A DNA stretch of 64,000 nucleotides from a virus: the IMG/VR virus record IMGVR_UViG_3300030103_003222, positions 18,762-82,761 of that record; one strand, written 5' to 3'. How positions within the stretch are numbered: the first letter of the stretch is position 1; each line of letters opens with the position of its first letter. Both the position numbers and the translations under genes were made by a program. Below the pieces are notes generated by a model. It was not told the DNA's origin, did no database searches, and was given only the letters and a program-made list of their open reading frames with translations. Positions 1-64,000 of the stretch are shown here, piece after piece.

Positions 1-2
1 TG

Positions 3-599
3 AATGATGCGGGCATCGTGAAAAAGTCCTACACGGACAAGAAGTTCTCCATGCTACTCTCACTCTATGGTGAGGAATACGACATCATCAAAGGCGCTCA
101 ACGTGGGACATACGTTCGCATCACCACCGATGGACTGGTGATGAAGGATTCGTGGGCCTACGGCGCTGGCTTTCTCGATGCTGACGGCTACATCACCATC
201 ACCGAAAGAGGCGAACCTCGTGCGGGCTTGATTGCTACAGGCGACCGTGGTAGGACACACTGCGAAGACCTCTATAAAACGCTGGACTGCGGGGTGCTTC
301 AGTTGGACAGCAAGGTGTATCACAAAGCCTCGCAGCGAAGTCAACACCGTCTTCAGTTCTATTCCAAAGCCGACCTACGGAAGTTCCTTACCGGGGTCCT
401 ACCTCACCTGCGTATGAAGTCGACGCAGGCAAAGGCCGTCCTCGCCTTCATTGACGAGAAGGACGTCACTCGAAAGCAGGAACTCAAACGCCTTGTGCGC
501 TATGAAAACTGGAAAGACCACACGAAGAAGTCTGCTGAACTTCTGAGTGGTTGGGGTATTGACGCTGACACTGTCGGCACTTACGCGGAGGGTCTGTGA
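3..599 (+). CDS. LAGLIDADG homing-endonuclease-domain protein (frame open to the window edge, probably 5'-truncated)
   Basis: WAYGAGFLDADGYITI is a LAGLIDADG motif, followed by typical beta-strands and 'LRKFLTGVLPHLRMKSTQAKAVL'. The frame has no stop back to position 3. The stop overlaps the portal start (GTGATG). Confidence 0.8.
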   Translation, partial: NDAGIVKKSYTDKKFSMLLSLYGEEYDIIKGAQRGTYVRITTDGLVMKDSWAYGAGFLDADGYITITERGEPRAGLIATGDRGRTHCEDLYKTLDCGVLQLDSKVYHKASQRSQHRLQFYSKADLRKFLTGVLPHLRMKSTQAKAVLAFIDEKDVTRKQELKRLVRYENWKDHTKKSAELLSGWGIDADTVGTYAEGL

Positions 600-2341
600 T
601 GGCTGAAGAAGAACGAGGACCAGTCAGCCGATTTTTGTCGGCCATCGCCAGCCCATTTCGACGTCGCACGACGCCGCAGCCGCAAATGCCCCTCTACACC
701 ACGGGCATTCAGGAACCTGTGCTCGCACAGGGTATCACCATCCCATCGCTGTATGCGGTCAGTCACGAAAACCTGATTCTACGCACGGTTCAATCCAAAC
801 TCCAGCAAGAGGTCTTCAGGCGTGGCTACTACTGGGAGAAGCGTTTTGAGTCCAAGTGCATCGAATGTGAAGAGGAGTTCAATCACTCAGTCGACGTCTG
901 CAAGTCCTGCGGTGGTGAGGTTCGCAAGCCTGACCCTGAGCAAGTCATTTACGCCAAATGGCTGCTAAATCAAGAGAACTCGATGGAGCAGTCCTTCATG
1001 CAAGTCTTGCGTGAAGTTGAAAACGACCTCAACATCGTGGATGACGCCTTTCTCATTCTTATCAAGGAGTATTACGTTGACCCTGAATCGGGCGATATTG
1101 CCTTTTTCCGCGTCAAGGAAATCATTCGAGGCGACCCTATCTTCATGCGCATCATCGCAGACAAGCGTGGTGTCCGTGGTGGGCGGTATAAGGTGTGCCG
1201 CATCCATCGCGACCAAGTCGCATACCCCGGTCAAGAATCGAAATGTCAGACCTGTGGCTCACGCATGGTTGACGCACACTACGTCAACATGGCTGGGAGC
1301 GGTAAGAACCAGTATTTCACCAAGGGCGAAGTCATCCACATCAGCAAGTATAACCCGTCCAAACTCTACGGGCGCAGTCCTGTCAACACCATGTGGCGAC
1401 AGGCGATGAGCCTCACGGCCATGGACAACTACATCTACACCGCGTATCAGAAGCGACGCACGCCAAAAGGCATCATTTCCGTCACCACTGATAATCTTGA
1501 GTCGATGAAGTCGTTTTGGAAATCTGTCGATGAGAAGATGGAGCGTGACCCGCACTACGTGCCGAAGGTCGGTATCGAAAGTCAGACTGGGCGCGGTGGT
1601 GTGAACTGGGTCAAGTTCATGGACACGTTGGAAGAGATGCAATACATCGCTGTGCGCGACGAGATTCGCAACCGTATCGCGGCGTATTACGGTGTCTCGT
1701 CCATCTTCATGATTGACAACGGTAAGTCTGGTGGCCTCAACAACGAGGGGTTGCAGATTCTTGTCACCAACCGCGCAGTCGAGTTTGGTCAGAAGGTCTA
1801 CACCGACGTTCTGTTCCCCCGTATGTTGCGTGAGATGGATGTCTCAGATTGGAAACTCACTCTCTATCCCAATGAGGAAGAAGACGAAATCACTCGCCTG
1901 CGACGCGACGAGATGGAGGTCAACCTCGCTCAGCGTATGGCTATGCTCGGCTATAAGCCGGAATTGCTTGAAGAAGGCGACCGCGACATTCGCTTTGTCT
2001 ACAAGCAACAGGAAGAGCAACAGGGTGGGCAACAGGGTGGGCAACCCGGTATGCCTCCGGGTATGCCTCCCGGTATGCCTCCGGGTATGCCACCGGGTGG
2101 TGCAATGCCTCCGGGTGGTGCAATGCCTCCGGGTGGCGCGATGCCGCCCATACCTCCCTCTCAACCGGGCGGTGAAGGTGCGGGCATTCGCACACCGCGT
2201 TCACCGGCTCGGCCGCAGGCTCGCGGTAGTCCGGGTGCAGGCTCACCTGTAACCAGCGTTCAGCAGCGAGGTCCAGCACCCACGCAGGGGATGCAGAACT
2301 CAAGAGCGATTGGCGATGCGCGACGACTTCGCGGGGCTTAA
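599..2341 (+). CDS. Portal protein with Zn-ribbon-like insertions and a Pro/Gly/Met-rich C-terminal tail
   Basis: Portal-like motifs 'EVIHISKYNPSKLYGRSPV', 'RNRIAAYYGVSSIF' and 'GGLNNEGLQ'. Position at the start of the head module. CxxC pairs (CIEC/CKSC; CRIH/CQTC). Confidence 0.85.
   Translation: MAEEERGPVSRFLSAIASPFRRRTTPQPQMPLYTTGIQEPVLAQGITIPSLYAVSHENLILRTVQSKLQQEVFRRGYYWEKRFESKCIECEEEFNHSVDVCKSCGGEVRKPDPEQVIYAKWLLNQENSMEQSFMQVLREVENDLNIVDDAFLILIKEYYVDPESGDIAFFRVKEIIRGDPIFMRIIADKRGVRGGRYKVCRIHRDQVAYPGQESKCQTCGSRMVDAHYVNMAGSGKNQYFTKGEVIHISKYNPSKLYGRSPVNTMWRQAMSLTAMDNYIYTAYQKRRTPKGIISVTTDNLESMKSFWKSVDEKMERDPHYVPKVGIESQTGRGGVNWVKFMDTLEEMQYIAVRDEIRNRIAAYYGVSSIFMIDNGKSGGLNNEGLQILVTNRAVEFGQKVYTDVLFPRMLREMDVSDWKLTLYPNEEEDEITRLRRDEMEVNLAQRMAMLGYKPELLEEGDRDIRFVYKQQEEQQGGQQGGQPGMPPGMPPGMPPGMPPGGAMPPGGAMPPGGAMPPIPPSQPGGEGAGIRTPRSPARPQARGSPGAGSPVTSVQQRGPAPTQGMQNSRAIGDARRLRGA
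2018..2148 (+). repeat. Coding tandem repeats in the portal tail (QQGG x2, PGMP x4, PGGAMP x3)
   Basis: 12-bp units caacagggtggg and ccgggtatgcct, and an 18-bp unit ccgggtggtgcaatgcct, read directly in the sequence. Confidence 0.95.
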
Positions 2342-2383
2342 TGCTTTAAGCAGGAGCGTTCTACGGGGAACAGAGGGACTTCG

Positions 2384-2734
2384 ATGGACCTACTCAAAAT
2401 GCACCCGATGGCTCGAAAAATGGCTGTTCACAGCGAAGCCTTTGCGAAGGCGCTGGAAAGCGGTAACGCACAAGATGCGCAAGACCACATCAACGAGGTG
2501 TTGAAGTTCGCCGGCTTCCTTTCAGACGACATTCACGGCGCCATTGTCAAGGCTGAAACCGACAAGCACAACGAAATCGCCGGCAACATGATTCAGAAGA
2601 TGAACGTGACCGGGCAGAAGTTCGATGTTGCTCAGCGCGCTGATGTTCTTCCCGGCACCATCATCGCCGCTCGCACGCACAACCGTGCTCGCGTTCACCG
2701 TGGCACCTTTGGCCGTTTCGTCCCCGACTCGTGA
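2384..2734 (+). CDS. Hypothetical head-region protein (116 aa)
   Basis: ORF in operon order after the portal, with codon style like its neighbours. Contains DLLKM and AIVKA motifs. Confidence 0.75.
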   Translation: MDLLKMHPMARKMAVHSEAFAKALESGNAQDAQDHINEVLKFAGFLSDDIHGAIVKAETDKHNEIAGNMIQKMNVTGQKFDVAQRADVLPGTIIAARTHNRARVHRGTFGRFVPDS

Positions 2735-2743
2735 GGTGAGCAG

Positions 2744-3079
2744 ATGACGGAGGAAGTGTCCACGACAGAGCGCTTGATGAACGCGCTCATTTCCAAAATG
2801 GAAGCCATGGACAGCGATGTGCAGGCGTTGAAGGCTGAAAATGCCAATCTCCGAAAGGCACTTCGCGACCCTTCAGCCATGCTCCGCAAGGCAGGATTCG
2901 TCTCCGCAACCACCCCATTGAGCGAAGACGTCCCCCAAGACCCCTTCCGTGCCGATAGTGGTGCGCTGCTCAAGGGTGAGCAGGGAGGCTTCCCCTCAAA
3001 CGCTGAGATTCATCAGATGTCTTGGGACGATATTCACGAAATGGCCGAGCAGGCTCGTTCCGTGGAGGTGGTGCCTTGA
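2744..3079 (+). CDS. Small coiled-coil protein, possible mini-scaffold (C-terminal MSWDDIHEMA)
   Basis: GAGGTGA RBS. Coiled-coil N-half. C-terminal motif shared with the protease/scaffold C-terminus (MSWDEVHSLA). Confidence 0.8.
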   Translation: MTEEVSTTERLMNALISKMEAMDSDVQALKAENANLRKALRDPSAMLRKAGFVSATTPLSEDVPQDPFRADSGALLKGEQGGFPSNAEIHQMSWDDIHEMAEQARSVEVVP

Positions 3080-3885
3080 AGCCGATTCCCAGCCCAGCAT
3101 CCCGCGAAGCCATGGACCTGCTCAACAAGGCGATGCGCCTGCTTCAAAAAGCCGAAGAACTCGACATGGTCGAGCACGAGGGCGAAGAGGTCCCCGCTTT
3201 TGCTGCTGACGGCAAAGGCCCCAAGGACAAGAAGAAGGGCAAAAAGTGCCCTGAGTGTCAGGGTGAGGGCGACGACTGCGAATGTGACGATGAAGACGAA
3301 GGGCCTCAAGACGAGGGCGACGACGACATCAAACTGGAAAAAGGCAAGTGCAAGTGCAAGAAGGGCGAATCTTGTCGCGATTGCGAAAAGTGCCCTGAAT
3401 GTGGCGGGGCCATGAACAAGGGCAATTGCATGAAGATGAACTGCGGTGGGCCAACTAAGATGGCTAAGGCCAAGTGCGACTGCAAGAAGGGCGAATCTTG
3501 TCGCGATTGCGAAAAGTGCCCTGAATGCGGTGCTAAGATGGTAAAGGGCGCTTGCATGAAGATGAACTGCGGTGCAAAAATGCAGAAGGCCCAACCCGGT
3601 TTCTCGACCACGTTTGGTTTTGAGCCTCAGAACATCATGTTCGCATCCGAGTCCGGTGGGCAGACGCGCAACGCGTATTATTCCACCAACCAGTATGTCA
3701 TCAACTCGCAAGATGTTACCAACAAGGGCGGTCAATCGTCTTCTATCAACTTCGACGGACTTTCTGCTCAATTGAATCCACATGATGGTGGCGGCGTTGA
3801 CCGACAAGTGCAGGGTGAGACACTCACCAAGCAACAGATTGTCAAAATCCGCGATATTGTCAGGAAGTCAGGGCTTCAGGGGTGA
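3076..3885 (+). CDS. Cys/Lys-rich head-region protein with a duplicated Cys-rich module
   Basis: Start reassigned to TTG 3076 (GGAGGTG at 3064-3070, overlapping the upstream TGA). Two copies of KCxCKKGESCRDCEKCPECGxxMxKGxCMKMNCG. Confidence 0.75.
   Translation: MKPIPSPASREAMDLLNKAMRLLQKAEELDMVEHEGEEVPAFAADGKGPKDKKKGKKCPECQGEGDDCECDDEDEGPQDEGDDDIKLEKGKCKCKKGESCRDCEKCPECGGAMNKGNCMKMNCGGPTKMAKAKCDCKKGESCRDCEKCPECGAKMVKGACMKMNCGAKMQKAQPGFSTTFGFEPQNIMFASESGGQTRNAYYSTNQYVINSQDVTNKGGQSSSINFDGLSAQLNPHDGGGVDRQVQGETLTKQQIVKIRDIVRKSGLQG
3355..3527 (+). repeat. Direct repeat, 126-bp period, identical 47-bp core
   Basis: tgcaagaagggcgaatcttgtcgcgattgcgaaaagtgccctgaatg occurs at 3355-3401 and 3481-3527. 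Confidence 0.95.
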
Positions 3886-3891
3886 GCCTGT

Positions 3892-6800
3892 GTGGAGGAA
3901 GACCCAGCGGAGGTCTACATTCGCGCCCGTAATGACCTGCTGAAAAGCGCGGTTGATTTTCACGATTACGAAGACAACATCGCGAACTACGCGTTTGCGA
4001 AACTCAGTCTTGAGCACCACGGTATCGAGTTCGAGCCGCTGTGGGAAGACCGTCTTTGTGAGTCCATCCTCAAATCTGCTTTCAGGACTAAACTCGATGC
4101 AGAACCAGCCCTCTCTGAGAACGCTCTGCTCGACTTGCAGGTCAACAACCCTGAACTTGCTCGGGAATACGCGGAGGCGTTGGGCGAACTCAAAGATGCG
4201 CGTAACGCAATGAGTGGTAGCGTTAGTGTCGATGAGATGTTGAGTTTCGGCAAACTTTCTGACCGCGTCGCTGCGCTTGAAGCACAGGTAACTGGACGCA
4301 GCACTGAGCAGCAGAAAGAGGAAGGAGCGCTCGGTGGAAACATCAGCGATGAGGCTGCTCGAATCCCCCAGCATACCTTCTCTGACCGCATCGTGGAACA
4401 CTCTCTACGCGACATTCATCGAATGTGGCCTCAAGTCAAACCTATCGGTCGCTATGACGAGTCTTTCCTGAGTGACGGTCACGGTTTGCTCTCCTATGAC
4501 CCGACAGACCCGACAGGTCGTCCCATGTGGGCGCGTTTGCTTCGTGGTTTCTATCTACCTCAACCCTATCAGAAGGGCGACAAGAACTTGCGAATGTCGC
4601 TGGCCGAACGATACGCCTCCGCTGAGTTGGCGCACCTCAAGGCCAACAAGGGCAAGCGAGCCTTTGAGCCTCGAAAGCGTAGCGGTGCTGAAGATGAAGA
4701 GCATATCCCTCACTTTGGGCCACTGATGTCCACCTCGCACGCCGTCTATGAGCAAGCGTATCAGGCGTGGCGTCAAAGTCGCGGCGGAAAACTGTCTGAA
4801 CTGATGGTCTTTGCAGATACCGAAAACCCAGTCGAGCGAGACTATCGCATGCGTGAAGAGCACTTCAAGGCGGTTGAAGACCACGCTTGGTTCAGCACTG
4901 GTATCGGGGGTAACGTCGACCCCAAAAGCACCATGAGTCAAGAGGAAATCGCGGAGCGTGGTATCAACGACCCCGAGTCATTGGAGGAATATGACATTGA
5001 CCATGGCTTTGGGATTTGGCCGTATCTTCTTGGTTTGGACTTTTTGCCACCTGCCGACATGCACCGTGTCTTGAAACACATTGACGAACACGGCACCGAT
5101 AAAGCAGACCAGCAAATTGTGAAACTCAGCGGCCCGGTTCCTTTTATCGACATGGGGCGTGTGAAGCGTGACTTCGCTCAGCGTTTCACCCCTCTTTTCC
5201 ACGCTGCGGCGCGGAACGCACATCACCCCGGAGCCACCATGCGCAAGCGCAACGAAGGGTCGAGGTTGACCGACGCTCGTGGTTTTGAAGGCCTCGAAAG
5301 GGACAACCTCTTCTACGCTCTCAGTCACACTCCTCACCCAAGCAATCCTGACAGGACGTTGCGCGATTTCGTCAACGAGCGCTTTTCACGTTATATGAAC
5401 CCCGGAGATACAGAGGACGATGTCGTTGACGAGAACTATCCCATTCCCAACATCACTGCTGCACTCGCCAAGAATATGGAGGGTAACACACCCGAGGAGA
5501 ATCGGGAATTACTCGGTAGACTGAAACCCGCATACGCACATTCTGAACACAGCGTGAACTGGTTCCTCGGGAGAGACAAGGACGGTGCGCTCATCAATGA
5601 CCACCCCCTCTATCCTGATGCTACCGATGCAAACCACCCTGCTGGGCAGGAAGATTTGATTGAGCGTCTGCACGATGCCTCTGACGAACTCACTGATGCT
5701 GTGATGTCTTCCAAGTTTTCACGTGACATTGACGCCTTCTATCATCTCGGGAACAACGTCCCATCGCTTGACGACATCCCCGAGTCTGAGCGAGAATCGT
5801 GGCTACGCGCCGATGACGGCTCTTTGCTCGGTCTTGCACATTACTGGGGCAAGCCGTTCCACTACGAGGGTGGTTATGGGAAGCATCCCAAGATGCTGAT
5901 TGAAATGCTACATCAGATGTGGCCCGGTGAGCGTTCTCCTTTCGGTCAACTCGAAGGCGGTCGCATTACGCCGAACGAGGATGCACTCGGCCTCACCAGC
6001 CGCTACATCTCAATGGGTTTTGCACCTGAAACACAACACGCGGGCAGTCCACGTGTTCAGTTGTCATTCTTCAACGCCTCTCAACCAAGGAGTGAAACGG
6101 CAAAGCGTCGCTCTCGCACTCGAAATCAGGCAGCATTCCACGGCAAAGTCAGCACTTCACCGGCATATTCCAATTCGGTTGCTGGCAAAAGCGACGACGA
6201 GATTCGTCAAGTCACTGGCGGTAAGGTGCAGAAATTTTCTCTTGATAATACCGGATGGACCACGGGCGACTCCTATGGCGCGATTGGCTCCAAGCAACGC
6301 TTCACGATGCGGGAAAGGGCATCTCGTTGGTGGCACTGGTTGGCTACGCGAATGCGCACTGGCTCAGGTGAAATCCCCGACAAGTTTCATTCGCAGCAAG
6401 AGATGGAAGCCGGTAACGTTGAGCGCACTCGTGGCACAAAGCGTGAGTTTGACCGCTTGCAGGGGTGGGCTGATAAGGACAAGACTTCATCGAAGAAGTT
6501 TGCTGAAATGCTGGATGAGGCGGGTCATGACGAAGCCGTTGACGAAATCACCCTCAATCACTTGTCCGACACACAATTGGCTTTGGAAGAAGCACTTCAG
6601 GAAGAGTTCTCTTCCTCGTTCAAAGATGAAATCGGCAACGCTTCTTCTGAAGAAGTGCAAGCGCTCATTGCAGGTGTTGAAGACCCCAACAAGCGCGCTG
6701 ACATGATGCGTCGCTTCCGTGAAATCTACGACTCCAGCGGAATCGTTGACGCCCATCGCGAGTTCGATGAGATGATGGAGTCCTACGAGCGGGTCGGTGA

Positions 6801-9693
6801 AAGCGAGTTTGACCCATCGAAAGATGACTTCAGCAGACGCGCGCATGTGAACAAGAAGTTCGACATGGACATGGCTGCTGTGACTTCTCGCGCTCGTCAG
6901 ATGTTTCAGTCTGCGCTCAAGACGCATCCTGAACACTTCAACCCAAACAACCCACAGTTCATCCCTAACGTCGTTCAGTTGTTCCATGCTGCTGAGAAGG
7001 ACCTTCTCATGAACGGAGGTGAACAACATGGACTCAAGACGTGGGGCTACGCAGTCGGGGAAAAGCCGGGTGCCTCGCTTGAAGAAGAGATTGGTGGCGA
7101 CCTTTCTTCTTCACCTGCGAAGGTGTTGGCTCACGGACTGAATCTCGTCAACGAAGATATGCGCATTAACATGAACTCCTCGAACGCTCGCATTCTCGAC
7201 GTGCTTCGGATTCCCGAGGACCAGCGCGACCAAGCCCATATCGAAATGGCTGAGCGCATCAAAGAGCAGTTAGAAGGCCACACTGAGAACGCCGTCATCA
7301 TGACTGTCGGTGAGGCACTTCGACAGGGCATTTCACCAAAGGTGCAGACAAGTCGAGGCGTTCAAACCATTCCTGCCCCTTACGACATGGAGACTCCTGA
7401 CGCTGAAGGTCCTGTTGACCACTGGGCAGCCAGCAAGGCACACTACCGTGGCCTCATCCCATTGAAGAAAGAAGTCGGGGAGACGGCGTATAAGCGAGCG
7501 CGGCGTCAGGCAGACGCTTGGGCGAAAGGCGCCGCTCGCAACATCCCTCGATATTTCACTGAGCATCGACAACTTGGTTTGTTTGGTGATGACCGCAAAC
7601 AGGAAGCGGAGCAGCATGGCCTCATGATGGTGCCACTCGAACGCCAGTTTCAAGGCACGGACAGAACGGGAATTGCGCTCGCGCAGCATGAGATTGAGAA
7701 CGCCATGCACGCCGTGCTGATGTTCTCACCCGGACATCCCGGCTTCGACCCCGCCGTGATGCAGGGAGCCAAGAAGGCCACCATGGGCAACGTGAAACAC
7801 GCTGAGTGGCAAGAAGTCCCAGTCGGTCCTGTGCACCCTGATTCACAAGGCGTCATCAACACTCATTACACGGGCGGTCTGATGGACCGAGGTGTTGTCA
7901 TCGCTCCCCCGTCCATCGGTTTCTCTGTAGGGAAGGGACGAGAGCCGACCGTTGGCACCAACATCGTGGGCGATGTCCGCCGCGTTCTTCCCAGTAAGGA
8001 GCAGATGGCGATGGTCACTGGAGCCGAGATGACCGAGACGGCTCTCAACAATGGCTTCCCATATGTGCAGCAACAAGCCCAGCACTTCTCTGTCGACCCG
8101 TTCACAGGCACCGCGCCCGTAGACGGCGGCTATGACCTCATTCACACCAGCGACCCTGTCGAGACACTGATGGTGCTTCTTGACCCTCAAGCCCTGCTGA
8201 AGAGTGATGAAAGCCGGCCACCGCCTGTGTTGGCGATGCACCGCATTTTTGCTCTACGCGACCTCGACTCGTTGCGTGGCTTCAGCGATGACTGGGCTGT
8301 TTCGGGCCTTCCCCGTGGTGAGCGCCTTATCGTCAAGCGCGAAAGTGACGATGTCACAGCGTATGACGAAGGTGGGGAGGATGTAAAACTCAAGCCTGCT
8401 GACGTCAAGCAGTTCAAGGCCTTGGCCGACAGCGACTACGTGATTGACGTTGTGCGGGCAAAGAAGGAGTTCGTCGTCTATGACCTGCTGTCCTATGACG
8501 ACAACAATGTGTCGGACATGCTGTTGCGTGAGCGCATCAAACTCTTGCGCGCTCAATTCGACAGCCACGAGCACGTCATTGTCCCCGGCCCGCACAATTT
8601 CCGCATGACCGACCGTGAAGGGCTTGAAGCCGTGGTCGAGGCCTTGTCACCTGACCACGATTACCTGATGCTACGCGATGCGACTTCGACTTACATGAAG
8701 GGAGAGCGACGCCATCCGAAGTGGTTTATGCTCCGCAAAGACAAGGTCTTGTCCTTCATGGTGCTCGACGCTCGTGGGAAAGGACCGTTCGTCTATCGCC
8801 TCGGTGCTGGACCTGTCGACGCTGAGGACAGCGGGAACCGTGTGGTCGAACACGAAGGTAAGCACTACGTTGACGTCGGCACGGTGCGCAGCCCCAAGCC
8901 ATTCAATGAAGGCGACGTCATCCAAGTCCGCGTGTCTGGTGTTCGCGTTAAGCGCGACAACAAGACCTACGACGTCACCGTGTCCAATGTGAAAGGCACG
9001 AGTGAGGACGAGTCCCCCGCTTCGCTGGAAACACTCAGTCTTCTGACCAAGTCCCATCCCATTATCGCCGTGCCCTTCGACGTCACCATGGGTAGCGAAC
9101 GGCTAACGCTGGACATCTCCGAAGTGGACAGCATCACGTATCGCTTGGAGAAATCACAACACGGTGTGTGGGCCATTGAGGGGCGTGCAGCGCTCGGTGC
9201 TGTGCAAAAGAGCGACTACGCCATGCGCCTCGCAGAAAGTCTGCGACCTCTGTGGATGGAAGCAGCGGCTCTCATCTCAAAGGGAACAGAGAAAGTCCGT
9301 AGCATGACCGAACCCAAGAATCAACGGCAATCGGCCAAAGAGTCTGCGGGTATCATCGAGGAAGACGATGAAGAGGCCATCCTCAAGCCAAAGAAGGTCG
9401 AGGTGATGGCTAAGACGCTGATGCGAATTGCCGACTTGATGGACCGCATCGAGAAAGAGCGCATGACTGGCGGTCCCGGTGCCCGTGGCTTCTCGTTTGA
9501 CGCAGGGAGTCAGGTTGAGTCGCCTCGTGGACCCACTCGTTTGACCTCCGAAGAGTCGCTACCTGACTGGGACATGAAGGAGCGCCCCACTGAGGACCCC
9601 GAGGAAGAATACCCTGAAGCGCGTCGTAAGCGTCTGAAAGACAAAAATGAGCGGCAGTCTACCGATTTGGAAGAAAACGTCGACTCATATTGA
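3892..9693 (+). CDS. 1933-aa head-region protein: large unknown N-terminal region plus a degenerate ATP-dependent DNA ligase-like domain (approx. 8203-9051)
   Basis: Ligase-like segments 'WAVSGLPRGERLIV', 'FVVYDLLSYDDNNVSDMLLRERIKLL' and 'YLMLRDATSTYMKGERRHPKWFMLRK', then an OB-like beta region. GGGGTGA RBS with a GTG start. Confidence 0.75.
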   Translation: MEEDPAEVYIRARNDLLKSAVDFHDYEDNIANYAFAKLSLEHHGIEFEPLWEDRLCESILKSAFRTKLDAEPALSENALLDLQVNNPELAREYAEALGELKDARNAMSGSVSVDEMLSFGKLSDRVAALEAQVTGRSTEQQKEEGALGGNISDEAARIPQHTFSDRIVEHSLRDIHRMWPQVKPIGRYDESFLSDGHGLLSYDPTDPTGRPMWARLLRGFYLPQPYQKGDKNLRMSLAERYASAELAHLKANKGKRAFEPRKRSGAEDEEHIPHFGPLMSTSHAVYEQAYQAWRQSRGGKLSELMVFADTENPVERDYRMREEHFKAVEDHAWFSTGIGGNVDPKSTMSQEEIAERGINDPESLEEYDIDHGFGIWPYLLGLDFLPPADMHRVLKHIDEHGTDKADQQIVKLSGPVPFIDMGRVKRDFAQRFTPLFHAAARNAHHPGATMRKRNEGSRLTDARGFEGLERDNLFYALSHTPHPSNPDRTLRDFVNERFSRYMNPGDTEDDVVDENYPIPNITAALAKNMEGNTPEENRELLGRLKPAYAHSEHSVNWFLGRDKDGALINDHPLYPDATDANHPAGQEDLIERLHDASDELTDAVMSSKFSRDIDAFYHLGNNVPSLDDIPESERESWLRADDGSLLGLAHYWGKPFHYEGGYGKHPKMLIEMLHQMWPGERSPFGQLEGGRITPNEDALGLTSRYISMGFAPETQHAGSPRVQLSFFNASQPRSETAKRRSRTRNQAAFHGKVSTSPAYSNSVAGKSDDEIRQVTGGKVQKFSLDNTGWTTGDSYGAIGSKQRFTMRERASRWWHWLATRMRTGSGEIPDKFHSQQEMEAGNVERTRGTKREFDRLQGWADKDKTSSKKFAEMLDEAGHDEAVDEITLNHLSDTQLALEEALQEEFSSSFKDEIGNASSEEVQALIAGVEDPNKRADMMRRFREIYDSSGIVDAHREFDEMMESYERVGESEFDPSKDDFSRRAHVNKKFDMDMAAVTSRARQMFQSALKTHPEHFNPNNPQFIPNVVQLFHAAEKDLLMNGGEQHGLKTWGYAVGEKPGASLEEEIGGDLSSSPAKVLAHGLNLVNEDMRINMNSSNARILDVLRIPEDQRDQAHIEMAERIKEQLEGHTENAVIMTVGEALRQGISPKVQTSRGVQTIPAPYDMETPDAEGPVDHWAASKAHYRGLIPLKKEVGETAYKRARRQADAWAKGAARNIPRYFTEHRQLGLFGDDRKQEAEQHGLMMVPLERQFQGTDRTGIALAQHEIENAMHAVLMFSPGHPGFDPAVMQGAKKATMGNVKHAEWQEVPVGPVHPDSQGVINTHYTGGLMDRGVVIAPPSIGFSVGKGREPTVGTNIVGDVRRVLPSKEQMAMVTGAEMTETALNNGFPYVQQQAQHFSVDPFTGTAPVDGGYDLIHTSDPVETLMVLLDPQALLKSDESRPPPVLAMHRIFALRDLDSLRGFSDDWAVSGLPRGERLIVKRESDDVTAYDEGGEDVKLKPADVKQFKALADSDYVIDVVRAKKEFVVYDLLSYDDNNVSDMLLRERIKLLRAQFDSHEHVIVPGPHNFRMTDREGLEAVVEALSPDHDYLMLRDATSTYMKGERRHPKWFMLRKDKVLSFMVLDARGKGPFVYRLGAGPVDAEDSGNRVVEHEGKHYVDVGTVRSPKPFNEGDVIQVRVSGVRVKRDNKTYDVTVSNVKGTSEDESPASLETLSLLTKSHPIIAVPFDVTMGSERLTLDISEVDSITYRLEKSQHGVWAIEGRAALGAVQKSDYAMRLAESLRPLWMEAAALISKGTEKVRSMTEPKNQRQSAKESAGIIEEDDEEAILKPKKVEVMAKTLMRIADLMDRIEKERMTGGPGARGFSFDAGSQVESPRGPTRLTSEESLPDWDMKERPTEDPEEEYPEARRKRLKDKNERQSTDLEENVDSY

Positions 9694-9700
9694 TGCCGCC

Positions 9701-9712
9701 TTATTTATGTAG
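9701..9712 (+). promoter_or_regulatory. Candidate archaeal TATA-like late promoter upstream of the protease-capsid operon
   Basis: TTATTTATGTAG, a rare AT-rich patch in a GC-rich genome, about 26-37 nt upstream of the GTG at 9738. Confidence 0.5.
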
Positions 9713-9737
9713 GTGAACACACCAACGGGGGATTAGT

Positions 9738-11114
9738 GTGCTACTCCGAAGCAGCAATCAGTCCGGCCTCACTCTCCTCAAGGGGAGCAGTGACCTCGTC
9801 GTTGCTGGCTATGCTTCAGTAGAACTCGTAGACAAACAGGGGGACTTGATTACACGGTCGGCGCTTAAGGACGCGTTCAAGAAGTTCATGTCCGACCCCA
9901 AGTATTCAAACGTCCAATTAGCACACTCAAACATTCAAGTCGGAGAAGTAATACCGTCATACACAGACAACGAAGGGAGGTTTTGGAAGAGCGAGGTTGA
10001 TGATGCGGGAATGTTCGTCGTCGTCAAACTGAGAAATGACATCGAGAAAGCCCGAGAAGTGGCCGCCGAGATTCGTAAAGGAAACCTTGCAGGATTCAGC
10101 ATCGGGGGACAAGCGTTCAAGCGAGTTCACAAAGCAGACGCGAATCACGGCTCATATCAGGAAATCTCCAAACTCGAACTTCACGAAATCACAATCTGCG
10201 AAAAAGGAATCAACCCCGAAGCCACATTCAAAATCCTAAAGGAAGACACTGAAAACAACAAGGTGAGTAAAATGACTGACGATGTAATGAACCAAATGAA
10301 CAGCGTGTTGGAGCGACTGGAAGGTCGCCTCGATGACATGGAAAAGGGCATGCCTCCTCAACTGAAGGAGCACATGGAAGACAAGAAGTCCAAGAAGGAC
10401 GACAAGGAAAAGGCCGCATATAAGGCTGAAGCCGAAGAGGACGAGAAGGAGAAGAAGGACGAGAAGAAGAAGTCCGAGTTCTCCGACGTCATCACGGCCG
10501 AATACCTCGACTGGATGGAGAACACCCTCAAGTCCGCTGGTGTGGACACTGATGGTGCTCGCGCCCACTTCGACGGCATCACCAAGGCCAACCTCGGCTC
10601 CACCCCCGAGTCCATCGGTGACGGCGCTTCCTACTTTGCTGGGCAGGTCAACGGCCGTGCTCAGGAAGGCGGCTCCCCGTCCACCAACGCTCTTGCTCGC
10701 GCCGGCCTCTCTCGTGGCGGCGGCGGCGAAGTCAGCAAGGGTGACTTCCTCACCTCCATTGACCCCGTCAGCGCCGAAGAGGCCTACGAGGTCTTCAAGG
10801 CCGCTAAGCAGGAAGAAGAACTCCGCAAGGCCCTTGAAGGAAACTTTGAGCAGCGCTACACTCATGAGCGCACGGTCGAAGTTCAGAAGGCTCAGGCCCA
10901 AGCGTTTGACCCTCGCGGTCCCCTCGATGAAGTCATGAAGGCGCTCGGCGCCCTCAATGAGCGCATCGACAACCTGTCTACCGGCGGCGGCACCACGCTC
11001 GCCAAGTCGGCTGACGCTGCCCCGACGGTCGCTGTCCCTGAGACGGCTGACCTCGCCAGCATGTCATGGGATGAGGTCCACTCGCTCGCGAACCGAGCGA
11101 TTCGTGGAGAGTGA
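9738..11114 (+). CDS. Prohead (HK97-like) maturation protease fused to a C-terminal scaffold
   Basis: 'VVAGYASVELVDKQGDLI', 'AHSNIQVG' (His), 'GFSIGG' (Ser) and 'LHEITICEKGINPEA'. Charged coiled-coil C-half. Lies directly upstream of the MCP. Confidence 0.9.
   Translation: MLLRSSNQSGLTLLKGSSDLVVAGYASVELVDKQGDLITRSALKDAFKKFMSDPKYSNVQLAHSNIQVGEVIPSYTDNEGRFWKSEVDDAGMFVVVKLRNDIEKAREVAAEIRKGNLAGFSIGGQAFKRVHKADANHGSYQEISKLELHEITICEKGINPEATFKILKEDTENNKVSKMTDDVMNQMNSVLERLEGRLDDMEKGMPPQLKEHMEDKKSKKDDKEKAAYKAEAEEDEKEKKDEKKKSEFSDVITAEYLDWMENTLKSAGVDTDGARAHFDGITKANLGSTPESIGDGASYFAGQVNGRAQEGGSPSTNALARAGLSRGGGGEVSKGDFLTSIDPVSAEEAYEVFKAAKQEEELRKALEGNFEQRYTHERTVEVQKAQAQAFDPRGPLDEVMKALGALNERIDNLSTGGGTTLAKSADAAPTVAVPETADLASMSWDEVHSLANRAIRGE
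10272..11114 (+). CDS. Putative in-frame, internally initiated scaffold protein
   Basis: aaaacaacaAGGTGAgtaaaATG: an AC-rich leader, SD and in-frame ATG immediately after the protease domain. Confidence 0.6.
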   Translation: MTDDVMNQMNSVLERLEGRLDDMEKGMPPQLKEHMEDKKSKKDDKEKAAYKAEAEEDEKEKKDEKKKSEFSDVITAEYLDWMENTLKSAGVDTDGARAHFDGITKANLGSTPESIGDGASYFAGQVNGRAQEGGSPSTNALARAGLSRGGGGEVSKGDFLTSIDPVSAEEAYEVFKAAKQEEELRKALEGNFEQRYTHERTVEVQKAQAQAFDPRGPLDEVMKALGALNERIDNLSTGGGTTLAKSADAAPTVAVPETADLASMSWDEVHSLANRAIRGE

Positions 11115-11150
11115 GCAATCACCAAACACACAAAATGAGGAGTGAATAAT

Positions 11151-12329
11151 ATGGCACGAAACTACGTCCGAACTGTTACCGACATGGAGCGCTATTACTA
11201 CGGCGCCGGAAACGCGATGGGATATTCCTACAGCGGCTCTGAATTGCTCAAGGCTGACGCACCGATGCTGTCCACCACTGGTGGCACCTATCAGGCCATC
11301 TACGGCCGCAAAGTGTGGTCCCAATTGAACCAAGAGTTCAACGCCTTCTCCATCCTTCCCAAGAAGCCTTGGGAGCGAAGTGGATGGCGCGTCATCACCG
11401 CCAAGCCTAACGGCGGCTCTCTGAGCGGCGGAATCGCTGAGAACGGCACCCTGCCGGAAACCATCAAGCCTACCTTCCAGCACGTTGCTGCGAAGCCCAA
11501 GACCATCGCTCACACCTTCGACCTGAGCGAAGTCGCCATCTTCTTGTCCGACAAGGACGACGGCCTCGGTGACATGCGCGCCGTGATGAAGGAAGAGATG
11601 GGTAAGCACCACGCTGAGATGGTGAACCTGATGCTCACCACCGACGTCAGCACCGTTGCGGGCAACAACTTCGAGTCCCTCGACCGCATTACCGCTGCCG
11701 ACGGTGGCTCCAGCCCCTCCAACAACGCTGGTCTGAAGACGGCTGGCGGCAACCAACACGTTGACGCCGCCTCCGACCTCGACATCTACAGCATCGCCCG
11801 CGCCTCAAACTCGTGGTCCCACGCTGAGATGAACTGCGCCAACGACACCACGGCGGGCAACAAGCGTGTGCTCTCCCTCGACTTGCTCGACACGATGTTC
11901 CAGCAGATGTGGGAGCGCGGTGGCAACCCCAAGGTCATCCTGACGGGCTACGACACCCTGATGCGCCTCCAGCAACTCTTGCAGGCGCAGCAGCGCTTCA
12001 TGGAAGAGAAGCGTGTGACGCCCACCTACAACGGTGTGAAGGGTGTTCCCGGTATCGAAGCCGGTTTCATCGTCGCTACCTACAACGGTGTGCCCATCAT
12101 CCCCTCGAAGGACGTCAACGACGACGATGGCCTCGCCCGCATGTATTTCCTCGACACTGACTACCTCTACTTCAGCACGGCCATCCCCACGCAATACTTC
12201 GAGTCCGGCATCGAGACTGGCGACCCATTCGCCATCAACCGTCTTGGTCAGGAAGGCCTCTACCGCACGATGGGCGAGGTTTGGACGACTTTCTTTGGAG
12301 CGCAGGGCCAAATCCGCGACCTTAAGTGA
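11151..12329 (+). CDS. Major capsid protein (HK97 fold)
   Basis: Follows the protease. Strong C-ending codon bias. 'IAENGTLPETIKPTF', 'FESLDRI' and 'YNGVPIIPSKD...MYFLDTDYL'. GAGGAGTGA RBS before ATG 11151. Confidence 0.9.
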   Translation: MARNYVRTVTDMERYYYGAGNAMGYSYSGSELLKADAPMLSTTGGTYQAIYGRKVWSQLNQEFNAFSILPKKPWERSGWRVITAKPNGGSLSGGIAENGTLPETIKPTFQHVAAKPKTIAHTFDLSEVAIFLSDKDDGLGDMRAVMKEEMGKHHAEMVNLMLTTDVSTVAGNNFESLDRITAADGGSSPSNNAGLKTAGGNQHVDAASDLDIYSIARASNSWSHAEMNCANDTTAGNKRVLSLDLLDTMFQQMWERGGNPKVILTGYDTLMRLQQLLQAQQRFMEEKRVTPTYNGVKGVPGIEAGFIVATYNGVPIIPSKDVNDDDGLARMYFLDTDYLYFSTAIPTQYFESGIETGDPFAINRLGQEGLYRTMGEVWTTFFGAQGQIRDLK

Positions 12330-12360
12330 ACACAAAAAAAACAACACGGAGTGATTAAAC

Positions 12361-12783
12361 ATGGAAGAACTTACACTGTCTGGAACTGCAACTGCGACCC
12401 TTGTGGGCGCATGGGAACTTCGCGCTGGCTCTCAGTCCACCACCGAGTGGCAAGACGGAGCCGCTGACACCTCCTACCCCGGAGGCGGTCCCGGCACCTT
12501 TAGTGCTGTGAACAGCGACGGAGCGAACGGCTACGACCCCGCCCCGAAGATGGCTCTGATTTCCCTCACTGGAGTGGCGGACAACGAAACCGTCATCCTT
12601 GGAGGAGGAATCTCCTCTATCTACGCGGCCTTCATCCAAGAGAACGACGCTACGCCTGTCAACGACGCTCACGGGAGCAACAACATGGCGCTTGACATCT
12701 CGCGGAGTGGAACCACCGTCACGCTTCACGTTGTTGGCGGAGCCGCTGACATCATCGCTGACTTGATGGTCCTCTATTCGTGA
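12361..12783 (+). CDS. Putative capsid decoration/minor structural protein (140 aa)
   Basis: Directly after the MCP, with an AC-rich leader and GGAGTGA RBS. Small-residue, beta-rich composition. Confidence 0.6.
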   Translation: MEELTLSGTATATLVGAWELRAGSQSTTEWQDGAADTSYPGGGPGTFSAVNSDGANGYDPAPKMALISLTGVADNETVILGGGISSIYAAFIQENDATPVNDAHGSNNMALDISRSGTTVTLHVVGGAADIIADLMVLYS

Positions 12784-12793
12784 GGTGGGCTGA

Positions 12794-13198
12794 GTGCCGA
12801 CCATTACCTACATCGGTAGGCGCTTCCAAAAGCGCTGCGTCGACCCGTCGCATCCAAACTGGATTCGTGGCGAATCACGTGAGGTCACGGCTGCTTGGCT
12901 TGACCGCTACATGCCGAGGGTCGACATGACCCATTACGTCATCGAAGGCTGGGAGCCGAAGGTTCCCGAGGCTGAAACGGTTGACGCTGGCAACGACGGC
13001 GTCCCTGACGAGGGCTGGAACCGCAAGGACATCGCTACGTGGCTCGCTGGCTACGACATCAAGCCCAAGGGCTACGCAACCAAATCCACACTGCTCGAAC
13101 TCGTCGCTACTGTTATGAGTCCTGACGGTGTGGCCGAGACTGAAGAGATGGTGGCCGAGTCCGCTGAATCTGAAGAAGAATCCACAGAGAGTGAGTGA
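12794..13198 (+). CDS. Hypothetical protein with a C-terminal HeH/LEM-like helix pair
   Basis: 'WNRKDIATWLAGYDIKPKGYATKSTLLELV' resembles helix-extended-helix domains. GAGGTG RBS. Confidence 0.6.
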   Translation: MPTITYIGRRFQKRCVDPSHPNWIRGESREVTAAWLDRYMPRVDMTHYVIEGWEPKVPEAETVDAGNDGVPDEGWNRKDIATWLAGYDIKPKGYATKSTLLELVATVMSPDGVAETEEMVAESAESEEESTESE

Positions 13199-13200
13199 AC

Positions 13201-13512
13201 ATGACGACGCTAACGATTGACCCCCGACCAACCTACTTTGGCGACCGCATGATTGTGACCGGCTCCTATGCTGCCGGACGCACTGAAATCGCTCTTGGCA
13301 GCCTTCTCGCAAGCATTGACGCGTTCATCCTGAACCCGTCCGCAGTCACCGCTCAGGTGGTTGACACGACGCCTGCTGACGACGGCGGCACTGCCGGCAC
13401 CCTGAATCTCTTGGACGTCGCGACCGTTGACGGGACCACTGTGACCATCGCCGGGGCTGCGGCAGGAACGACTGTTGCTGGCACTTTCCTTGCTATCGGT
13501 CGCCGCTCCTGA
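13201..13512 (+). CDS. Small virion structural protein (103 aa)
   Basis: Thr/Ala/Gly-rich beta protein in the head-neck cluster. Confidence 0.65.
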   Translation: MTTLTIDPRPTYFGDRMIVTGSYAAGRTEIALGSLLASIDAFILNPSAVTAQVVDTTPADDGGTAGTLNLLDVATVDGTTVTIAGAAAGTTVAGTFLAIGRRS

Positions 13513-13525
13513 AGGCGGTGATTGA

Positions 13526-13699
13526 TTGGCAAAGACCGTGACCATTCTCGGCCCCTTCGCGCAGAAGGACTTCAACAACTCCACTGCACGCACGGTTGTC
13601 GAGACGGCCATTAGCACCGCTATTGGCTCCAACACCTGCGTGTCGGCTGACCCACATCTCATCCTCGGGAACATCTACATCTTTGTGACGACTTCCTGA
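13526..13699 (+). CDS. Small protein (57 aa, MAKTVTILGPF...IYIFVTTS), not in the ORF track
   Basis: GGCGGTGA RBS, TTG start, in-frame TGA at 13697-13699. Fills the gap between neighbouring genes. Confidence 0.7.
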   Translation: MAKTVTILGPFAQKDFNNSTARTVVETAISTAIGSNTCVSADPHLILGNIYIFVTTS

Positions 13700-13701
13700 G
13701 T

Positions 13702-14007
13702 GTGATGGGTATGGGCTTTGAACTGGCGAGCATCGACTTCGATGACATCAGCCGGATGCAAAAGCAAGCCGTCCGCTCCGACGTGGCTCTTGCACCTGAG
13801 ATGGTGAACCCTGAAGACCCTCTCAAGGGCGTAGTCAAAGAACAGCGCAACCGCAACAGCGAGATTGGCGATGTTCTCAACATCGGCTCAGGGACGCGCT
13901 GCAAGCACTGCGGCATGCTGCACTTCATGTGGCGTGAGAACTGCGGCTCTTGCGGCAAGCCCATGGAGTATAACCTCGGCCACCGTGATGAGGGGGCAAG
14001 AGAGTAA
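13702..14007 (+). CDS. Zn-ribbon protein (start may be 13705 or 13711)
   Basis: CKHCG...CGSCG motif. The stop overlaps the next start (TAATG). Confidence 0.75.
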   Translation: MMGMGFELASIDFDDISRMQKQAVRSDVALAPEMVNPEDPLKGVVKEQRNRNSEIGDVLNIGSGTRCKHCGMLHFMWRENCGSCGKPMEYNLGHRDEGARE

Positions 14008-15599
14008 TGCCTGTCGTCTTCAACCCCGGTGAGCCTGAGACTCGCCCTCTTGACCCCACCGCGATGGTCTACACGACGCCGCAGAAGGTGGCTGACTACC
14101 TCGGTATTGGGCCACAGGAGCCTGTGCTCGCATCTGCTGACTCTGTGAGCGACGGCGTGTTCATCACTGGCGAAGACTACCGCCGCTGCGGCACCGAGGT
14201 TGGCGACACCATCCTCATCTACAGCGACGCCAACCCTCTTGGCGTTGAGAAAGAGATTACCGGCATCAGCAACGGTGGCACCAGTGGTGTGAAACTGGAG
14301 TTCACCGGCTCTTTCACTCACGCTGATTTTGAGGCGGCAGACAACGCCTACGTGCAGAATCTCGCATCGTTCACCAACGCCAAGGTGGGTCGACAACGCG
14401 GTGTCACCAAGGCGATTGTGCAGGCACGTATTCGTGAGGTGCAAGACAAAATCGACAACATCACGCACACAGCGTGGCGTCCCTACATTGTCGCTGCAGA
14501 GTTCATCAATTTTGACACGTATAAGCCATACAGGCGTCGATATTACACCGATTATGTCGGCACTACACCGCTTCTGTTCCGCAGCGTGCAACAGGTTCTG
14601 CGATTGGAACTGTGGCAGGGTGACGACTACCGTGAGATTTGTGGTGCTGAAGCCCGACTGCAGATTCCTGAAGACGTGCGAGCCATCAGTGGCTCTATTG
14701 TTCTGTCACCCGGAAACGGGACCTCCGTGACGTTGACTGCGGAGAAGGACTCTGCTGCCACGGCCACCACCACCAAGTGGCGCACGGACTTTGACGCCAC
14801 GACCACTGCGCAGAACCTCGCGGACCTCATCAACAAGGAAGACCGCGTCAGCAAGGCGTCTGTTGAGTTCAGCCCTGCCTTCACCCTCGAAGGCTCTACG
14901 TCAAACGTGGCCGTCCACAACGAGTTCCTCGCCTCAGCCAATGCCGAATACGGCACGGGAATCGTCAAACTCTCCAGCATGCGTCAAGCGAAGGGCGGTG
15001 AAGTTTGCAGCCTCGTCTGCACTGACAGCACCATCGGCATCTCACAGACTGCGCAGCAGACCACCGCCTTCAGTGCTGTTGTGGACACCGATGACGTGCA
15101 GGTCACTTCGACTGGGGGCTTTGCCAAGGCGGGTGTTGCGACAGATGGCACCAACGTCTTTCGCTACACCGCAGTGTCCGATACCAAGTTTCTGAACTGC
15201 ACAGCGGTCATCGGCTCGCTCGGCTCACTGAGCGGCAACATCAGTCAACACTTGCTGCAACTCGACTTGCAGGGTGGGAGCGCCAGTGGCGACAACGCCC
15301 GTTTCAAGGACTGGTGGCTCGACCACGACATGGGTATCATTTACTTCAACAACTCATACCCCTTCTTCGAGTGGAACGCCGTCAAGGTGTCCTACATCTA
15401 CGGTGAGCGCTATTTGGAGAAGGCCATTGAGGAGGTCGCCACGAAGATGGTGGTCATTGACCTGCTCATGTCTGATGACCGCAGCGTGCTGCTGCCTGAA
15501 GGGACCAACAACATCGACCTCTCAGCCAAGGTGCAGTTGCTGCAGTCTGAGATTGACCGCATTCTCCCACGGTATCAGGAAATCGTCCTGTTCGAGTGA
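14007..15599 (+). CDS. Head-tail adaptor/connector-like protein with inserted beta domains
   Basis: N-terminal 'YTTPQKVADYL' and C-terminal 'AVKVSYIYG...AIEEVATKMVVIDLL' are typical of gp6/gp15-type adaptors. Located between head and tail genes. Confidence 0.65.
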   Translation: MPVVFNPGEPETRPLDPTAMVYTTPQKVADYLGIGPQEPVLASADSVSDGVFITGEDYRRCGTEVGDTILIYSDANPLGVEKEITGISNGGTSGVKLEFTGSFTHADFEAADNAYVQNLASFTNAKVGRQRGVTKAIVQARIREVQDKIDNITHTAWRPYIVAAEFINFDTYKPYRRRYYTDYVGTTPLLFRSVQQVLRLELWQGDDYREICGAEARLQIPEDVRAISGSIVLSPGNGTSVTLTAEKDSAATATTTKWRTDFDATTTAQNLADLINKEDRVSKASVEFSPAFTLEGSTSNVAVHNEFLASANAEYGTGIVKLSSMRQAKGGEVCSLVCTDSTIGISQTAQQTTAFSAVVDTDDVQVTSTGGFAKAGVATDGTNVFRYTAVSDTKFLNCTAVIGSLGSLSGNISQHLLQLDLQGGSASGDNARFKDWWLDHDMGIIYFNNSYPFFEWNAVKVSYIYGERYLEKAIEEVATKMVVIDLLMSDDRSVLLPEGTNNIDLSAKVQLLQSEIDRILPRYQEIVLFE

Positions 15600-15608
15600 G
15601 GTGGGTGT

Positions 15609-15950
15609 GTGGTTAGCGACATCCTCGATGACCTCTTTAACGCAGCAGCGAAAGACATGGCCGACCCCAAAGTGCAGTCTGAACTCCAGCAGTTCGTCAA
15701 GGAGCACGATGGAAACTACCGTCGTGCCGTTGAGCAGCAGGAACTGGGGATGGACGGTATCAACCGCAACGAGTCGGGCGATTATGAGCAGCGTGGACGC
15801 AAACCGGAGGAGAGCGTTCTTAACGCAGCGCTGGGTAGGGTCGATAAGCGGATGCTGACGGAGTCTCCTGACCTCGTCAAGCAAAAACTCACAGTCAGTG
15901 CAGGTAATGTCACTCTTGACAAGAAGGCGTATCGAAGGGAGGTGGAGTGA
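15609..15950 (+). CDS. Hypothetical neck-region protein (113 aa)
   Basis: GAGGTG RBS; operon order. Confidence 0.65.
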   Translation: MVSDILDDLFNAAAKDMADPKVQSELQQFVKEHDGNYRRAVEQQELGMDGINRNESGDYEQRGRKPEESVLNAALGRVDKRMLTESPDLVKQKLTVSAGNVTLDKKAYRREVE

Positions 15951-16396
15951 TGGTCGCAACGTGGACTGAAGGCCTCGATGTAGTCATCGCTGTGCTGGAG
16001 GATTGGAACCGCGCCAACACGAGCAACATCAAGCCGGTCATTGCTGACATCGCCACCGTCAACCCTGAGCGTGGGAAGCGCCTCGACATGAAAAAGTCGG
16101 ACTACGTCATGTGCTACGAGACGGCGCACAACGAAGAAGCGCCTGAATTGCTCTATGACTTCGTCACGACGCGCATCAACATCACTGTTGACATGCGCAC
16201 GATGCGTGGGCGTAAGCACATGCAAGCGATGGAAAACGAGGTGCGTCGCCTCATTCACACCAAGCGCAAGGGCGACGGAGTGTCGTTCGACCGCTTGGTT
16301 TTCAAAACGCGGACAGACCTGTCTGACCGCACCAAGAGCCTATTCCGCATGACCTTTCAAATCGAGGTTGTTATATTCGCGGAACTCGTGCCATAA
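15950..16396 (+). CDS. Putative tail terminator/completion protein
   Basis: About 148 aa with an alpha/beta pattern (ITVDMRT...EVRRLI...MTFQIEV), directly upstream of the tail tube. GGAGGTG RBS. Confidence 0.6.
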   Translation: MVATWTEGLDVVIAVLEDWNRANTSNIKPVIADIATVNPERGKRLDMKKSDYVMCYETAHNEEAPELLYDFVTTRINITVDMRTMRGRKHMQAMENEVRRLIHTKRKGDGVSFDRLVFKTRTDLSDRTKSLFRMTFQIEVVIFAELVP

Positions 16397-16407
16397 GGTG
16401 AGCCAAC

Positions 16408-18366
16408 ATGCCGTCGACTGTCTACAAGGGTGACTTGACCGAGGTGTCCTTCGGACACGAGACTGCACTTCGGTTGGACCACGACTACGCTGGCTCCTTC
16501 GGTTTCCAACTCACGACCGTGACCGCTGCCGACGAAACGTCGGTCATTACGTTGTCCAACGGGGCATCCGGCACGCCCGTCAACGGCGGTATTCTCAAAG
16601 TGCCCATCGGTATGCTGGTCGGTGTCAAGGTCAGCATTATTGGCGGTGGGAACTTCACTGACGACAATGGGCGACTCTTCACGGTCATCGCTCAGACCAA
16701 GAACACGTTCACGGTGACGCCTGCTCTCAATGAAGCCAACTTGACATCCAGCGCTGCCGGCGATGCGCTCATCTTCCACTCGCTTGCGATGCCCAGCGTT
16801 GACGTGAACTCCGGGCACAACGACAACGCAAATGCTTCGACAGAGCGTTCGCTGCTCGACCAATTCGTCGGTCTGACGGCTACTGTGACGTTGCCCGAGA
16901 CGAAGGTGGACCTCAAGCGCTATCACGTCGTTGGCCTTGGCCGCGACGTCGCTGTGCAGGTGCCGGGTCGTTTCGTCAACCAAGGTGGCTCGTTTGAGGT
17001 CAACATGCATAACCCACGCTGGCTCTATTACTGCCTCGGTATGGAGTCTGTGGACGTCGGCACGACGTATGACGCATTGTGCGACAACAACAACTACACG
17101 TTGAATGGCGCCATCAAGGCGGGTGCGACGGTCATCACCTTTGCTGGCACTGGCACTCCTGATTTCGCCAGCGTCTCTTCTCCCGTTGGAGCGGGTGATT
17201 ACGTTATCATCAAAGACACGACTTCTGCTGACATCATCACGTATCGAGAGGCTGACAGTGGGAAGAAGTTCGGTGATGCCGGCACCGCCATCAACGATTA
17301 CTTCGACACCACCGAAACGAGTGAAATCCGCCGTATCGTGGCCATCACTGGGTCCAACAAAATCTTCCTTGACGGCGCTCTGCTCTTCCCCCATGCCACG
17401 GGTAAGTCGATTCGCTTTGCTCGCTTCAACAGCGATTCTACGCAGGGAAGTCCCGACCGTGCCAGCACGGGCGCGTTGACCAACGGTGTGACCCGTCTGC
17501 TCTATTCCCGCTCTCATGTGCCATCTTTCGCCATGGAGGTCAGCATCCGACGCCGCGATAGCGATGGTGGTGACGGTGCTGGCGTGACGGACGGGGTATC
17601 GGAAACCGACGTGACTGACGAAGCCGTTGACGGTGGGAGCACCGACAACAAGCAATTGACGCGTGTGTTCCGTGGCTGCAAGGTCAAGGACTTCTCGCTC
17701 ACGGCTGATACAGACGCCGCGCTGCGGCTCAACGTCAACTTTGACTCGACGCTCTGCTACACGGACACTGGGCGGCTTGAGGCGTCCAACAAGGGCGACC
17801 GCTACGACACTCACCGCATGTTTGAGGACACGGCCAACACCGACGCCAAGCGCAAGGAGAGCGGCATCGCTCCGGGCACGCAGAAGCCCTTCATGTTCTA
17901 TAACGGGACCGTCACCTTTGCCGGTCGCCGCATTGGGCAGGTTGTCTCTTTCACACTCAACGGTAGCACGGGTGTGCAGCAGTTCTACACCATCAACGGT
18001 GCGGCTGTGACCGACGCTGCAACCGACCAAACGCCGTTCGCTGGTTCGCGCAACGCCTCGTTGTCTGTTGAGGGCAAGACCGAATACAGCATGGACATGG
18101 AAATCATCGTGGAAGACCCAGTCTTCTACCACGAGATGCGCCGCGCAGTCGGCCGCGACCCAACGACCGCTGACATGATTCGCCTGTCTTTCACCAAACC
18201 CGGCACGGCAAGCGGGCGTGAGTCGCTGGACATCATGCTGGACGACTATTACATCACGGAAGCGGGTCTGCCGATTCCTGAAGACAAGGGACCAATCCGT
18301 GCACCACTCAAGGTGCTACCCAAGGCCATTCGCGTGGTATCGACGGACACGCTCTTCCACTGCTGA
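16408..18366 (+). CDS. Major tail tube protein with large insertions
   Basis: 'VYKGDLTEVSFGHE', 'GGSFEVNM', 'RVFRGCKVKDFSLTAD...LRLNVNF' and 'VVSFTLNGST' match siphoviral tube architecture. No sheath gene is present. Confidence 0.75.
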   Translation: MPSTVYKGDLTEVSFGHETALRLDHDYAGSFGFQLTTVTAADETSVITLSNGASGTPVNGGILKVPIGMLVGVKVSIIGGGNFTDDNGRLFTVIAQTKNTFTVTPALNEANLTSSAAGDALIFHSLAMPSVDVNSGHNDNANASTERSLLDQFVGLTATVTLPETKVDLKRYHVVGLGRDVAVQVPGRFVNQGGSFEVNMHNPRWLYYCLGMESVDVGTTYDALCDNNNYTLNGAIKAGATVITFAGTGTPDFASVSSPVGAGDYVIIKDTTSADIITYREADSGKKFGDAGTAINDYFDTTETSEIRRIVAITGSNKIFLDGALLFPHATGKSIRFARFNSDSTQGSPDRASTGALTNGVTRLLYSRSHVPSFAMEVSIRRRDSDGGDGAGVTDGVSETDVTDEAVDGGSTDNKQLTRVFRGCKVKDFSLTADTDAALRLNVNFDSTLCYTDTGRLEASNKGDRYDTHRMFEDTANTDAKRKESGIAPGTQKPFMFYNGTVTFAGRRIGQVVSFTLNGSTGVQQFYTINGAAVTDAATDQTPFAGSRNASLSVEGKTEYSMDMEIIVEDPVFYHEMRRAVGRDPTTADMIRLSFTKPGTASGRESLDIMLDDYYITEAGLPIPEDKGPIRAPLKVLPKAIRVVSTDTLFHC

Positions 18367-18375
18367 GGTGACAAC

Positions 18376-18906
18376 ATGACCGACCGATTGACTGCTTTCC
18401 ATTACCGCCGCAAGACCCCTGTTGATTACGCGCACTGGTTTGCGGAGCACATCGGGGTGGAGGGTATCGTCCTCGACAGGGTGCCTCGTGAGAAGGAGCG
18501 CATCGAAGACCTTGTGTTGACCCTGACCGCCCCGCACGAGTCGGAGATTCAGCCGACCACTGAGTCGAATGACCCGGAGAACATCCCCGACACCGAGGTT
18601 GAAGACATCCCCAACAGCGAGGACTTTCCCGCTGAACTTTCCTACGATGCCATGACGCTTGTTGAACTCCGCGAAGAGTGCAAGCGCCGTGGTCTTCCCT
18701 ACTACGGCACCAAGGCTGAGATTGCTCTCCGCCTAAAGCGTGACGATGAAGGGATTGAAGAGTCCACACCGACGCCGGAGGCCCCCGATGAAGAATCGGC
18801 TGCCGAGGAAGAAGTGGACGCCCCCGCTGATGAAGCGGCTGCGACCGAGGTGGAGATGAATGAAGACAGTGAGCGACAAGACCAAACTGCTGAGACAGAA
18901 GAATGA
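18376..18906 (+). CDS. Acidic protein with a SAP domain
   Basis: 'YDAMTLVELREECKRRGLPYYGTKAEIALRL' fits the SAP consensus. GAGGTGA RBS. Confidence 0.8.
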   Translation: MTDRLTAFHYRRKTPVDYAHWFAEHIGVEGIVLDRVPREKERIEDLVLTLTAPHESEIQPTTESNDPENIPDTEVEDIPNSEDFPAELSYDAMTLVELREECKRRGLPYYGTKAEIALRLKRDDEGIEESTPTPEAPDEESAAEEEVDAPADEAAATEVEMNEDSERQDQTAETEE

Positions 18907-19231
18907 GAAGATGCACGAGATTCCTGTAGACCCCGATGACCCAAATGTGGTCATGCGGGTGTGGGTCAGGGACATCTCATTCTTTGACATGCAGCAGGCC
19001 GCTCAAGCCATGCTCGATTTCGAGTCTGACGGTTCATTCAACATCAACCTCGCCGCCTACTGGCGCCACGCTTTCACGCACTGGATTGTCCGCTCTGAAC
19101 CGGAGATGACCAGCAGCGAACTGCTTGACCTCAGAGGCGACATCGGCCAGCGCATTTCGTCGCTGCTACCTTCGCCCAACGCGCTTGCGGAGGCGATTCA
19201 GGGAGATTTTACGCAAGGCGACAGTCAGTGA
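18860..19231 (+). CDS. Putative tail assembly chaperone (G-like)
   Basis: About 120 aa, between the tube and tape measure genes. Confidence 0.55.
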   Translation: MKTVSDKTKLLRQKNEKMHEIPVDPDDPNVVMRVWVRDISFFDMQQAAQAMLDFESDGSFNINLAAYWRHAFTHWIVRSEPEMTSSELLDLRGDIGQRISSLLPSPNALAEAIQGDFTQGDSQ

Positions 19232-19503
19232 TTGAGGCCTTCCTCAGTCGAAAGACGGTCGCCACTGCAGAAGACATGCAGATGCAATTGGAATTGTGGG
19301 CCTACATCATCGCCAAACACTACGGTATATCGTTGAAGGAAGTGCATGAGATGAGTCCTGAGACGTTCCAGCAGTCGTTGACTTGGGCCTTCGTTGGAAG
19401 GAGTCAAGAGGAAAAGGACATGAAGAGGCAGCGCCAAGAAGCAAACAGCGGGGGCCGTGAGACGGTCAGCCTCGACTATGATTGGCTCAGTGAGGACTTC
19501 TGA
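19228..19503 (+). CDS. Putative tail assembly chaperone (T-like, -1 frame relative to the upstream gene)
   Basis: 'IAKHYGISLKEVHEMSPETF' is typical of the second chaperone ORF. Overlaps the upstream ORF in the -1 frame. Confidence 0.55.
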   Translation: MIEAFLSRKTVATAEDMQMQLELWAYIIAKHYGISLKEVHEMSPETFQQSLTWAFVGRSQEEKDMKRQRQEANSGGRETVSLDYDWLSEDF

Positions 19504-20840
19504 TGGTGGGACTTTCAGCGATTGCCAGCCTTGGGGCCAGCGTAGGTGCGCTTGGCGGTGCTCTGAGCAGTGCCTCATCTCTACTCGCGGGTATTGGGCA
19601 AAGCGTGAAAAAAGCGGGGCAGGCAATTAAGCAATCATTTGGCGAGGCAAAGGACTTCATCATCGAAAAGTTTGAGGGCATCAAGACGTGGTGGCAGGAC
19701 AACGTCGTGCCAATTTGGCAGACACTGTCTGACGCGGCTATGCCCATCATTCAGTCTGTCGTTGACTTCTTCACCACTACGTTCGGCTCAGGTTTTGATT
19801 TACTTAAGGCAGCATGGGAATCAGTCACCGGAGTGCTTAGCGTCACATGGAATGCTGTTGTCCAGCCCCTCATCGAACTCTTCACTGGTTCATTCACGGG
19901 CGGCATGGCGCTGCTGCAGGGTGATTTCAGCGGTGCGATGGAGGCAGTAAAGGGCATTTGGGACAACGTCGTGATGCCGCTTATCCAGCCGTTTGTTGAC
20001 TCGTTCAAGACAGGTTTGGCTCTCGTTAAGGGTGACTGGGATGGCGTCATTACGGGCCTCAAGGCCGTGTGGGATGGCACCATCGGTCCCTTGGTCAGTG
20101 CGTTTGTCGACCCGTTCCTGAACGCTCTGAGCAGCATTCGTGAGCGATGGAGTGAGATGACTAAAACCATGCGTGAGCGGTTCGGTTTTATTGACGCCAT
20201 CTTCACCAAACTGGAAGAGTTCAAGGCCAAGTTCGACTTCATTCGCGACAACTGGTCACTCATCATAAACGCCATGAAAACGCGTTTTGAGAAGTTCATT
20301 GAACCCCTCAAGGACAAACTCGCAGGGCCTGTTGAGAAACTGAAAGACAAGATGGAGATTGTCAAAACGCGCTTCAGCGAACTCAAGACCAGCATGGAAG
20401 ATTTTCGAGATACGCTTGTGGATGCCTTTGAGACTCACATTCAACCGAAGTTCGAGAAACTCAAGGAACTGATTGACGACATCAAAACGGGTTATGACAA
20501 CATCAAGGGCTTTGTTGGCGATACCAAGGACAACATCTTGGGAAGAAGCGAAGGGGGTGGCGGCGGATTCTCTGCTGGAGGTGTCGCTTCAGGGCCAACA
20601 AGTGGCTACACTGCTACACTTCACGGCACAGAAGCCATCGTTCCTCTACCGAACGGGAGGTCCATTCCAGTGGAAATGAAGGGTGATGCCGCAGGTTCGC
20701 AGACGTTCAACATCACCGTCAACGCCAGCGGCATCACAGACCGCAGCGACAAACGCCAGTTGGCGCGTGAAATTGGCAACATGTTGCAGCAAGAAGTCGC
20801 CCGTGCCGTGGGCGGTAGCACCACACGAGGGAGGTTCTGA
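19503..20840 (+). CDS. Tape measure protein (short, 445 aa)
   Basis: Amphipathic helices with periodic W/F residues. C-terminal 'FSAGGVASGPTSGYTATLHGTEAIVPL...FNITVNASG' is typical of TMP ends. Confidence 0.85.
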   Translation: MVGLSAIASLGASVGALGGALSSASSLLAGIGQSVKKAGQAIKQSFGEAKDFIIEKFEGIKTWWQDNVVPIWQTLSDAAMPIIQSVVDFFTTTFGSGFDLLKAAWESVTGVLSVTWNAVVQPLIELFTGSFTGGMALLQGDFSGAMEAVKGIWDNVVMPLIQPFVDSFKTGLALVKGDWDGVITGLKAVWDGTIGPLVSAFVDPFLNALSSIRERWSEMTKTMRERFGFIDAIFTKLEEFKAKFDFIRDNWSLIINAMKTRFEKFIEPLKDKLAGPVEKLKDKMEIVKTRFSELKTSMEDFRDTLVDAFETHIQPKFEKLKELIDDIKTGYDNIKGFVGDTKDNILGRSEGGGGGFSAGGVASGPTSGYTATLHGTEAIVPLPNGRSIPVEMKGDAAGSQTFNITVNASGITDRSDKRQLAREIGNMLQQEVARAVGGSTTRGRF

Positions 20841-20842
20841 AC

Positions 20843-22102
20843 ATGAATCAACCAGTGCGTATTCTGTTCAGCAATCAGAAGAAGATGGACGAGCACTATC
20901 CCGGTGGAATGGAACTCATGGCGACGTCCATTCAGATGGACGTTGAGCGGAAGTTCAACCCAATTCCCATTCCGCTTGGGGGTGGCGCTCGATTCGGCAT
21001 TGACATGAACAGCGTCAACAGTGCCATTCAGATTGAGGGCGTTCTGACTGACGATGACCCAGCAGGGCGCACCGTTAGTGGAACCAAAGCCGTGGCTGAA
21101 ATTGACGTTGCATTCGACTCTTCAAGCAAGGTCGCGGTTGGTGCCCTACAGGCCGTCACAACATCGAATTATGCTTCTGCAAAAGGCATTGGAATCAGCG
21201 TAGGTGGAGTGGAGTGGAGAATCTTCCTCAGCGAAACACATGGCTCCGCCAGCATTGGTGACGTCAGTTTCGAGTCACTCACTCTTGGAACGTCTGCACG
21301 CACAGCAAACGTGCGTATTTTCGTTAGTTCAGGCCCAACATACGCCACTGCCCCGCAGGTAGCAACGGCTATTGCATCCGCCATCAACAACACAACTCAA
21401 AGCGGTTGGGAAATGCCCTTCACTGCCTCAGTTCTGACGTCAAAACTCAAACCGTCTGTGGGTGCCACGCTTGTCTCAATTGAATACGACGAAGTCGGGA
21501 GCGCTGGAAACGACGCCGTCCTCTCTCAATCTTCGTTGACTTCCCGAGCCTTGGGTTCGCCTTTTAAGTTTCAGAGCAGAGACTTTAGCGGCGGTCGAGA
21601 CAAGTCCAGTGCTTTTGCCCGCTCTGCTGGTGACAAACTGCAGGACCTCTACGGTATCGTCCACAATACGCAGAAGCCCGGCTCTTCTATCGTCGCTGGT
21701 GCGGCTATTGGAGCCGGTGCTGCTGCCTTGACAGTCGCTACTGGTGGGGCTGCGGCTATTGCTGGTGCAGCCTTATTCGGTAGTAGTGCGGGTTATTTGG
21801 CGGGTGGAGGACTGGCTCTTTTCGTAGATGGCGACTACCCCAGTCAACTCATCATTCCGTATAATTCGATGCTTACGGCAGACAGCGGTGAACTGTATTC
21901 GGTGCGCCATCTTCGTCTTGCTCTTGGGCTTGGGAAGAGAAGAGAAGACAAATTGTCAACGACAAACACGAGCACGAAGCAAAATGATGGAGACGACATT
22001 GCCATCCGTGGGGGTATCAAGAGCCTGACGTTGGGCCATCAGGCGGGTGAAACCATTTACTCCTTCCGTATGACCTACCTGCCCGTCAACATTCTACTGT
22101 GA
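20843..22102 (+). CDS. Distal tail/baseplate-hub-like protein
   Basis: Immediately after the TMP. N-terminal (GIDMN...IQIEGVLTD) and C-terminal (GGIKSLTL...YSFRMTY) Dit-like segments flank an insertion. Confidence 0.55.
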   Translation: MNQPVRILFSNQKKMDEHYPGGMELMATSIQMDVERKFNPIPIPLGGGARFGIDMNSVNSAIQIEGVLTDDDPAGRTVSGTKAVAEIDVAFDSSSKVAVGALQAVTTSNYASAKGIGISVGGVEWRIFLSETHGSASIGDVSFESLTLGTSARTANVRIFVSSGPTYATAPQVATAIASAINNTTQSGWEMPFTASVLTSKLKPSVGATLVSIEYDEVGSAGNDAVLSQSSLTSRALGSPFKFQSRDFSGGRDKSSAFARSAGDKLQDLYGIVHNTQKPGSSIVAGAAIGAGAAALTVATGGAAAIAGAALFGSSAGYLAGGGLALFVDGDYPSQLIIPYNSMLTADSGELYSVRHLRLALGLGKRREDKLSTTNTSTKQNDGDDIAIRGGIKSLTLGHQAGETIYSFRMTYLPVNILL

Positions 22103-22111
22103 GGTGATACC

Positions 22112-25100
22112 GTGCCCATCATGCTCCAGTCCAATCACGCGCTGTTGTTTGACGGCGTGACGGATTCGGTCATCATCCCACAGGGGCGCAACAGCCGGGT
22201 CGGGGAGAAGTCAGAGCAGGGCGACATCGTTTCGACCAACCTGCTTGGTGAAGACCTCAGCGGAGAACGGGGGCAAGGGCTGATTGGCGACTTGTTCGAC
22301 CGAGGCTTCGCGATTGAGGCGTGGGTCACGCCTGACTGTGGTGGACGTGTTGTGCAGAAAGACGGTCAGTTTCTCCTAAGCGTTGGTGACGTCGACACGC
22401 CCGGACCAGCGGTGTTTGAACTCAACGTGGTAAGCGATGTTGGGCTTGAGAAGGTCATTCTCCGAACAGCCGTGGAGACAACTGCTGGTTATGACGGCAC
22501 CGTCTATCCTGTCAACACGTTTGGTGGAGTTGACGATGCCTTCAATCGCTTCAACAGTGATGATGATGGCACCGCGCTGACGTTGTCGCAGCGTCCGCTT
22601 TTGCATCTCGTCGCTGGTGTTCGTGAGGGCAAGGTTGTGCTTTTCGTCAACGGTGTGTTGATGGCCTCGCAGGAATTGTCACAGGAGTTTGTGCTCAACA
22701 GCAGCAACGAGCCAGTCTTCATCGGCGGACACGGCGGGCAGTTTCGCGGCATTATCGAATCGCTGCACATCTCATCAGCGTTTTCTGATGAGATGACGAC
22801 CCGCAGTGCACCATTGGTCAGTAGTAGAACGGCCTGTTTGATGCGCTTTGAAGAGCCGATTTCGCCTATCAGCGGCACCTATACGTTCAGCAGCATCGGT
22901 AGTTCCAGCGGTCTTTCAACGCTCAACATCGGCACCACAACGGCTGCCTCATTGGCCAGTGCTCTGACAGGAAAGACACAGACATCAGGCACGGTTGATT
23001 TCACCAAGACCCCCTATTCGACAGGTGACTACAGCGTCGTTGACTTCACGACTTCACCGGGCACAAAGCGCACGCACCTTGTCCCCCATGTGCCGTTTAA
23101 CCTCCTCATCAATCCCGGTGCTGTCAAGCGCAGCACCATGAAGCCGAACCAATCTCCGCCTGAGCGCGTCCGGCTGCTCTCAATCGACCTCGGTGCTGGC
23201 ACAGCACTGGTCAGTAGCGTCCACCTCGATTTCGTCAACAGCACGCACGACAGTCGCGATGTCCCGTCGCTGCATGACGGATTGCGACCAGTGCTTCACA
23301 GCCGTAGTTCTGCGACGGGCGATGATTACTTCGTCGTCATCACTGGTGACAGCCTCATTGAAAACGGCTCAGGGCGCCCCTATCAGCCGCCTCATTTTTC
23401 CACTCAGATTGTCGACCGCACAGGTCAGATGGTGCTCGATGAGGGGCATTTCGAGCAACACGGTATTGTGTATTCCGACCGCATGGCCACGACAGCAAGT
23501 GACAGCGACAACCCGTTCGCTGTGACGTGGCCGAGCACGCTTGACGCGTCGTTTCAAGTCGGGCACAGCGGACGCCACACGCTAAACCACGTCCAAGGGC
23601 ACCACTACCTACGTCAGATGGCCGACCCGCAAGAGGAGATTCTCGACCAGCGTATTGACGCCGCCGATGTGCTGACGTTGATTTATGACGCAGCATCGAA
23701 GGGCATTGACAAGCAGTTCCCGATGAACTCACGCGTCGACTATTACCGCGAACTGGGCACTCTACCACTTCTCACCGTCGTTTCTTCTTCCACCGCCTAT
23801 GAGGAGGTGGATAACGGTTTGACGGGCGCATCTCGCGACCTTATCGCCATCGGTGGGCTAAGCGGAGGGTTGAGGTTTGACCCTTCGCCGTTCTTCCTCA
23901 AAGGCCCTGTGCCCGAAGATTACGCGAACGTCGATGCCGAACTGCGCAAGCATCACTTGAGGCCATCAGCGACTTCGCGTATTGCGGTGTTGGAGGTCAG
24001 CGGTCTGTCGAGTTACGGCATGTCCCCATACGTTGAGATTCACTATAACGCCATTGACCTCACTGGCGCGAGCATGGGCAAGACAGCGCCTATGCTGATG
24101 GTGGAGAAGACTATACCAGCGGCCAACACGTTGCTCTCAGGTTCGACGTATGTGCTTGACGTCATCGAAACTGCGTTGTCATCAGGCGCTACGTTGCACG
24201 CTCCCGGTGGCGTCATTTCCTTTGGCGCACCAAGTGACAGCGCGATGTCCCAGTTCTTTGCTTCAAATACTCTGATGGGTGACAACAGCGAAGGTTTCGA
24301 GAGTGACGATGAATTGGATGAGCGGTTCACGCCTCAAAATTACTCGACCATCGTTGCCAATCAACCGCGTAAGCCACCTCAAAACATCGCTGCATCGCAC
24401 ACCACAGCAACCCATGAGTCGCAGTTCAACAGGCTTGTGATACAGCAAATCGACGCCCCAACCGAGACGTTCACCAATCGTCGTGCTGTCCACACTGACC
24501 ACACCTCTCCAAGCAACGGTCAGTTCGACGTTGGGCGCACAGCAAGCGCGAGCAACGTGCACGAGATGTTCGACATCATCGACAACCACGCTGTGCTCTC
24601 TCCAAACGTCAAAGCGCGGTATTTCGTTCAGCCCTCAAATCGCACGCGCACGCGACAACTGACGTATGCCCGTGGCGCTTTCACTCGTCCTGACGACTTC
24701 AACGTGGCCAAGGTCATGTTGCTTATGTCCCCCATGCGACTCCGCTCTGTCGCTGAAGATGAGAGCGATGAGGGTAGCCGCGCCACCATTGTTCGCTGCG
24801 TGGGTATGAACGCTGACGCGATGACCCGTGATGTCAGTGAGATTGGCTCAGGTAGCCCCAACTCGCATGTCGTCAAGGAAATTGAGCCAAACGCACCCGT
24901 CGTCACTGTGACGCTCGGTGGGGTTGGTCAAGGAGCCTATGACACCAAACCTACGTTCGACCCAAGCCCAATGGCTCGTCTGCCCTACAGCACGAGGCGT
25001 GGTTATTCGGTGTATGCGACTTCGGCTCGTGTTGATTTGAGCGCTTCGCCACAGAACTTCCTGAACGTCGTGGCGCTCAACAACGACACAGACGACCTCA

Positions 25101-28100
25101 AAACTTGGGCGACATACCCCTTCCCGAAGAAGGGACGCATCTATCTGAAGACGGGCGCCAGTGCAGAATACGCCAACAAAACGGGTGTCTCGTTCCACTT
25201 CGCCAACGCTTCAATCGGCAGTGGCACCTACGTCTTGTCCGATGGGCGCGAGGTGGCATCGTTCCACGAATGGGTCGTTGGCTCGGGCCTCATCCCTCAA
25301 GCATCTTCTCTGTCGGGCACGAACAGCGATGTCTACCCACTGGGCGAGGTCATCCTTGGCGACGGTCACTTCTTTGCTGAGAATGCCGCAGACGATGGCA
25401 CGACAGTCAACGACCGTATGTTCCAGTCCATGGATAACGTCACGCACGATTATCAGTTGGGCACGCAGTTTGCCAGCACCCGTGCGTTGGTGGAGATTCC
25501 GCTGTTCAACGCGCAGTTTTTTGAGAACGTGAGCGAGGGCGTTCTACCCGGTCCCGATAACTCGTTGAAACTCCACGTCGACCCGACCATGACGGCGCAC
25601 ACGTGGAATCCGTCACCAGTCGGTCGCCGCTTCCCTGAGAAGGCACCAAGCGACCGCTCCGCCCGTGGTGCCTACGCCTATGCTGCCGAGAACTCGGAGC
25701 AAGTGCGTGGTGCGACTATCATCCACAAAGCGGAGATTGTCAGCGGCAAATACCGACTATACGTCGACAAGCCGGAAATCTTCCCTGCAGCCGTCACGTC
25801 GGCAGGTGCGTTCTCTTACGTCACCAACGTCGTGCGCTACCGCCGTGCCTTCCTCAGCAACGGTGAGTGGGTTATCTATGAGAACGACCCGGCTGCGAAT
25901 GGTTTTCTCCGATTTGAGGACGAAGACTGGTCTACGTCTGAGAACTTCCTGCGCGACTACGAGGTAGGACACTCGCTGATGACGGCGGGCGGTTATGAGT
26001 CTGAAGCACTCGTGCCAATGGAGAGTGACATCCTCACCTCGTCCTCAGCCATGGAGCGGCGCAGCGAATATTACCACGACTCTGCAAGCGTCAAGACACA
26101 GGGTGGCAACGTCGATTACGGGCTACGCCAATACGTCAGCGCTGTTGAGTTCAAGGCCGGTCCAAAGTCAAACCCACACGCAAATCGAACGGTGGCTAAA
26201 CGTGCCAGTGGGACTGTGCTGTCGGTCACGCCGCTGGGCACAACGGCAAATTTCGGTGGCCTCGTTCTGCTGACGTTCTCCGAAGAGGACTTCGCAAAGT
26301 TCCCCAAGGTGCCCGTGCCTACCGACACGAACAATCTCATCACATTCACGACTGGCGACTACCACTACGAACTAACGGTGCCGTCGCCCGACGGTAGCAT
26401 TCGTCGCTTCATCTATTGGGGCAGTGCGGCGAACGTAGGATTGCGGTCATCCGACATGACGCCTGAAAATCTCGGCACGTCAATCGTTGTGCAGCCTGTT
26501 TTCACGGCATTGGCTGCGACGACACCAAACTACCTACTCGCAACATCAGCCGACTTCATCGCGGGTGAAAAGGCCACGCTCACCAAGCGTTCGTTTGACA
26601 TTGGCTTCAGCGTGAACCCAGTCGATGTTGCCTTAGAAACCACACTCAACATCAGCGACTCATTCCGACCGGGTGGCACAGGTGTTCGGAAATCATGGAC
26701 AGTCGCAAACGTCGCATCGACGAGCAGCATGACTGTGACTAACACCAGTTCGCTGTTCCTACAGTCCAACACCTTGGGGCTGACAGTGAAAGTCAACGAC
26801 TACCTCTACGCTGAAACCAACACCGGTAGCGCTGTGACCGTAGTGCGCTACCTTGGTCGAGTGACGGCGATTGCTGACTATTCGGCTTCATCCTCTCTAC
26901 CTCTCACCATCACGCTCGATGGCAGCATGACGTCAGCCACGCAATCCAACATCAACAGCGAGATTGCAGGTGGAAGCCTCACCATCCACCTCAGAGTCGG
27001 ATGTCACGACGTGATGAAGAATGACGATGAGGCTGTGCTCAACCGTCAGTGGCTGTCTCCATATGCGCAGGGTGGTCTGCGCCATGGGGACACCGTGTGG
27101 GCGAACATGACGTATAACAACCCGCACGCCGTAGAGGGTATGTTCGCCAAGAGCCGTGGTGTCTTCAACGAAGCCTTGGTGTGGACCGGCTTCAACGACG
27201 GCGACGGCTCTTTGACAACCAGCGCACGCACAAGCATTCCGCTTGAGAACTTCTTGATTGGTGACTCTTGCCTTGAGACAGCGCAGAATTATGCGCAGCA
27301 CGTCAACAAGACAATTGAACTGAACTACACCAATCTCGGCTTGTCGACCGACCTTGCACCCAAGGTCGCGTTTGTCGACCCTTACCTTGCCAACGAAGAG
27401 CACGCTCGGGTGTTGCTCTACGACGTGGCGCACGACCGAGAGTTCGTCGCTTTCCAAGACCTACACATGCAAGTGCAAACCAGCGCCAAAGTGGCAGAGA
27501 TTGGTTGGCAGCGCGAGTTCACAGCCACCAATATTGTTGACTCCAGCACGGAGATTGACCTTGTGCCTTATTCGATTGGCTTTAACGGAGCCAGTCAACA
27601 CGCCTTCCTGACGCAAATTGACGTTGCCGCTGGCTTCCTTTCGCAGAACAAATACGCACGCTCGACAATTCGTTCTCGCTTCATGGAGAGCGCCTATGCC
27701 CACGACATCGCGAATCACGTCGCAATATCGCTGCTCAACCCCATCGCAAGTGGGACTGCGCCGACAAACATCGTCCGTAGCCTGACCAACGTGACGCGTA
27801 TCGCTCAGTTTGGCAAGGCGCATGGACACTTTGTGCACACTGGCTACCACAAGGCAGGCCCATTCGGCAACCGCTCGCTTGGTGACAGCATTCTCCCACG
27901 CACCACAGATGGCTCTGCTATTCCGTATTGGGCTGACAAGATGCACACCTACACGCGCACGTCATTCAGCGACACGGGTAGTTTCTTGCTCAAACTACGT
28001 GAGCATCGAGAGAGCGTCACAGGTGCATCTTTCCGCGACCCATCCACTTTGTTCGATACACCCGATGGCACGCGAGTCGTGCCTGCATTCCTTGCTCTCA

Positions 28101-31100
28101 AGGGCATTCGCTCAGAGGCACTCAGCCTCACCACACATGACGAGGCTCGCTTGCAGCATCTGAAGCAGTGGACTGACATGGACTTTACGCGACGTTTGAC
28201 CATCGACCTTGGTGAAGTCGGTGCGCGTATTGGTGGGACAAGCATCCTCGCGGCTGCGAACGAGGTAGTGCGTCTCATCAATCAGGCCGGTGCAAAGCAA
28301 GGTCGCACACATGCACGTCGTCCATCCGAGCAATACCCCGGTGAATCAGAATCACTCGATTTGACTCGCGTTGGCGCTCGTGCTGCCGATGGCATACGTG
28401 ACCCAGCGTCCTCGCACATCAACGCCGATTTCGCAGCGACTGGTTCGACCCATGACCCTGCGGTATGGTGGGACGAAGACAAGGCGTTCGAGTCGCATGA
28501 CAAGGGCACACACATGGGCTATGTGCGCGCTCACATCGGACGTATCGTGCAGGACACCAACGGCAACGAAGGCTTCAGCATCGTTGTTCACAGCACAGTG
28601 CCCGGTGCGACTGGGCGAAACTTCTGTGTATGGCTCGACAACAGCAAAGGTCAATCGCGCTACACGCCGAAGTTCCTGATTGGTCACGGTGGACGTTATC
28701 GCACGTTCTGGTGCCAACCCGATGAACTCAGTGGAGAGAACATGCACCCCGCGCCGATGCCGCTTAATAAGCACGGTCGTCCGTTTGCACCAGTCACCAC
28801 CCTGCAAGGCTATGTTGTTCCTGACGACAGCGGTGTTGAGTTCAAAGCGAGCAGCGACTTTGCACCCCGTGGTGATGAAACCTCTGACCCAGTTATGCGC
28901 GCCGTCTCTATGGCCACTGGCTCAGGACAGTCGCATAACACAGTGAACACAGAATCACTGGAGGTCGAGGGCTTCAACACGTCCTACGTCACAGGTCTGC
29001 GCACGGGAACCAACGCGGTCGCTCGCGTCAATTTTGGCGGACTTGCCGCTTCCGGTGTTCCGGGCTTTGCTCCTGACGCCGGTAAGTGGGGTTTCGGTCG
29101 CAAGGGCGATGTGCGAATCGCTGAACGCTATGGTCCAGCCAAAGACACCAGTGCTTCATCGACTGCTGCAACGACCTATTCCAGTTATGTGCCCTCTACT
29201 GATGTGCGCGAAGAAGCCATCGGTAATGCACCGCTCTATGCTTTCCGTTTCATTGACCATCGTGGTGTCGGACACGGCATTCGCTTCATCTACCGTAGCA
29301 TGGGAGAGTCATTCGCTTTAGACGAAACACTATTGCCGTCAACGATTGATGATGAAATTGCAGTCTTCATTGACGACCGAGACGTTGGGCAAGGCGGCTT
29401 CACCATCGGCAAGCACATGCACGGTATTGGTGATGCTACGGGCCGTTTTGGCGCAGCGGGAACCAACACGTCGCTCATGTCGTGGAGGGGGAACCGTTGG
29501 AACCCCGTGCCTTCGCCAAGCGCCGCGTATGACTGCAACGCAGCCTACGATTCATCAAGCAACAAAATCACTGTCACGCTACAGGCTCCGTATAACGCGT
29601 GCCCTCATTTCGACGTCCTCGGCTACATGGGCTTCCCGCTAAGCCAAGGTTTGCTCCAACTCTCTGACCCGTTTGTGGATAGCAGCATGAACGGTAGCCA
29701 AGGCCACGTTTTTTCCTACACTCACCGCACACGAGAGGGAAGCAGCGGCACACACGTCTTCCACGGCATCCAAGGCTCGACATTTACACCGAGTCACACG
29801 CACTCAGGCGGCTCAGTTTCAGCAAACTCTTCGTCAGTGTTCGGAACTGGGAGCATCAACATTCGCGCACTCATTTCTTCGACGGTCAATTGGACGACGC
29901 TTGTGACCGACGAACTGCTTGCTGCCATCACAGCCGCAGCCATCAACCTTGCAGACCCTAACGTCGATGAGGGCGTGCCCTTTGACTGCCGCGACATGTT
30001 CGCTTCAGATGGGCGGACATTTGGTGAGTGGGGTGTGGCGGAGGACGCTATTCGCATTCGTGCGTTCAACACCGCTGGTGGCGGCATCCGACCCCTTTCG
30101 GACTTTTTTTCTGCGTCTCTGCATCGAGACTTTGCCATTCAGTCTGCTCACGTTGAGTTTGGTGACATTGAGGAAATCGAAGTCGACAATGGTGGCATTA
30201 GCCTCCCCAGCACTTCACGCGCTGCGACTGACGCCAGCATTGACAACGGTTTGAGGGCAGAGTGTGGGTATTTGCCATTCACCGTTCTGCAAGTCTTCAC
30301 CAAGAGCAAGGGTAGCAACAGCAATACAGCCTCACCAGTTCTCGTTGACTCTCGCAACAACCCGGTAGACCCTGACGAATGGCACCGTCGACTTATCGGC
30401 TACACTTTCACTGCAAACGCGGGGGACCATGTTCTACCGCGCGTCGACAACCCATCGGTCCTTCTATTGGCTGCCGAAGTGACCAGCGACCCAATTCAAC
30501 TGACCACGAATCAGGTGTGGCACTTTGCTCAACCTGCCGGTGAAGAAGGCACAAGCATCAGCAGCAAGACCAAGATTGCATCTTTTGGTAGTGTGAGCAA
30601 CCTGCATGTGCAGAATGGTGACGTCTTGGTGACAAGTCAAAACGGTGCCAACAGCAAGACGCATCTTTCACTGGTGACTGGCACGAAGACCTCAACTTTC
30701 CCTGCAAGTGACCCTGCCAGCAACGCTGTAGCGCAGCGCTTTGGTGACACTGCGCGAGCATTCCGCACTGCTGGGAGCCGCGTCTTGGGTAGCGTGTTCT
30801 CTCGTCCCATGCTCTTCTTCCGTGGTGGGCGCGACAGCATCGACCACTCAGTGCCACTGTTCTTCGGCGGTGGTTTCAGTGGCGTCACACTCGACATCAA
30901 CGACGGCACCAAGAACGACTACAGCGAGTTCTTCACTCATCCATACGCGGCTGGACCAACCGGTGTCGCTGGTGTGCAGCACGCCAACGAGTTCCTCTCG
31001 TCCTACTCAATGCTCGACTGCAACGCTATGATGGCGTTTTTCCCCGGCACCCCGCTTTTGAACCAACATCGCGGCAACATCAATCCGCCGTTCTTCAACT

Positions 31101-34100
31101 CTGAAAACATGCTAACGCCTGACCTGAAACGCGGCACGCAGGGGCATCACAGCGACTACCCTGCCCCGTATTCAAGCGGTGTTAAGGTCCAAGTGCCAAT
31201 TCCATTGGTGTTGCGTTTCGCACACCCCACTGCTCGATACAGCGACCACAGTGGGACCACAGATAGCAAAACCACCTACCTGATTTTCGGTCCCGGTCAA
31301 GCCTTCCCATTCACGGCTCAAACCGCTACCCCAGACAACAGCAGCGAACCACATCCCGGTCGTGCTTTGACTGTCGGCAACACATGGTCGAAGGTGCCAA
31401 CACACACCAGCGGTAAGCAGTTCCTGCACAACCACATTACCAATTCAACCGTCGGTTTCCTTCCCGAACTTCACTCCACGCAGGTCAACCGCTACCGGAC
31501 ACACTGGCGACAAACGATGAACTGGGAGCCTGCGCAGGGCAAGTCCAATGCCACGCGATTGTTTCAGCGTCCTGAGTCCGGCCGTTTCTATGGTGAGATG
31601 TTCACGTCAAACGGCGTGCTCAACAGCACCTCACTCGCTGACTACAGAACCGCTCATCCACTTCGGCATGCTGTGTTTATGGGATTCGGTATGGCCAGCA
31701 ATTCTGATTGGTGTTTCCACATGGACGGCGGTTATCACCCCGGTGGCTCGTGGTTGGACAATCAACTGACGTTCAATCCACCACACCCCAACGACAACAG
31801 CCGCGTAGCAAAAAGCGGCGTGGCTGGTAACGAACTACACCCAAGCGCATTCCGCGTAGCAGCGCCGTTGGCCAACCGGGTGCTCTACGGCTCATCTGCA
31901 TCTTTTGCCAGCGACACCATCGAGAGCGACGACGTCGAACTCGAATACATCGCTGTCGACGCCACGAAATGTCAGAATGGGGAGGAAATGGCTGCCCTGC
32001 TCGGCTCTGCCATCAACTCATTCCCCGGTGCTGGTGCACTGAAGGCTATGGGTGGGACGTTCCTACCCAGCATGGGGACCAGCAACCGGCAAGACCGCTA
32101 CGGTTGGGTCGAAGTCACGGGAGTTGTCGCCTATTTCCTCAGTGGAGAAGACACGGCTGCGAACGTCAAGACCAACGCCATCAAGGACAACTTCATGACG
32201 CTGGCCTTTTCCAGTCAGATTTTGGCTGAGCAAGTTCCTGAAAGCGGTTGGTTGCGAACAAGTGCCGACTTTGACAACGGGGTAGACAGCAACAGCGATT
32301 CTGCTGCTTTCGCACCCTATCACAGTCGAATCGTCAAACTTGACACGAGTTCGAGCCAATACCACGTCACCTTCTATCTCGGTAGCAATCGCATCGCTGG
32401 TTCAAAGGCCTTTGAGTCGCTTAAGACGTGGAAGGACTACCTCGACACAGGTGTTGCTGCAGGCAATGAGGTTGTTCCCAATGTAAGCAGTGCAACCAAG
32501 GTCTACGTGTGGACCAAAGCAGGTGTGCACCGATGGGACAACTCGGGTCGGCTTGAGGGCTATTCGCAAGTGCACTTCAGCGGCTTGGTCGACGCCATCG
32601 ACAGAACGCGGCCAGTTGGGCTACCGGGTTGGCACGGTGAACGCTATTCTTACCTGAACACGTTGGCCGTGTCCGGCGCGTATTCTGCCGGCCTTGGTGC
32701 ATGGCACCCATCCCTCGGCTTCTCTCCGTTCGGAGGTAGCATGGGTTGCGCGTCTGTGCTTGGTCACTTGCCTCACATCGCTCCCATGCCCAACAGTCCC
32801 GAAAGTGGTTTGCCCAACGACGGGAGCAACGGTGCTGCCGACTTCCCCGATGCCGACACACCCAATGGCCCGAACTATGACGCTGACGACGACGGCGACC
32901 AATCCTACAGCGCGAGTTTCGTTGACGGTAGTGGTAACAATAGCCCACCACTCACCACGTTTGACGAAAACGTGCACAAGGACTTACAGCACGCTCAAGG
33001 CGTATATGCCCGAGCCATGTTGGTCGTCGCTCACGAGTCAGAACTGGCTTTGGTGGCCAAGCGCGACCGTGACGGTATCAAGTGCGTTGGTGACTGGTTG
33101 CGCTCCAAAGATGCGAGCAGCATCACGTTGGCCGGCACAACACGTTGGGACGACCGGATTCACGGTCAGGACCGGTTTATCGCAACAGCAAACGCAGGTC
33201 CCAACATTGAGGCTCTCATCGTTGATGACACGGCTTTGCCAACGGTAAGCAGCCCTACAGCAGCCAGTGGTTTGGTGGCCTCACCGTTCAACGCTGAGTT
33301 CTTCTTGCACACGGCCGTTTCAGCAGACACTGAACTCGAAAATGCCGAGCCGTGCCGCAAACCAACTGGTGACTTGTTCCTCGACATTGACAAGAGCATC
33401 GGCTCTTTCTATTCCGCAAGCGCTGGCGCGCAGCGCAACATCATGGACCATTTCTATGAGGCAGGGAGCAACAACCCAATGGGTGGTTTGTGGGGCGGTA
33501 ATACGCAGAAAAACTCCTACTGGATGGGTGACGTCAACGGTTATGAGATGTTCAAGCGTTCGCCGGCCAAGAACTTCAGCATCGAGCACATCGTGTGGAA
33601 GCGCATGGACGGAGGTAGCCTGTCGCTACCCGCCATGAACGCGCGTGGGCTTGGTGCTGTGCCATGGGTCAGTCGCGTTGACGGTAGCAACGCCTACACG
33701 ACCGGTGAGAAATTGCTCGGTAACGTGCGCTTCTCGTTTGAGACGACGAACTCAGCGATGATGCCAATTATGCGAGCGCATGAACTCGGCCATCCTCAAT
33801 TGGCTGTTGACCCACCTGTCGAACTCCGTGATGTGTTGGAAATCCCCAACGAAGAAATGCAGTTTGACGACATGGTCGTTGTCGATGACACGGGACAATC
33901 GCATACGTTGAACGGTGGTTCACCGCTGGGTGTCGTCATTCGCGCCTTCCGCTCCAGCGGTGAACGACTCGCAAGTGGCCTCGCCCCATCTGTTGCAGGT
34001 GCTGGGCTTGAGCCAAACATGACCATCCGGCTACCCGACTCCAACGCGATTCCCGGCAACATTCTTGTTCGCAGTGGTTTTGACCGTGTGCAAGCCTATC

Positions 34101-37100
34101 AGACAGAAACCATGGGCGACGGGGGTATGATGAGCAACCCACAGGGCCTCGGTCAACTGTTTGATGGTTTGACTGGGCCGTTCGGCGCACCTGTGTTGTC
34201 TGAAGCAGGGTGGGAACACATCGACAAGGCAGGATTGGACAGCACCAGCAGCAAATGGGATGCAGCGACGAGCGACAAACCTCTGAGCAGCGCGTATGAA
34301 CTTCACGACCGCACTCTGTTTTTCCACGTCACGAAGATGGGACACAGTCACACCGACCGCTACCCAACGACCTACACGCACAGCGGAGGTCTGCAAAATC
34401 AAGCGCTAACGGTGTCTTCGTATGCGAGCAGCACTGCGATTTTGACCGCGTCCGCATCAATCACGACTGCGATTTTTGACGCCGACTTCGCCACGAAGGA
34501 AGTCATGGACGAAGGGTCGGGTAAGCGACGTAGGTTCCTACGTCTCGCCACCGCAACAGACAGCGTCGTCGTTTCCTACACAGGCATCAGTGGGGCTACG
34601 TTCACAGGAGTGGTTGGTGACATTGACTTCGACCAGTTCTTGCTCGACAACCCACCCGCTTCGTCCACCATCAACGTCACTCCGTCCTATTACGTGCCTG
34701 CTGGTAGCACCCGTTTCTTTGCAGCACGACGTTTGCGTGACCACGCGGAGGTCAGCGGTAACAGCCCCGACATGGCGCACACGCACTACTTGAACGGGAA
34801 CGCTGACACGACAGGCTATGCCCGCTATAGCGTGCCGCGTATGACCCCCATGCCCTACCCACGTATGGGCCACCATTTCGTCAACGCCACCATGCCGATG
34901 CTACCCGGACACTGGGCACACCCTGCCTATCAGGGCCTCTATTCAGGACATGAAGCGGAGCGACGTGCAACGTTGCGCGACCCTGACTACATTCGTCTGT
35001 TGGACCATACCGACCTTGACGACGCCACCTTCGACAGCAACGTCTCAGACTACCTCCACCCCCTCAATCCGCAAATCCGCATTGGGAGTCTGACCGCTAC
35101 ACCAAGCGGACCCAGCGATATTCACGGTGGTGCCTTCACTTTGATGTTTGAGACGAAGGTGCGCTTCGACGGCTACGGTGTTCTTGCCTCAAAGGGCACG
35201 GCAGGGGACATGAACAAGTTAGGAGGTCACTCGATTGTGTTGGAGGCTGGTGGAAACTACACGCAAGACGGTCACTTCCCTGACCCCGCTGAGGTCGGTG
35301 CCTACCAGATTGTCATTCAACCCAATCTACACGAGACACAGATTGCTGGTTTCCATCACAACAACAGCACGACTACCGCTTTGCCAAACGGTAGCAAGCG
35401 TGCGCTCACAGCCCAGCAGATTCACCTCGTGGTCGGTATCAAATATGACAGTGAGCGAGGTGGCTCGCCCATTGGTGGAGCAACGCTAATTCTTGCCGAG
35501 GCGACGTTGGCTGACGTGAGAGGTTGTGAAATCTTCGTGAATGAGGTCATCCTCGACCACGACCCCGACCACGGTAGTCACTTCACAAACATCCCACCGA
35601 TGCTGCTCTATAACCCACTGGGTGTGCAGGGCAGCGAATCCCCGACATTCACACGTCGAACTCAACCGTATCATCCGGGCATGTTTGAGGACAGCACGCC
35701 CGGACACACGCTAAACATCCCGTGGTGGAGCATTTTCCACAAAGTGGCACCTGACGACTCCTCGTCTACCGGTTTCAGGCATTTGGCGCTTTATCGCATT
35801 GACAACTTCTACCAGTTCTGCCGAGCGTCATCGGGCGCAGTGGCAGCACAACTGACGCTGGCTGGCTATCCCTCCATCAGTCCCGACATCTATTCTGACG
35901 TGATGGCTAACGTCTCACTCAGTCCTAAGTGCACCGTTACCGGTAGCGGCTCGGGCTACATCGAGGTTGACGATGCGTCGTTCTTCCCGAACAAACCAGC
36001 CTATGGGGAGCGTCTGCACTACGTTGACGCAAGTGGGAATGACAAGTTCATCACCTACACTCAACGTAGCGGCACGACGGCGAATGCGGCGACGATGAAC
36101 CAACCTGACCGCTTCGTCACCAGTGCAAGTTCACCCGGTGACGGAACGGTTCTGCGGTTGACGCGACCTTACAGTGAGCGCATGACCGACACGCTGTTCA
36201 CTCATTCCAAGAGCAGTGTGTTGACGCGCATCATGCCGCAAATGTTGCCGGGTTCACGCGACACGAACAGCCTCTATACGGCTGACGCGTTCTTGTGCAT
36301 GTGGCACCACAACCTCGGTCGTCCTCACACGTTCTATTCCGACAGTCCGAGGACATGGGGTGGCACAACAACAGACCGCGCTATCAACAAAGCAGCGTAT
36401 AACGGCATGCCCGAGCACTTCGAGACTGTCCATTACCACGCGGTGAACTACGCGGCAAGCCATGGCCCGTTCCATCTTGACTTCAAGACGCCCAAACCCG
36501 CGCAGCACTTGTCAGGCACCTTCAGTTCGGTCAGCGGTTCACCCTCTACACTGGTGTTTGGTGCAGACGTTTCAGGCGACGGTTTGGTCGGTAAGGTGCT
36601 GTTCACCGATGGGCGAGTCATTGGAACGGTTGCATCTGTTTCAACCACCGACGTCACGTTGACCGGTGACATCCTCTACACCCCCGCTGCTTCAACGACC
36701 GTCTACGTCGGTGCAGATGGTTCGGTTGACACGGCGGCCAACATTCACGCCATGACCGGTTATCAGGCTCAGGGTGGCACTTCAACGATGCTGACTCATT
36801 ACTGGCCGTGCGGTAGTCGAGGTGGGCCGCTGGTCAGCCGACTCGACGGCTATGCGGCTTGGGCTGCCGGGTGGCATGTGCCTCGCCAATATTCATCCGG
36901 TGGCGGTAAGCACTGGGTCGATGATGACGACAGCGGCTCATATTCTGTTTCAAGCGGCTTGAGTGACGGCTCGTTGGTTGCGTCTCGCACCTATCCGTTT
37001 GGCTATCGCTTTGGCCTACGCCAACCGTGGAATCGACCGCAGTGGGGCTTCTACGGTATGCGTGCACATCGTGAGGAGGGCCTGTTCAGTGGCTCACCAG

Positions 37101-38953
37101 CCAACGCCAATTATGCTGTGGGTAATGGCACTGGACCATTGGTCGCGTATGAGACTCAGACGTTGATTGCGAAGGGTGGAAGCAACAGCGACCAAACGCT
37201 GAAGCCGACATACGCCGGTATCATGGAGCGACAGACCAACTTCAGTGCCATGCTCGGTCCCGACAAGGCTGAGTGGCAGGTTCGCTACAGTGACGGTCGC
37301 CGCATGACTCGCTCATTCGGTTGCCCTGTGCGCACCATTCGCAACGGTAGCGGCGCTCCGCGCGATTGGTGGGGTGACAGTGCCGGTTTGGGCATCTCCA
37401 CGATTGATGCTGCTGTCGGGTATTACCTCGTTGACTGGTGGGGCAACACGCGTGGTGAAGACATTCGACGTGCCCCGGTGCGAGGCTTTGGTATTCGCCC
37501 AGCATGGGACGCGGGTGATGCGTATGAGTATGACCGCACCAACGGCCGCACGCCCTACGCTCGGCTCTATAACAACGGCAAACCGATTGTCAACCTCAAG
37601 GGTATTGCTGACAGCAGCGGTGACGTGCTGAGCAGTCCTACCGCCGTCGTGCCTCGCTTTGGCGGTCGAGTCAACAACACCAACAACAAAAGCACAACAA
37701 CGCTGGTTGACGTTTTCGCTCCCACCAACGCACTACGCGTGGGTGATATGGGTGGTGGTCGTGGTGTCCGTTATCCAACGCAGTTTAACGAAGACGTGCT
37801 GGTCGAAATCAGCGACGTGTATCAAGCGTCAGGTGTTGTCTTGTCAGGTAACACTGCTGAGCCTGCCTTTGGTCAAGGACTCATCCGTCCGCTTGACAGC
37901 GTGGTGCAACCTGACGAAATCAAGCGCGGCATCAGCCGTCGTCTTGGTGTTGACGAGGATGGTTTGCTGAAACCCGATGCCGTCGTCAGCGACCGAGTCG
38001 AAAGCGTCACTGGCACCAGCGTCCACAAGGATGCGGTGTCGCGCTCATCTCCTCGCATCGGTATTGACGGTGAGACGACTGAATCGCTGTTCAACGGTGT
38101 TTCGACAGACATGGTCGCCATTAACAGCGAAGCCCACAGCCTACACACTGACCTCGGCGTGGGGCAGCGAATTGTGCTTGAAGGCGGTATGCAGGCTGGC
38201 TCACAGACGCTTGGCGACTATGACCTGACGGCTCTGTCCTTCGCTGGTCAACCGCATGGTGGTGTCATGCGATTTACGCACACAAGCAACATCAAACCAA
38301 GTGGCGGCACCTATGTCCTTGAGTCGCGCTCTTTCGCTGCGCCGTTTGATGACACAGGATGGGGACGCTCAGGCTCCGGTAGCACCAGCAACCCGTTCCA
38401 AACCACAACTGCGACGTCTGCTCCGCACAACCTGACAGCCACCAAGGTCACGTTCATGCTGCGCCCAGTTCGACTGCTTGACAACCAACACGTTGCTGTC
38501 TTCCGTAGTCCACGTAATCTCGGCGGCTCGACACCTCAAGACGGCGGCACGGCTTACGGCGCGACTGCGGGTGGAAAATATGGTCTGTTCACGTATGAGG
38601 CGACGGACGCGACATCAACGAACTACGTGCGCACGACCATGCCTGACGGTGACGCTCCGTATCACCCGGTCTACTTGATGGAGAGTAGTAGCGACACGGT
38701 GCCTGTCTCCAAGGGTCCGAAACTACCGGGCACTGCTGTCGCTGGTTTTGACAGCGACTCGCTCAAGAGCGTGGTCACACGACTCGTTGTCAGTGAGAAC
38801 ACGCTACAGCACTTCCGTAGCGACGCACCTCGTCGCAGCCTTTCCAAGAAGGACTTCTCAGTCAAGCCTCGGTTCAGTCAATCGTTGCACAGCAAGGGGC
38901 ATAAAGGAGATGTGGACTACGGTGCATCAGACCACAGCGGTGACGCATCATGA
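22112..38953 (+). CDS. Giant (5613 aa) tail/baseplate protein with an N-terminal LamG/concanavalin-like domain
   Basis: 'ALLFDGVTDSV', 'FAIEAWVTP', 'HLVAG...VVLFVNG' and 'FIGGHGGQFRGIIESLHIS' indicate LamG. The ORF is an uninterrupted 16.8 kb and S/T/G-rich. GAGGTGA RBS. Confidence 0.85.
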   Translation: MPIMLQSNHALLFDGVTDSVIIPQGRNSRVGEKSEQGDIVSTNLLGEDLSGERGQGLIGDLFDRGFAIEAWVTPDCGGRVVQKDGQFLLSVGDVDTPGPAVFELNVVSDVGLEKVILRTAVETTAGYDGTVYPVNTFGGVDDAFNRFNSDDDGTALTLSQRPLLHLVAGVREGKVVLFVNGVLMASQELSQEFVLNSSNEPVFIGGHGGQFRGIIESLHISSAFSDEMTTRSAPLVSSRTACLMRFEEPISPISGTYTFSSIGSSSGLSTLNIGTTTAASLASALTGKTQTSGTVDFTKTPYSTGDYSVVDFTTSPGTKRTHLVPHVPFNLLINPGAVKRSTMKPNQSPPERVRLLSIDLGAGTALVSSVHLDFVNSTHDSRDVPSLHDGLRPVLHSRSSATGDDYFVVITGDSLIENGSGRPYQPPHFSTQIVDRTGQMVLDEGHFEQHGIVYSDRMATTASDSDNPFAVTWPSTLDASFQVGHSGRHTLNHVQGHHYLRQMADPQEEILDQRIDAADVLTLIYDAASKGIDKQFPMNSRVDYYRELGTLPLLTVVSSSTAYEEVDNGLTGASRDLIAIGGLSGGLRFDPSPFFLKGPVPEDYANVDAELRKHHLRPSATSRIAVLEVSGLSSYGMSPYVEIHYNAIDLTGASMGKTAPMLMVEKTIPAANTLLSGSTYVLDVIETALSSGATLHAPGGVISFGAPSDSAMSQFFASNTLMGDNSEGFESDDELDERFTPQNYSTIVANQPRKPPQNIAASHTTATHESQFNRLVIQQIDAPTETFTNRRAVHTDHTSPSNGQFDVGRTASASNVHEMFDIIDNHAVLSPNVKARYFVQPSNRTRTRQLTYARGAFTRPDDFNVAKVMLLMSPMRLRSVAEDESDEGSRATIVRCVGMNADAMTRDVSEIGSGSPNSHVVKEIEPNAPVVTVTLGGVGQGAYDTKPTFDPSPMARLPYSTRRGYSVYATSARVDLSASPQNFLNVVALNNDTDDLKTWATYPFPKKGRIYLKTGASAEYANKTGVSFHFANASIGSGTYVLSDGREVASFHEWVVGSGLIPQASSLSGTNSDVYPLGEVILGDGHFFAENAADDGTTVNDRMFQSMDNVTHDYQLGTQFASTRALVEIPLFNAQFFENVSEGVLPGPDNSLKLHVDPTMTAHTWNPSPVGRRFPEKAPSDRSARGAYAYAAENSEQVRGATIIHKAEIVSGKYRLYVDKPEIFPAAVTSAGAFSYVTNVVRYRRAFLSNGEWVIYENDPAANGFLRFEDEDWSTSENFLRDYEVGHSLMTAGGYESEALVPMESDILTSSSAMERRSEYYHDSASVKTQGGNVDYGLRQYVSAVEFKAGPKSNPHANRTVAKRASGTVLSVTPLGTTANFGGLVLLTFSEEDFAKFPKVPVPTDTNNLITFTTGDYHYELTVPSPDGSIRRFIYWGSAANVGLRSSDMTPENLGTSIVVQPVFTALAATTPNYLLATSADFIAGEKATLTKRSFDIGFSVNPVDVALETTLNISDSFRPGGTGVRKSWTVANVASTSSMTVTNTSSLFLQSNTLGLTVKVNDYLYAETNTGSAVTVVRYLGRVTAIADYSASSSLPLTITLDGSMTSATQSNINSEIAGGSLTIHLRVGCHDVMKNDDEAVLNRQWLSPYAQGGLRHGDTVWANMTYNNPHAVEGMFAKSRGVFNEALVWTGFNDGDGSLTTSARTSIPLENFLIGDSCLETAQNYAQHVNKTIELNYTNLGLSTDLAPKVAFVDPYLANEEHARVLLYDVAHDREFVAFQDLHMQVQTSAKVAEIGWQREFTATNIVDSSTEIDLVPYSIGFNGASQHAFLTQIDVAAGFLSQNKYARSTIRSRFMESAYAHDIANHVAISLLNPIASGTAPTNIVRSLTNVTRIAQFGKAHGHFVHTGYHKAGPFGNRSLGDSILPRTTDGSAIPYWADKMHTYTRTSFSDTGSFLLKLREHRESVTGASFRDPSTLFDTPDGTRVVPAFLALKGIRSEALSLTTHDEARLQHLKQWTDMDFTRRLTIDLGEVGARIGGTSILAAANEVVRLINQAGAKQGRTHARRPSEQYPGESESLDLTRVGARAADGIRDPASSHINADFAATGSTHDPAVWWDEDKAFESHDKGTHMGYVRAHIGRIVQDTNGNEGFSIVVHSTVPGATGRNFCVWLDNSKGQSRYTPKFLIGHGGRYRTFWCQPDELSGENMHPAPMPLNKHGRPFAPVTTLQGYVVPDDSGVEFKASSDFAPRGDETSDPVMRAVSMATGSGQSHNTVNTESLEVEGFNTSYVTGLRTGTNAVARVNFGGLAASGVPGFAPDAGKWGFGRKGDVRIAERYGPAKDTSASSTAATTYSSYVPSTDVREEAIGNAPLYAFRFIDHRGVGHGIRFIYRSMGESFALDETLLPSTIDDEIAVFIDDRDVGQGGFTIGKHMHGIGDATGRFGAAGTNTSLMSWRGNRWNPVPSPSAAYDCNAAYDSSSNKITVTLQAPYNACPHFDVLGYMGFPLSQGLLQLSDPFVDSSMNGSQGHVFSYTHRTREGSSGTHVFHGIQGSTFTPSHTHSGGSVSANSSSVFGTGSINIRALISSTVNWTTLVTDELLAAITAAAINLADPNVDEGVPFDCRDMFASDGRTFGEWGVAEDAIRIRAFNTAGGGIRPLSDFFSASLHRDFAIQSAHVEFGDIEEIEVDNGGISLPSTSRAATDASIDNGLRAECGYLPFTVLQVFTKSKGSNSNTASPVLVDSRNNPVDPDEWHRRLIGYTFTANAGDHVLPRVDNPSVLLLAAEVTSDPIQLTTNQVWHFAQPAGEEGTSISSKTKIASFGSVSNLHVQNGDVLVTSQNGANSKTHLSLVTGTKTSTFPASDPASNAVAQRFGDTARAFRTAGSRVLGSVFSRPMLFFRGGRDSIDHSVPLFFGGGFSGVTLDINDGTKNDYSEFFTHPYAAGPTGVAGVQHANEFLSSYSMLDCNAMMAFFPGTPLLNQHRGNINPPFFNSENMLTPDLKRGTQGHHSDYPAPYSSGVKVQVPIPLVLRFAHPTARYSDHSGTTDSKTTYLIFGPGQAFPFTAQTATPDNSSEPHPGRALTVGNTWSKVPTHTSGKQFLHNHITNSTVGFLPELHSTQVNRYRTHWRQTMNWEPAQGKSNATRLFQRPESGRFYGEMFTSNGVLNSTSLADYRTAHPLRHAVFMGFGMASNSDWCFHMDGGYHPGGSWLDNQLTFNPPHPNDNSRVAKSGVAGNELHPSAFRVAAPLANRVLYGSSASFASDTIESDDVELEYIAVDATKCQNGEEMAALLGSAINSFPGAGALKAMGGTFLPSMGTSNRQDRYGWVEVTGVVAYFLSGEDTAANVKTNAIKDNFMTLAFSSQILAEQVPESGWLRTSADFDNGVDSNSDSAAFAPYHSRIVKLDTSSSQYHVTFYLGSNRIAGSKAFESLKTWKDYLDTGVAAGNEVVPNVSSATKVYVWTKAGVHRWDNSGRLEGYSQVHFSGLVDAIDRTRPVGLPGWHGERYSYLNTLAVSGAYSAGLGAWHPSLGFSPFGGSMGCASVLGHLPHIAPMPNSPESGLPNDGSNGAADFPDADTPNGPNYDADDDGDQSYSASFVDGSGNNSPPLTTFDENVHKDLQHAQGVYARAMLVVAHESELALVAKRDRDGIKCVGDWLRSKDASSITLAGTTRWDDRIHGQDRFIATANAGPNIEALIVDDTALPTVSSPTAASGLVASPFNAEFFLHTAVSADTELENAEPCRKPTGDLFLDIDKSIGSFYSASAGAQRNIMDHFYEAGSNNPMGGLWGGNTQKNSYWMGDVNGYEMFKRSPAKNFSIEHIVWKRMDGGSLSLPAMNARGLGAVPWVSRVDGSNAYTTGEKLLGNVRFSFETTNSAMMPIMRAHELGHPQLAVDPPVELRDVLEIPNEEMQFDDMVVVDDTGQSHTLNGGSPLGVVIRAFRSSGERLASGLAPSVAGAGLEPNMTIRLPDSNAIPGNILVRSGFDRVQAYQTETMGDGGMMSNPQGLGQLFDGLTGPFGAPVLSEAGWEHIDKAGLDSTSSKWDAATSDKPLSSAYELHDRTLFFHVTKMGHSHTDRYPTTYTHSGGLQNQALTVSSYASSTAILTASASITTAIFDADFATKEVMDEGSGKRRRFLRLATATDSVVVSYTGISGATFTGVVGDIDFDQFLLDNPPASSTINVTPSYYVPAGSTRFFAARRLRDHAEVSGNSPDMAHTHYLNGNADTTGYARYSVPRMTPMPYPRMGHHFVNATMPMLPGHWAHPAYQGLYSGHEAERRATLRDPDYIRLLDHTDLDDATFDSNVSDYLHPLNPQIRIGSLTATPSGPSDIHGGAFTLMFETKVRFDGYGVLASKGTAGDMNKLGGHSIVLEAGGNYTQDGHFPDPAEVGAYQIVIQPNLHETQIAGFHHNNSTTTALPNGSKRALTAQQIHLVVGIKYDSERGGSPIGGATLILAEATLADVRGCEIFVNEVILDHDPDHGSHFTNIPPMLLYNPLGVQGSESPTFTRRTQPYHPGMFEDSTPGHTLNIPWWSIFHKVAPDDSSSTGFRHLALYRIDNFYQFCRASSGAVAAQLTLAGYPSISPDIYSDVMANVSLSPKCTVTGSGSGYIEVDDASFFPNKPAYGERLHYVDASGNDKFITYTQRSGTTANAATMNQPDRFVTSASSPGDGTVLRLTRPYSERMTDTLFTHSKSSVLTRIMPQMLPGSRDTNSLYTADAFLCMWHHNLGRPHTFYSDSPRTWGGTTTDRAINKAAYNGMPEHFETVHYHAVNYAASHGPFHLDFKTPKPAQHLSGTFSSVSGSPSTLVFGADVSGDGLVGKVLFTDGRVIGTVASVSTTDVTLTGDILYTPAASTTVYVGADGSVDTAANIHAMTGYQAQGGTSTMLTHYWPCGSRGGPLVSRLDGYAAWAAGWHVPRQYSSGGGKHWVDDDDSGSYSVSSGLSDGSLVASRTYPFGYRFGLRQPWNRPQWGFYGMRAHREEGLFSGSPANANYAVGNGTGPLVAYETQTLIAKGGSNSDQTLKPTYAGIMERQTNFSAMLGPDKAEWQVRYSDGRRMTRSFGCPVRTIRNGSGAPRDWWGDSAGLGISTIDAAVGYYLVDWWGNTRGEDIRRAPVRGFGIRPAWDAGDAYEYDRTNGRTPYARLYNNGKPIVNLKGIADSSGDVLSSPTAVVPRFGGRVNNTNNKSTTTLVDVFAPTNALRVGDMGGGRGVRYPTQFNEDVLVEISDVYQASGVVLSGNTAEPAFGQGLIRPLDSVVQPDEIKRGISRRLGVDEDGLLKPDAVVSDRVESVTGTSVHKDAVSRSSPRIGIDGETTESLFNGVSTDMVAINSEAHSLHTDLGVGQRIVLEGGMQAGSQTLGDYDLTALSFAGQPHGGVMRFTHTSNIKPSGGTYVLESRSFAAPFDDTGWGRSGSGSTSNPFQTTTATSAPHNLTATKVTFMLRPVRLLDNQHVAVFRSPRNLGGSTPQDGGTAYGATAGGKYGLFTYEATDATSTNYVRTTMPDGDAPYHPVYLMESSSDTVPVSKGPKLPGTAVAGFDSDSLKSVVTRLVVSENTLQHFRSDAPRRSLSKKDFSVKPRFSQSLHSKGHKGDVDYGASDHSGDAS

Positions 38954-40167
38954 GTCAAGAACCCATGACCGATGCTGAATATCAGCAGTGGTTGCAGGGG
39001 CAAATTGCCTCTACCATGCGGCCGGGGTTCCAAATGCGTGAGGGCCAGCAATTAACGCTCAATGATTTGTTTGGTGTGCAACCGGCTGACGACAATTTCA
39101 ATCTGAGAACATTTGCGAGTGGGGAAAATCCTAACGCGTGGTGGTTTGACAACCGACCTCCTAACGCTCAGAGTTCGCGAGGACCTACCGACCACAGGGG
39201 GAAAATCGCACAAGCCATGCGGTCCTCCATGTATGCTGAAAACGCCACAAGAGTGCCCACCGCTCAACCAGTGGAAAACACGCGCAGACCCGTCGCCATT
39301 GTGGAGCGCAGAACCCCGAAAACACTCAGCCCCCGTGACCATGACGGTGTGAGGCATGCTTGGAATCCTGACCAATACATTAGGAGTTTCAGACTGGTGG
39401 ACGATGATGGAAAAACGCTGTCTGTTATTGATGATGGTGGGTATAGGCAACCGGGACGCGGACATCAAGAAGCGATTCGGGGCTTTAGCGGTCAAACGTT
39501 TGGTCCCATGCGTAGAGGCCACTACCGCAATTTGATGGAAGGTTTGATTCGTCACGGACTCAATGTTCGCTCAAATGACCGCAACTCGATGTCGCATCCG
39601 TTCCACACCAAGTTGCAGCGAACACTCCCTCCTGACATGACCGTTGAAGCGAGAATGTTTCGCGGCGACGGAGATGTCGAACACTATGATGAAGGAGAAT
39701 ATGACCCTTCAGATGTAAGCACAGATGACGTTTTGCTCTATGAACGAATCATCCCATCCTCACCTGAAAACTGGGGCGACCTGAGCGGCCCAACACGCAG
39801 CCAATTCCCGCTCTTTGTGCAACACAGAGAGCGTCCGCCTTATCATGAGCACCCCGAGTCGGAGAAATCGCAACAAACGCAGTTGTTTGCCCCGAGACGA
39901 CCAATCGGCGTATCACCGTCTACGTGGGCGGCCACAAATCGAACTGAGCGTAGGAAACAGGCTGAGCGCGATTTGAGAGAGCGCATGGACAGATGGTTTA
40001 GCCGGCAACAGCAGGGGGAGCAGGCGCTACGGCAGGGCGGCGTCTCGCTGGACGAAACATTGGATTTGGGTCTGTTGCCCGGAATAAGCCAACCACCGAT
40101 GCCTCGAATGGAGTATGAAACAAACCCTCGCTTCGTAGGTGTTAAATCTACACCTGATGTGATGTGA
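38950..40167 (+). CDS. Hypothetical protein (405 aa), possible GNAT-like fold in the centre
   Basis: ATGA overlap with the giant gene. 'MRRGHYRNLMEGLIRHG...SNDRNSMSHPFHTKL' resembles GNAT motifs A/B. Confidence 0.55.
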   Translation: MSQEPMTDAEYQQWLQGQIASTMRPGFQMREGQQLTLNDLFGVQPADDNFNLRTFASGENPNAWWFDNRPPNAQSSRGPTDHRGKIAQAMRSSMYAENATRVPTAQPVENTRRPVAIVERRTPKTLSPRDHDGVRHAWNPDQYIRSFRLVDDDGKTLSVIDDGGYRQPGRGHQEAIRGFSGQTFGPMRRGHYRNLMEGLIRHGLNVRSNDRNSMSHPFHTKLQRTLPPDMTVEARMFRGDGDVEHYDEGEYDPSDVSTDDVLLYERIIPSSPENWGDLSGPTRSQFPLFVQHRERPPYHEHPESEKSQQTQLFAPRRPIGVSPSTWAATNRTERRKQAERDLRERMDRWFSRQQQGEQALRQGGVSLDETLDLGLLPGISQPPMPRMEYETNPRFVGVKSTPDVM

Positions 40168-41015
40168 CCATGCGCGTGACCATCTACGAAGTCGGACCTC
40201 GTGATGGGCTACAGTCGCTGCCACATGTCGTGCCTGTTGAACAGCGGCGGCAACTCATTTCATCGCTCTATAACGCAGGCTTGCAGCACGTCGAAGAGGT
40301 GTCTTTTGTCCACCCCAAATTGCTACCGCAGATGGCTAATGCAGAGGACGTCTACAGCGGTAAGGGCGATGCCCTTGTGCTCAACAAGCGGGGTCATGAG
40401 CGAGCCGTCGCTGCGGGTGTTGAGCGCATCAACATCGTGCTTTCGCCTTGTGAGTCGTTCTGCATCAACAACATGGGTCGCAGGTATGACGAATTGGTGT
40501 TGAACTATCGGACGTTTATGCAAGACGTTCCGAAGGACAAGGTGCGTGTCTACCTATCCATGGCGTTCGGCAGTCCTGACAGCGGCGTGTTTGATGCTCG
40601 CACGCTGCGTCGCTGCATCAGCGATGCCAAAATGTTCGGTGACACCATCGTGTTCGCAGACACCGTCGGCGTGGGCACAGCCAACGACGTTTGGGAAATG
40701 TCGCGCTTAGCGCAAGACTACGGTATGCGTCCCGCCTTGCATCTGCATCATCGTGGTGATGAGGGTAAGCCGCTCACGCTCGTGCGTGCGGGGATTCTCG
40801 CAGGTATCAGCGAGTTTGACGCCAGTATCGGTGGGCTGGGAGGATGCCCATTCGCAAGGGGAGGTGGGGCAAACATCGCCACTGAATCATTGGCTCGTCA
40901 TCTTCACGCTTGGGGTCTTGAGACTGGTCTTGACAGTCGGGCATTGAGGAGTGCAGCGGCTCTTGCCTTTACCATGAAGCATCCACAGCCGCAGATAACA
41001 GAGGCGCACTGCTAA
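40164..41015 (+). CDS. Hydroxymethylglutaryl-CoA lyase family (DRE-TIM metallolyase); start may be ATG 40170
   Basis: 'IYEVGPRDGLQS', 'SFVHPKLLPQMA', 'ADTVGVG', 'LHLH' and 'DASIGGLGGCPFA...NIATE': the hallmark HMGL motifs are all present. Confidence 0.9.
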   Translation: MTMRVTIYEVGPRDGLQSLPHVVPVEQRRQLISSLYNAGLQHVEEVSFVHPKLLPQMANAEDVYSGKGDALVLNKRGHERAVAAGVERINIVLSPCESFCINNMGRRYDELVLNYRTFMQDVPKDKVRVYLSMAFGSPDSGVFDARTLRRCISDAKMFGDTIVFADTVGVGTANDVWEMSRLAQDYGMRPALHLHHRGDEGKPLTLVRAGILAGISEFDASIGGLGGCPFARGGGANIATESLARHLHAWGLETGLDSRALRSAAALAFTMKHPQPQITEAHC

Positions 41016-41041
41016 AACGCACCACCGCTTGGGGTGAAGTG

Positions 41042-42424
41042 ATGGCTTACCTTGGCAGCAAGCGCAGGTCCAGCGACTATAACGCTGTGATGAAGCAAGT
41101 GCGCAAGCCGGTGTTTGTCGACAACGCCCTACACCTCGGTGAGTTCACTGCTCAAGGCGTTGACAAAACCAAGGTCACGGTGCGGCAGCGTAAGGCTGCA
41201 AACTACCCTATTGCGACAGAGCGCACCTTCACCATCGAAGAGGGACAGGACGAGATTACGCTCACGCACACTGGTGCACCGGGTCACTCGACGACCACTG
41301 CACGATATGACGACACAGCACCCATGCTCTACAGCAGTGAAAACCCATCGCAACGCCTACGCCTCGGCTCTACGCTCAGCACCACCGACGGTCTACGCAT
41401 GTCGGTGCGAAACAAGCGCGGCATGACGTTGAGCGAACTTGGCTTTGAAGGCGACACAGGACACGTCGCTTTCCCGTGCGATGCTGGCTTAAGAACTACG
41501 GACATGGCAATGCGACTTGGGCAGGACATTGACTCGCTCACGTCGGTCAACCTGACCGGTCCCCGCACTGCTCAGTCAGGTAACGCGCGCCGTCGTCACA
41601 GCACGACCTTCGTTGCGAAGAACTTCAAAGCCGTGAACCTGCTCACTGCGTTGCGTTTCCTCGGTCGGCACGACAACCGCGTTGCTTTGTTCGACCGCTT
41701 CGGCAACCTCATCTATGCGCCGTTCACTTACGGTGGACCCGGTCGCATCGTTGAGGCCAGTTTGCGCTCAGGCGGAGCCAACACTGACCCAACCGACGAA
41801 AGCGTCACTGCTGTAGCGGTTGTCGGTATTCCTTTGGCTGTGAACGAGAGAGCCTTTGCCAAAGTGCGAGACTCAGAGCGAGAAAGCGGGCGTGGAGCCA
41901 ACATCATCGAAGAACCGCAGCGCATCGAGGACTTCACCGTTAGCAGCAACGAGGGCGCCCGTCGTGTCGCGCGTGCGGTGCTCAAGGCCAACAACCTGAG
42001 CGCTGGCAAGAAGACCAGTGCAGGCCATCCTGACGCATTCGATTTGCGACCCGGTAGCGTCATCGAATATGAGAACGTCAAACGTGTGTTGACTGAAGTG
42101 AGGCACCGCCTGAGTTCCAACGAATCTGACCTCGTTTTCCTCAATGTGGACATCGGTATCGAGGGTGTGCTGCAGGGCATCAGTGAGGGTATAGGGAACG
42201 TCGACCTTGAGCCTGAGACGCAGGAGCAGGTCCGCGAACATGTGCTGTCACTGTTCGGAGATGTCAAAATTCGCTCCATTGCCATCGTCACGCTTAGGGG
42301 GCATGGCGATTCAGGTATGCTTGTGGGGCGTGCTATGGGTCGTGGCATCATCGGTGGCACGTCGTCATCGCAGACCATTGGTGGTAGCAAGACGCAGGCC
42401 ATTGTGTTGAGAGGTGAAAACTGA
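41042..42424 (+). CDS. Tail/baseplate hub-like protein (460 aa)
   Basis: 'LLTALRFLGRHDNRVALFDRFGNLIY', 'ARRVARAVL' and 'DLRPGSVI...LTEVRH' resemble hub/Tal-type proteins. GGGGTGA RBS. Confidence 0.6.
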   Translation: MAYLGSKRRSSDYNAVMKQVRKPVFVDNALHLGEFTAQGVDKTKVTVRQRKAANYPIATERTFTIEEGQDEITLTHTGAPGHSTTTARYDDTAPMLYSSENPSQRLRLGSTLSTTDGLRMSVRNKRGMTLSELGFEGDTGHVAFPCDAGLRTTDMAMRLGQDIDSLTSVNLTGPRTAQSGNARRRHSTTFVAKNFKAVNLLTALRFLGRHDNRVALFDRFGNLIYAPFTYGGPGRIVEASLRSGGANTDPTDESVTAVAVVGIPLAVNERAFAKVRDSERESGRGANIIEEPQRIEDFTVSSNEGARRVARAVLKANNLSAGKKTSAGHPDAFDLRPGSVIEYENVKRVLTEVRHRLSSNESDLVFLNVDIGIEGVLQGISEGIGNVDLEPETQEQVREHVLSLFGDVKIRSIAIVTLRGHGDSGMLVGRAMGRGIIGGTSSSQTIGGSKTQAIVLRGEN

Positions 42425-42765
42425 TGCCAGTGAGCGACCGACTGAAGCGTATGCTGCTTGAAACCATTGAGTCCAACATTGATGAAATGGTCATCGGCTT
42501 TGATGGCACACCGTCAACCAGTCAGGACGGGGCTGCGGGGCGACCTGCCATCGTCATCACACCCACAGTGCGTATCACCAGCGACAGCACTATTCTTGTC
42601 GAAGGCTTCATACCAGCGACCGAGTCATTCACGGACACGCTGAAGGAAGTCTTCGTTCAACTGCGCGGCACCAACCCCATCCCAATCGCTCGCCACACTA
42701 TCGCTCCAATCTTCAAAACGACCGGCAACGAAATGCGGATTCAAGTCATCATCGAGGTGAAGTGA
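42424..42765 (+). CDS. Small tail protein (113 aa)
   Basis: GAGGTGA RBS. Beta-rich, of the 'LKEV...IARHTIAPIFKT..EMRIQV' type found before tail fibres. Confidence 0.65.
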   Translation: MPVSDRLKRMLLETIESNIDEMVIGFDGTPSTSQDGAAGRPAIVITPTVRITSDSTILVEGFIPATESFTDTLKEVFVQLRGTNPIPIARHTIAPIFKTTGNEMRIQVIIEVK

Positions 42766-42766
42766 C

Positions 42767-45418
42767 ATGGCAAACCCAATCTCAGGACACACAAAGGGCA
42801 GTAACGAGGGGCTTACCGACGGTGAGCATATCATCTCGCCCTCGCTGACGAACATCTACGAGGGTCTGCATGGCAACGGTATTCTGTCGCCATATGACAC
42901 GGCCTACACTGGTGCGAACCGCAACACACCTGCGTCTTTGCCCGGAGCCATCAGTCAAGGTGCCAATGCTTCAAAGGTGACAGTCAAGGCCTTTGAGGCC
43001 ATCATTGACGGCATCCTGTATGACTTCGGCGGAGGCTCTGATATCACCATCACGCTCGGCTCTACGGGCGACCACCTAAGCGGTGGCTCAACCACCAGCC
43101 TGACCAGTGGACAGGAGTGTCTGTTCATCATCATCGCGACTGCTGCCGGTGTGAAGTTCACTCAATCCAACATCATCACAACCGCTGTAGGCGCATACCC
43201 GTCTGTCACGGGCACTTCGGCTGCATACCTGACGGATGGCAAAGGAACGCAGAACCAGCAGTCGTTCGTGTTGGGGACGGTGCGTGCGACCAACTCAGGA
43301 GGCTCGACCGTTGGTCCGGGCATCCAAGCCCTCTCTGAGTTCAACGACAAGCGTGTATTCCTACGCCCAACACCTCTCTTCTTCTCGCCCGTGACCAAGG
43401 GCAACGTCGGCACTACGACGGGTATCAACAGCCACACAGCGCTTGCCGGTGCTCACACAGGCGAATCGGGTGACTTGGGTGATACGGGCGTGATTTGGCA
43501 GTCGTTCAACAGCGACAACGAGTCAATGCTGTATTACACTCGCAAGGACAGCAGCAACCGCCACACTCACCTGCTTGGGCCGACGAACATCAACGTCAGC
43601 AGCCCAAGCGGCAACCTGACGTTCACGTTCGACAGCGACCAAGTCTTTGTGTTGACGCCGACCACGACCATCAACCTGAACCCCAGTGGCACGTTCCCAC
43701 CGGGACATACGGTCTTCGTGTCTGTGCCCAGCGGTAGCACCGTCACCTTCGACTCGACTGGTTTGAACTCCAGCGTGGTTGCGACTGAAGCCACCATGTT
43801 CGTCTATGACGGTGCGAACTGGAAGAAGGTCATGGTGAGTGGCACCATCAGCCCAGCCTCCAGCGGAGCCAGTGGCATTGTGCAACTGTCCGACGGCGCG
43901 GGTGGCTTCACAAGTGACACGACGCTCTCATACGACACTGCGGCTAACGAACTCATCGTTAACGGCAAGTTGACGGTTAGTGGTTTGATTGACCCAACTG
44001 GGCTTGAAATCACCCCACAGTCCAGCAACCCTGCTGCTGCTGATGGGAGTGTTGTGGATGCTAACACGTTGTGGCTCGACAGCACGGCGAGTAACCGATT
44101 GAAGCAGGGTTCGGCTAACGTCATCCGTGCCACGGACAGCGTCACTGAACTGAGCGACGTGAGCAGCGTTGGCTCCGGTGCCATCATCACTGGTTCCGAG
44201 CGTAGCAAATTGAGCGGCATCGCGACTTCCGCTACGGCGACAGCAGCGCCAGCAATCGAGGACAACAGCGGCACGCCTGCGTTCGCTACAGGCATCACGA
44301 AGGGCGGAGTGCAGTCGCTTCTCAACATCGCTGACGGGGCGACTGCAAACGCAGGCACAGTCACGAGTGTCGCTACGACGGCACCCATCACGGGCGGCAC
44401 CATTACGGGGTCGGGCACAATCGGTATCAGCCCAGCATCGGCAACTGACGCAGGTTCAATGAGTTCTGCCCACTACTCTAAATTGGAAGGCATCGAAGCG
44501 GCTGCAACGGCAGACCAAACAAACGACGAGATTCGGGCTGCGGTCGAAGCAGCCACAGATTCCAATGTCTTCACCGACGCCGACCATAGCAAGTTGAACG
44601 CTATCGCCACAGGCGCGACCGCATACGCAGATGCAGACGCCATCGCTGCCGTTGAAGGAGAAGCAACATTGGCTTTAACGGGCGATGTTACCATCGCCGC
44701 AGGCAAAGGTCTGACTGTTGACGGGACTACCTTACACGTTGACGCTGCCAACGACCGAGTTGGCATCGGAACTGCTTCACCCGCTACTGCCTTGCACGTT
44801 GAGGGGGCAAACCACATCATCAGGGTCAAAGACACGTCTGCCGGTGATACCGCACTTACCCGCACAATGGGTGGACTTGAATTGTCTGCTGCGGGAATGA
44901 ACACCTCGTCGAAGTTCGGCGTCCCCATCAAGTTCATGTCCACGGACAGCGCTTTCACTACGGAAAACCCGAAGTTCTTGGCGGCGATTGTGCCTATCGC
45001 ACGAGAGTCCTACACCGCCGACACAAAGGGTGGAATGGCAATCGGGTTCGCGGTGACGGCTAACACCGCCGGGGCTTCAACCGTTCCTCAAGTTGCGATG
45101 ACCCTCGACTCAAACGGAAGGTTGGGCATCGGGACTGGCGGGCCACAGGCTCCTCTCCACGTCACAGGAACCATCAGGCAAACAACGGTAACGAACGCTG
45201 TTCTTGTCGCGAATGCTAACGGTGACTTGGCGGCTGCGAGTAATCTTGCTGACTTAGCCTATCTCGCCCCCGGTGGTGCGCAAACCGACACCTTCACGCC
45301 CACAACCTCTGCTGCGAGTTGGGTAGCGCCCGCCCCCACGACAATCCAACAGGCCATCGAAAGGATTGCGGCATTTGTTGTGGCTCTTCCGGGCGCACCA
45401 GCGCAAATCCCACCATGA
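42767..45418 (+). CDS. Tail fibre / receptor-binding protein (883 aa)
   Basis: Repeats SKLSGIATSAT / SKLEGIEAAATADQT / SKLNAIATGAT and VGIGTASPATALHVEG / LGIGTGGPQAPLHVTG. Last gene of the structural arm. Confidence 0.8.
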   Translation: MANPISGHTKGSNEGLTDGEHIISPSLTNIYEGLHGNGILSPYDTAYTGANRNTPASLPGAISQGANASKVTVKAFEAIIDGILYDFGGGSDITITLGSTGDHLSGGSTTSLTSGQECLFIIIATAAGVKFTQSNIITTAVGAYPSVTGTSAAYLTDGKGTQNQQSFVLGTVRATNSGGSTVGPGIQALSEFNDKRVFLRPTPLFFSPVTKGNVGTTTGINSHTALAGAHTGESGDLGDTGVIWQSFNSDNESMLYYTRKDSSNRHTHLLGPTNINVSSPSGNLTFTFDSDQVFVLTPTTTINLNPSGTFPPGHTVFVSVPSGSTVTFDSTGLNSSVVATEATMFVYDGANWKKVMVSGTISPASSGASGIVQLSDGAGGFTSDTTLSYDTAANELIVNGKLTVSGLIDPTGLEITPQSSNPAAADGSVVDANTLWLDSTASNRLKQGSANVIRATDSVTELSDVSSVGSGAIITGSERSKLSGIATSATATAAPAIEDNSGTPAFATGITKGGVQSLLNIADGATANAGTVTSVATTAPITGGTITGSGTIGISPASATDAGSMSSAHYSKLEGIEAAATADQTNDEIRAAVEAATDSNVFTDADHSKLNAIATGATAYADADAIAAVEGEATLALTGDVTIAAGKGLTVDGTTLHVDAANDRVGIGTASPATALHVEGANHIIRVKDTSAGDTALTRTMGGLELSAAGMNTSSKFGVPIKFMSTDSAFTTENPKFLAAIVPIARESYTADTKGGMAIGFAVTANTAGASTVPQVAMTLDSNGRLGIGTGGPQAPLHVTGTIRQTTVTNAVLVANANGDLAAASNLADLAYLAPGGAQTDTFTPTTSAASWVAPAPTTIQQAIERIAAFVVALPGAPAQIPP

Positions 45419-45445
45419 GGTAAAGGACGGGGTTGCTCTCTTGAT

Positions 45446-45682
45446 TCACAACCGCTTCTTGGCTGGCGTTGTGTTGGTTATCTTGTTGGTGCTGGCTTTT
45501 CCCTTGCTCCTCTTTGAGCGCTTGAAAACGCTGTCCACCCACAAGTGACTGCACTCCCTACACTGCCAAATCGAGATGCGCTCCTTGTCAGCATCAAGGA
45601 AACGACCGTTGATGCGACGAGGAATGTGACGATGTCCGCACTGGCGGCAGACGACCTTCATACGGTCGAGGAGTCGACCCAT
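45446..45682 (-). CDS. Small basic Zn-ribbon protein (78 aa)
   Basis: CRQCGH...WQCRECSHLW plus a Lys-rich tail. Confidence 0.75.
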   Translation of the reverse strand: MGRLLDRMKVVCRQCGHRHIPRRINGRFLDADKERISIWQCRECSHLWVDSVFKRSKRSKGKASTNKITNTTPAKKRL

Positions 45683-45688
45683 AGAGGC

Positions 45689-47200
45689 TCAACCTTCCTT
45701 GCGACCGATGATGTCGTCAATGCGCAGCATAGCGGTCGTGACCTCTGTTGCGGTCGTGATAGCGCTGCGGACGAGCGTTTCAGGCTCGTAGACGCGCCAC
45801 TTAGCCATGTGAACGATACCGCCGTTGTGCACGTCAGGACCGTAGCCATAGCCTTCGTGACGCATGGCGAGAACAGTGTCCAAACCTGAGTGTCCGGCGT
45901 TCTCAGCGATGGTGCTGGGAATGATTTCCAGCGCGTCAGCGAAAGCGTCAATCGCCATCTGTCCTCGCCCACCGACCTCCGATGCACGGGAGCGTAGACG
46001 AGAAGCCAGTTCAAGGTAGGCGGTGCCGCCGCCGTAGCAGAGCCTGTCGCCGTTATGAATGAGCGAGACGACACCGAGGGCATCATCGAAGCCACGTTGC
46101 ACCTCATCAAGTGTGGACTGTGTCGCACCAAACAGCACGAGTGTGGCCTCACTGGAGGCGATGTCGCTGGCCACGAAGAGGTAGTCCACGTCGTTATACC
46201 GGCGGCGGTCAACGACCGCTCTGCTAACGTCCATACCGTCCTCGGCCATATGGTAGGGCTTGGAGCCGAACTCATTTCCGAGGCGCTTCATGGTGCTCTC
46301 AGGCACGCGCCTGACGACGAAGATGTTGCGCTTTCGCAGGTATTGCACGACCGTGTCGTGCACACCGTCGCGCACGAACACGATGTTGGGCTGCGCTGCT
46401 TCGATGCGCTGCGCGGCCTCCAGCAAATGCTCGCGGCCTGCATTCTTCACCGCGCCGTATGACGTAGCATCGACCTGCACCTGCACGTTTCCGTCTTGCT
46501 TCTGCTCTTCCAACCCGCTGTTGATGAGCAGAGCGGACAGCGATTCGGTGTCCGTGAATTGACCGTCAGTAGTGACCACGTCTTTGTTGATGACGACGCC
46601 CTCAAACAGATAGGAGTCTTGCAGTGAGCCACCGGGAGCGGCCAGCACGCGCACGTCCTTGACATCACCAACGGCTTCAATCGTCTTGACGCAGAGTTCA
46701 GCCACAGCGTCTGTAGCAGCCTCCAACGACTTGCCCGTAATCGCCGTGCTTGCGATGTCCGTAAGTCGGGGAGAGTCAGTGCGTTTGCTACCTTTGCCGG
46801 AAACGTCGGGGAGCGTCTCCAATTCAGGAAGTTCCTCCAACACCATGCGCAGTGCGTCGCTGTAGCCACGTCCGATGATGTTGGGGTGTAGGCCCTTGTC
46901 GAAAAGCGTCTCTGCGTTGCTGAGCAACTGTCCTGCGAGCACCACACTGCTGGTCGTGCCGTCGTAGCAGTTCGTCTCCTGCACCTTGGCTACTTCAACC
47001 AGCATCTTCGCAGCCGGGTGAGCGCTATCGAGTTCGCGTAGAATGGTCGCACCGTCGTTCGTGACGATGACGTTGCCGCCACCGTCAACCATCATCTTGT
47101 CCATACCCATCGGACCAAGCGTGGTCTTCACGGTCGCGACAACGCGCTTCGCTGCCTCGATGTTCAGTCGCTGTGCCTTGTGATTCGTGTTCTCTGTCAT
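45689..47200 (-). CDS. Group II chaperonin (thermosome subunit)
   Basis: 'VKTTLGPMGMDKM', 'VTNDGATIL', 'HPAAKML', 'DGTTSSVVLAG', 'FADALEIIP..IAENAG' and 'LRIDDII'. Confidence 0.97.
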   Translation of the reverse strand: MTENTNHKAQRLNIEAAKRVVATVKTTLGPMGMDKMMVDGGGNVIVTNDGATILRELDSAHPAAKMLVEVAKVQETNCYDGTTSSVVLAGQLLSNAETLFDKGLHPNIIGRGYSDALRMVLEELPELETLPDVSGKGSKRTDSPRLTDIASTAITGKSLEAATDAVAELCVKTIEAVGDVKDVRVLAAPGGSLQDSYLFEGVVINKDVVTTDGQFTDTESLSALLINSGLEEQKQDGNVQVQVDATSYGAVKNAGREHLLEAAQRIEAAQPNIVFVRDGVHDTVVQYLRKRNIFVVRRVPESTMKRLGNEFGSKPYHMAEDGMDVSRAVVDRRRYNDVDYLFVASDIASSEATLVLFGATQSTLDEVQRGFDDALGVVSLIHNGDRLCYGGGTAYLELASRLRSRASEVGGRGQMAIDAFADALEIIPSTIAENAGHSGLDTVLAMRHEGYGYGPDVHNGGIVHMAKWRVYEPETLVRSAITTATEVTTAMLRIDDIIGRKEG

Positions 47201-47805
47201 TCCCAGTCCACCTCAATTTCAATCAGAGAGCCATCCTCCAATGAACGGCTCTTGACAATCCCGTGCTCTTGCCCGTGACGGTAGAGGTCATAGGTCAATT
47301 GAGCGTCTTTGAGACAATATTCGGCCACCTCAAGGTAGCGTCCCGCACGCCATGCTTCGGGCGCGTCAGCGCTTGTCATGCTCTTACCCACGTCAAGCGT
47401 GTTGCGGCACAGCATCTCAAGGCTGGTCGCAACATCGTTCCCACCTGTCGCCTTGGAGACGAGCAGTTTCGTGTCGATGACGCTGTCGGCCTTACCGATG
47501 AGGTCGCCTGCTGTCCAGCAATCCAACGCCGCGCTCAGGACAGGTAAGTCGAACTTGCGAATGTTGTGTCCGAGCACCTTCCCACCTTCATCGAGGTGCT
47601 TCTGCAAGTGGTCGCCAAGCGTGCGAGGGTGCAGTTCGTGCACCGTAGCCGCAGCCATGTCGATGTCTTGCTTGCTGAAGACGTTGCCCGATTGACCGTC
47701 CCACGTCGCCACCACAGTCGGCTCAAACAGCGAGTGTTTGTCCCACCCGCCAATCTCGTAGGAGTAGTTCCCAGTCTCGATGTCGAGAGCCATAATGCCA
47801 CTCAT
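47197..47805 (-). CDS. DEDD/DnaQ-like (RNase H fold) 3'-5' exonuclease
   Basis: 'ALDIET', 'GHNIRKFDLPVL' and 'EYCLKDAQLT' correspond to ExoI/II/III. Confidence 0.9.
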   Translation of the reverse strand: MSGIMALDIETGNYSYEIGGWDKHSLFEPTVVATWDGQSGNVFSKQDIDMAAATVHELHPRTLGDHLQKHLDEGGKVLGHNIRKFDLPVLSAALDCWTAGDLIGKADSVIDTKLLVSKATGGNDVATSLEMLCRNTLDVGKSMTSADAPEAWRAGRYLEVAEYCLKDAQLTYDLYRHGQEHGIVKSRSLEDGSLIEIEVDWE

Positions 47806-49211
47806 GCGACTGCCTCCTCTTTCAGACGTAGATAGACCTGCCGCCCGTCCTTGGCGACATCAAACTGATGTGCTGCCCAATCGTTGAACTTCTTGAAGGC
47901 TGTTGGTTTTGTGACATGTTGATTGACCATGAAGAGGTCCAACATGGCCGCCTTCTTGCGCCAGCCCTCGCCTCGCTTGTCCAGTTCGACGGGAGCGGTG
48001 GCGTTGTAGACATCCAGCCAGTCCTTCCAGTTGGCAGCCTTCTCAGCCTTCTTGGCACCGACTTCGACCTCACCCTCCAACCACTGAATCAGGTTCTTGA
48101 ACAGGTCATACAGAATGTCCTTGGCCATGTCGACGTGCCTACCCGTCACCGTCCATGTGTTGTCCATGAGCGCCATATGTGTGGCGAGGATGACGGTGTA
48201 GTTCTCCATCGCGGGCACGAAGGACGCGACCACGTCAGAAATGGTGAAGTCGAGGTTGTCGAGCAGGCTGTAATAGTCGTCAATCGCATCATCTGCGGCT
48301 GCGTAGAACGAGTCGTCGGCGCTGAACATGTCGAACATGATGTCCTGCAGAATGTCCTCTTGGTCCTCGCGGTCCATCTCGTCCCACTCGGTGAACGTCG
48401 TCTCGGAGAGGTTCAGCACACGGTCGCGTAGCCGCTTCTCCAAGTCGGTGAAATACGTCACGATGTCGTCATAGGAAACCTCGCTTGGCTTCGGCTTGGT
48501 GAACGCCCTACGCACACGGCGGCGACTCACCTTCTTGCGACGGTCTGTGTCCCAGTGTGCCCAGTAAAGCAGCACACGCTGGAAGATACCCTTGGTCAGC
48601 ACGTATTCCTTCACGCCCTTGGGCGGGAACGTCGTAATCCACATGGACGCCAGCGACTCTGTCTCGATGGTGCGACCGCTCAGGTGCTTCACCAGTTTGT
48701 TGCTGTTGCTTCCGATTGGGTTGCACGCTGACTGCAGGTAGAGCACCGTCTCCTGACTGTGCTTACCGGGGTTAAGGATGATGGACCCCTCGTCAAAGTT
48801 CAACGCCTTCTGACCACCGAGCATGCCCTCCGTTTCGACTGTGATTTGCTCCTTCTTGCCATCGTCGTTGACGATGGTTTCTGTAGCCGTGCCGCCCACA
48901 AGCCCAGCGTCAGAACCTGTGGTGTAAGCGACCGTCTCCAAGCCGACGTCATCCATCACGTCACCGATGAACTCCCATGCGATGGACTTGCCAGTCCTCG
49001 ATGGTTGAATCCAAAACATGTGAACACGAGGGTCGAGGTGTGTCTCATCCCAGTAGATGCGTAGGTATGGAGCAGCAATCTGCCCTTGGATGAAAAAGAA
49101 CGACAGCATCGCTGGAATGTCGTTGTCAATGCTGACTTTGCTGAACTGCTCAATGTAGCCCCGCATGAAGTCGTTGTTCTGCACGATGTCGTAGCCTTCT
49201 GCCTTTCTCAT
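47802..49211 (-). CDS. MCM-like AAA+ ATPase/helicase
   Basis: Walker A 'QPSRTGKS', 'GSDAGLVG', Walker B 'LNFDEG', Arg-finger-like 'GIFQRVLLY', and a wHTH-like C-terminus. Confidence 0.7.
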   Translation of the reverse strand: MRKAEGYDIVQNNDFMRGYIEQFSKVSIDNDIPAMLSFFFIQGQIAAPYLRIYWDETHLDPRVHMFWIQPSRTGKSIAWEFIGDVMDDVGLETVAYTTGSDAGLVGGTATETIVNDDGKKEQITVETEGMLGGQKALNFDEGSIILNPGKHSQETVLYLQSACNPIGSNSNKLVKHLSGRTIETESLASMWITTFPPKGVKEYVLTKGIFQRVLLYWAHWDTDRRKKVSRRRVRRAFTKPKPSEVSYDDIVTYFTDLEKRLRDRVLNLSETTFTEWDEMDREDQEDILQDIMFDMFSADDSFYAAADDAIDDYYSLLDNLDFTISDVVASFVPAMENYTVILATHMALMDNTWTVTGRHVDMAKDILYDLFKNLIQWLEGEVEVGAKKAEKAANWKDWLDVYNATAPVELDKRGEGWRKKAAMLDLFMVNQHVTKPTAFKKFNDWAAHQFDVAKDGRQVYLRLKEEAVA

Positions 49212-49921
49212 GTTCTTCCTCTCCTGACTGTTTGCTGTAGTCGAACTTCCTCTTCGCTGCTGAGGACCTCTATTATCATAGCCCTCTTCTTGTCACCAAG
49301 TCCCTTGACCTGCTTCAGTGAGGCTGGATGCAGCATCTCTTCGATGCTACCGCACTTGTCCAATAAGCGGTCGGCCAAGTCAGGCCCGATACCGGGCATG
49401 GCGAGCAGAACGTCCTTGCGAACGTCGTTGGTTGAAACACGGCGGATGGCGCGTGCGCCATGTGCGCTCGCAGGCTTGTGCAGTTTGTCGTGAAGTTTCA
49501 CGACGAATAGGGACGCCTCGCTGACGTTGGCAGTGTAGAACACCTGACAGTCAAAGTCTGCCATAATTCGCGCAATCGTGCCGGTCAGTTCGCTTTGAAT
49601 GCGACTGTAGGTCAAACGCTTGCGGGGGTTCTTGTTCTTGGCCATGGCCAAGTATTTGTCAATGCCTCCGTGGATGAGCAGGAAGAAGCGTTCGTGGTTT
49701 GCATCCATGTTCTCCAACTGACGCCATAGGTGCCCACTGTGACTGGACTGGAACAGGTCGGTGATGCTCTTGGCTTCGACACAAGACCGGCCCAGCAGGT
49801 AGTCCCCTACCACCAGTCGCTGTCTGACAACGGCAAGACCGGCTTTGTTCGCCTTACGCTCCACAGCGTCGCACAGAGGGCCACGCTCGTTGCTGTCAAT
49901 GATGAGGTCAGGTTTTGGCAA
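49208..49921 (-). CDS. XPF/ERCC4 structure-specific nuclease with HhH motifs
   Basis: 'LIIDSNE', 'VGDYLL...VEAKSITDLFQS', and HhH motifs 'MPGIGPDLA' and 'VKGLGDKKRA'. Start reassigned to TTG 49921 (GGAGG upstream). Confidence 0.9.
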   Translation of the reverse strand: MPKPDLIIDSNERGPLCDAVERKANKAGLAVVRQRLVVGDYLLGRSCVEAKSITDLFQSSHSGHLWRQLENMDANHERFFLLIHGGIDKYLAMAKNKNPRKRLTYSRIQSELTGTIARIMADFDCQVFYTANVSEASLFVVKLHDKLHKPASAHGARAIRRVSTNDVRKDVLLAMPGIGPDLADRLLDKCGSIEEMLHPASLKQVKGLGDKKRAMIIEVLSSEEEVRLQQTVRRGRT

Positions 49922-50117
49922 CGACTTCCCTCCTGTGATATGGGCACAAGTCTGCCCATTGACCGCAGCGCTTACCGCTGCGCGTAGTGGCCGAGCAACG
50001 CCAGTCTTCAGGTGGTCCCAAAGACCGGCACGATTGACAGAAAAACGGCCCCGTGTAGCAGGGCTTGCGAATCCTCCGAGCGTTGCAGAGTTCACATTTG
50101 ACCTTCGGCATTGTCAT
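49908..50117 (-). CDS. Small Cys-rich zinc-finger protein (69 aa)
   Basis: CELC...CQSC and CSATTRSGKRC...CPYH. AGGAG RBS. Confidence 0.7.
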   Translation of the reverse strand: MTMPKVKCELCNARRIRKPCYTGPFFCQSCRSLGPPEDWRCSATTRSGKRCGQWADLCPYHRREVVAKT

Positions 50118-50451
50118 TCCTCTCCTTGATGCGCTCTTTGCTCGTGTCGTAGCGCCCTTCCTGAACGGCTGAGAACAGTTCCTCTCCTGTTGGACTCAGC
50201 ACGTAAGTGAGTGTCGTGTAGCGACCGCCCATGATGTCGGTCGTGGTGCTTTGACCTACCTGCTCGAACGCCTCGTCTTTGCTCAAGATGTTCGACAACT
50301 GCGGGCTGGTCATGCCGTGTTTGGTTGTGTTGTTCACGACTCGCAGGATTTCATCATGGCTCATCGCGTCGGGCGCCTCGCCCAAAATGCACACAACCCA
50401 GCGTCGCAGTCGCTTGTTCTTCGTCTTCCTCGGTATTTTTGCCACGGTCAT
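50092..50451 (-). CDS. Winged-HTH DNA-binding protein
   Basis: 'MSHDEILRVV...MTSPQLSNILSKDEAFEQVG...TYVL'. Start at 50451 (GGAGG, ATGA overlap with the primase stop). Confidence 0.65.
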   Translation of the reverse strand: MTVAKIPRKTKNKRLRRWVVCILGEAPDAMSHDEILRVVNNTTKHGMTSPQLSNILSKDEAFEQVGQSTTTDIMGGRYTTLTYVLSPTGEELFSAVQEGRYDTSKERIKERNDNAEGQM

Positions 50452-51551
50452 GCCTCCACAATGGTGCCGTCGTGATAACGACACTTGCCGACGCACATCC
50501 CGTCGTTCTCGATGGTCGAGCAACGGGGTGCGCTCAGACCTGTCTTGTTAGGGCCACCGTATATGATGCTCTCGACTTGAACTCGTGTCGTGTGGGCGTC
50601 ATAATCGACCCACCCCTGACGCTCGATAATGCTACATATCTCGTCAATGTGCTTCTGCCTGTCCTCATTTGTGACGGCCTCGGGGCGGAAGAACCAGCGC
50701 AAACGTGCAGCAAGGTAGGACACAAGGTGCAACCGTTGCCGATGCGTTGGGTTGCCCATGCCGAGTGCAGGTGAGAGACACGGGAGCACGATGATGTCGT
50801 CCAGCGTCACGTCAGGTAAGTCCTCTACCTTCTCGACGTTGGCCTTGAAATTGTTGCGACGTTCGGGTAGTGTGATGCTGACTCTTGTTGAGCCGTGCTC
50901 GATGTAGCCGGGGCGTGGGTCTTGGGCGAGGTCGTCCAAGTCGTCGTAGTCGCACGTCATGATTTCCTCGCTGCTAAGCGGAATGCTCCAGCACGCTCGC
51001 CTCGCGTTATATGAGTTCGGAATGCGAATCATGCCACTGGTGTCGAAGGCGACGGCTGGGTCGCTGCAGCCAAGTTCCAGTTTGTTGTGCCACTCCCTCA
51101 TCAACAGTCGCCCACCCTCCTTGATGCGGCGCACGTCCGACGCTGAGGTGGGCATGTAGGTCTGACTCAGGGGCACCCATACGTGGAAGCCACCACCGCT
51201 GAACCACACGTAGTGTTGCAGGTCTTGCTCAAGCAGATAAGCGTGTAGCCGGCGGACCTGCTTCTGCATGTAGTCGAACTCGACCTCGGCTCCTCGCTGC
51301 TTGAAATCCTTGCAGTCAAAGTCCAAGATGAAGTGATGAATGACCGGTGTGTCATAGTCAACACGATGATGTCGTGGGGCCTGTGTTGCTCTATAACCGT
51401 AGGCTGTGAAGTAGGCGTTGCCGCTTCCATTCTTCCCACGCCAGTAGCGCTCCAGTTCAGTCCACGAGCGCACGATGTAGCGACCGCCCTGCTTTCCATC
51501 CGACCCAATCTCCAGCACTTCGCGAGGGAAGTCGAGCGGAACGAAAGCCAT
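50448..51551 (-). CDS. Archaeo-eukaryotic primase, PriS catalytic domain fused to a PriL-like Cys-rich C-terminal domain
   Basis: 'ILDFD', 'WFSGGGFHVWV' and 'FDTSGMIRIP'. C-terminal 'LPCL...HRQRLHLVSYL...PRC...MCVGKC' is PriL Fe-S-like. Confidence 0.88.
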   Translation of the reverse strand: MAFVPLDFPREVLEIGSDGKQGGRYIVRSWTELERYWRGKNGSGNAYFTAYGYRATQAPRHHRVDYDTPVIHHFILDFDCKDFKQRGAEVEFDYMQKQVRRLHAYLLEQDLQHYVWFSGGGFHVWVPLSQTYMPTSASDVRRIKEGGRLLMREWHNKLELGCSDPAVAFDTSGMIRIPNSYNARRACWSIPLSSEEIMTCDYDDLDDLAQDPRPGYIEHGSTRVSITLPERRNNFKANVEKVEDLPDVTLDDIIVLPCLSPALGMGNPTHRQRLHLVSYLAARLRWFFRPEAVTNEDRQKHIDEICSIIERQGWVDYDAHTTRVQVESIIYGGPNKTGLSAPRCSTIENDGMCVGKCRYHDGTIVEA

Positions 51552-51556
51552 GTGGC

Positions 51557-51868
51557 TCACTCCAAGATGCGCTTGATTTTGCGGCTGGCCTCGTTGAAGA
51601 CGAGGTAGGCTTCAGTTTCATGCAGCAGTTGCGGGGTATGAGCGACAACGTGGATGGTCCAACGACGGGTGCCTGCATCTTCGTCTACGCCGAGTTCGAC
51701 GTAGTCAGTCAGTCGCATCTGCTTGTGAACGGTGACTTGCGCCAGTTCGTCATGCAGCAGGCTGTGACCCACAACCACTTCGACACCTTCGGGCATTTTC
51801 TTCTGTAGCACGTGGCGCAGTTCTTCACAACGCTCTGCTGTCTTCTTCTTCAGTTCATCTCTGTTCAT
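51557..51868 (-). CDS. Hypothetical protein (103 aa)
   Basis: ATGA overlap with the upstream gene; operon order. Confidence 0.7.
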   Translation of the reverse strand: MNRDELKKKTAERCEELRHVLQKKMPEGVEVVVGHSLLHDELAQVTVHKQMRLTDYVELGVDEDAGTRRWTIHVVAHTPQLLHETEAYLVFNEASRKIKRILE

Positions 51869-52818
51869 TGTTCAGGCCTCCATCGTGGGCACAGTTCCAT
51901 GTAGTCGCAATAGCCGCACTTAAAGTCGGATGAGGTTGGGAGGAAGTCGCCACTGAGGTGGGCGTCCACCAAGGCAGTGAGGCGCTTCTCAACGGTCTTG
52001 GGCGCATATCGCCCACCCGGACCACTGACCGACTCATAGTCCCAGTGCGGTCCAGTGCCGCCGTTGATGCCACCGCCGGGGAAGGCCCAGCCCCATCCTG
52101 TGATGGGGAGGAACTCACCGTGCGGACTGTTCTCCAGCATCATGCGATAGAACTGCATTTCAGCGCGCATGTCTGATGCCTTGTTCGGCTTCCACTTACC
52201 CGTCTTCAGTTCCATCAGGACAACCCCTTGGCGACTGTCATCAAGGAACATACGGTCGATGTAGCCCTTCATGTGGATGGGAACCTCTGTGCCGTCGCTC
52301 GCGACGACCGTGCGAGACGCATGAATCTCGGCCTCGTTGCCCACTGGGAACCAGTCGCGCACTTCGTCCTCTGCGCAATTGCATAGTCGCTCAAACTGCC
52401 ACGTCACGTAAATGCGCAACTGCTCAGGCTCACCGTAGATGTAAGGCTCGGGTGGGGTGGGTAGTGCCTCAATGCACATCGTCAGAGCCGTCTCTCTGTC
52501 ACCTGATTGGATGAGTTCGTAGACCGTGTCTACGATTGGGGTCATGGTCTTCCACCAATATTCCACAGCGTCGTGAACGTTGCTCCCACGAACGTGGTAG
52601 TCGCGCGTCTCTCCCGTGTGGCCGAGCACCTTCTCGATGAAATATTGCTGAGCGCACCAGTGGAATGTGCCCAGCGTTGATTTGCTCACGCGCAAGATGG
52701 TGTCTTTCATGTCAGGTTGCCACGCATAGGTGCTCTTGTCATAGGACTTGAGTAGGTCTTTGTGCTCGTAAGAATCACGCTCGTTGTTTCCCCCTTCGGG
52801 GTTGGGATTCCACCTCAC
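51865..52818 (-). CDS. Cas4-like / PD-(D/E)xK exonuclease
   Basis: 'WCAQQYF', 'GSNVH', 'KGYIDRM', 'ELKTGK', 'MQFY' and C-terminal 'CGYCDYMELC' (1+3 Cys). Confidence 0.88.
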   Translation of the reverse strand: MRWNPNPEGGNNERDSYEHKDLLKSYDKSTYAWQPDMKDTILRVSKSTLGTFHWCAQQYFIEKVLGHTGETRDYHVRGSNVHDAVEYWWKTMTPIVDTVYELIQSGDRETALTMCIEALPTPPEPYIYGEPEQLRIYVTWQFERLCNCAEDEVRDWFPVGNEAEIHASRTVVASDGTEVPIHMKGYIDRMFLDDSRQGVVLMELKTGKWKPNKASDMRAEMQFYRMMLENSPHGEFLPITGWGWAFPGGGINGGTGPHWDYESVSGPGGRYAPKTVEKRLTALVDAHLSGDFLPTSSDFKCGYCDYMELCPRWRPEQ

Positions 52819-53111
52819 TGAAACGCACCGCCCATGGACGGCTCGTTGTCTGAGCGGTCATACTCCACGTTCTTGCGCTTCGTGTAGACAGTCTTACCTC
52901 GCTTGAACAGGTCCATGTCCAGTAGGAAATGGTCGGGAACGTCCTCGGACAAGTTCATCTCGATGATGGACTCATATGGCACGATACGTGTCCCGCCCTT
53001 CACGAGTTTGAATGAGGCGAAACCTGCGAACGGTCCATCCATGGGCACGAACTCGCCCGTAAAGGTCGCACGTTCAGTGCGTGAGACAGCGTAGGTGATT
53101 TCCATCATCAT
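52815..53111 (-). CDS. Hypothetical protein (~98 aa)
   Basis: GGAGGTGA RBS before ATG 53111, overlapping the upstream stop. Confidence 0.7.
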   Translation of the reverse strand: MMMEITYAVSRTERATFTGEFVPMDGPFAGFASFKLVKGGTRIVPYESIIEMNLSEDVPDHFLLDMDLFKRGKTVYTKRKNVEYDRSDNEPSMGGAFQ

Positions 53112-53293
53112 TCCTTCACCTCCTCCATCAGCCGCTGCACGTAGACGGCAGCGTCCATCAGTTCTTCCTGCAGGTGTTGCAGCCACTCAAGTAGCGTGAG
53201 GTCCGCACGTTCCATGGTGACGCCGTATTTGACTTCGCCCACCTTGGCTCTTCCCTGAATCTTCTCGCACACTTCGTCTTCAATTCTGCTCAT
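53108..53293 (-). CDS. Small all-alpha protein, MazG/NTP-pyrophosphatase-like
   Basis: 'KYGVTMER...EWLQHLQEELMDAAVY' contains an EExxD motif. GGTGA RBS. Confidence 0.6.
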   Translation of the reverse strand: MSRIEDEVCEKIQGRAKVGEVKYGVTMERADLTLLEWLQHLQEELMDAAVYVQRLMEEVKE

Positions 53294-53298
53294 ATCAA

Positions 53299-55677
53299 TC
53301 ACCAATAGTTCGTAGGCGCAGGCGCACCTGCGGCGACATTCAAATCCCAGCCGAGGCTGTCATAGATGTTCTTGAGTTTCGACTTGACCATGACGTCAAG
53401 CACCTTCTCCCAGTCGACGTGATAGCGACGTAGTTCAGCCTCTTCACGGAAAGCGATGTAGGTGACTTTGCGCTCCTCTCCCTTGAGAGTGAAGTGGTCG
53501 GGCACCTCGTCTTTGAATCCAGCAACGTAAGTCCACGTCACGCTGTCGCCCTTGCGCCACGGCTCGGTGCCGATGTGTTGATTGTAATACAGAGCCGCCT
53601 TGGCTGCTGGTGTTGGGGAAGCGTAGTCATCAGGTTCTTTGGTCAGACGGGTGGATGCGATGACATCCTCCATCCTGACCTTACCGGCCTTCACGTCAAG
53701 TGCGATGGCGCGTAGCGTTTCAGTGACCTCATCCTCGGAGGCTCCATTACCGACCATGTTCATGGCCGTGCGTTGCACACGCTTTGTGATGGTGGAACTG
53801 CTCGATGCCTTGAGTTCATAGCCCGACACCTTCAGTTGTCCGGCCTCGCTCTCAGGCCACGTCTTGAATCCGAAGTAGCGGTTCTTCACAGGTGCCGTGG
53901 TCCAGTAATCGAAATACGCCTCAAGTTCCACGTCCATGTAGGACAGCGACAGTTTCTCCTGCGCTGTCTTGGTCAGGTGTTCAGCAAGCGCCTGTGCCTT
54001 GTCAAAGGGCACTTGGATGAACGCTGAGTCAGTGTGACCGAACAGTGAACGGTAGCCCAACTCCTCGCTCTCAGACATCAGGTGACGGATGGCCTCACGC
54101 CCACGGAACGTGATGGATGATGCTACGTCGTTGTCGACCCACATACCTTGCACAGCCTTCATTCCCATGTAGCCGTAGCAGGCGTTGACCGAAACCTTCG
54201 CCGCCATCTGTAGCATGTTGAAACCCAGCCGCTCCTCGTCTGTCTTGGCCTCCCGCATCTTGCGCTTATACTCGGCACGCAGTTCCAGCATCTCTTCGAC
54301 AATGGACGGTAGCACGCCCTTCGTCTGTTGGTCCCAGTGCGTGCCGTTGCCCAGTGTCTTGATGCCCACTCCCGGCCCAGCACGTTTAGTGGTGGGGCAC
54401 AGGTTGTCGCTGCGAATGATGTTGGGATATAGGGAAGCGTAGTCAACACAGGCCACACCCTCGTGTCGACCCGGCACTGGGTCGGGGATGTGTGCGGCCT
54501 GCATGTGCTCACGCTGCACGTATTTGGCACTGGGTGCCTTCAGGTCGGTGCGTCTGCTGATGAGGCCACGGATGTAGCGTGAGACGTTGTGCGTGCTCGA
54601 CCACTGCACGCCACACAATTGTTGCATGGCCACGAAGAACTCGATGGCGTTGAGCCGCTCTGAGATGTCAGCCAGCAGTGTGGTGTCGCGCAGACAGTAA
54701 TCCACGAAGTCGTCGTAATACTCACGCCACCCGTTGTGGACGGTCATGCCCTCAATCTCATCTGTGAGTTTGGAACCAAGGTCCAGCAACTCAGCGAACG
54801 TGGCGAGTTTGCGGTTGGGCACCTGCCCACGCCCTGACTTTTGCCACAGCGTCTCAAAGCCGCTGCCGCTCTTCCAATGAGCAGCAGAGTCCCAACACAG
54901 CCGACCCTTGATGGGTTGCTGTGTGTCCTTATACCCACCGTCCTTGAAGGGCTTGAACACCTTACCCAAGGGCGACAGGCGCTCAGGTTCGTCCATGCGG
55001 CTCATCATGTGCGGTAGGTCTGCCCACATGATGGCGTGTGCCACGAGGATGTCGGGGTCGCACTCTTCCATGTGCGTCAGGAAGGCGTCGTGCATGTCGG
55101 CTTCGCTACCGAACTCAAACAGAATGTAGCCACCCTCTCGGTCAACGTATCGTTCACGAGGTGTGGTGATGTTGGGTCGCCATGCGAAGACGACGTTCTC
55201 GTCGCTGTGGCTGTCAGCCACGGCCATGACTGTGGTGAACGGGTTGTCCCTGTCTGTGTTCCACTCCAAGTCGAAGTGCCACACACGCGGGTGGAACTCG
55301 GGTAGTCCGTCCGGGTAGAGGGTGAACAGGATTTGGTCGGAGTAATTCAGGTCCGCCTCATACGTGGGCGGAATGCCACGGGCGTTCTTCAGTTCCCACA
55401 GGTCGGTGGGATTGTCGAAGGACACCTTCATCAGTTCCGTGCCGTCGAGCGCTGTCGCTCGCTCGGTGGGGTGAACCACCGCACTGGGGAACTGGAGCCG
55501 CAGTTTGCGCAACCTACGCTCACGCGATGTGGCTGGAATCCAACAGAACGGACGGACGTAATCTTGATGACCGGGGGCGATGATTCGCTCCACCACGTTG
55601 CCTGCCTTGCTTCGCATACGCAGGTAGATGGATGGGCCTTCGGCCGCACCCTCCGGGTAGAACGTGTCAACAATCAT
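53299..55677 (-). CDS. polB: Family B DNA polymerase
   Basis: ExoI 'FDLEW', ExoIII 'YCLRD', motif A 'DYASLYPNII', motif B 'KVSVNACYGYMG', motif C 'FGHTDS', and 'KNRYFG'. Confidence 0.97.
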   Translation of the reverse strand: MIVDTFYPEGAAEGPSIYLRMRSKAGNVVERIIAPGHQDYVRPFCWIPATSRERRLRKLRLQFPSAVVHPTERATALDGTELMKVSFDNPTDLWELKNARGIPPTYEADLNYSDQILFTLYPDGLPEFHPRVWHFDLEWNTDRDNPFTTVMAVADSHSDENVVFAWRPNITTPRERYVDREGGYILFEFGSEADMHDAFLTHMEECDPDILVAHAIMWADLPHMMSRMDEPERLSPLGKVFKPFKDGGYKDTQQPIKGRLCWDSAAHWKSGSGFETLWQKSGRGQVPNRKLATFAELLDLGSKLTDEIEGMTVHNGWREYYDDFVDYCLRDTTLLADISERLNAIEFFVAMQQLCGVQWSSTHNVSRYIRGLISRRTDLKAPSAKYVQREHMQAAHIPDPVPGRHEGVACVDYASLYPNIIRSDNLCPTTKRAGPGVGIKTLGNGTHWDQQTKGVLPSIVEEMLELRAEYKRKMREAKTDEERLGFNMLQMAAKVSVNACYGYMGMKAVQGMWVDNDVASSITFRGREAIRHLMSESEELGYRSLFGHTDSAFIQVPFDKAQALAEHLTKTAQEKLSLSYMDVELEAYFDYWTTAPVKNRYFGFKTWPESEAGQLKVSGYELKASSSSTITKRVQRTAMNMVGNGASEDEVTETLRAIALDVKAGKVRMEDVIASTRLTKEPDDYASPTPAAKAALYYNQHIGTEPWRKGDSVTWTYVAGFKDEVPDHFTLKGEERKVTYIAFREEAELRRYHVDWEKVLDVMVKSKLKNIYDSLGWDLNVAAGAPAPTNYW

Positions 55678-55681
55678 GGCG

Positions 55682-56446
55682 TCACGCCCGTTGGTCCACG
55701 ACAATGAGCGTAGCCTCTCCGCTGTCCCATGACTGCATGAGAATCAACGGCGCTGACTCGCCCACGCTGAACTTGGCCTGACTGGGATTGAGCAGGGGTA
55801 GTGTCTCGATGAACCACGCTCCGTAGTTCGCCTTGACCTTGTCACCCACAGCGTCGCTTACCGGCGTCGAGGCGAAATAGCGTGCCTCGTGTGCCTTGCC
55901 TGCGCGGATGACGAACTCCTTCTCGGAAGGGTTGACCGTCACCTCAAACACAGGGCTGCTGTCGAGAATGCCACTCATGGCCTTGACAGACATGAGGTCG
56001 CTCAAATCCACTGAGCCGGACGTGGACACGTCCTTGTTGGCGAACGTCGTCTGCTTGGAGTCAACGTAGGCTTGGAACATCTTGCCGACGATGGATGCAC
56101 GCGATGCACTGGTGATTGATGTCGAGGTAGGGAACTGCACCTTGGACCGGCCGGCGATGACGAACAACGTCTTGCCTGAGCCTGTCTGTTTCAGCGTCAC
56201 GAACTCACTCTTGCAGCGCTTGATGAACTGCCGTGTCTTGTCCAAGTCGCTGATGTAGAACGTCCCGGTGTCCTCCTTGCCCTCATAGGGGATGAGTCCC
56301 TTCCGACGTAGGTAATACGTCTGAAACGCGACCTCAGCCTCCATGACTCCGCCCGCACTCAGCGTGACCAGTAGGTCTTCAGCGACTGCGCCGAAGGACG
56401 ACAGGAATGCGTTTAGTGCCTTCGCGTTGAACTTCATGCTCGGCAT
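55682..56446 (-). CDS. Putative sliding clamp (PCNA-like)
   Basis: 254 aa with a two-domain beta-alpha-beta pattern, adjacent to polB. A clamp loader is present in the same arm. Sequence motifs are weak. Confidence 0.6.
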   Translation of the reverse strand: MPSMKFNAKALNAFLSSFGAVAEDLLVTLSAGGVMEAEVAFQTYYLRRKGLIPYEGKEDTGTFYISDLDKTRQFIKRCKSEFVTLKQTGSGKTLFVIAGRSKVQFPTSTSITSASRASIVGKMFQAYVDSKQTTFANKDVSTSGSVDLSDLMSVKAMSGILDSSPVFEVTVNPSEKEFVIRAGKAHEARYFASTPVSDAVGDKVKANYGAWFIETLPLLNPSQAKFSVGESAPLILMQSWDSGEATLIVVDQRA

Positions 56447-56670
56447 CAGATGGACCCCCTGTATTTGCGAGGCTTAGACCCCATGCCGACACGCTCCGTC
56501 ATTTCGATGGGGAGGCGTCGTTGGTTGTCGCCGGTGATGTCAGCGAAGTCGGTGAGACTGGACTGCTTGAGCACATGCCCACCGCAGTGCACACAGATGT
56601 GCGGCTTCTGCGTAGGCTCAGGCTCAGGCTTGCTGCCCATGACCTTCTTCCACAATTTCCATTTGCTCAT
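56446..56670 (-). CDS. Small protein (74 aa) with one CxxC
   Basis: ATG 56670 follows a purine-rich AAGGAGAG site. TGATG coupling to the clamp gene. Confidence 0.6.
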   Translation of the reverse strand: MSKWKLWKKVMGSKPEPEPTQKPHICVHCGGHVLKQSSLTDFADITGDNQRRLPIEMTERVGMGSKPRKYRGSI

Positions 56671-56689
56671 CTTTCTCTCTCCTTGATGG

Positions 56690-56820
56690 TGCACAGGTGG
56701 GGGGACGCGCAGGAAGAAGAAACGAACCTCCCCTGCAACCTGTAACCACAGCCCTTGGAATAGCCGTGGTGAGGTGAAACCCTTCGCGCGTCTTTACTCC
56801 GCAGACCCCCATGTTGTGCA
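56690..56820 (-). ncRNA. Candidate structured RNA / cis-regulatory element (multi-stem, four-way junction)
   Basis: Nested complementary segments TGCACA/TGTGCA, TGGGGG/CCCCCA and GACGC/GCGTC enclose three hairpins. G-U pairs work only on the minus strand. One hairpin has UUCG at its apex. Confidence 0.6.
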
Positions 56821-57822
56821 TCACAGCGAGCCGTCGTAGAGTTCGGGCAACCCGAACCACTGCGGCTCCTTTCCTGCCTCCGTGATGAGTGTAGTGCGGC
56901 GCTGTCCCTGCAGTTTCGCATTGGTCTTGCTCTTGTCGAACGTGACCTGATATTCGCTGCGGATGACTTCGCCTGTCTCTTCGTCCTTCTCGTCCTTGCG
57001 CTCACAGCGCAGAATCTGATACACGTAGTTGTTGGATGACTTCTCGTAGTCGGGACGCCACTGTGGTGCAGTGTCCTCGCTCTTGCCGAAGGAGTAGTTC
57101 GTCAAGCGCAGGTGCGTCTCCCAAAAGACACGCACACCGGCCTTGACCAGCCCACGACAAATCGCCGTCAGTTGGTGGAAGCGAGTCTTGCGGATGGCCC
57201 AGTCCCACTGGTGGCCCACCTTCTTGTTCCAGTCAGCGGCCTCGATGCCGTCCTTGGCGATGTTGAGGTCAACGATGCGCATGCAGTTCACACACACGCT
57301 GTCCCACAAGTCGATGCCTGTGATGTGGACACCCCACAGACGAGGACCGTCATAGTCGGGGTTGCGTTGATTCTGAGCGCACTCCAGTGCGAACTGCCCA
57401 AGGCTCATCAGACGTTCGTGTGTGAGCGGGTAGTCGTAGGCTGTGCGGTCCTTCTTCATCATGACCCAAGGCTCCCACACACGAATGCTCTGCTGCGAGG
57501 AGTGGAAGGCCGACTTGTTGGCGGCGAGGCCACCGTCGAAGTCAAAGCCCCACAGTTCCATCTTCCTCTCTTGCTCGGTGCGCTCAGGTGCTTGAAGCCA
57601 CTTGCCGTAGGCGTCTGTGACCACAGCCGTCTTCCCGGTGTTGTCGTGCCCAGCGAGCACACAGAACGTGTGCGTCTGCGGCATGTGGTCCATCGTGGTC
57701 AGTTCTTGCCGAAGGTCTGCGAAGGGGTCAGCGTTCTCACGCTTGTGAGGAGGTGTCTCCTCAATCTCCTTCTGCTCCTTCTGCTCCTTCTCTGCTTGCT
57801 TCGTCTTTCCAAATCCTGCCAT
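56821..57822 (-). CDS. P-loop ATPase (AAA_24 / Sak4-like recombination ATPase)
   Basis: Walker A 'AGHDNTGKT', 'GFDFDGG' and 'VFWETH', with RecA-like C-terminal strands. Located near the SSB-like gene. Confidence 0.7.
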   Translation of the reverse strand: MAGFGKTKQAEKEQKEQKEIEETPPHKRENADPFADLRQELTTMDHMPQTHTFCVLAGHDNTGKTAVVTDAYGKWLQAPERTEQERKMELWGFDFDGGLAANKSAFHSSQQSIRVWEPWVMMKKDRTAYDYPLTHERLMSLGQFALECAQNQRNPDYDGPRLWGVHITGIDLWDSVCVNCMRIVDLNIAKDGIEAADWNKKVGHQWDWAIRKTRFHQLTAICRGLVKAGVRVFWETHLRLTNYSFGKSEDTAPQWRPDYEKSSNNYVYQILRCERKDEKDEETGEVIRSEYQVTFDKSKTNAKLQGQRRTTLITEAGKEPQWFGLPELYDGSL

Positions 57823-58212
57823 TCACTCTTCCTCCTGCAAAATGTCCGCGCCAAGCATTCCTGCGATTGTCTTGGCGATGTGATTGGTGTTGCCGTCCCC
57901 GAGAGGGATGGTGAGGATGCTGGATGAGAGAGGGTCAATCATGATGACCTCATCCCTTGACTCAAGGTCTTCCATCGTTTCCTGACCGTCGAAGAGCACC
58001 ACATCACCCACGATGGGAGTGCCCGCCATCTGCGATGCCTTGCTGTTGTGTGAAAGGCCCATGCGTTTGCCGTCCTCATTCACATACATGTGCCGCCCGT
58101 CGAAGATGCGAACGCACTCGATGTAGCCACCGACCGCATCTTGCATCTGCTTGGTGGAGGGGTTGATGCACAAGGGAACAATGTCCCCGTCTGCTTTCAA
58201 AACAAGTGCCAT
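57823..58212 (-). CDS. DUF3846-like protein
   Basis: 'MQDAVGGYIECV...MYVNEDGKRMGLSHNSKAS...IVGDVVL'. Confidence 0.8.
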   Translation of the reverse strand: MALVLKADGDIVPLCINPSTKQMQDAVGGYIECVRIFDGRHMYVNEDGKRMGLSHNSKASQMAGTPIVGDVVLFDGQETMEDLESRDEVIMIDPLSSSILTIPLGDGNTNHIAKTIAGMLGADILQEEE

Positions 58213-58222
58213 TCATCTCACC

Positions 58223-59557
58223 TCAGTTGAACTGGCCTCGGCCAGTGTCCCCGCCAGTCTGTCGACGGCGGATGCGGCGCGGGTCAGCGAAGACACCCAT
58301 GACCTTCAGGTTGGGGATGTCAGCACCGTCCTTGCGCTTGACTGCGACGCGACCGACGACGAGCACCGTTGAGCGCTCAGCGTAGGGAATCTCGTCTTCA
58401 CCGTCACGGGCGATGAATGGATTGGTCAAGTCGTGACACGCACTACCCATCCAACCCATGACCTCGGAGGAGTCGCCACGTCCGTGTTCGGACTGGAGCG
58501 CCATGCTGGTGAGGGCAATCGAATACCCACGCCCGTCCTCGTCATATTGATTGTCGCGAGCCTCGCTGCTCAGGCGGTTGACCGTGCCACGAGTGATGAC
58601 CACCGGTCCCTGCTTCCCTTGCTCACCGTTGTTCAGACTGAACGTGCGGCTACGCGACTCGAACACTTCCACGAGGTCTTCAAGCGGTGCGAAGGCATCG
58701 TGGAGTTCCATGTCGGTCCACGCCCTGAACGGATGCAGAGCAGAGCGGTCGTCCTCGGACACGAAGTCGTCACTGTAGGCGATGCTCTTGTGCACACCGA
58801 GGCCGGTGCTGAGCACGTCGGCCCAGTCCTTCGCCACGTTCTCGTTTGGTGGGCGAGCAGGAACGCGACAAGGGACACCAATCTGAATCTCCATGTCTGC
58901 GTCCTCGCCTTGGCAGTCAAGCCGCCACTGCTGAATCGCCCCATCCTCAGTGAACTTGCTCTCCTCTGCGCCGAGGAAGTAATAGTTCCGACCCATCATG
59001 CTCATGGCCTTGGGCTTACCGCTCTTGGCCAGCAAACAGACACGCTCGTTATCAGCAACGAATGAGTGCTCGGGCACTTCGTCCGAGGGCATGGAGGTGC
59101 TCTGCTCACCCTTGTTGGTGACGAGCGCCCATGTCTCTCCTCGCTTGATGTAATGACCAACGAAGCCGTCTCCAACGGCCTTGTTGGGGTCGAGAGTGAA
59201 GTCACGCTTGGCCCTACGCACGAGGTTCGCGCGGCGGTCATAGCGCTTGGGGTCGACGCCGAGGAACCAACCCACGTAGTTCACAGTGCCAGCCATCGCG
59301 TTGCCACCACTGGCGGCACGCGTTTCGACAAGCATCATCTCGGTCCAGTCAACGAGGAGGTCTTCGTCCTCGTCTTCGGGGTGGTCGCACGAGAACTCCT
59401 TCGCGACGTAGGCTCGCCACTCGGCAAGCACTTCATCATAGGGGCGCTTCGTGCGCTCACCATATTTGGTGAGGCGCTCCACCACCCCTGCGGGGAGAGC
59501 AGCCTCGGCATTCGTTTCACTGGCATCGTAGTTCGGTTCTTCATATTCTTCTGTCAT
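58223..59557 (-). CDS. Putative OB-fold ssDNA-binding (RPA-like) protein
   Basis: Acidic and beta-rich, with OB-like strands ('VVITRGTVNRL', 'STVLVVGRV...NLKVMGVFA'). GGAGGTG RBS. Located in the replication cluster. Confidence 0.5.
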   Translation of the reverse strand: MTEEYEEPNYDASETNAEAALPAGVVERLTKYGERTKRPYDEVLAEWRAYVAKEFSCDHPEDEDEDLLVDWTEMMLVETRAASGGNAMAGTVNYVGWFLGVDPKRYDRRANLVRRAKRDFTLDPNKAVGDGFVGHYIKRGETWALVTNKGEQSTSMPSDEVPEHSFVADNERVCLLAKSGKPKAMSMMGRNYYFLGAEESKFTEDGAIQQWRLDCQGEDADMEIQIGVPCRVPARPPNENVAKDWADVLSTGLGVHKSIAYSDDFVSEDDRSALHPFRAWTDMELHDAFAPLEDLVEVFESRSRTFSLNNGEQGKQGPVVITRGTVNRLSSEARDNQYDEDGRGYSIALTSMALQSEHGRGDSSEVMGWMGSACHDLTNPFIARDGEDEIPYAERSTVLVVGRVAVKRKDGADIPNLKVMGVFADPRRIRRRQTGGDTGRGQFN

Positions 59558-60453
59558 ACCGCCACCTCCTTTCTGAGACGTGCCACGAGGCAGTCCACAA
59601 AGGAATAGGAACTCAACCGCCACTCGAACATGACGGGGAGCATGTCACCGAGCACGGCCATGATGTCGAACGTTCTGTCGGCATCCATCTCGAAAAACTC
59701 GGTCAGACTGTTGAGGAAGCCGTTCATCACGGTGTTGAGGGGGCGTCCATTGTCCAGCGACCTATAGAGCGCGGCACGTAGTTCCATCCACTCGCCGCCA
59801 ATGGCGGAGAGGGATGCGTTGGAATCTTCACCACCCTTGGCCAACATCTCTCTGATGTCATCGGGCTGCATGAGTTCAATGTCGCGCACGAACTTGCGCA
59901 AGTCCTTGCTGTGATAGGCATACAGGGAGGCCGTGTAGTCGTGAACCACTCCGTGCTTGAACAGCGCCCACTCGTTGACTTCCTCAATTGATGGGGGCAC
60001 GAACTCGAATACCATGCACCGGCTCCTGATGGCCGGTCGGATTTTGCTCAGGTCGTTGGCGGTGAGGATGAAGAGAGCATTCTCTGCGCCCTCCTCCATG
60101 ATTTGACGCATGGCGTCCTGCGCGGCAGGCGTAAGCCCACCGGCCTCGTCAATGAAGATGGCTCGCCGCTTAGCACCAAGCGGTGCAGTGAGCGACAAGC
60201 GCTTGAGTTCGCCTCGGATGTAGTCGATGCCTCGCTCATCAGAACCGTTGCTCTTGGTGTAGTTCACTGGGTCGAAGAAGTCGCCCAGCATCAAACGCGC
60301 CAGCATCTCTGCGGCCGTCGTCTTACCCAATCCCGGTGCACCGTGAAACAACACAGCAGGTGGGAATTGCCCACTGGTGTGCCATGCCTGAGCCTGTCGG
60401 CGGAACGCCTCGTGGCCACACAGTCCGTTCAGAATTTCTCCGTAGTCCGTCAT
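59554..60453 (-). CDS. rfcS: Clamp loader, RFC small-subunit-like AAA+ ATPase
   Basis: 'GAPGLGKTT', 'NGSDERGIDYIR', 'IFIDEA', 'AQDAMRQIME' and 'IRSRC'. Confidence 0.93.
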   Translation of the reverse strand: MTDYGEILNGLCGHEAFRRQAQAWHTSGQFPPAVLFHGAPGLGKTTAAEMLARLMLGDFFDPVNYTKSNGSDERGIDYIRGELKRLSLTAPLGAKRRAIFIDEAGGLTPAAQDAMRQIMEEGAENALFILTANDLSKIRPAIRSRCMVFEFVPPSIEEVNEWALFKHGVVHDYTASLYAYHSKDLRKFVRDIELMQPDDIREMLAKGGEDSNASLSAIGGEWMELRAALYRSLDNGRPLNTVMNGFLNSLTEFFEMDADRTFDIMAVLGDMLPVMFEWRLSSYSFVDCLVARLRKEVAV

Positions 60454-60473
60454 CTCAACCTCTCCTCCTCTGT

Positions 60474-60485
60474 TTCTTTAAATAC
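60474..60485 (-). promoter_or_regulatory. Candidate TATA box upstream of the replication operon
   Basis: Minus strand GTATTTAAAGAA lies about 21-32 nt before the RFC ATG and is followed by GAGGAGAGAGG. Confidence 0.55.
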
Positions 60486-60878
60486 TCACAGCGATTTTTG
60501 CTCGTCAAGTGCGCTCTCGGGCGTGAAGTTGTCCCACTGGATGGCCCACTCTTCGATGTTGTCTGCCTTGTTGAGCGGATGCTTGATTTGGAATTGATAG
60601 CGGAGGAAGTTCAGGTAGGCTGTCGGGTTCAGCATCTCGATGCCCACGTAGTGGTCGATGAAGTGGAAGATGAACTCGATGTCCGTCCTGCCTTCATAGG
60701 ATTCCTTTAGCGGCTTTTCAGTGAGAGCCTCCCACGCTTCCGCTGCTTTGGGCGAGAGTGGGGGTATCTTCAACGACGAACGAACTCTGAACCCGTGCTT
60801 ACTTCTCTCCGAGGCGACAACGTAGCAGTGGGCCTTCAGGGATGAAGCGATGTAGAATGCAAGTTCCTTTGGCTTCAC
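60486..60878 (-). CDS. Hypothetical protein (130 aa), possibly a degenerate LAGLIDADG fold
   Basis: ORF coupled (GTGA) to the upstream gene. The pattern 'ELAFYIASSL...SKHGFRVRSSLKI' has no acidic catalytic residue. Confidence 0.55.
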   Translation of the reverse strand: MKPKELAFYIASSLKAHCYVVASERSKHGFRVRSSLKIPPLSPKAAEAWEALTEKPLKESYEGRTDIEFIFHFIDHYVGIEMLNPTAYLNFLRYQFQIKHPLNKADNIEEWAIQWDNFTPESALDEQKSL

Positions 60879-62014
60879 TGTTCTCCCTCCAGCAACCCTT
60901 CGATGGCGTCCACGTATTGCGAGATGTCAGAATACCCGAGGTCGGGTCGTTCTTCCCCAACAAGCCCCCGCGTCATCTGACCGTCTTTGAAGTCAATGGG
61001 GATGACCTCGACTACACGGATGTCGTCTTCGTTGTGTGGGCGTCGGGACAGTGTGCCTGCATCAGCCATCTCACCGAACTCGCACAAGTCGATACCGTCC
61101 AGTGCCTCAAAGCGAGCCGGACCCTTCACGCCGAAGCGGAGGTTGAGGTAGCACATGGCTCGCATCGGGTAGACTGCGATGCGGTCTTCGCCGTCCTTCA
61201 TCTCGACACGCATGGTGTTCTCATCGAGCAAGGCTTGCTCTGCTTCCTCCTTCGTGACCATGTGTTCTTCATAGAAGACGAGGCCAGTCTTGGTGAGTGA
61301 GAAGACTGCACCCGGCACCACTTTTCGAGTGCCGATGACTCCCGCTCGCATACGCTCACCGTTCCGCAGGTAGACAGCACCGCTGTCGTCAACGAAGCCA
61401 AGACGCCCCTTGGGCACGATGGCGTAGCACCGTTGTGCAGGCATGTCGGGTGAAGGTAGAGCGCGTGCTGCACGAACAACCGGTAGTCGCTGGAGGGCTG
61501 CGTTCATCTTCGGCGCTCCTGCGAGAATGTGACCGATGTTCTCACGGTTCAGGTCCAAGCCTCGTGGGATGGGGACACGGCGTGAGCGGCATAGTCCCTG
61601 CATGAATGCTCGTCGGCTGATGACGGGTGGCGAGTTCAGCATGCAGCGCCACACGAGGCGGGCCTCCTTCTCGCTGAACTGTCGTGTGATGTCTGAAAAC
61701 GATGCTGCTTCATAAGGGAAGAGCGCGACCTGCATGACCGTCATGTTCCTCGACTCGTAGGCTGCGCTCTCAGATGCGAGAGCGAACCACAAGTCCTCTT
61801 CAGGGAAGTGAGCCATGGCCACGTCAGCGAACAGCCCCGTCTCATGCTCGACCTTACCGGCAACGGTGCCGGGGCGCAGTCGTGCGAATCCGGGGAAGAA
61901 GAAGTCGTAGCAGTGCTCGACCTCTTCGCGCGTTTCCAATCGAGCCAAGGCGTCAACGTGACGCTCGCCATGGCACAGTCGTTCGTGTATGTCTGCCAGT
62001 TTGTTGAATCTCAT
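60875..62014 (-). CDS. Degenerate ATP-dependent DNA ligase-like protein (379 aa)
   Basis: N-terminal 'MRFNKLADIHERL' and 'EKEARLVWRCML' (DNA-binding-domain-like), 'VYLRNGE', and C-terminal 'VVEV...EERPDLGYSDISQ' (OB end). No KxDGxR motif. Confidence 0.55.
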   Translation of the reverse strand: MRFNKLADIHERLCHGERHVDALARLETREEVEHCYDFFFPGFARLRPGTVAGKVEHETGLFADVAMAHFPEEDLWFALASESAAYESRNMTVMQVALFPYEAASFSDITRQFSEKEARLVWRCMLNSPPVISRRAFMQGLCRSRRVPIPRGLDLNRENIGHILAGAPKMNAALQRLPVVRAARALPSPDMPAQRCYAIVPKGRLGFVDDSGAVYLRNGERMRAGVIGTRKVVPGAVFSLTKTGLVFYEEHMVTKEEAEQALLDENTMRVEMKDGEDRIAVYPMRAMCYLNLRFGVKGPARFEALDGIDLCEFGEMADAGTLSRRPHNEDDIRVVEVIPIDFKDGQMTRGLVGEERPDLGYSDISQYVDAIEGLLEGEQ

Positions 62015-62018
62015 GTCT

Positions 62019-62129
62019 TCATGCCTCCGTAAATTCCCAGTAGATGTATTCCTCAGTCTCGATGACCACCTTCAGGTTCGGGTGGTTGCACGAGCACCAC
62101 GCTTCTTCGCAGTCTTTGCCGTGCGTCAT
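62019..62129 (-). CDS. Micro-ORF (36 aa, MTHGKDCEEAWCSCNHP...EFTEA)
   Basis: GAGGTGA RBS, ATGA overlap with the upstream gene, in-frame stop. Confidence 0.6.
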   Translation of the reverse strand: MTHGKDCEEAWCSCNHPNLKVVIETEEYIYWEFTEA

Positions 62130-62752
62130 TCACTCACCTCACGATAAAGGACGCCGCGATTTTTCACCGAGTAATGTGATGCGTGTTTCCCCGATTGAGA
62201 ACAAGTGTCACAGGGACAGTGCATCCAGCAGAAGATTTTCTCTTCCAGTTCGCAGTCATCACGAATGTTCTTCCCCTTCTTCCCGCAAGGCTCACCTTGA
62301 TTGTTCACTCCGTGACAGGCGGATGACTTCGCATCTTGCTCTGAAGGGACATCTGATTCTCGCTTCGAGGGTGTGTCTTTCTCAACGGGGTAGCGCAACC
62401 ACGACCTTCCGCCAATGTTTGTGGGCTTAAGCCCCAATTGCTTCAAGTGGAGATAGAATGTCGGTTTTGATTTGATGTGTGCTTTGCAGACAGAATCAGT
62501 AAGATAGAGCGCGTCCTTACGGTCATGGCCGTGGTCGATAGGCTCGCACTTGTCGAAAGCATCGAGCATCTCCGTCAGCACTTGGTTTCTCCTCTCCTCC
62601 TTCCAGTTTGCTTTCCGGGTGTGTAGCATAGGCCTCAGCCTCAGCCATGCGTCTGCGTCGGAGGGGTCCAACTGCATCAGTTGCTCAGGGGTGAAACCCT
62701 CGGTAATCATCCACAATGCCTTTTCCCAGTCAGTCTTGTCGCCGTGCGTCAT
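62126..62752 (-). CDS. Hypothetical protein (208 aa) with a C-terminal Cys/His finger
   Basis: CHGVNNQGEPC...FCWMHCPCDTC; ends EVSE. Confidence 0.75.
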   Translation of the reverse strand: MTHGDKTDWEKALWMITEGFTPEQLMQLDPSDADAWLRLRPMLHTRKANWKEERRNQVLTEMLDAFDKCEPIDHGHDRKDALYLTDSVCKAHIKSKPTFYLHLKQLGLKPTNIGGRSWLRYPVEKDTPSKRESDVPSEQDAKSSACHGVNNQGEPCGKKGKNIRDDCELEEKIFCWMHCPCDTCSQSGKHASHYSVKNRGVLYREVSE

Positions 62753-62952
62753 GCGCTCGCCTCCTCTTCAAGTTCCTGAACACGAGCCATCGTCGTGAGA
62801 ATGTGGTCCTGTGCGCTTTCCCATAGAACGTCAGCAAGCGGGGGGTTCGTGTCGGTGGCCCGAGCGTGGCGTTCGCCCATGCGGAACAGTTTTCTGAGGT
62901 CAGCCTCAATGAGTTCATACAGGCTCTCAATCTTCGTGGGTATTCGGGTCAT
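62749..62952 (-). CDS. Small helical protein (67 aa)
   Basis: Starts in the junction repeat at 62949-62964; ends EASA. Confidence 0.7.
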   Translation of the reverse strand: MTRIPTKIESLYELIEADLRKLFRMGERHARATDTNPPLADVLWESAQDHILTTMARVQELEEEASA

Positions 62953-63155
62953 GCGCTCACCTCCACATACCAATTCGCGGTGACGTGGAACTCGCCCGTG
63001 TAGTTCGCGCAGAACCAATTGTGATTCTTCGCGACCTCGCGCACTTGGCGCATGTTGTCGAAGTTGCCGTTTTTGCTGCCGCGCAGAACGTAGCCGTCCA
63101 CGTCAATGCGGCAATTGCAGCCGCAGCAACGGACGTGGTAAATCTTCTCGCTCAT
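62949..63155 (-). CDS. Small Cys-containing protein (68 aa)
   Basis: Bounded by junction repeats; ends EVSA. Confidence 0.7.
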   Translation of the reverse strand: MSEKIYHVRCCGCNCRIDVDGYVLRGSKNGNFDNMRQVREVAKNHNWFCANYTGEFHVTANWYVEVSA

Positions 63156-63325
63156 GCACTCACCTCCACGCCTTCTTCTGTTTCAGTGGGAGTCCCGCAG
63201 TAGTTGCACCACAGGTTGTTGTAGTTGTCCTCGTCTTCGTCAACGAAGCAATACCCCACCTGCTCACAATGAGAACACTGGTAGTCACCTCCCGATTTGA
63301 AGAAGTCAATGATGCTGATGCTCAT
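63152..63325 (-). CDS. Micro Zn-ribbon protein (57 aa; CSHC...CNYC), not in the ORF track
   Basis: Translated by hand as MSISIIDFFK...EGVEVSA. Bounded by junction repeats. Confidence 0.7.
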   Translation of the reverse strand: MSISIIDFFKSGGDYQCSHCEQVGYCFVDEDEDNYNNLWCNYCGTPTETEEGVEVSA

Positions 63326-63546
63326 GCGCTCTCCTCCACACTTTCAATCTTCAATAGAACTGCACTCTCATGCAACCCTTCCGAATAATCGTCGTTCTCC
63401 ATTGTGTGCTTCTCGTTATCGCAGATGTTGCAGAAGTAGTAGGCGTATTCATCGTATTTGTTGGTCATCATGCGGAACCATGACGGGGCGTCACACTCTT
63501 CACACCAATGCCAAAAGCGAACCTCTTCATCTATCCATGCACCCAT
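63322..63546 (-). CDS. Small Zn-ribbon protein (74 aa; CEEC...CNIC)
   Basis: TAATG coupling to the upstream gene; ends EESA. Confidence 0.7.
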   Translation of the reverse strand: MGAWIDEEVRFWHWCEECDAPSWFRMMTNKYDEYAYYFCNICDNEKHTMENDDYSEGLHESAVLLKIESVEESA

Positions 63547-63707
63547 TATGCCGTCACCTCTACGCTTCTGTTAGGGTGATTGTTAATCTCTTCCAAGTGT
63601 TCTTCAAGCATCGCGTAGGTATCTGCAAGTTCATGAAGTATTCTTTCCATCTCTTTCAGGGCCGCTTCGTAGCCTTCTGCTAATCCATCCATGTATGTTT
63701 TTCTCAT
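63546..63707 (-). CDS. Micro coiled-coil protein (53 aa)
   Basis: Starts in the repeat at 63704-63719; ends EVTA. Confidence 0.7.
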   Translation of the reverse strand: MRKTYMDGLAEGYEAALKEMERILHELADTYAMLEEHLEEINNHPNRSVEVTA

Positions 63708-63808
63708 GCGCTCACCTCCATGCCGATGTTGACGAGGAACGCAAGGCTCCCCGTGCAATAGAAACAGACGCGGGTGAAGAACAGGATGCTCTTTCGTCGC
63801 TCGCTCAT
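63704..63808 (-). CDS. Micro-ORF (34 aa, MSERRKSILFF...MEVSA)
   Basis: In frame from repeat to repeat with no internal stop. Confidence 0.55.
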   Translation of the reverse strand: MSERRKSILFFTRVCFYCTGSLAFLVNIGMEVSA

Positions 63809-63957
63809 GCGCTCACCTCGTAGCCTGAATCACGCACACAATCATGGTCGCAGAAAATGTCGGGGCCTCGGTTGCCCCTGTGGGCATAGACGTGAAAAGC
63901 ACCAACAGGGATTTTCTGTCCGCAGCAATAGCAGGGGGCGATGTATTCGACGCTCAT
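63805..63957 (-). CDS. Micro treble-clef/TRASH-like zinc finger (50 aa; CYCC...FCDHDC)
   Basis: In frame from repeat to repeat; ends EVSA. Confidence 0.65.
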   Translation of the reverse strand: MSVEYIAPCYCCGQKIPVGAFHVYAHRGNRGPDIFCDHDCVRDSGYEVSA

Positions 63958-64000
63958 GCGCTCACCTCCACGCCTCGCCACCAGTCAGGAGCAGGCGTGC

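Follow-up and report, generated by a model that had tools for sequence, protein, structure and literature searches.

The window analysed here, 64,000 nucleotides of IMG/VR record IMGVR_UViG_3300030103_003222, is from a magrovirus, a tailed virus infecting Marine Group II archaea of the ocean. Positions 3 to 12,329 carry a LAGLIDADG-like ORF, the portal gene, three small genes (ORF2384, ORF2744 and ORF3076), the gene of a 1933-aa protein, a protease-scaffold fusion gene (9738–11114) and the gene of the major capsid protein (MCP) (Table 1). The LAGLIDADG_3 match of the first ORF was weak (16.7 bits against a cut-off of 22.5), and ORF2384 had no Pfam or PHROG match. ORF3076, listed in the initial annotation, is a real gene: its TTG at 3076 overlaps the stop codon of ORF2744, GGAGGTG lies ahead of it, and its relatives start with MKPIPSP. 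Its conserved C-terminal domain matches no known family.

The protease gene also matched PF14550 (27.4 bits, cut-off 24) and five PHROG "head maturation protease" families. By BLASTP, the protease domain aligned with HK97 gp4 (E = 7e-5), with FSIGG opposite MSVGF. AHSN (His63) and FSIGG (Ser121) were invariant in all 58 sequences, and we read them as the catalytic pair.

The gene of the 1933-aa protein always lay directly upstream of the protease gene. The protein consists of a conserved N-terminal helix (predicted at residues 5–22), a hypervariable stretch, a body of unmatched fold, a ligase-fold domain and a conserved C-terminal tail; no fold match was found for residues 1–900. It evolves fast, with a mean column identity of 0.315 over 38 homologues and ~31–34% identity between genomes whose scaffolds were 70–77% and MCPs about 82% identical. 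PF01068 matched at 27.1 bits (cut-off 26.2), over profile positions 103–200 only, and was present in 31 of the 38 homologues. In a low-confidence AF2 model, the domain has the nucleotidyltransferase and OB fold of an ATP-dependent DNA ligase; Foldseek matched the model to archaeal DNA ligases (E = 5.8e-9) and also to human ligases, other matches being weaker. No invariant Lys was found between residues 1438 and 1549 across the homologues, and the canonical ligase lysines of motif I (KxDGxR) and motif IV/V were absent from the domain. In the alignment to PDB 4eq5, HDYLMLR stands opposite HEGLMAK and KWFMLR opposite KWLKIK. The ligase-fold domain would be catalytically degenerate.

Table 1. Features of the magrovirus head region (arrow, candidate scissile bond)
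Feature	Coordinates	Strand	Basis
3' part of a 444-aa ORF beginning 736 bases before the window; LAGLIDADG-like	3..599	+	Pfam LAGLIDADG_3 below cut-off
Portal protein	596..2341	+	PF04860, 43.5 bits; phrog_18178, E 6.7e-64
ORF2384, 116 aa, site AIVK56↓AE	2384..2734	+	Motif kept in 31/31 homologues
ORF2744, 111 aa, coiled-coil N-terminus, MLRK49↓AG, ALLK77↓G, C-terminal MSWDDIH	2744..3079	+	Conservation, BLASTP, hhalign
ORF3076, 269 aa: N-terminal helix, Cys-rich repeat region, conserved C-terminal domain	3076..3885	+	TTG start, homologues
1933-aa protein	3892..9693	+	38 distinct full-length homologues
Candidate leader of 1933-aa protein, residues 1-18, ending LLK18↓S	3892..3945	+	Invariant residues, predicted helix
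Ligase-fold domain, ~residues 1440-1720, flanked by ALLK1437↓S and LLTK1720↓S	8203..9051	+	PF01068, Foldseek
Prohead serine protease domain, residues 1-175	9738..10262	+	PF04586, 38.7 bits (cut-off 21)
Scaffold part of fusion, residues 176-458, 8 motif sites	10263..11114	+	Site conservation in 57 relatives
Major capsid protein, HK97 fold family	11142..12329	+	PF17236, 40.3 bits
Candidate MCP propeptide, residues 1-37, ending ELLK37↓AD	11142..11252	+	K37 conservation, HVTV-1 alignment

Enrichment and residue specificity of the Lys motif

The initial annotation had listed 27 sites at which a hydrophobic-x-Lys motif is followed by Ala, Ser or Gly, and all were found where it placed them. Counting [LIVM]-x-K-[AGS] against per-protein shuffles bore out the claimed enrichment: the head region has 36 sites versus 11.9 expected (z 7.3), whereas the other 39 proteins of the window have 38 versus 32.6 (z 1.0). 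The excess is concentrated in the protease-scaffold fusion (12 versus 2.20), ORF3076 (8 versus 1.16, scored from an internal Met at 3112) and ORF2744 (3 versus 0.31). ORF2384 has 1 site versus 0.46, and the count for the 1933-aa protein (8 versus 4.61, p 0.08) is not significant alone. No excess was found in the portal (1 versus 1.25) or the mature capsid protein (1 versus 0.98 for the whole MCP). Summed over homologues, which are mutually related so that these counts are not independent, the scaffold had 444 sites versus 74.5 in 58 sequences, ORF3076 108 versus 27.2 in 20 homologues, and the portal 21 versus 38.8 in 29.

As a guard against a motif chosen after the data were seen, every residue at P1, P1' and P3 was ranked. 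At P1 in the head proteins, Lys alone stands out (34 versus 11.3, z 6.8); Pro ranks second (z 2.5), and Glu is depleted (10 versus 15.3). P1' is led by Ala, Ser and Gly. Leu and Val come first at P3, with Ile and Met also in excess and Cys (3 sites) between them. The same scan of the rest of the window found no residue standing out at any of the three positions.

The single MCP site, K37, was kept in 52 of 52 sequences (LLKA in 45, LLKS in 7), and it aligns with K102 of the HVTV-1 MCP (GMSK102↓AD; 32% identity). All 4 sites in the HVTV-1 and HCTV-1 MCPs fall within the first 103 residues, the last of them aligning with K37 of the window. Mature MCP (residues 41–395) avoids the motif, with 0 sites in 51 sequences versus 43.7 expected. 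In HK97 gp5, used as a positive control, 4 of the 5 [LIVMF]xK[AGS] sites lie in the delta domain, including FNK103↓S104. These patterns bear on the idea that the motif is no cut site and is instead a feature of helices or coiled coils, or a peptide by which another partner docks, such as a chaperone (thermosome) or a lysine-modifying enzyme. Many sites do lie in predicted helices (e.g., ELRKAL and EVMKAL), and magroviruses encode chaperonins, according to passages of PMC5434244. However, a preference for helices in general should enrich Glu and Arg as much as Lys, whereas Glu is depleted at P1 and the protease-scaffold, in which Glu is abundant, contains no [LIVM]xE[AGS] at all. With the motif also absent from mature MCP and fitting the HK97 cut-site context, known from experiment, we consider this idea very unlikely.

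The motif also follows the protease across its wider family. Among 124 diverse S78 protease relatives, 821 motifs were found versus 278 expected (z 34), and Lys was the top P1 residue in 85 of these relatives. With the protease domain excluded, Lys at P1 was still in excess (410 versus 171, z 19), as was Arg (164 versus 96.5, z 7). The protease-scaffolds of HVTV-1 and HCTV-1, an independent lineage, have 5–6 sites versus about 1.5 expected. Against this trend, in a Methanofastidiosa virus whose MCP is related, neither the MCP nor the 799-aa protein bearing the protease contained such a site (0 versus 2.1 expected). Cutting by a host protease or another trypsin-like protease, in place of the viral S78 enzyme, has a precedent in staphylococcal phage 80alpha, which uses a host protease, and the link between protease and motif here rests on sequence comparison. 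It is nevertheless scarcely credible in view of the association with the S78 clade over these 124 representatives, the concentration of the motif in the very polypeptide fused to the S78 protease, and the cutting after Lys by the S78 enzyme of HK97.

Conservation of candidate sites and the scaffold-like ORF2744

The conservation of the 27 listed sites was uneven: 14 retained the motif in at least 90% of distinct IMG/VR homologues and 16 in at least 75%, but 9 did so in fewer than 50%. At many kept sites, Lys is invariant while P3, P2 and P1' vary within their class (e.g., VAKA/ISKA/IAKA/LAKA). Conserved single sites are K37 of the capsid protein, K15 of the protease, and K18, K1720 and K1797 of the 1933-aa protein. 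The candidate N-terminal cut of the protease, TLLK15↓GS, was kept in 57 of 57 relatives, as were scaffold K203, K283, K354 and K401; K334, K384 and K423 were kept in 56 and K364 in 25. Mean conservation was 0.98 for the 12 motif lysines of the fusion versus 0.74 for its other 30. Three conserved sites (K104, K114 and K132) lie within the folded protease domain.

TLAK423↓S, the last scaffold site, stands just before the C-terminal MSWDEVH peptide (11007–11111). A new observation is that ORF2744 has the same C-terminal module of cut site plus MSWEEVH, so that a C-terminal peptide preceded by a candidate protease site is common to both scaffold species. The C-terminal 21 aa of ORF2744 matched the scaffold C-terminus in BLASTP (43% identity, E = 2e-5), with a second, weaker segment colinear, and the two family profiles matched by hhalign (E = 3.1e-5, probability 73%). 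A six-frame translation of the 82.7-kb record contains this C-terminal peptide just twice. K49 of ORF2744 was kept in 31 of 31 homologues and K77 in 29 of 31. ORF2744 thus looks like a small scaffold paralogue.

The N-terminal helix of ORF3076 is conserved and bears LLNK↓A (kept in 16/20) and LLQK↓AE (12/20); its middle consists of variable, Cys-rich CxxC repeats full of M-x-K↓G/A, and the sites there align poorly (kept in 1/20 to 10/20). In the 1933-aa protein, K18 and K1720 were kept in 38 of 38 homologues and K1797 in 31; Lys1437 was kept in all 38, with the full motif in only 15, and K61, K1348, K1754 and K1773 were each kept in at most 6. Conserved sites were modestly in excess over control sites (3/8 versus 5/62, Fisher p 0.043), and mean site conservation was 0.44 versus 0.02–0.24 for matched controls. 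Residues 1–30, including LLK18↓S, were kept in all 38 homologues, and Y9, R11, R13, L16 and K18 were invariant in the 35 aligned. The initial annotation placed the motif often at domain boundaries. Two low-confidence AF2 models (pLDDT 58.6 and 63.9) allowed a partial comparison for the 1933-aa protein: K18 was at the end of an N-terminal helix, K1437 in a linker of low pLDDT, and both K1720 and K1797 at helix ends beside stretches of low confidence.

These data can also be read as ordinary HK97-type maturation, in which the scaffold and the MCP leader are cut and the genes between portal and protease encode neither substrates nor cargo. The handful of conserved matches in their products would be due to chance or to residues needed for structure, and these proteins would have their role outside the capsid or, like MuF or SPP1 gp7, as assembly factors associated with the portal. 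In keeping with this, it is the scaffold, scaffold-like ORF2744 and repeat-rich ORF3076 that account for the excess; half of the 1933-aa sites are poorly kept, its count is not significant, K1437 retains the full motif in a minority of homologues and K1720 sits within a generally conserved block; and conserved sites also occur where cutting is unlikely. On the other hand, K18 lies in a conserved N-terminal island before a hypervariable stretch (0.65 for residues 1–50 versus 0.10–0.14 for 51–150), which is structurally hard to explain. The ORF2384 site varies at P3, P2 and P1' (IVKA, IVKS, VVKA, IKKS), yet all 31 homologues keep the motif; the 1933-aa sites outlast their matched controls; and the ending LLK↓S is seen again in unrelated proteins encoded upstream. 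We rate maturation of the scaffold and MCP alone as fairly unlikely.

Upstream, the record encodes six proteins that bear (P)xDxA(W/F)xx(L/I/V)K↓S/A peptides. A seventh protein there shows a near-variant of this tag followed by Glu, and one further protein has a looser LLK↓A site. The whole 444-aa LAGLIDADG-like ORF has 8 sites versus 2.12 expected, and its K92, K254 and K276 (DIIK↓GA) were kept in 7 of 7 homologues. The protein at 14007–15599, downstream of the MCP gene, has 3 sites (89 versus 33.5 in 32 homologues, again a sum over relatives), and a replication-arm protein at 47197–47805 has 4 versus 0.69. Because sites occur in these last two proteins as well, the motif is not proof of cutting.

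Proposed processing in the procapsid

The initial annotation took the motif for prohead-protease sites and the genes between portal and protease for packaged cargo. Comparison gives good support to the first part, with the motif as the place where an HK97-family prohead protease cuts; ORF2744 leaves the cargo list as an apparent scaffold paralogue. The neighbouring head-module proteins with conserved sites probably undergo trimming in the procapsid, and some of them may be packaged as cargo.

We propose that hydrophobic-x-Lys↓Ala/Ser/Gly would be the recognition site of the virus's own S78 prohead protease, made fused to the scaffold. MCP would assemble around protease-scaffold and ORF2744, both held to the shell by the C-terminal MSW(D/E)E(V/I)H peptide. 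Once activated, the protease would cut after Lys, removing MCP residues 1–37, trimming its own N-terminus at K15, severing the anchor peptides at TLAK423↓S (scaffold) and ALLK77↓G (ORF2744), and chopping the scaffold to ~17–80-residue pieces able to exit the shell. Assembly and cutting to this point seem quite probable. Because ORF2384, ORF3076 and the 1933-aa protein bear conserved sites of the same kind, they would most likely be inside the procapsid while the protease is active. The 1933-aa protein would then lose its 18-residue leader, and possible cuts at K1437, K1720 and K1797 would free the putatively degenerate ligase-fold module. We incline slightly towards this whole chain, from the S78 site to leader loss and possible further cuts.

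Finally, the 1933-aa protein and the upstream AW-x-LLK↓S-tagged proteins may be retained in the head and pass into the host together with the DNA. This last step is possible rather than probable; cleavage and encapsidation are what we infer from the sites, and delivery to the host is purely conjectural. A literature search joining magrovirus with ejection or internal protein found no paper covering both. The search for non-tryptic N-termini suggested in the initial annotation would not work, since N-termini produced by cutting after Lys resemble tryptic ones.

Comparison with known systems

In HK97, the S78 enzyme cuts gp5 after Lys, at K103↓S104. The number of residues removed is given as 104 in a passage of PMC9024508. 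The magrovirus module resembles the HK97 gp4/gp5 delta-domain system (MEROPS S78, PF04586) in its protease family, in the protease gene adjoining the MCP gene, and in a Lys cut with a small residue after it, a hydrophobic P3 and several sites in the removed part. It differs in that the scaffold is fused to the protease and not to the MCP, the putative MCP leader is short (37 residues), the motif is also borne by another small scaffold-like protein and by large proteins encoded nearby, and the host is archaeal; the HK97 cut is known from experiment, whereas the magrovirus cuts are predicted from sequence.

The prohead protease of T4 is of another family, and its cut follows Glu in L/I-x-E. Membership in the T4 system was rejected, the magrovirus having an S78 protease, Lys as the motif residue and Glu depleted at P1, but a T4-like way of working may hold. 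In T4, one gp21 protease motif occurs on the scaffold, the MCP leader and the leaders of packed, injected proteins (IPI-III and Alt), as passages of PMC9024508 and PMC9026906 describe, the cleaved leader serving in capsid targeting (PMC9024508, in part). Packaging in the magrovirus, by contrast, is presumptive. With regard to a T4-type shared leader, the 18-residue leader of the 1933-aa protein and the upstream AW-x-LLK↓S peptides differ in spacing, and some of the latter are internal, others N-terminal.

Phage P1 packages the ~250-kDa DarB through its N-terminal 30 residues, a signal that suffices (PMC9024508, in part), and its HK97-like protease Pro trims gp23 and DarA (parts of PMC9024508 and PMC12810830). 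The likeness lies in the pairing of an HK97-like protease with a very large enzyme-like protein, which in the magrovirus is a putative head protein. Removal of the DarB signal, unlike that proposed for the magrovirus leader, has not been reported, and the dar genes do not lie between portal and protease.

Herpesvirus UL26/UL26.5 comprises a protease-scaffold fusion and a separate scaffold species with the same MCP-binding C-terminal peptide, which the protease severs. The magrovirus likewise has two scaffold species with one C-terminal peptide, presumably also binding MCP; protease fold and site differ (Ala↓Ser in herpesviruses), and the second magrovirus species, ORF2744, has a gene of its own and is not nested. 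In phiKZ and SPN3US, whose T4-like protease cuts after Glu at sites backed by mass spectrometry, many head and ejection proteins are cut at one motif, and there, as proposed here, the motif predicts which head proteins are processed (PMC7411985 and PMC10052503, each in part).

Lysine motif in the head proteins

The initial annotation had proposed that a short motif, [LIVM]-x-K-[AGS], marks sites at which the head proteins are cut after Lys by the viral prohead protease. All 27 sites that it listed were found. With expected counts derived from per-protein shuffles, the motif was enriched in the head proteins (36 sites observed and 11.9 expected; z 7.3), whereas the 39 other proteins of the window contained 38 sites against 32.6 expected (z 1.0). 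Because the motif had been picked after seeing the data, we scanned every residue at each motif position. Among the head proteins, Lys alone stood out at P1 (z 6.8), followed by Pro (2.5), and Glu was depleted. Ala, Ser and Gly were the top three residues at P1'. At P3, Leu and Val ranked first, and an excess was also seen for Ile and Met, between which Cys (3 sites) ranked. The same scan of P1, P1' and P3 gave no comparable signal in the rest of the window.

Features of the window and number of motif sites per protein
Feature	Position	Strand	Sites observed	Sites expected	Remark
444-aa ORF	3-599	+	8	2.12 (p 0.002)	Weak LAGLIDADG match; begins 736 bases upstream of the window (18026-19357 of L086, the locus of the whole record)
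Portal	596-2341	+	1	1.25	
Portal C-terminus	~2040-2200	+			Low-complexity PPGM/PPGGAM repeat
ORF2384	2384-2734	+			
ORF2744	2744-3079	+	3	0.31	
ORF3076	3076-3885	+	8	1.16	TTG start confirmed
Cys-rich repeats of ORF3076	~3300-3620	+			
1933-aa protein	3892-9693	+	8	4.61 (p 0.08)	
Ligase-fold domain of 1933-aa protein	8203-9051	+			
Peptidase_S78 protease fused to scaffold	9738-11114	+	12	2.20	
MCP	11142-12329	+	1	0.98	
530-aa protein	14007-15599	+			Downstream of MCP gene
5613-aa ORF	22112-38953	+			Tail region; one open frame
202-aa protein	47197-47805	-	4	0.69 (p 0.006)	Replication arm

The excess in the 202-aa replication-arm protein may be due to chance, 47 proteins having been tested. The 530-aa protein carried three conserved sites, and over 32 homologues 89 sites were counted where 33.5 were expected; this protein may belong to the head as well, or the motif may occur there without cutting. 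In the 444-aa ORF, a homing-endonuclease-like protein, three sites were kept in 7/7 homologues, two of them immediately before the nuclease domain, and the N-terminal 250 residues gave no family match. The Cys-rich repeats of ORF3076 (CxxC...CPxCG...M-x-K-G-x-C-M-K-M-x-C-G) varied in number and order between relatives, and the Lys motif closed each unit. The sole Pfam match of the 5613-aa ORF, Laminin_G_3 near its start, was below threshold (23.7 vs 27.6 bits).

Conservation and Lys-type sites in other viruses

The window spans bases 18762-82761 of the 82.7-kb IMG/VR record, which was 77% complete by CheckV. The head genes of the window matched those of the haloarchaeal siphoviruses HVTV-1, HCTV-1 and HCTV-5 at ~30% identity, and close relatives of the protease-scaffold were encoded on 231 IMG/VR contigs. 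Philosof et al. 2017 (PMC5434244) describe magroviruses, which infect Marine Group II archaea, as having a structural module with an embedded ligase gene and a LAGLIDADG gene; both traits were present in the window.

Conservation was assessed with ORFs from 80 related loci, of which the distinct homologues were aligned. The set proposed as cleavage sites held up only in part: in at least 90% of homologues the motif was intact at 14 of the 27, and in at least 75% at 16, but at nine it was intact in less than 50%. At the kept sites, Lys was fixed while the neighboring residues drifted within their class, as at scaffold K283 (VAKA, ISKA, IAKA, LAKA), scaffold K334 (VEKS, VSKS, VNKS, VSKG) and MCP K37 (LLKA, LLKS). 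In the protease-scaffold, conservation was 0.98 for the 12 motif lysines vs 0.74 for the other 30. Each of 53 MCP sequences had exactly one site within residues 1-40, a regularity in which kinship inflates independence. Residues 41-395 had none in 51 sequences, against 43.7 expected from composition, although the sequences are related and their independence is overstated. Conserved matches also lay within the folded domain of the protease, and in the 530-aa protein and one replication-arm protein.

The S78 domain of the window aligned with HK97 gp4 (E 7e-5), and His63 and Ser121 were invariant. HK97 gp5 served as a positive control with the pattern [LIVMF]xK[AGS]. Of its five sites, four (IQK9↓A, LTK52↓S, LIK87↓S and FNK103↓S; arrows mark the candidate cut) fell within the delta domain, and the last of these is the known maturation cut. 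The gp5 leader is given as 104 residues in PMC9024508. In the MCPs of HVTV-1 and HCTV-1, all four motif sites were within the first 103 residues, and the last one, GMSK102↓AD, aligned with ELLK37↓AD of the window (32% overall identity). Their protease-scaffolds contained 5-6 sites vs ~1.5 expected.

We surveyed the protease family with representatives of clusters at 50% identity, chosen for distant relatives, since the other set of homologues contained relatives at ≥70% identity only; 124 of the best 150 were at least 250 aa long. Among these 124, Lys was the best P1 residue in 85, and 821 motif sites were observed vs 278 expected (z 34). Once the catalytic domain was masked, 115 proteins still showed an excess of Lys (410 vs 171, z 19) and Arg (164 vs 96.5, z 7), and no other residue stood out at P1. 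These results indicate that the Lys-type site characterizes a broad S78 clade and is not peculiar to this virus. The sequences suggest that a large clade of S78 proteases generally shares a preference for Lys, and more weakly Arg, at P1, with a hydrophobic P3 and a small P1'. The motif was absent from the MCP and the protease-bearing protein of Methanofastidiosa virus vir519, whose MCP is related, and is thus not universal among archaeal relatives. A search for solved relatives of the MCP and protease-scaffold gave one weak match, to the Mic1 MCP (E 0.065), so that no structure shows where the mature MCP N-terminus begins.

In several distant relatives (P0159, P0165, P0250, P0258 and others), the S78 domain was located at either end of 1000-1300-aa proteins, showing that the head protease and a large partner sometimes form a direct fusion. 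Between portal and protease, HVTV-1 (genes 113-115) and HCTV-1 (genes 106-109) likewise encode 1000-1300-aa proteins and have a MuF-like gene. One of these large halovirus proteins is annotated with a zeta toxin domain, and HVTV-1 gene 114 had 3 motif sites vs 0.46 expected.

ORF2744, the 1933-aa protein and upstream tags

The C-termini of ORF2744 and the scaffold were alike, a shared module that is absent from the initial annotation and new here. Each consisted of a motif site (ALLK77↓G and TLAK423↓S, respectively), ~12-20 residues, and then the peptide (D/E)(I/L)xxMSW(D/E)(D/E)(I/V)Hx(M/L)A. Across the whole record, translated in six frames, this MSW peptide occurred in these two places only, and it was conserved within both families. 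By BLASTP, the last 21 residues of ORF2744 matched the scaffold at E 2e-5, and a weaker colinear segment paired MLRK↓AGF with EVSK↓GDF. Profile-profile comparison of the two proteins gave E 3.1e-5 (probability 73%). We read ORF2744 as a putative small paralogue of the scaffold, and the MSW peptide, by analogy, as a candidate shell anchor that the protease would sever.

The gene for the 1933-aa protein was always immediately upstream of the protease gene in related loci. The protein was only 31-34% identical between genomes whose scaffolds were 70-77% and MCPs ~82% identical. Its residues 1-50 were conserved at 0.65 and the next 100 at 0.10-0.14. Among 38 homologues, DLLK18↓S and LLTK1720↓S were kept in all and LISK1797↓G in 31. 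K1437 was invariant but had a small P1' in only 15, and the remaining four sites were not conserved. Retention in at least 75% of homologues was seen for 3/8 motif sites vs 5/62 matched control motifs (Fisher p 0.043). In weak AF2 models (pLDDT 58.6 and 63.9), K18 ended a helix (residues 5-22), K1720 and K1797 were likewise at helix ends, and K1437 fell in a low-confidence linker.

Residues ~1440-1720 matched a DNA-ligase fold (Foldseek E 5.8e-9). The canonical lysines of motifs I, IV and V were absent, so that the domain is probably not an active ligase. PF01068 was the sole Pfam match for the whole protein and for 37-38 homologues of each half. PHROGs gave no match and the ESM Atlas no usable one, and a 35-sequence profile found nothing below E 0.36 among PDB sequences. 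BLASTP against the HVTV-1 and HCTV-1 head regions also gave no match. The model of residues 1-900 (pLDDT 63.9) had no Foldseek match at E ≤ 0.001, and VIA-align returned generic helical bundles only (Z ≤ 7.6, covering residues 60-140). A dGTPase/CloA-like identity for this part was rejected, its best Foldseek rows being at E 0.12-1. Residues 150-710 as modeled had no known match, and the model is too long and uncertain to name a new fold.

Upstream of the window, six proteins carried (P)xDxA(W/F)xx(L/I/V)K↓S/A peptides (AW-LLK tags), N-terminal in one protein and internal in the others. In a seventh protein there was a near-variant followed by Glu, and in one more the LLK↓A site was looser. 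These tags and the leader of the 1933-aa protein shared the same ending but differed in spacing. A scan of the related loci gave only six matches (0.4 expected), which lay on small ORFs located downstream of the capsid gene, and the window outside the head proteins contained none, indicating that the tags belong mainly to the upstream region. According to PMC9024508, P1 DarB and T4 internal proteins show that short N-terminal signals can load large proteins.

Probable site code and candidate cargo

The motif exists, and it is both specific and conserved. Its best reading is probably as a code for the sites of the viral S78 protease, by which the scaffold is broken down, the MCP trimmed and the anchor released. 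Against this reading, half of the sites on the list are weak and conserved matches also lie in unlikely places. The initial annotation had further proposed packaged, processed proteins; for ORF2384, ORF3076 and the 1933-aa protein, location and cutting inside the procapsid has close to an even chance, and delivery of the 1933-aa protein to the host is more doubtful. We offer a wider scheme only tentatively. Magrovirus heads would be loaded with a sequence-readable payload, in which a Lys-specific HK97-type protease frees leaders and joints at hydrophobic-x-K↓small. The ~220-kDa, fast-evolving 1933-aa protein would be trimmed and split into modules, to be injected along with the DNA, and the upstream AW-LLK-tagged accessory proteins would fare likewise.

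If this is true, archaeal viruses would gain their first described injected-cargo system, and there would be a testable reason for the ligase-like gene that Philosof et al. (PMC5434244) report "unexpectedly" inside the structural module and list as a DNA ligase. In this scheme, the ligase fold would be catalytically dead and might bind DNA ends or nicks. Few viruses of ocean archaea are as abundant as magroviruses, whose particles are not yet directly measurable because the Marine Group II hosts are uncultured. A head-protease site code would allow the mature MCP, scaffolding-only proteins and fast-evolving proteins likely carried into the host to be predicted from metagenomes alone. The Lys-type P1 preference, if general for the S78 clade, would aid phage annotation far beyond magrovirus. 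The herpesvirus scaffold has a maturation site that its protease severs, and the putative anchor peptide of the window, cut off by the protease, would follow the same idea.

What the first reader, a model, noticed from the sequence alone, without database searches (positions are those of the whole stretch)
56690..56820. Unannotated ~130-nt multi-stem RNA in the largest intergenic gap of the replication arm
Seen on the minus strand: UGCACA/UGUGCA (56820-56815 with 56695-56690), UGGGGG/CCCCCA, a 12-13-nt bulge, then GACGC/GCGUC closing a junction with three hairpins. These are AGG-GUUUCA-CCU, ACCACGGC-UAUUCCAAGG-GCUGUGGU (8 bp, one G-U) and GCAGGGGAGG-UUCG-UUUCUUCUUCCUGC. The wobble pairs favour the transcribed strand. 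The element starts exactly at the ATPase stop and ends ~19 nt before the next ATG, in an arm where most genes overlap. It does not look like a tRNA. Inference: a novel ncRNA, a processing signal or translational operator for the clamp/polB genes, or a DNA secondary-structure origin element.
Basis: partly seen in the sequence, partly recalled or inferred. Interest (0 to 1): 0.7.

Follow-up and report, generated by a model that had tools for sequence, protein, structure and literature searches.

The report
Knotted RNA beside archaeal-virus clamp gene
The 130-base gap holds a real, conserved, pseudoknotted RNA found once per genome next to the sliding-clamp gene in two lineages of abundant ocean viruses that resemble magroviruses of archaea; it matches no known RNA family and its job, probably control of replication-gene expression, is still unproven.

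Summary
The window's own fold is only modestly better than shuffles (z -2.56). The real evidence is comparative.

- **Family:** a covariance model finds one copy in the window and one in each of 8 related virus records, 5 of them at least 95% complete. It also finds dozens of other viral and metagenomic contigs.
- **Covariation:** across 51 distinct sequences, 91% of pair cells are standard pairs against 67% in shuffles. Cells with changes on both sides number 334 against 117 (0/500).
- **Strand:** G-U pairs outnumber A-C by 101 to 15, which fixes the RNA strand.
- **Pseudoknot:** The start of the "bulge" pairs with the bases just 5' of the last hairpin (0/20000 permutations; 7 of 7 pairs covary).
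- **Known families:** Rfam 15 has no match.
- **Context:** the RNA always touches the sliding-clamp gene, upstream in one lineage and downstream in another. It sits exactly between a stop codon and the next ribosome-binding site.

Function is inferred. A cis-acting gate on downstream translation is my first choice (about 0.4). The rivals are a processing or stability element, a ribozyme, and a trans-acting RNA.

The parts
56815..56820 (-). P1, 5' strand (UGCACA), begins one base after the upstream stop codon
   Evidence: The P1 columns covary in the family: 4 of 4 pairs change on both sides.
56806..56811 (-). P2, 5' strand (UGGGGG). The G5 run is nearly invariant in sequence.
   Evidence: G-C in 46-51 of 51 sequences per pair. 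Compensatory GGGAG/CUCCC, and GGUGGGG/CCCCGCC in lineage 2.
56801..56805 (-). Pseudoknot, 5' strand (UCUGC), directly after P2
   Evidence: Pairs with GCAGG at 56736-56732. Family test: cognate duplex energy -6.49 against a permuted -3.99 +/- 0.36, 0 of 20000. 7 of 7 pairs change on both sides in the fitted alignment.
56793..56800 (-). Purine/A-rich linker (GGAGUAAA; AAUAAAAA in most relatives) between the pseudoknot 5' strand and P3
   Evidence: Conserved unpaired A-run in the alignments.
56786..56792 (-). P3, 5' strand (GACGCGC)
   Evidence: 6 of 7 pairs change on both sides. 98.9% of cells are paired in 39 sequences and 93.8% in 51.
56771..56785 (-). J3/4, begins GAAGGGU (family consensus RAAGYRU).
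   Evidence: The hairpin is not kept in relatives.
56745..56770 (-). P4, a variable hairpin (ACCACGGC / GCUGUGGU, loop UAUUCCAAGG)
   Evidence: Its length and sequence vary widely, and it is absent in some relatives.
56732..56736 (-). Pseudoknot, 3' strand (GCAGG). It overlaps the first two bases of P5 as modelled.
56711..56733 (-). P5 hairpin: GGGGAGG, loop UUCGUUUCU, UCUUCCU. It has a U-rich loop, a conserved G-U wobble and a pyrimidine 3' arm complementary to the downstream ribosome-binding site.
   Evidence: 5 of 7 pairs covary. The G-U is kept in 47 of 51 sequences. The alternative pairing of UUUCUUCUU with AAGGAGAGA scores -13.4 against -12.0 kcal/mol when the 5' arm is blocked.
56704..56710 (-). 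P3, 3' strand (GCGCGUC), contiguous with the 3' strands of P5 and P2
56696..56703 (-). P2, 3' strand (CCCCCA), followed by the invariant CC bulge (56697-56696)
   Evidence: consensus UuCCCCCnCCu.
56690..56695 (-). P1, 3' strand (UGUGCA)
56668..56684 (-). Ribosome-binding site AAGGAGAG (56684-56677) and the ATG (56670-56668) of the 74-aa Zn-ribbon-like ORF
   Evidence: Predicted unpaired (P 0.91-1.0) when the RNA is in its native fold.
56821..57822 (-). Upstream 333-aa ORF with a Walker-A-like motif. Its stop codon abuts P1.
   Evidence: No family hit above cut-off: Pfam only a sub-threshold PF02234 match, PHROGs none. 38 homologous loci.
55682..56446 (-). 254-aa sliding clamp (PCNA fold), the second gene downstream
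   Evidence: AlphaFold2 pLDDT 90.5. Foldseek to archaeal PCNAs: E 1e-12, TM 0.64-0.69.

Best explanation
**Shown**
- The interval encodes a conserved RNA of about 110-170 nt with five helices and a pseudoknot.
- P1 closes the element. P2 is a nearly invariant G5:C5 helix followed by a CC bulge.
- Next come the 5' strand of the pseudoknot and an A-rich linker.
- P3 closes a junction that holds a variable P4, the 3' strand of the pseudoknot and a P5 hairpin with a U-rich loop.
- The RNA occurs once per genome in two lineages of tailed viruses whose gene content matches the magroviruses described for marine group II archaea.
- It always sits inside the replication operon, touching the sliding-clamp gene. 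It is wedged between a stop codon and the next gene's ribosome-binding site.
- In relatives without the RNA, those two genes overlap or abut.

**Inferred (most likely)**
- It acts in cis on the polycistronic mRNA as a gate on expression of the downstream cistron(s).
- In the compact pseudoknotted fold, its pyrimidine tracts are locked away and the downstream ribosome-binding site is free. These tracts are the 3' arm of P5 (UCACCUC-like) and the 3' strand of P2 plus bulge (CCCCCACCU).
- If the fold is lost, those tracts can pair with the GAGGUGAU-type site and shut it. Loss could follow from absence of a bound protein or ligand, or from ribosome traffic.
- The conserved G-U in P5 fits a U that must pair alternately with G (in P5) and with A (in the ribosome-binding site).
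- The effector is unknown.
For: **Family and structure**
- Covariance models recover all 28 expected members and nothing else above about 25 bits.
- 51 sequences: 91.2% of cells paired against 67.0% in shuffles; 334 against 117 cells with changes on both sides (0/500); slid controls at most 60%.
- Pseudoknot.
- RNA strand.

**Copy number and context**
- One copy in the window's own 82.8-kb record. One copy in each of 8 related virus records, 5 of them at least 95% complete and three partial at 26-43%.
- Lineage 1: 24 of 38 loci carry the RNA after the 333-aa gene. In 12 of 38 that gene's stop overlaps or abuts the clamp start.
- Lineage 2: 46 of 80 loci carry it, in most starting 2-8 nt after a clamp-fold gene's stop. 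RNA-less relatives have that stop overlapping or abutting the next gene.

**Ribosome-binding site (SD)**
- P1's 3' strand is followed at once by the SD or overlaps it in many members.
- In the window's native fold the SD is unpaired (P 0.91-1.0). An alternative P5-3'-arm:SD helix is competitive (-13.4 against -12.0 kcal/mol).
- The same alternative helix of 7-8 SD bases is predicted in L009, L005, L029, L004, L086, L016 and L140.

**Transcription**
- One metatranscriptome holds a 196-nt contig covering the element (56683-56878).
Against: - **No effector is known.**
- **Downstream genes differ:** a Zn-ribbon ORF or PCNA in lineage 1; a 107-112-aa protein and then methyltransferases in lineage 2.
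- **Spacing varies:** P1 to SD is 0 to about 60 nt.
- **Anti-SD complementarity is cheap for any C/U-rich strand.** It shows no clear covariation beyond one event (window group against the rest). L014 and L015 lack it. In many members the predicted alternative pairing uses other bases or is weaker than P5.
- **Ribosome traffic:** a ribosome finishing the upstream ORF must unwind P1 and P2, so the fold cannot persist on a heavily translated message.
- **Complexity:** the fold exceeds what simple SD gating needs.
- **Expression evidence:** the RNA data are contigs only, so no ends or levels can be read.
Confidence: 0.4

Rival explanations
1. An mRNA processing or stability element. The compact knotted fold blocks exonucleases or marks an endonuclease site. 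It would set the relative amounts of the operon's upstream and downstream halves at the clamp gene boundary.
For: - In metatranscriptome X1, a 196-nt contig covers the element plus 58 nt upstream and ends 7 nt after P1. The neighbouring coding sequence is not covered in that run.
- The position at a cistron boundary is the same in two different gene contexts.
- Pseudoknotted nuclease-resistant RNAs are known in RNA viruses (abstract of PMC11702639, seen in the listing).
Against: - Contigs cannot show ends or levels, and the tool warns that uncovered parts prove nothing.
- Simple hairpins usually suffice for 3' protection.
- No archaeal precedent is known to me (recalled).
Confidence: 0.2
2. 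A new class of self-cleaving ribozyme that cuts the polycistronic transcript between the two cistrons.
For: - The helix order has the same nested double-pseudoknot topology as HDV-like ribozymes (recalled; helix order). The order is PK 5', P3 5', a hairpin, PK 3', a hairpin, then P3 3'.
- Junction bases are highly conserved, and there is a conserved G-U.
- The setting between ORFs in viruses is typical of small ribozymes (recalled).
Against: - No Rfam ribozyme model matches, even at E<=10 or E<=1.
- The joint that carries the catalytic C in HDV-like ribozymes (between the last hairpin and P3 3') is 0 nt in most members.
- The first hairpin is variable rather than a fixed 3-bp P3 with its L3 loop.
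Confidence: 0.1
3. A stand-alone (trans-acting or protein-scaffolding) non-coding RNA gene that merely resides in the operon. It might bind a replisome or host factor, or act as a decoy through its CCUCC / UCACCUC tracts.
For: - It is single-copy in every genome searched.
- The sequence-invariant G5:C5 helix and CC bulge suggest specific recognition.
- Lineage 2 shows YCCUCC in a loop or joint.
- Clamp adjacency holds whichever side of the clamp gene the RNA lies on.
Against: - No promoter or terminator of its own was identified. The tool for such signals models bacterial signals only and was not run.
- P1 is squeezed between a stop codon and an SD, as expected of an element living on the mRNA.
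Confidence: 0.15
4. A DNA-level element (origin, cruciform or protein-binding inverted repeat) rather than an RNA.
For: - Inverted G5/C5 runs flank an A/T-rich stretch.
- The location is in the replication module.
Against: - 101 G-U/U-G cells against 15 A-C/C-A.
- A pseudoknot with covariation.
- No GC-skew extremum at the site.
Confidence: 0.03

Closest known systems
HDV-like self-cleaving ribozymes (fold topology only)
   Same: The order of strands is the same: helix A 5', helix B 5', a hairpin, helix A 3', a hairpin, helix B 3'. This is a nested double pseudoknot. There is a wobble pair at the base of the first helix. Both are found in compact viral genomes.
   Different: - No covariance-model hit.
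- The joint that should hold the catalytic C is absent (0 nt).
- The first hairpin varies in size.
- Two extra closing helices (P1, P2) are present.
- The wobble is U-G, not G-U.
- Cleavage has not been tested.
Translational operators of phage T4-type replication genes (gene 32 leader pseudoknot, gene 43 hairpin operator, RegA sites) - recalled
   Same: Cis-RNA elements inside a PolB/clamp/clamp-loader gene cluster of a tailed virus, placed just 5' of a ribosome-binding site.
   Different: - T4 operators are simple hairpins or a small pseudoknot, each bound by a known protein.
- This RNA is a five-helix knotted fold with no known partner.
- In lineage 2 it lies 3' of the clamp gene.
- There is no sequence or model similarity.
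Riboswitch aptamers built on an H-type pseudoknot with an embedded hairpin that control SD access (e.g. preQ1-II) - recalled
   Same: - A closing helix next to the SD.
- A pseudoknot with a hairpin inserted in a loop.
- Conserved junction bases.
- Pyrimidine tracts able to pair with the SD.
   Different: - No Rfam match.
- The neighbouring genes are replication proteins, not metabolic genes that would point to a ligand.
- The host domain is archaeal.
- No ligand is known.
CcsR1 (RF02791), the best though insignificant Rfam hit
   Same: C/U-rich tracts resembling CCUCC shown in hairpins.
   Different: 15.5 bits against a gathering score of 65.3, E 0.67. The architecture and host differ.

Membership tests
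Any Rfam 15 family (4227 models) | Covariance-model score at or above the family's gathering score | tested here: not met
   Window: the best hits are 15.5, 15.2 and 14.6 bits against gathering scores of 65.3, 47 and 44. In 8 family loci (49,230 bases) there are 0 matches at E<=1.
tRNA / tRNA-like | Cloverleaf detected by ARAGORN or the tRNA covariance models | tested here: not met
   ARAGORN: 0 genes in the window. tRNA-Sec model: 15.2 bits against 47. A UUCGNUU loop in P5 occurs only in some lineages.
HDV-like ribozyme | Nested double-pseudoknot strand order | tested here: met
   The strand order comes from my own parse and the pseudoknot test. The comparison with HDV is recalled.
HDV-like ribozyme | A single-stranded joint with a catalytic C between the last hairpin and the 3' strand of the second helix | tested here: not met
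   The joint is 0 nt in most of the 28 parsed members.
HDV-like ribozyme | Self-cleavage at the 5' end of the first helix | not testable with these tools
   Needs in-vitro transcription and a cleavage assay.
Riboswitch (generic) | Conserved aptamer with covariation, located 5' of the regulated gene | tested here: met
Riboswitch (generic) | A specific small-molecule ligand, and downstream genes that share a pathway | tested here: inconclusive
   Downstream genes are PCNA or a Zn-ribbon ORF in lineage 1, and a 107-112-aa protein plus methyltransferases in lineage 2.
Phage translational operator (T4 type) | Binding of a phage protein that represses the adjacent start site | not testable with these tools
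   No binding assay is available. A complex prediction was not attempted.
Protein-coding ORF | A conserved open frame and length changes in multiples of three | tested here: not met
   The median is 20 codons from the conserved AUG to a stop, with 3 codons in several members. Lengths mod 3 are 22/17/12.

The most novel reading that the evidence does not exclude
The RNA is the first member of a new functional class native to archaeal viruses. It is either a new self-cleaving ribozyme with an HDV-like double-pseudoknot topology but different chemistry, or a new ligand- or protein-sensing switch. Such a switch would tie production of replisome parts (clamp, PolB) to the state of the infected marine group II cell.
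Probability: 0.2. Interest if true: 0.9.

Novelty: new variant of a known kind. Interest (0 to 1): 0.66.

Why it matters
**Ecological setting**
- By gene content the window matches magroviruses. The paper describing them calls these viruses, and their uncultured marine group II hosts, abundant in surface oceans (abstract and passages of PMC5434244).

**Novelty in print**
- Searches of three magrovirus or Poseidoniales-virus papers found no mention of non-coding RNA, riboswitch or intergenic elements.
- Three full-text searches found no description of such an RNA.

**Why it is worth pursuing**
- A complex, covariation-backed, pseudoknotted RNA that is single-copy and fixed next to the sliding-clamp gene in two virus lineages would be a rare structured-RNA family from archaeal viruses.
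- It offers an experimentally tractable handle for an uncultured virus-host system, through in-vitro probing, cleavage and binding assays.
- Its HDV-like topology without the HDV catalytic joint is of interest to RNA structural biologists.

Tried and rejected
**Alignment and modelling**
- MAFFT with RNAalifold on 10 members found only P2, because the helices were misaligned. I seeded a covariance model from one sequence with a hand-drawn structure instead.
- My first pseudoknot idea (bulge with the P5 loop) was dropped. The systematic duplex search placed the partner just 5' of P5.
- A profile comparison of the two clamp families found no sequence relation (hhalign probability 0.2; BLASTP). 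Only the predicted folds agree.

**Searches with no result**
- The 'phages' collection: no blastn match for the window or for either lineage.
- PDB sequence search for both clamps: nothing significant.
- The genome contigs pattern scan gave 24 hits. Only one (L097) is a true member by model score; 13 scored at most 25 bits and 10 gave no hit at E<=1.
- Pattern decoys were L040, L044, L054, L057, L060, L065, L067 and L076. By model, L044, L067 and L076 scored about 21 bits, and L040, L057 and L060 gave no hit. L054 and L065 were judged by eye only.

**Items left unconfirmed**
- L022 and L023 carry a differently built intergenic element that the model does not hit. I leave them as unconfirmed relatives.
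- Anti-SD covariation has too little variation in the ribosome-binding sites to test.

**RNA runs**
- Uncovered flanks in runs X1 and X2 say nothing, because the data are contigs only.
- L074's record was not held for whole-record search.

**Not done**
- Complex prediction, the bacterial promoter/terminator scan, and a gene co-occurrence comparison of RNA-bearing and RNA-less genomes were not run.

Full report
**1. The observation**

On the minus strand, the 131 bases at 56820-56690 lie between two genes. Upstream is the TGA of a 333-aa ORF (56823-56821). Downstream is the ribosome-binding site AAGGAGAG and the ATG at 56670 of a 74-aa ORF.

The MFE is -55.0 kcal/mol with z -2.56, and 3 of 200 dinucleotide shuffles fold as well. 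The plus strand gives z -2.08. On its own this is suggestive only.

ARAGORN finds no tRNA. Rfam 15 at E<=10 gives only 15-bit noise.

**2. Relatives**

The 333-aa protein carries a Walker-A-like GHDNTGKT, which I read. Pfam and PHROGs give no usable hit: Pfam only a sub-threshold match to PF02234, PHROGs none. The protein retrieved 38 viral loci at 59-100% identity. Downstream of its stop codon:

- 24 loci carry a recognisably homologous element.
- 2 loci (L022, L023) carry a differently built one.
- 12 loci have no spacer at all. Their stop codon overlaps or abuts the start of the next gene.

Pattern scans added members from viral contigs and metagenomes. They also revealed the same RNA in a second gene context.

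A covariance model seeded from a single sequence with a hand-drawn structure (R1) recovered all 28 expected distinct members. It gave exactly one hit in the window, at 56686-56823 on the minus strand.

The refined model R2 scores members at 54.9-113.8 bits, with the window at 80 bits and E 5e-19. Pattern-selected decoys reach about 21 bits.

- Of 24 metagenome pattern hits, 23 score at least 48 bits.
- Of 24 pattern hits in 185,579 species genomes, only one is real (105.7 bits). It is a 30-kb contig of a MAG labelled Parvibaculum, probably a mis-binned virus. Of the other 23, 13 scored at most 25 bits and 10 gave no hit at E<=1.

**3. Structure**

On 39 distinct sequences:

| Measure | Observed | Control |
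|---|---|---|
| Pair cells that are standard pairs | 92.4% | 69.2% in shuffles (0/500) |
| Cells with changes on both sides | 252 | 89.8 in shuffles |
| Pairing with partners slid | - | at most 59% |

On 51 sequences from both lineages the figures are 91.2% against 67.0%, and 334 against 117 (0/500).

Per helix:

- P3 has 6 of 7 pairs with compensatory changes.
- P5 has 5 of 7.
- P1 has 4 of 4.
- P2 is almost invariant G5:C5 but does change compensatorily: GGGAG/CUCCC, and GGUGGGG/CCCCGCC in lineage 2.

These alignments are fitted to the model. However, independent single-sequence folds show the same architecture in most of the 16 members folded.

G-U/U-G cells number 101 against 15 A-C/C-A of 938, so the folded strand is the mRNA-sense strand.

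No conserved ORF exists. Frames from the conserved AUG stop after a median of 20 codons, and lengths mod 3 are 22/17/12.

**4. A pseudoknot**

The first 5-8 bases of the 'bulge', right after P2, are complementary to the bases immediately 5' of P5 in member after member, with different sequences. In the window the pair is UCUGC with GCAGG. Elsewhere it includes UUUGGGAGUAA/UUGUUCCCAAG, UUGGCA/UGCCAG, UUUGCAC/GUGUAAA, UGGUAG/CUACCA and UUUGCCCG/CGGGCGGG.

An alignment-free test on 30 distinct sequences gave:

- Cognate mean duplex energy of -6.49 kcal/mol against -3.99 +/- 0.36 for permuted partners (0 of 20000).
- The same result with one sequence per distinct core (21 sequences; 0 of 20000).
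- A segment further upstream gave no signal (z +2.0).
- The reversed bulge gave no signal (1156 of 20000).

A third model with the pseudoknot in place of P3 gave a fitted alignment of 43 rows, one of them a spurious minus-strand hit. In it, all 7 pseudoknot pairs change on both sides and 87.5% of cells pair.

P3 and the pseudoknot share no bases, so they can coexist. The strand order is then PK 5', A-rich linker, P3 5', P4, PK 3', P5, P3 3'. From memory, this is the nested double-pseudoknot order of HDV-like ribozymes.

However, the joint that would carry the catalytic C is 0 nt in most members. No ribozyme model matches.

**5. Context**

The window resembles a magrovirus. It encodes:

- a portal, an S78 protease and an SU10-like capsid protein;
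- a Cpn60/TCP-1 chaperonin inside the replication block;
- an ERCC4 nuclease, PolB and a clamp loader.

This gene set matches the description in PMC5434244 (passages read).

The 254-aa gene downstream is a PCNA-fold clamp, with pLDDT 90.5, Foldseek E 1e-12 and TM 0.64-0.69.

In the second lineage the RNA follows a 272-aa gene that is also a sliding-clamp fold, with pLDDT 91.8 and E 1e-10 to 1e-11. The two clamp families show no sequence similarity. That lineage's contig has the same kind of replication block: clamp loader, GroEL-like chaperonin, methyltransferases and PolB.

Of 80 loci with this second clamp, 46 have a model hit on the same strand. Most begin 2-8 nt after the clamp's stop codon, a few overlap the last bases of the tblastn match, and a few lie about 300 nt away. 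In RNA-less relatives the clamp stop overlaps or abuts the next gene, a 107-aa protein.

The RNA is single-copy:

- one hit in the window's 82.8-kb record;
- one hit in each of 8 related virus records searched, 5 of them at least 95% complete and three partial at 26-43%;
- none in the record holding the divergent L022.

The constant features are therefore these. There is one copy. It lies inside the replication operon. It touches the clamp gene on either side. It is inserted exactly between a stop codon and the next ribosome-binding site, in place of a coupled gene junction.

**6. Expression**

Only three public runs held part of the stretch, all as contigs. In one metatranscriptome, a 196-nt contig covers 56683-56878. 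That is the element plus 58 nt of the upstream ORF, with one difference that matches the L001 variant. This is compatible with transcription, but it cannot show ends, strand or level.

**7. Mechanism**

What follows is inference.

The RNA carries pyrimidine tracts complementary to the host-type ribosome-binding site GAGGUGAU. In the native fold these are tied up in helices. They are the end of the P5 loop plus its 3' arm (UCACCUC in many members, UUUCUUCUU in the window) and the 3' strand of P2 with the CC bulge (CCCCCACCU).

- In the window's full-length fold the site is unpaired, with P 0.91-1.0.
- With the 5' arm of P5 blocked, an alternative helix pairs 9 bases of the site at -13.4 against -12.0 kcal/mol.
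- In L009, L005, L029, L004, L086, L016 and L140 the same alternative pairs 7-8 site bases at energies close to or better than P5.
- In many other members the site instead pairs with the P2 3' strand, or only weakly.

The G-U kept in 47 of 51 P5 helices would fit a U that alternates between G and the A of GAGG.

I therefore favour a fold-dependent gate on downstream translation, with an unknown effector. The effector could be a protein, a ligand, or ribosome traffic from the upstream ORF.

The weaknesses are listed in the Against line. The complementarity is cheap, hardly covaries, and is absent in L014 and L015. The downstream genes and the spacing differ.

The rivals are a processing or stability element, a new ribozyme, and a trans-acting RNA. 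A DNA-level element is disfavoured by the wobble asymmetry, the pseudoknot and a flat GC skew.

**8. Novelty**

- Rfam 15 has no match.
- Three magrovirus or Poseidoniales-virus papers contain none of the terms non-coding, ncRNA, riboswitch, secondary structure or intergenic. PMC5434244 was checked for non-coding and intergenic only. PMC11706807 and PMC10160649 were checked for all of them.
- Three full-text searches surfaced nothing relevant. Supplements were not examined.
- An earlier unchecked note of this scan (e1-5979919) describes what appears to be the same kind of RNA in another genome. It reached a similar reading and is not independent evidence.

Noticed in passing
window 22112-38953 (+) and 3892-9693 (+): Two giant ORFs of 5613 aa and 1933 aa lie in the structural arm. 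I did not analyse them.
   Followed up: no
L022:3985-4123 and L023:4003-4137: At the same position, two relatives carry a differently built element. It has a P2-like helix GGAGAAAAGG/CCUUUUCUCU and a GCGGG/CCCGC helix. Model R2 does not hit it. It may be a divergent homologue.
   Followed up: partly
L097 (genome contigs, 30-kb contig of a MAG labelled Parvibaculum): This locus carries the RNA at 105.7 bits, flanked by the same ATPase-like and clamp genes. The contig is probably a virus binned with a bacterium.
   Followed up: partly
Lineage-2 loci, e.g. L129:3319-3443, L140:3334-3441, L150:2358-2471: In lineage 2, a conserved YCCUCC motif (anti-Shine-Dalgarno-like) sits in the joint or loop between P3 and the pseudoknot 3' strand. 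In both lineages that joint begins RAAGYRU.
   Followed up: partly
window 56716-56761, run X3: A related virus in run X3 has several small insertions inside the P5 region relative to the window (table 4). This fits the variable size of the P5 loop.
   Followed up: no
L185, L187, L190, L204, L208 (downstream of the lineage-2 clamp): RNA-less relatives instead have small Cys-rich (Zn-ribbon-like) ORFs after the clamp gene. The window likewise has a 74-aa CxxC ORF right after the RNA.
   Followed up: no
L007:4110-4255: One lineage-1 relative has an extra spacer of about 140 nt, possibly a short ORF, between the RNA and the clamp gene.
   Followed up: no
window 45692-47200 (-): A Cpn60/TCP-1 chaperonin gene (E 2e-114) lies at the start of the replication arm. 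This matches what is described for magroviruses.
   Followed up: partly
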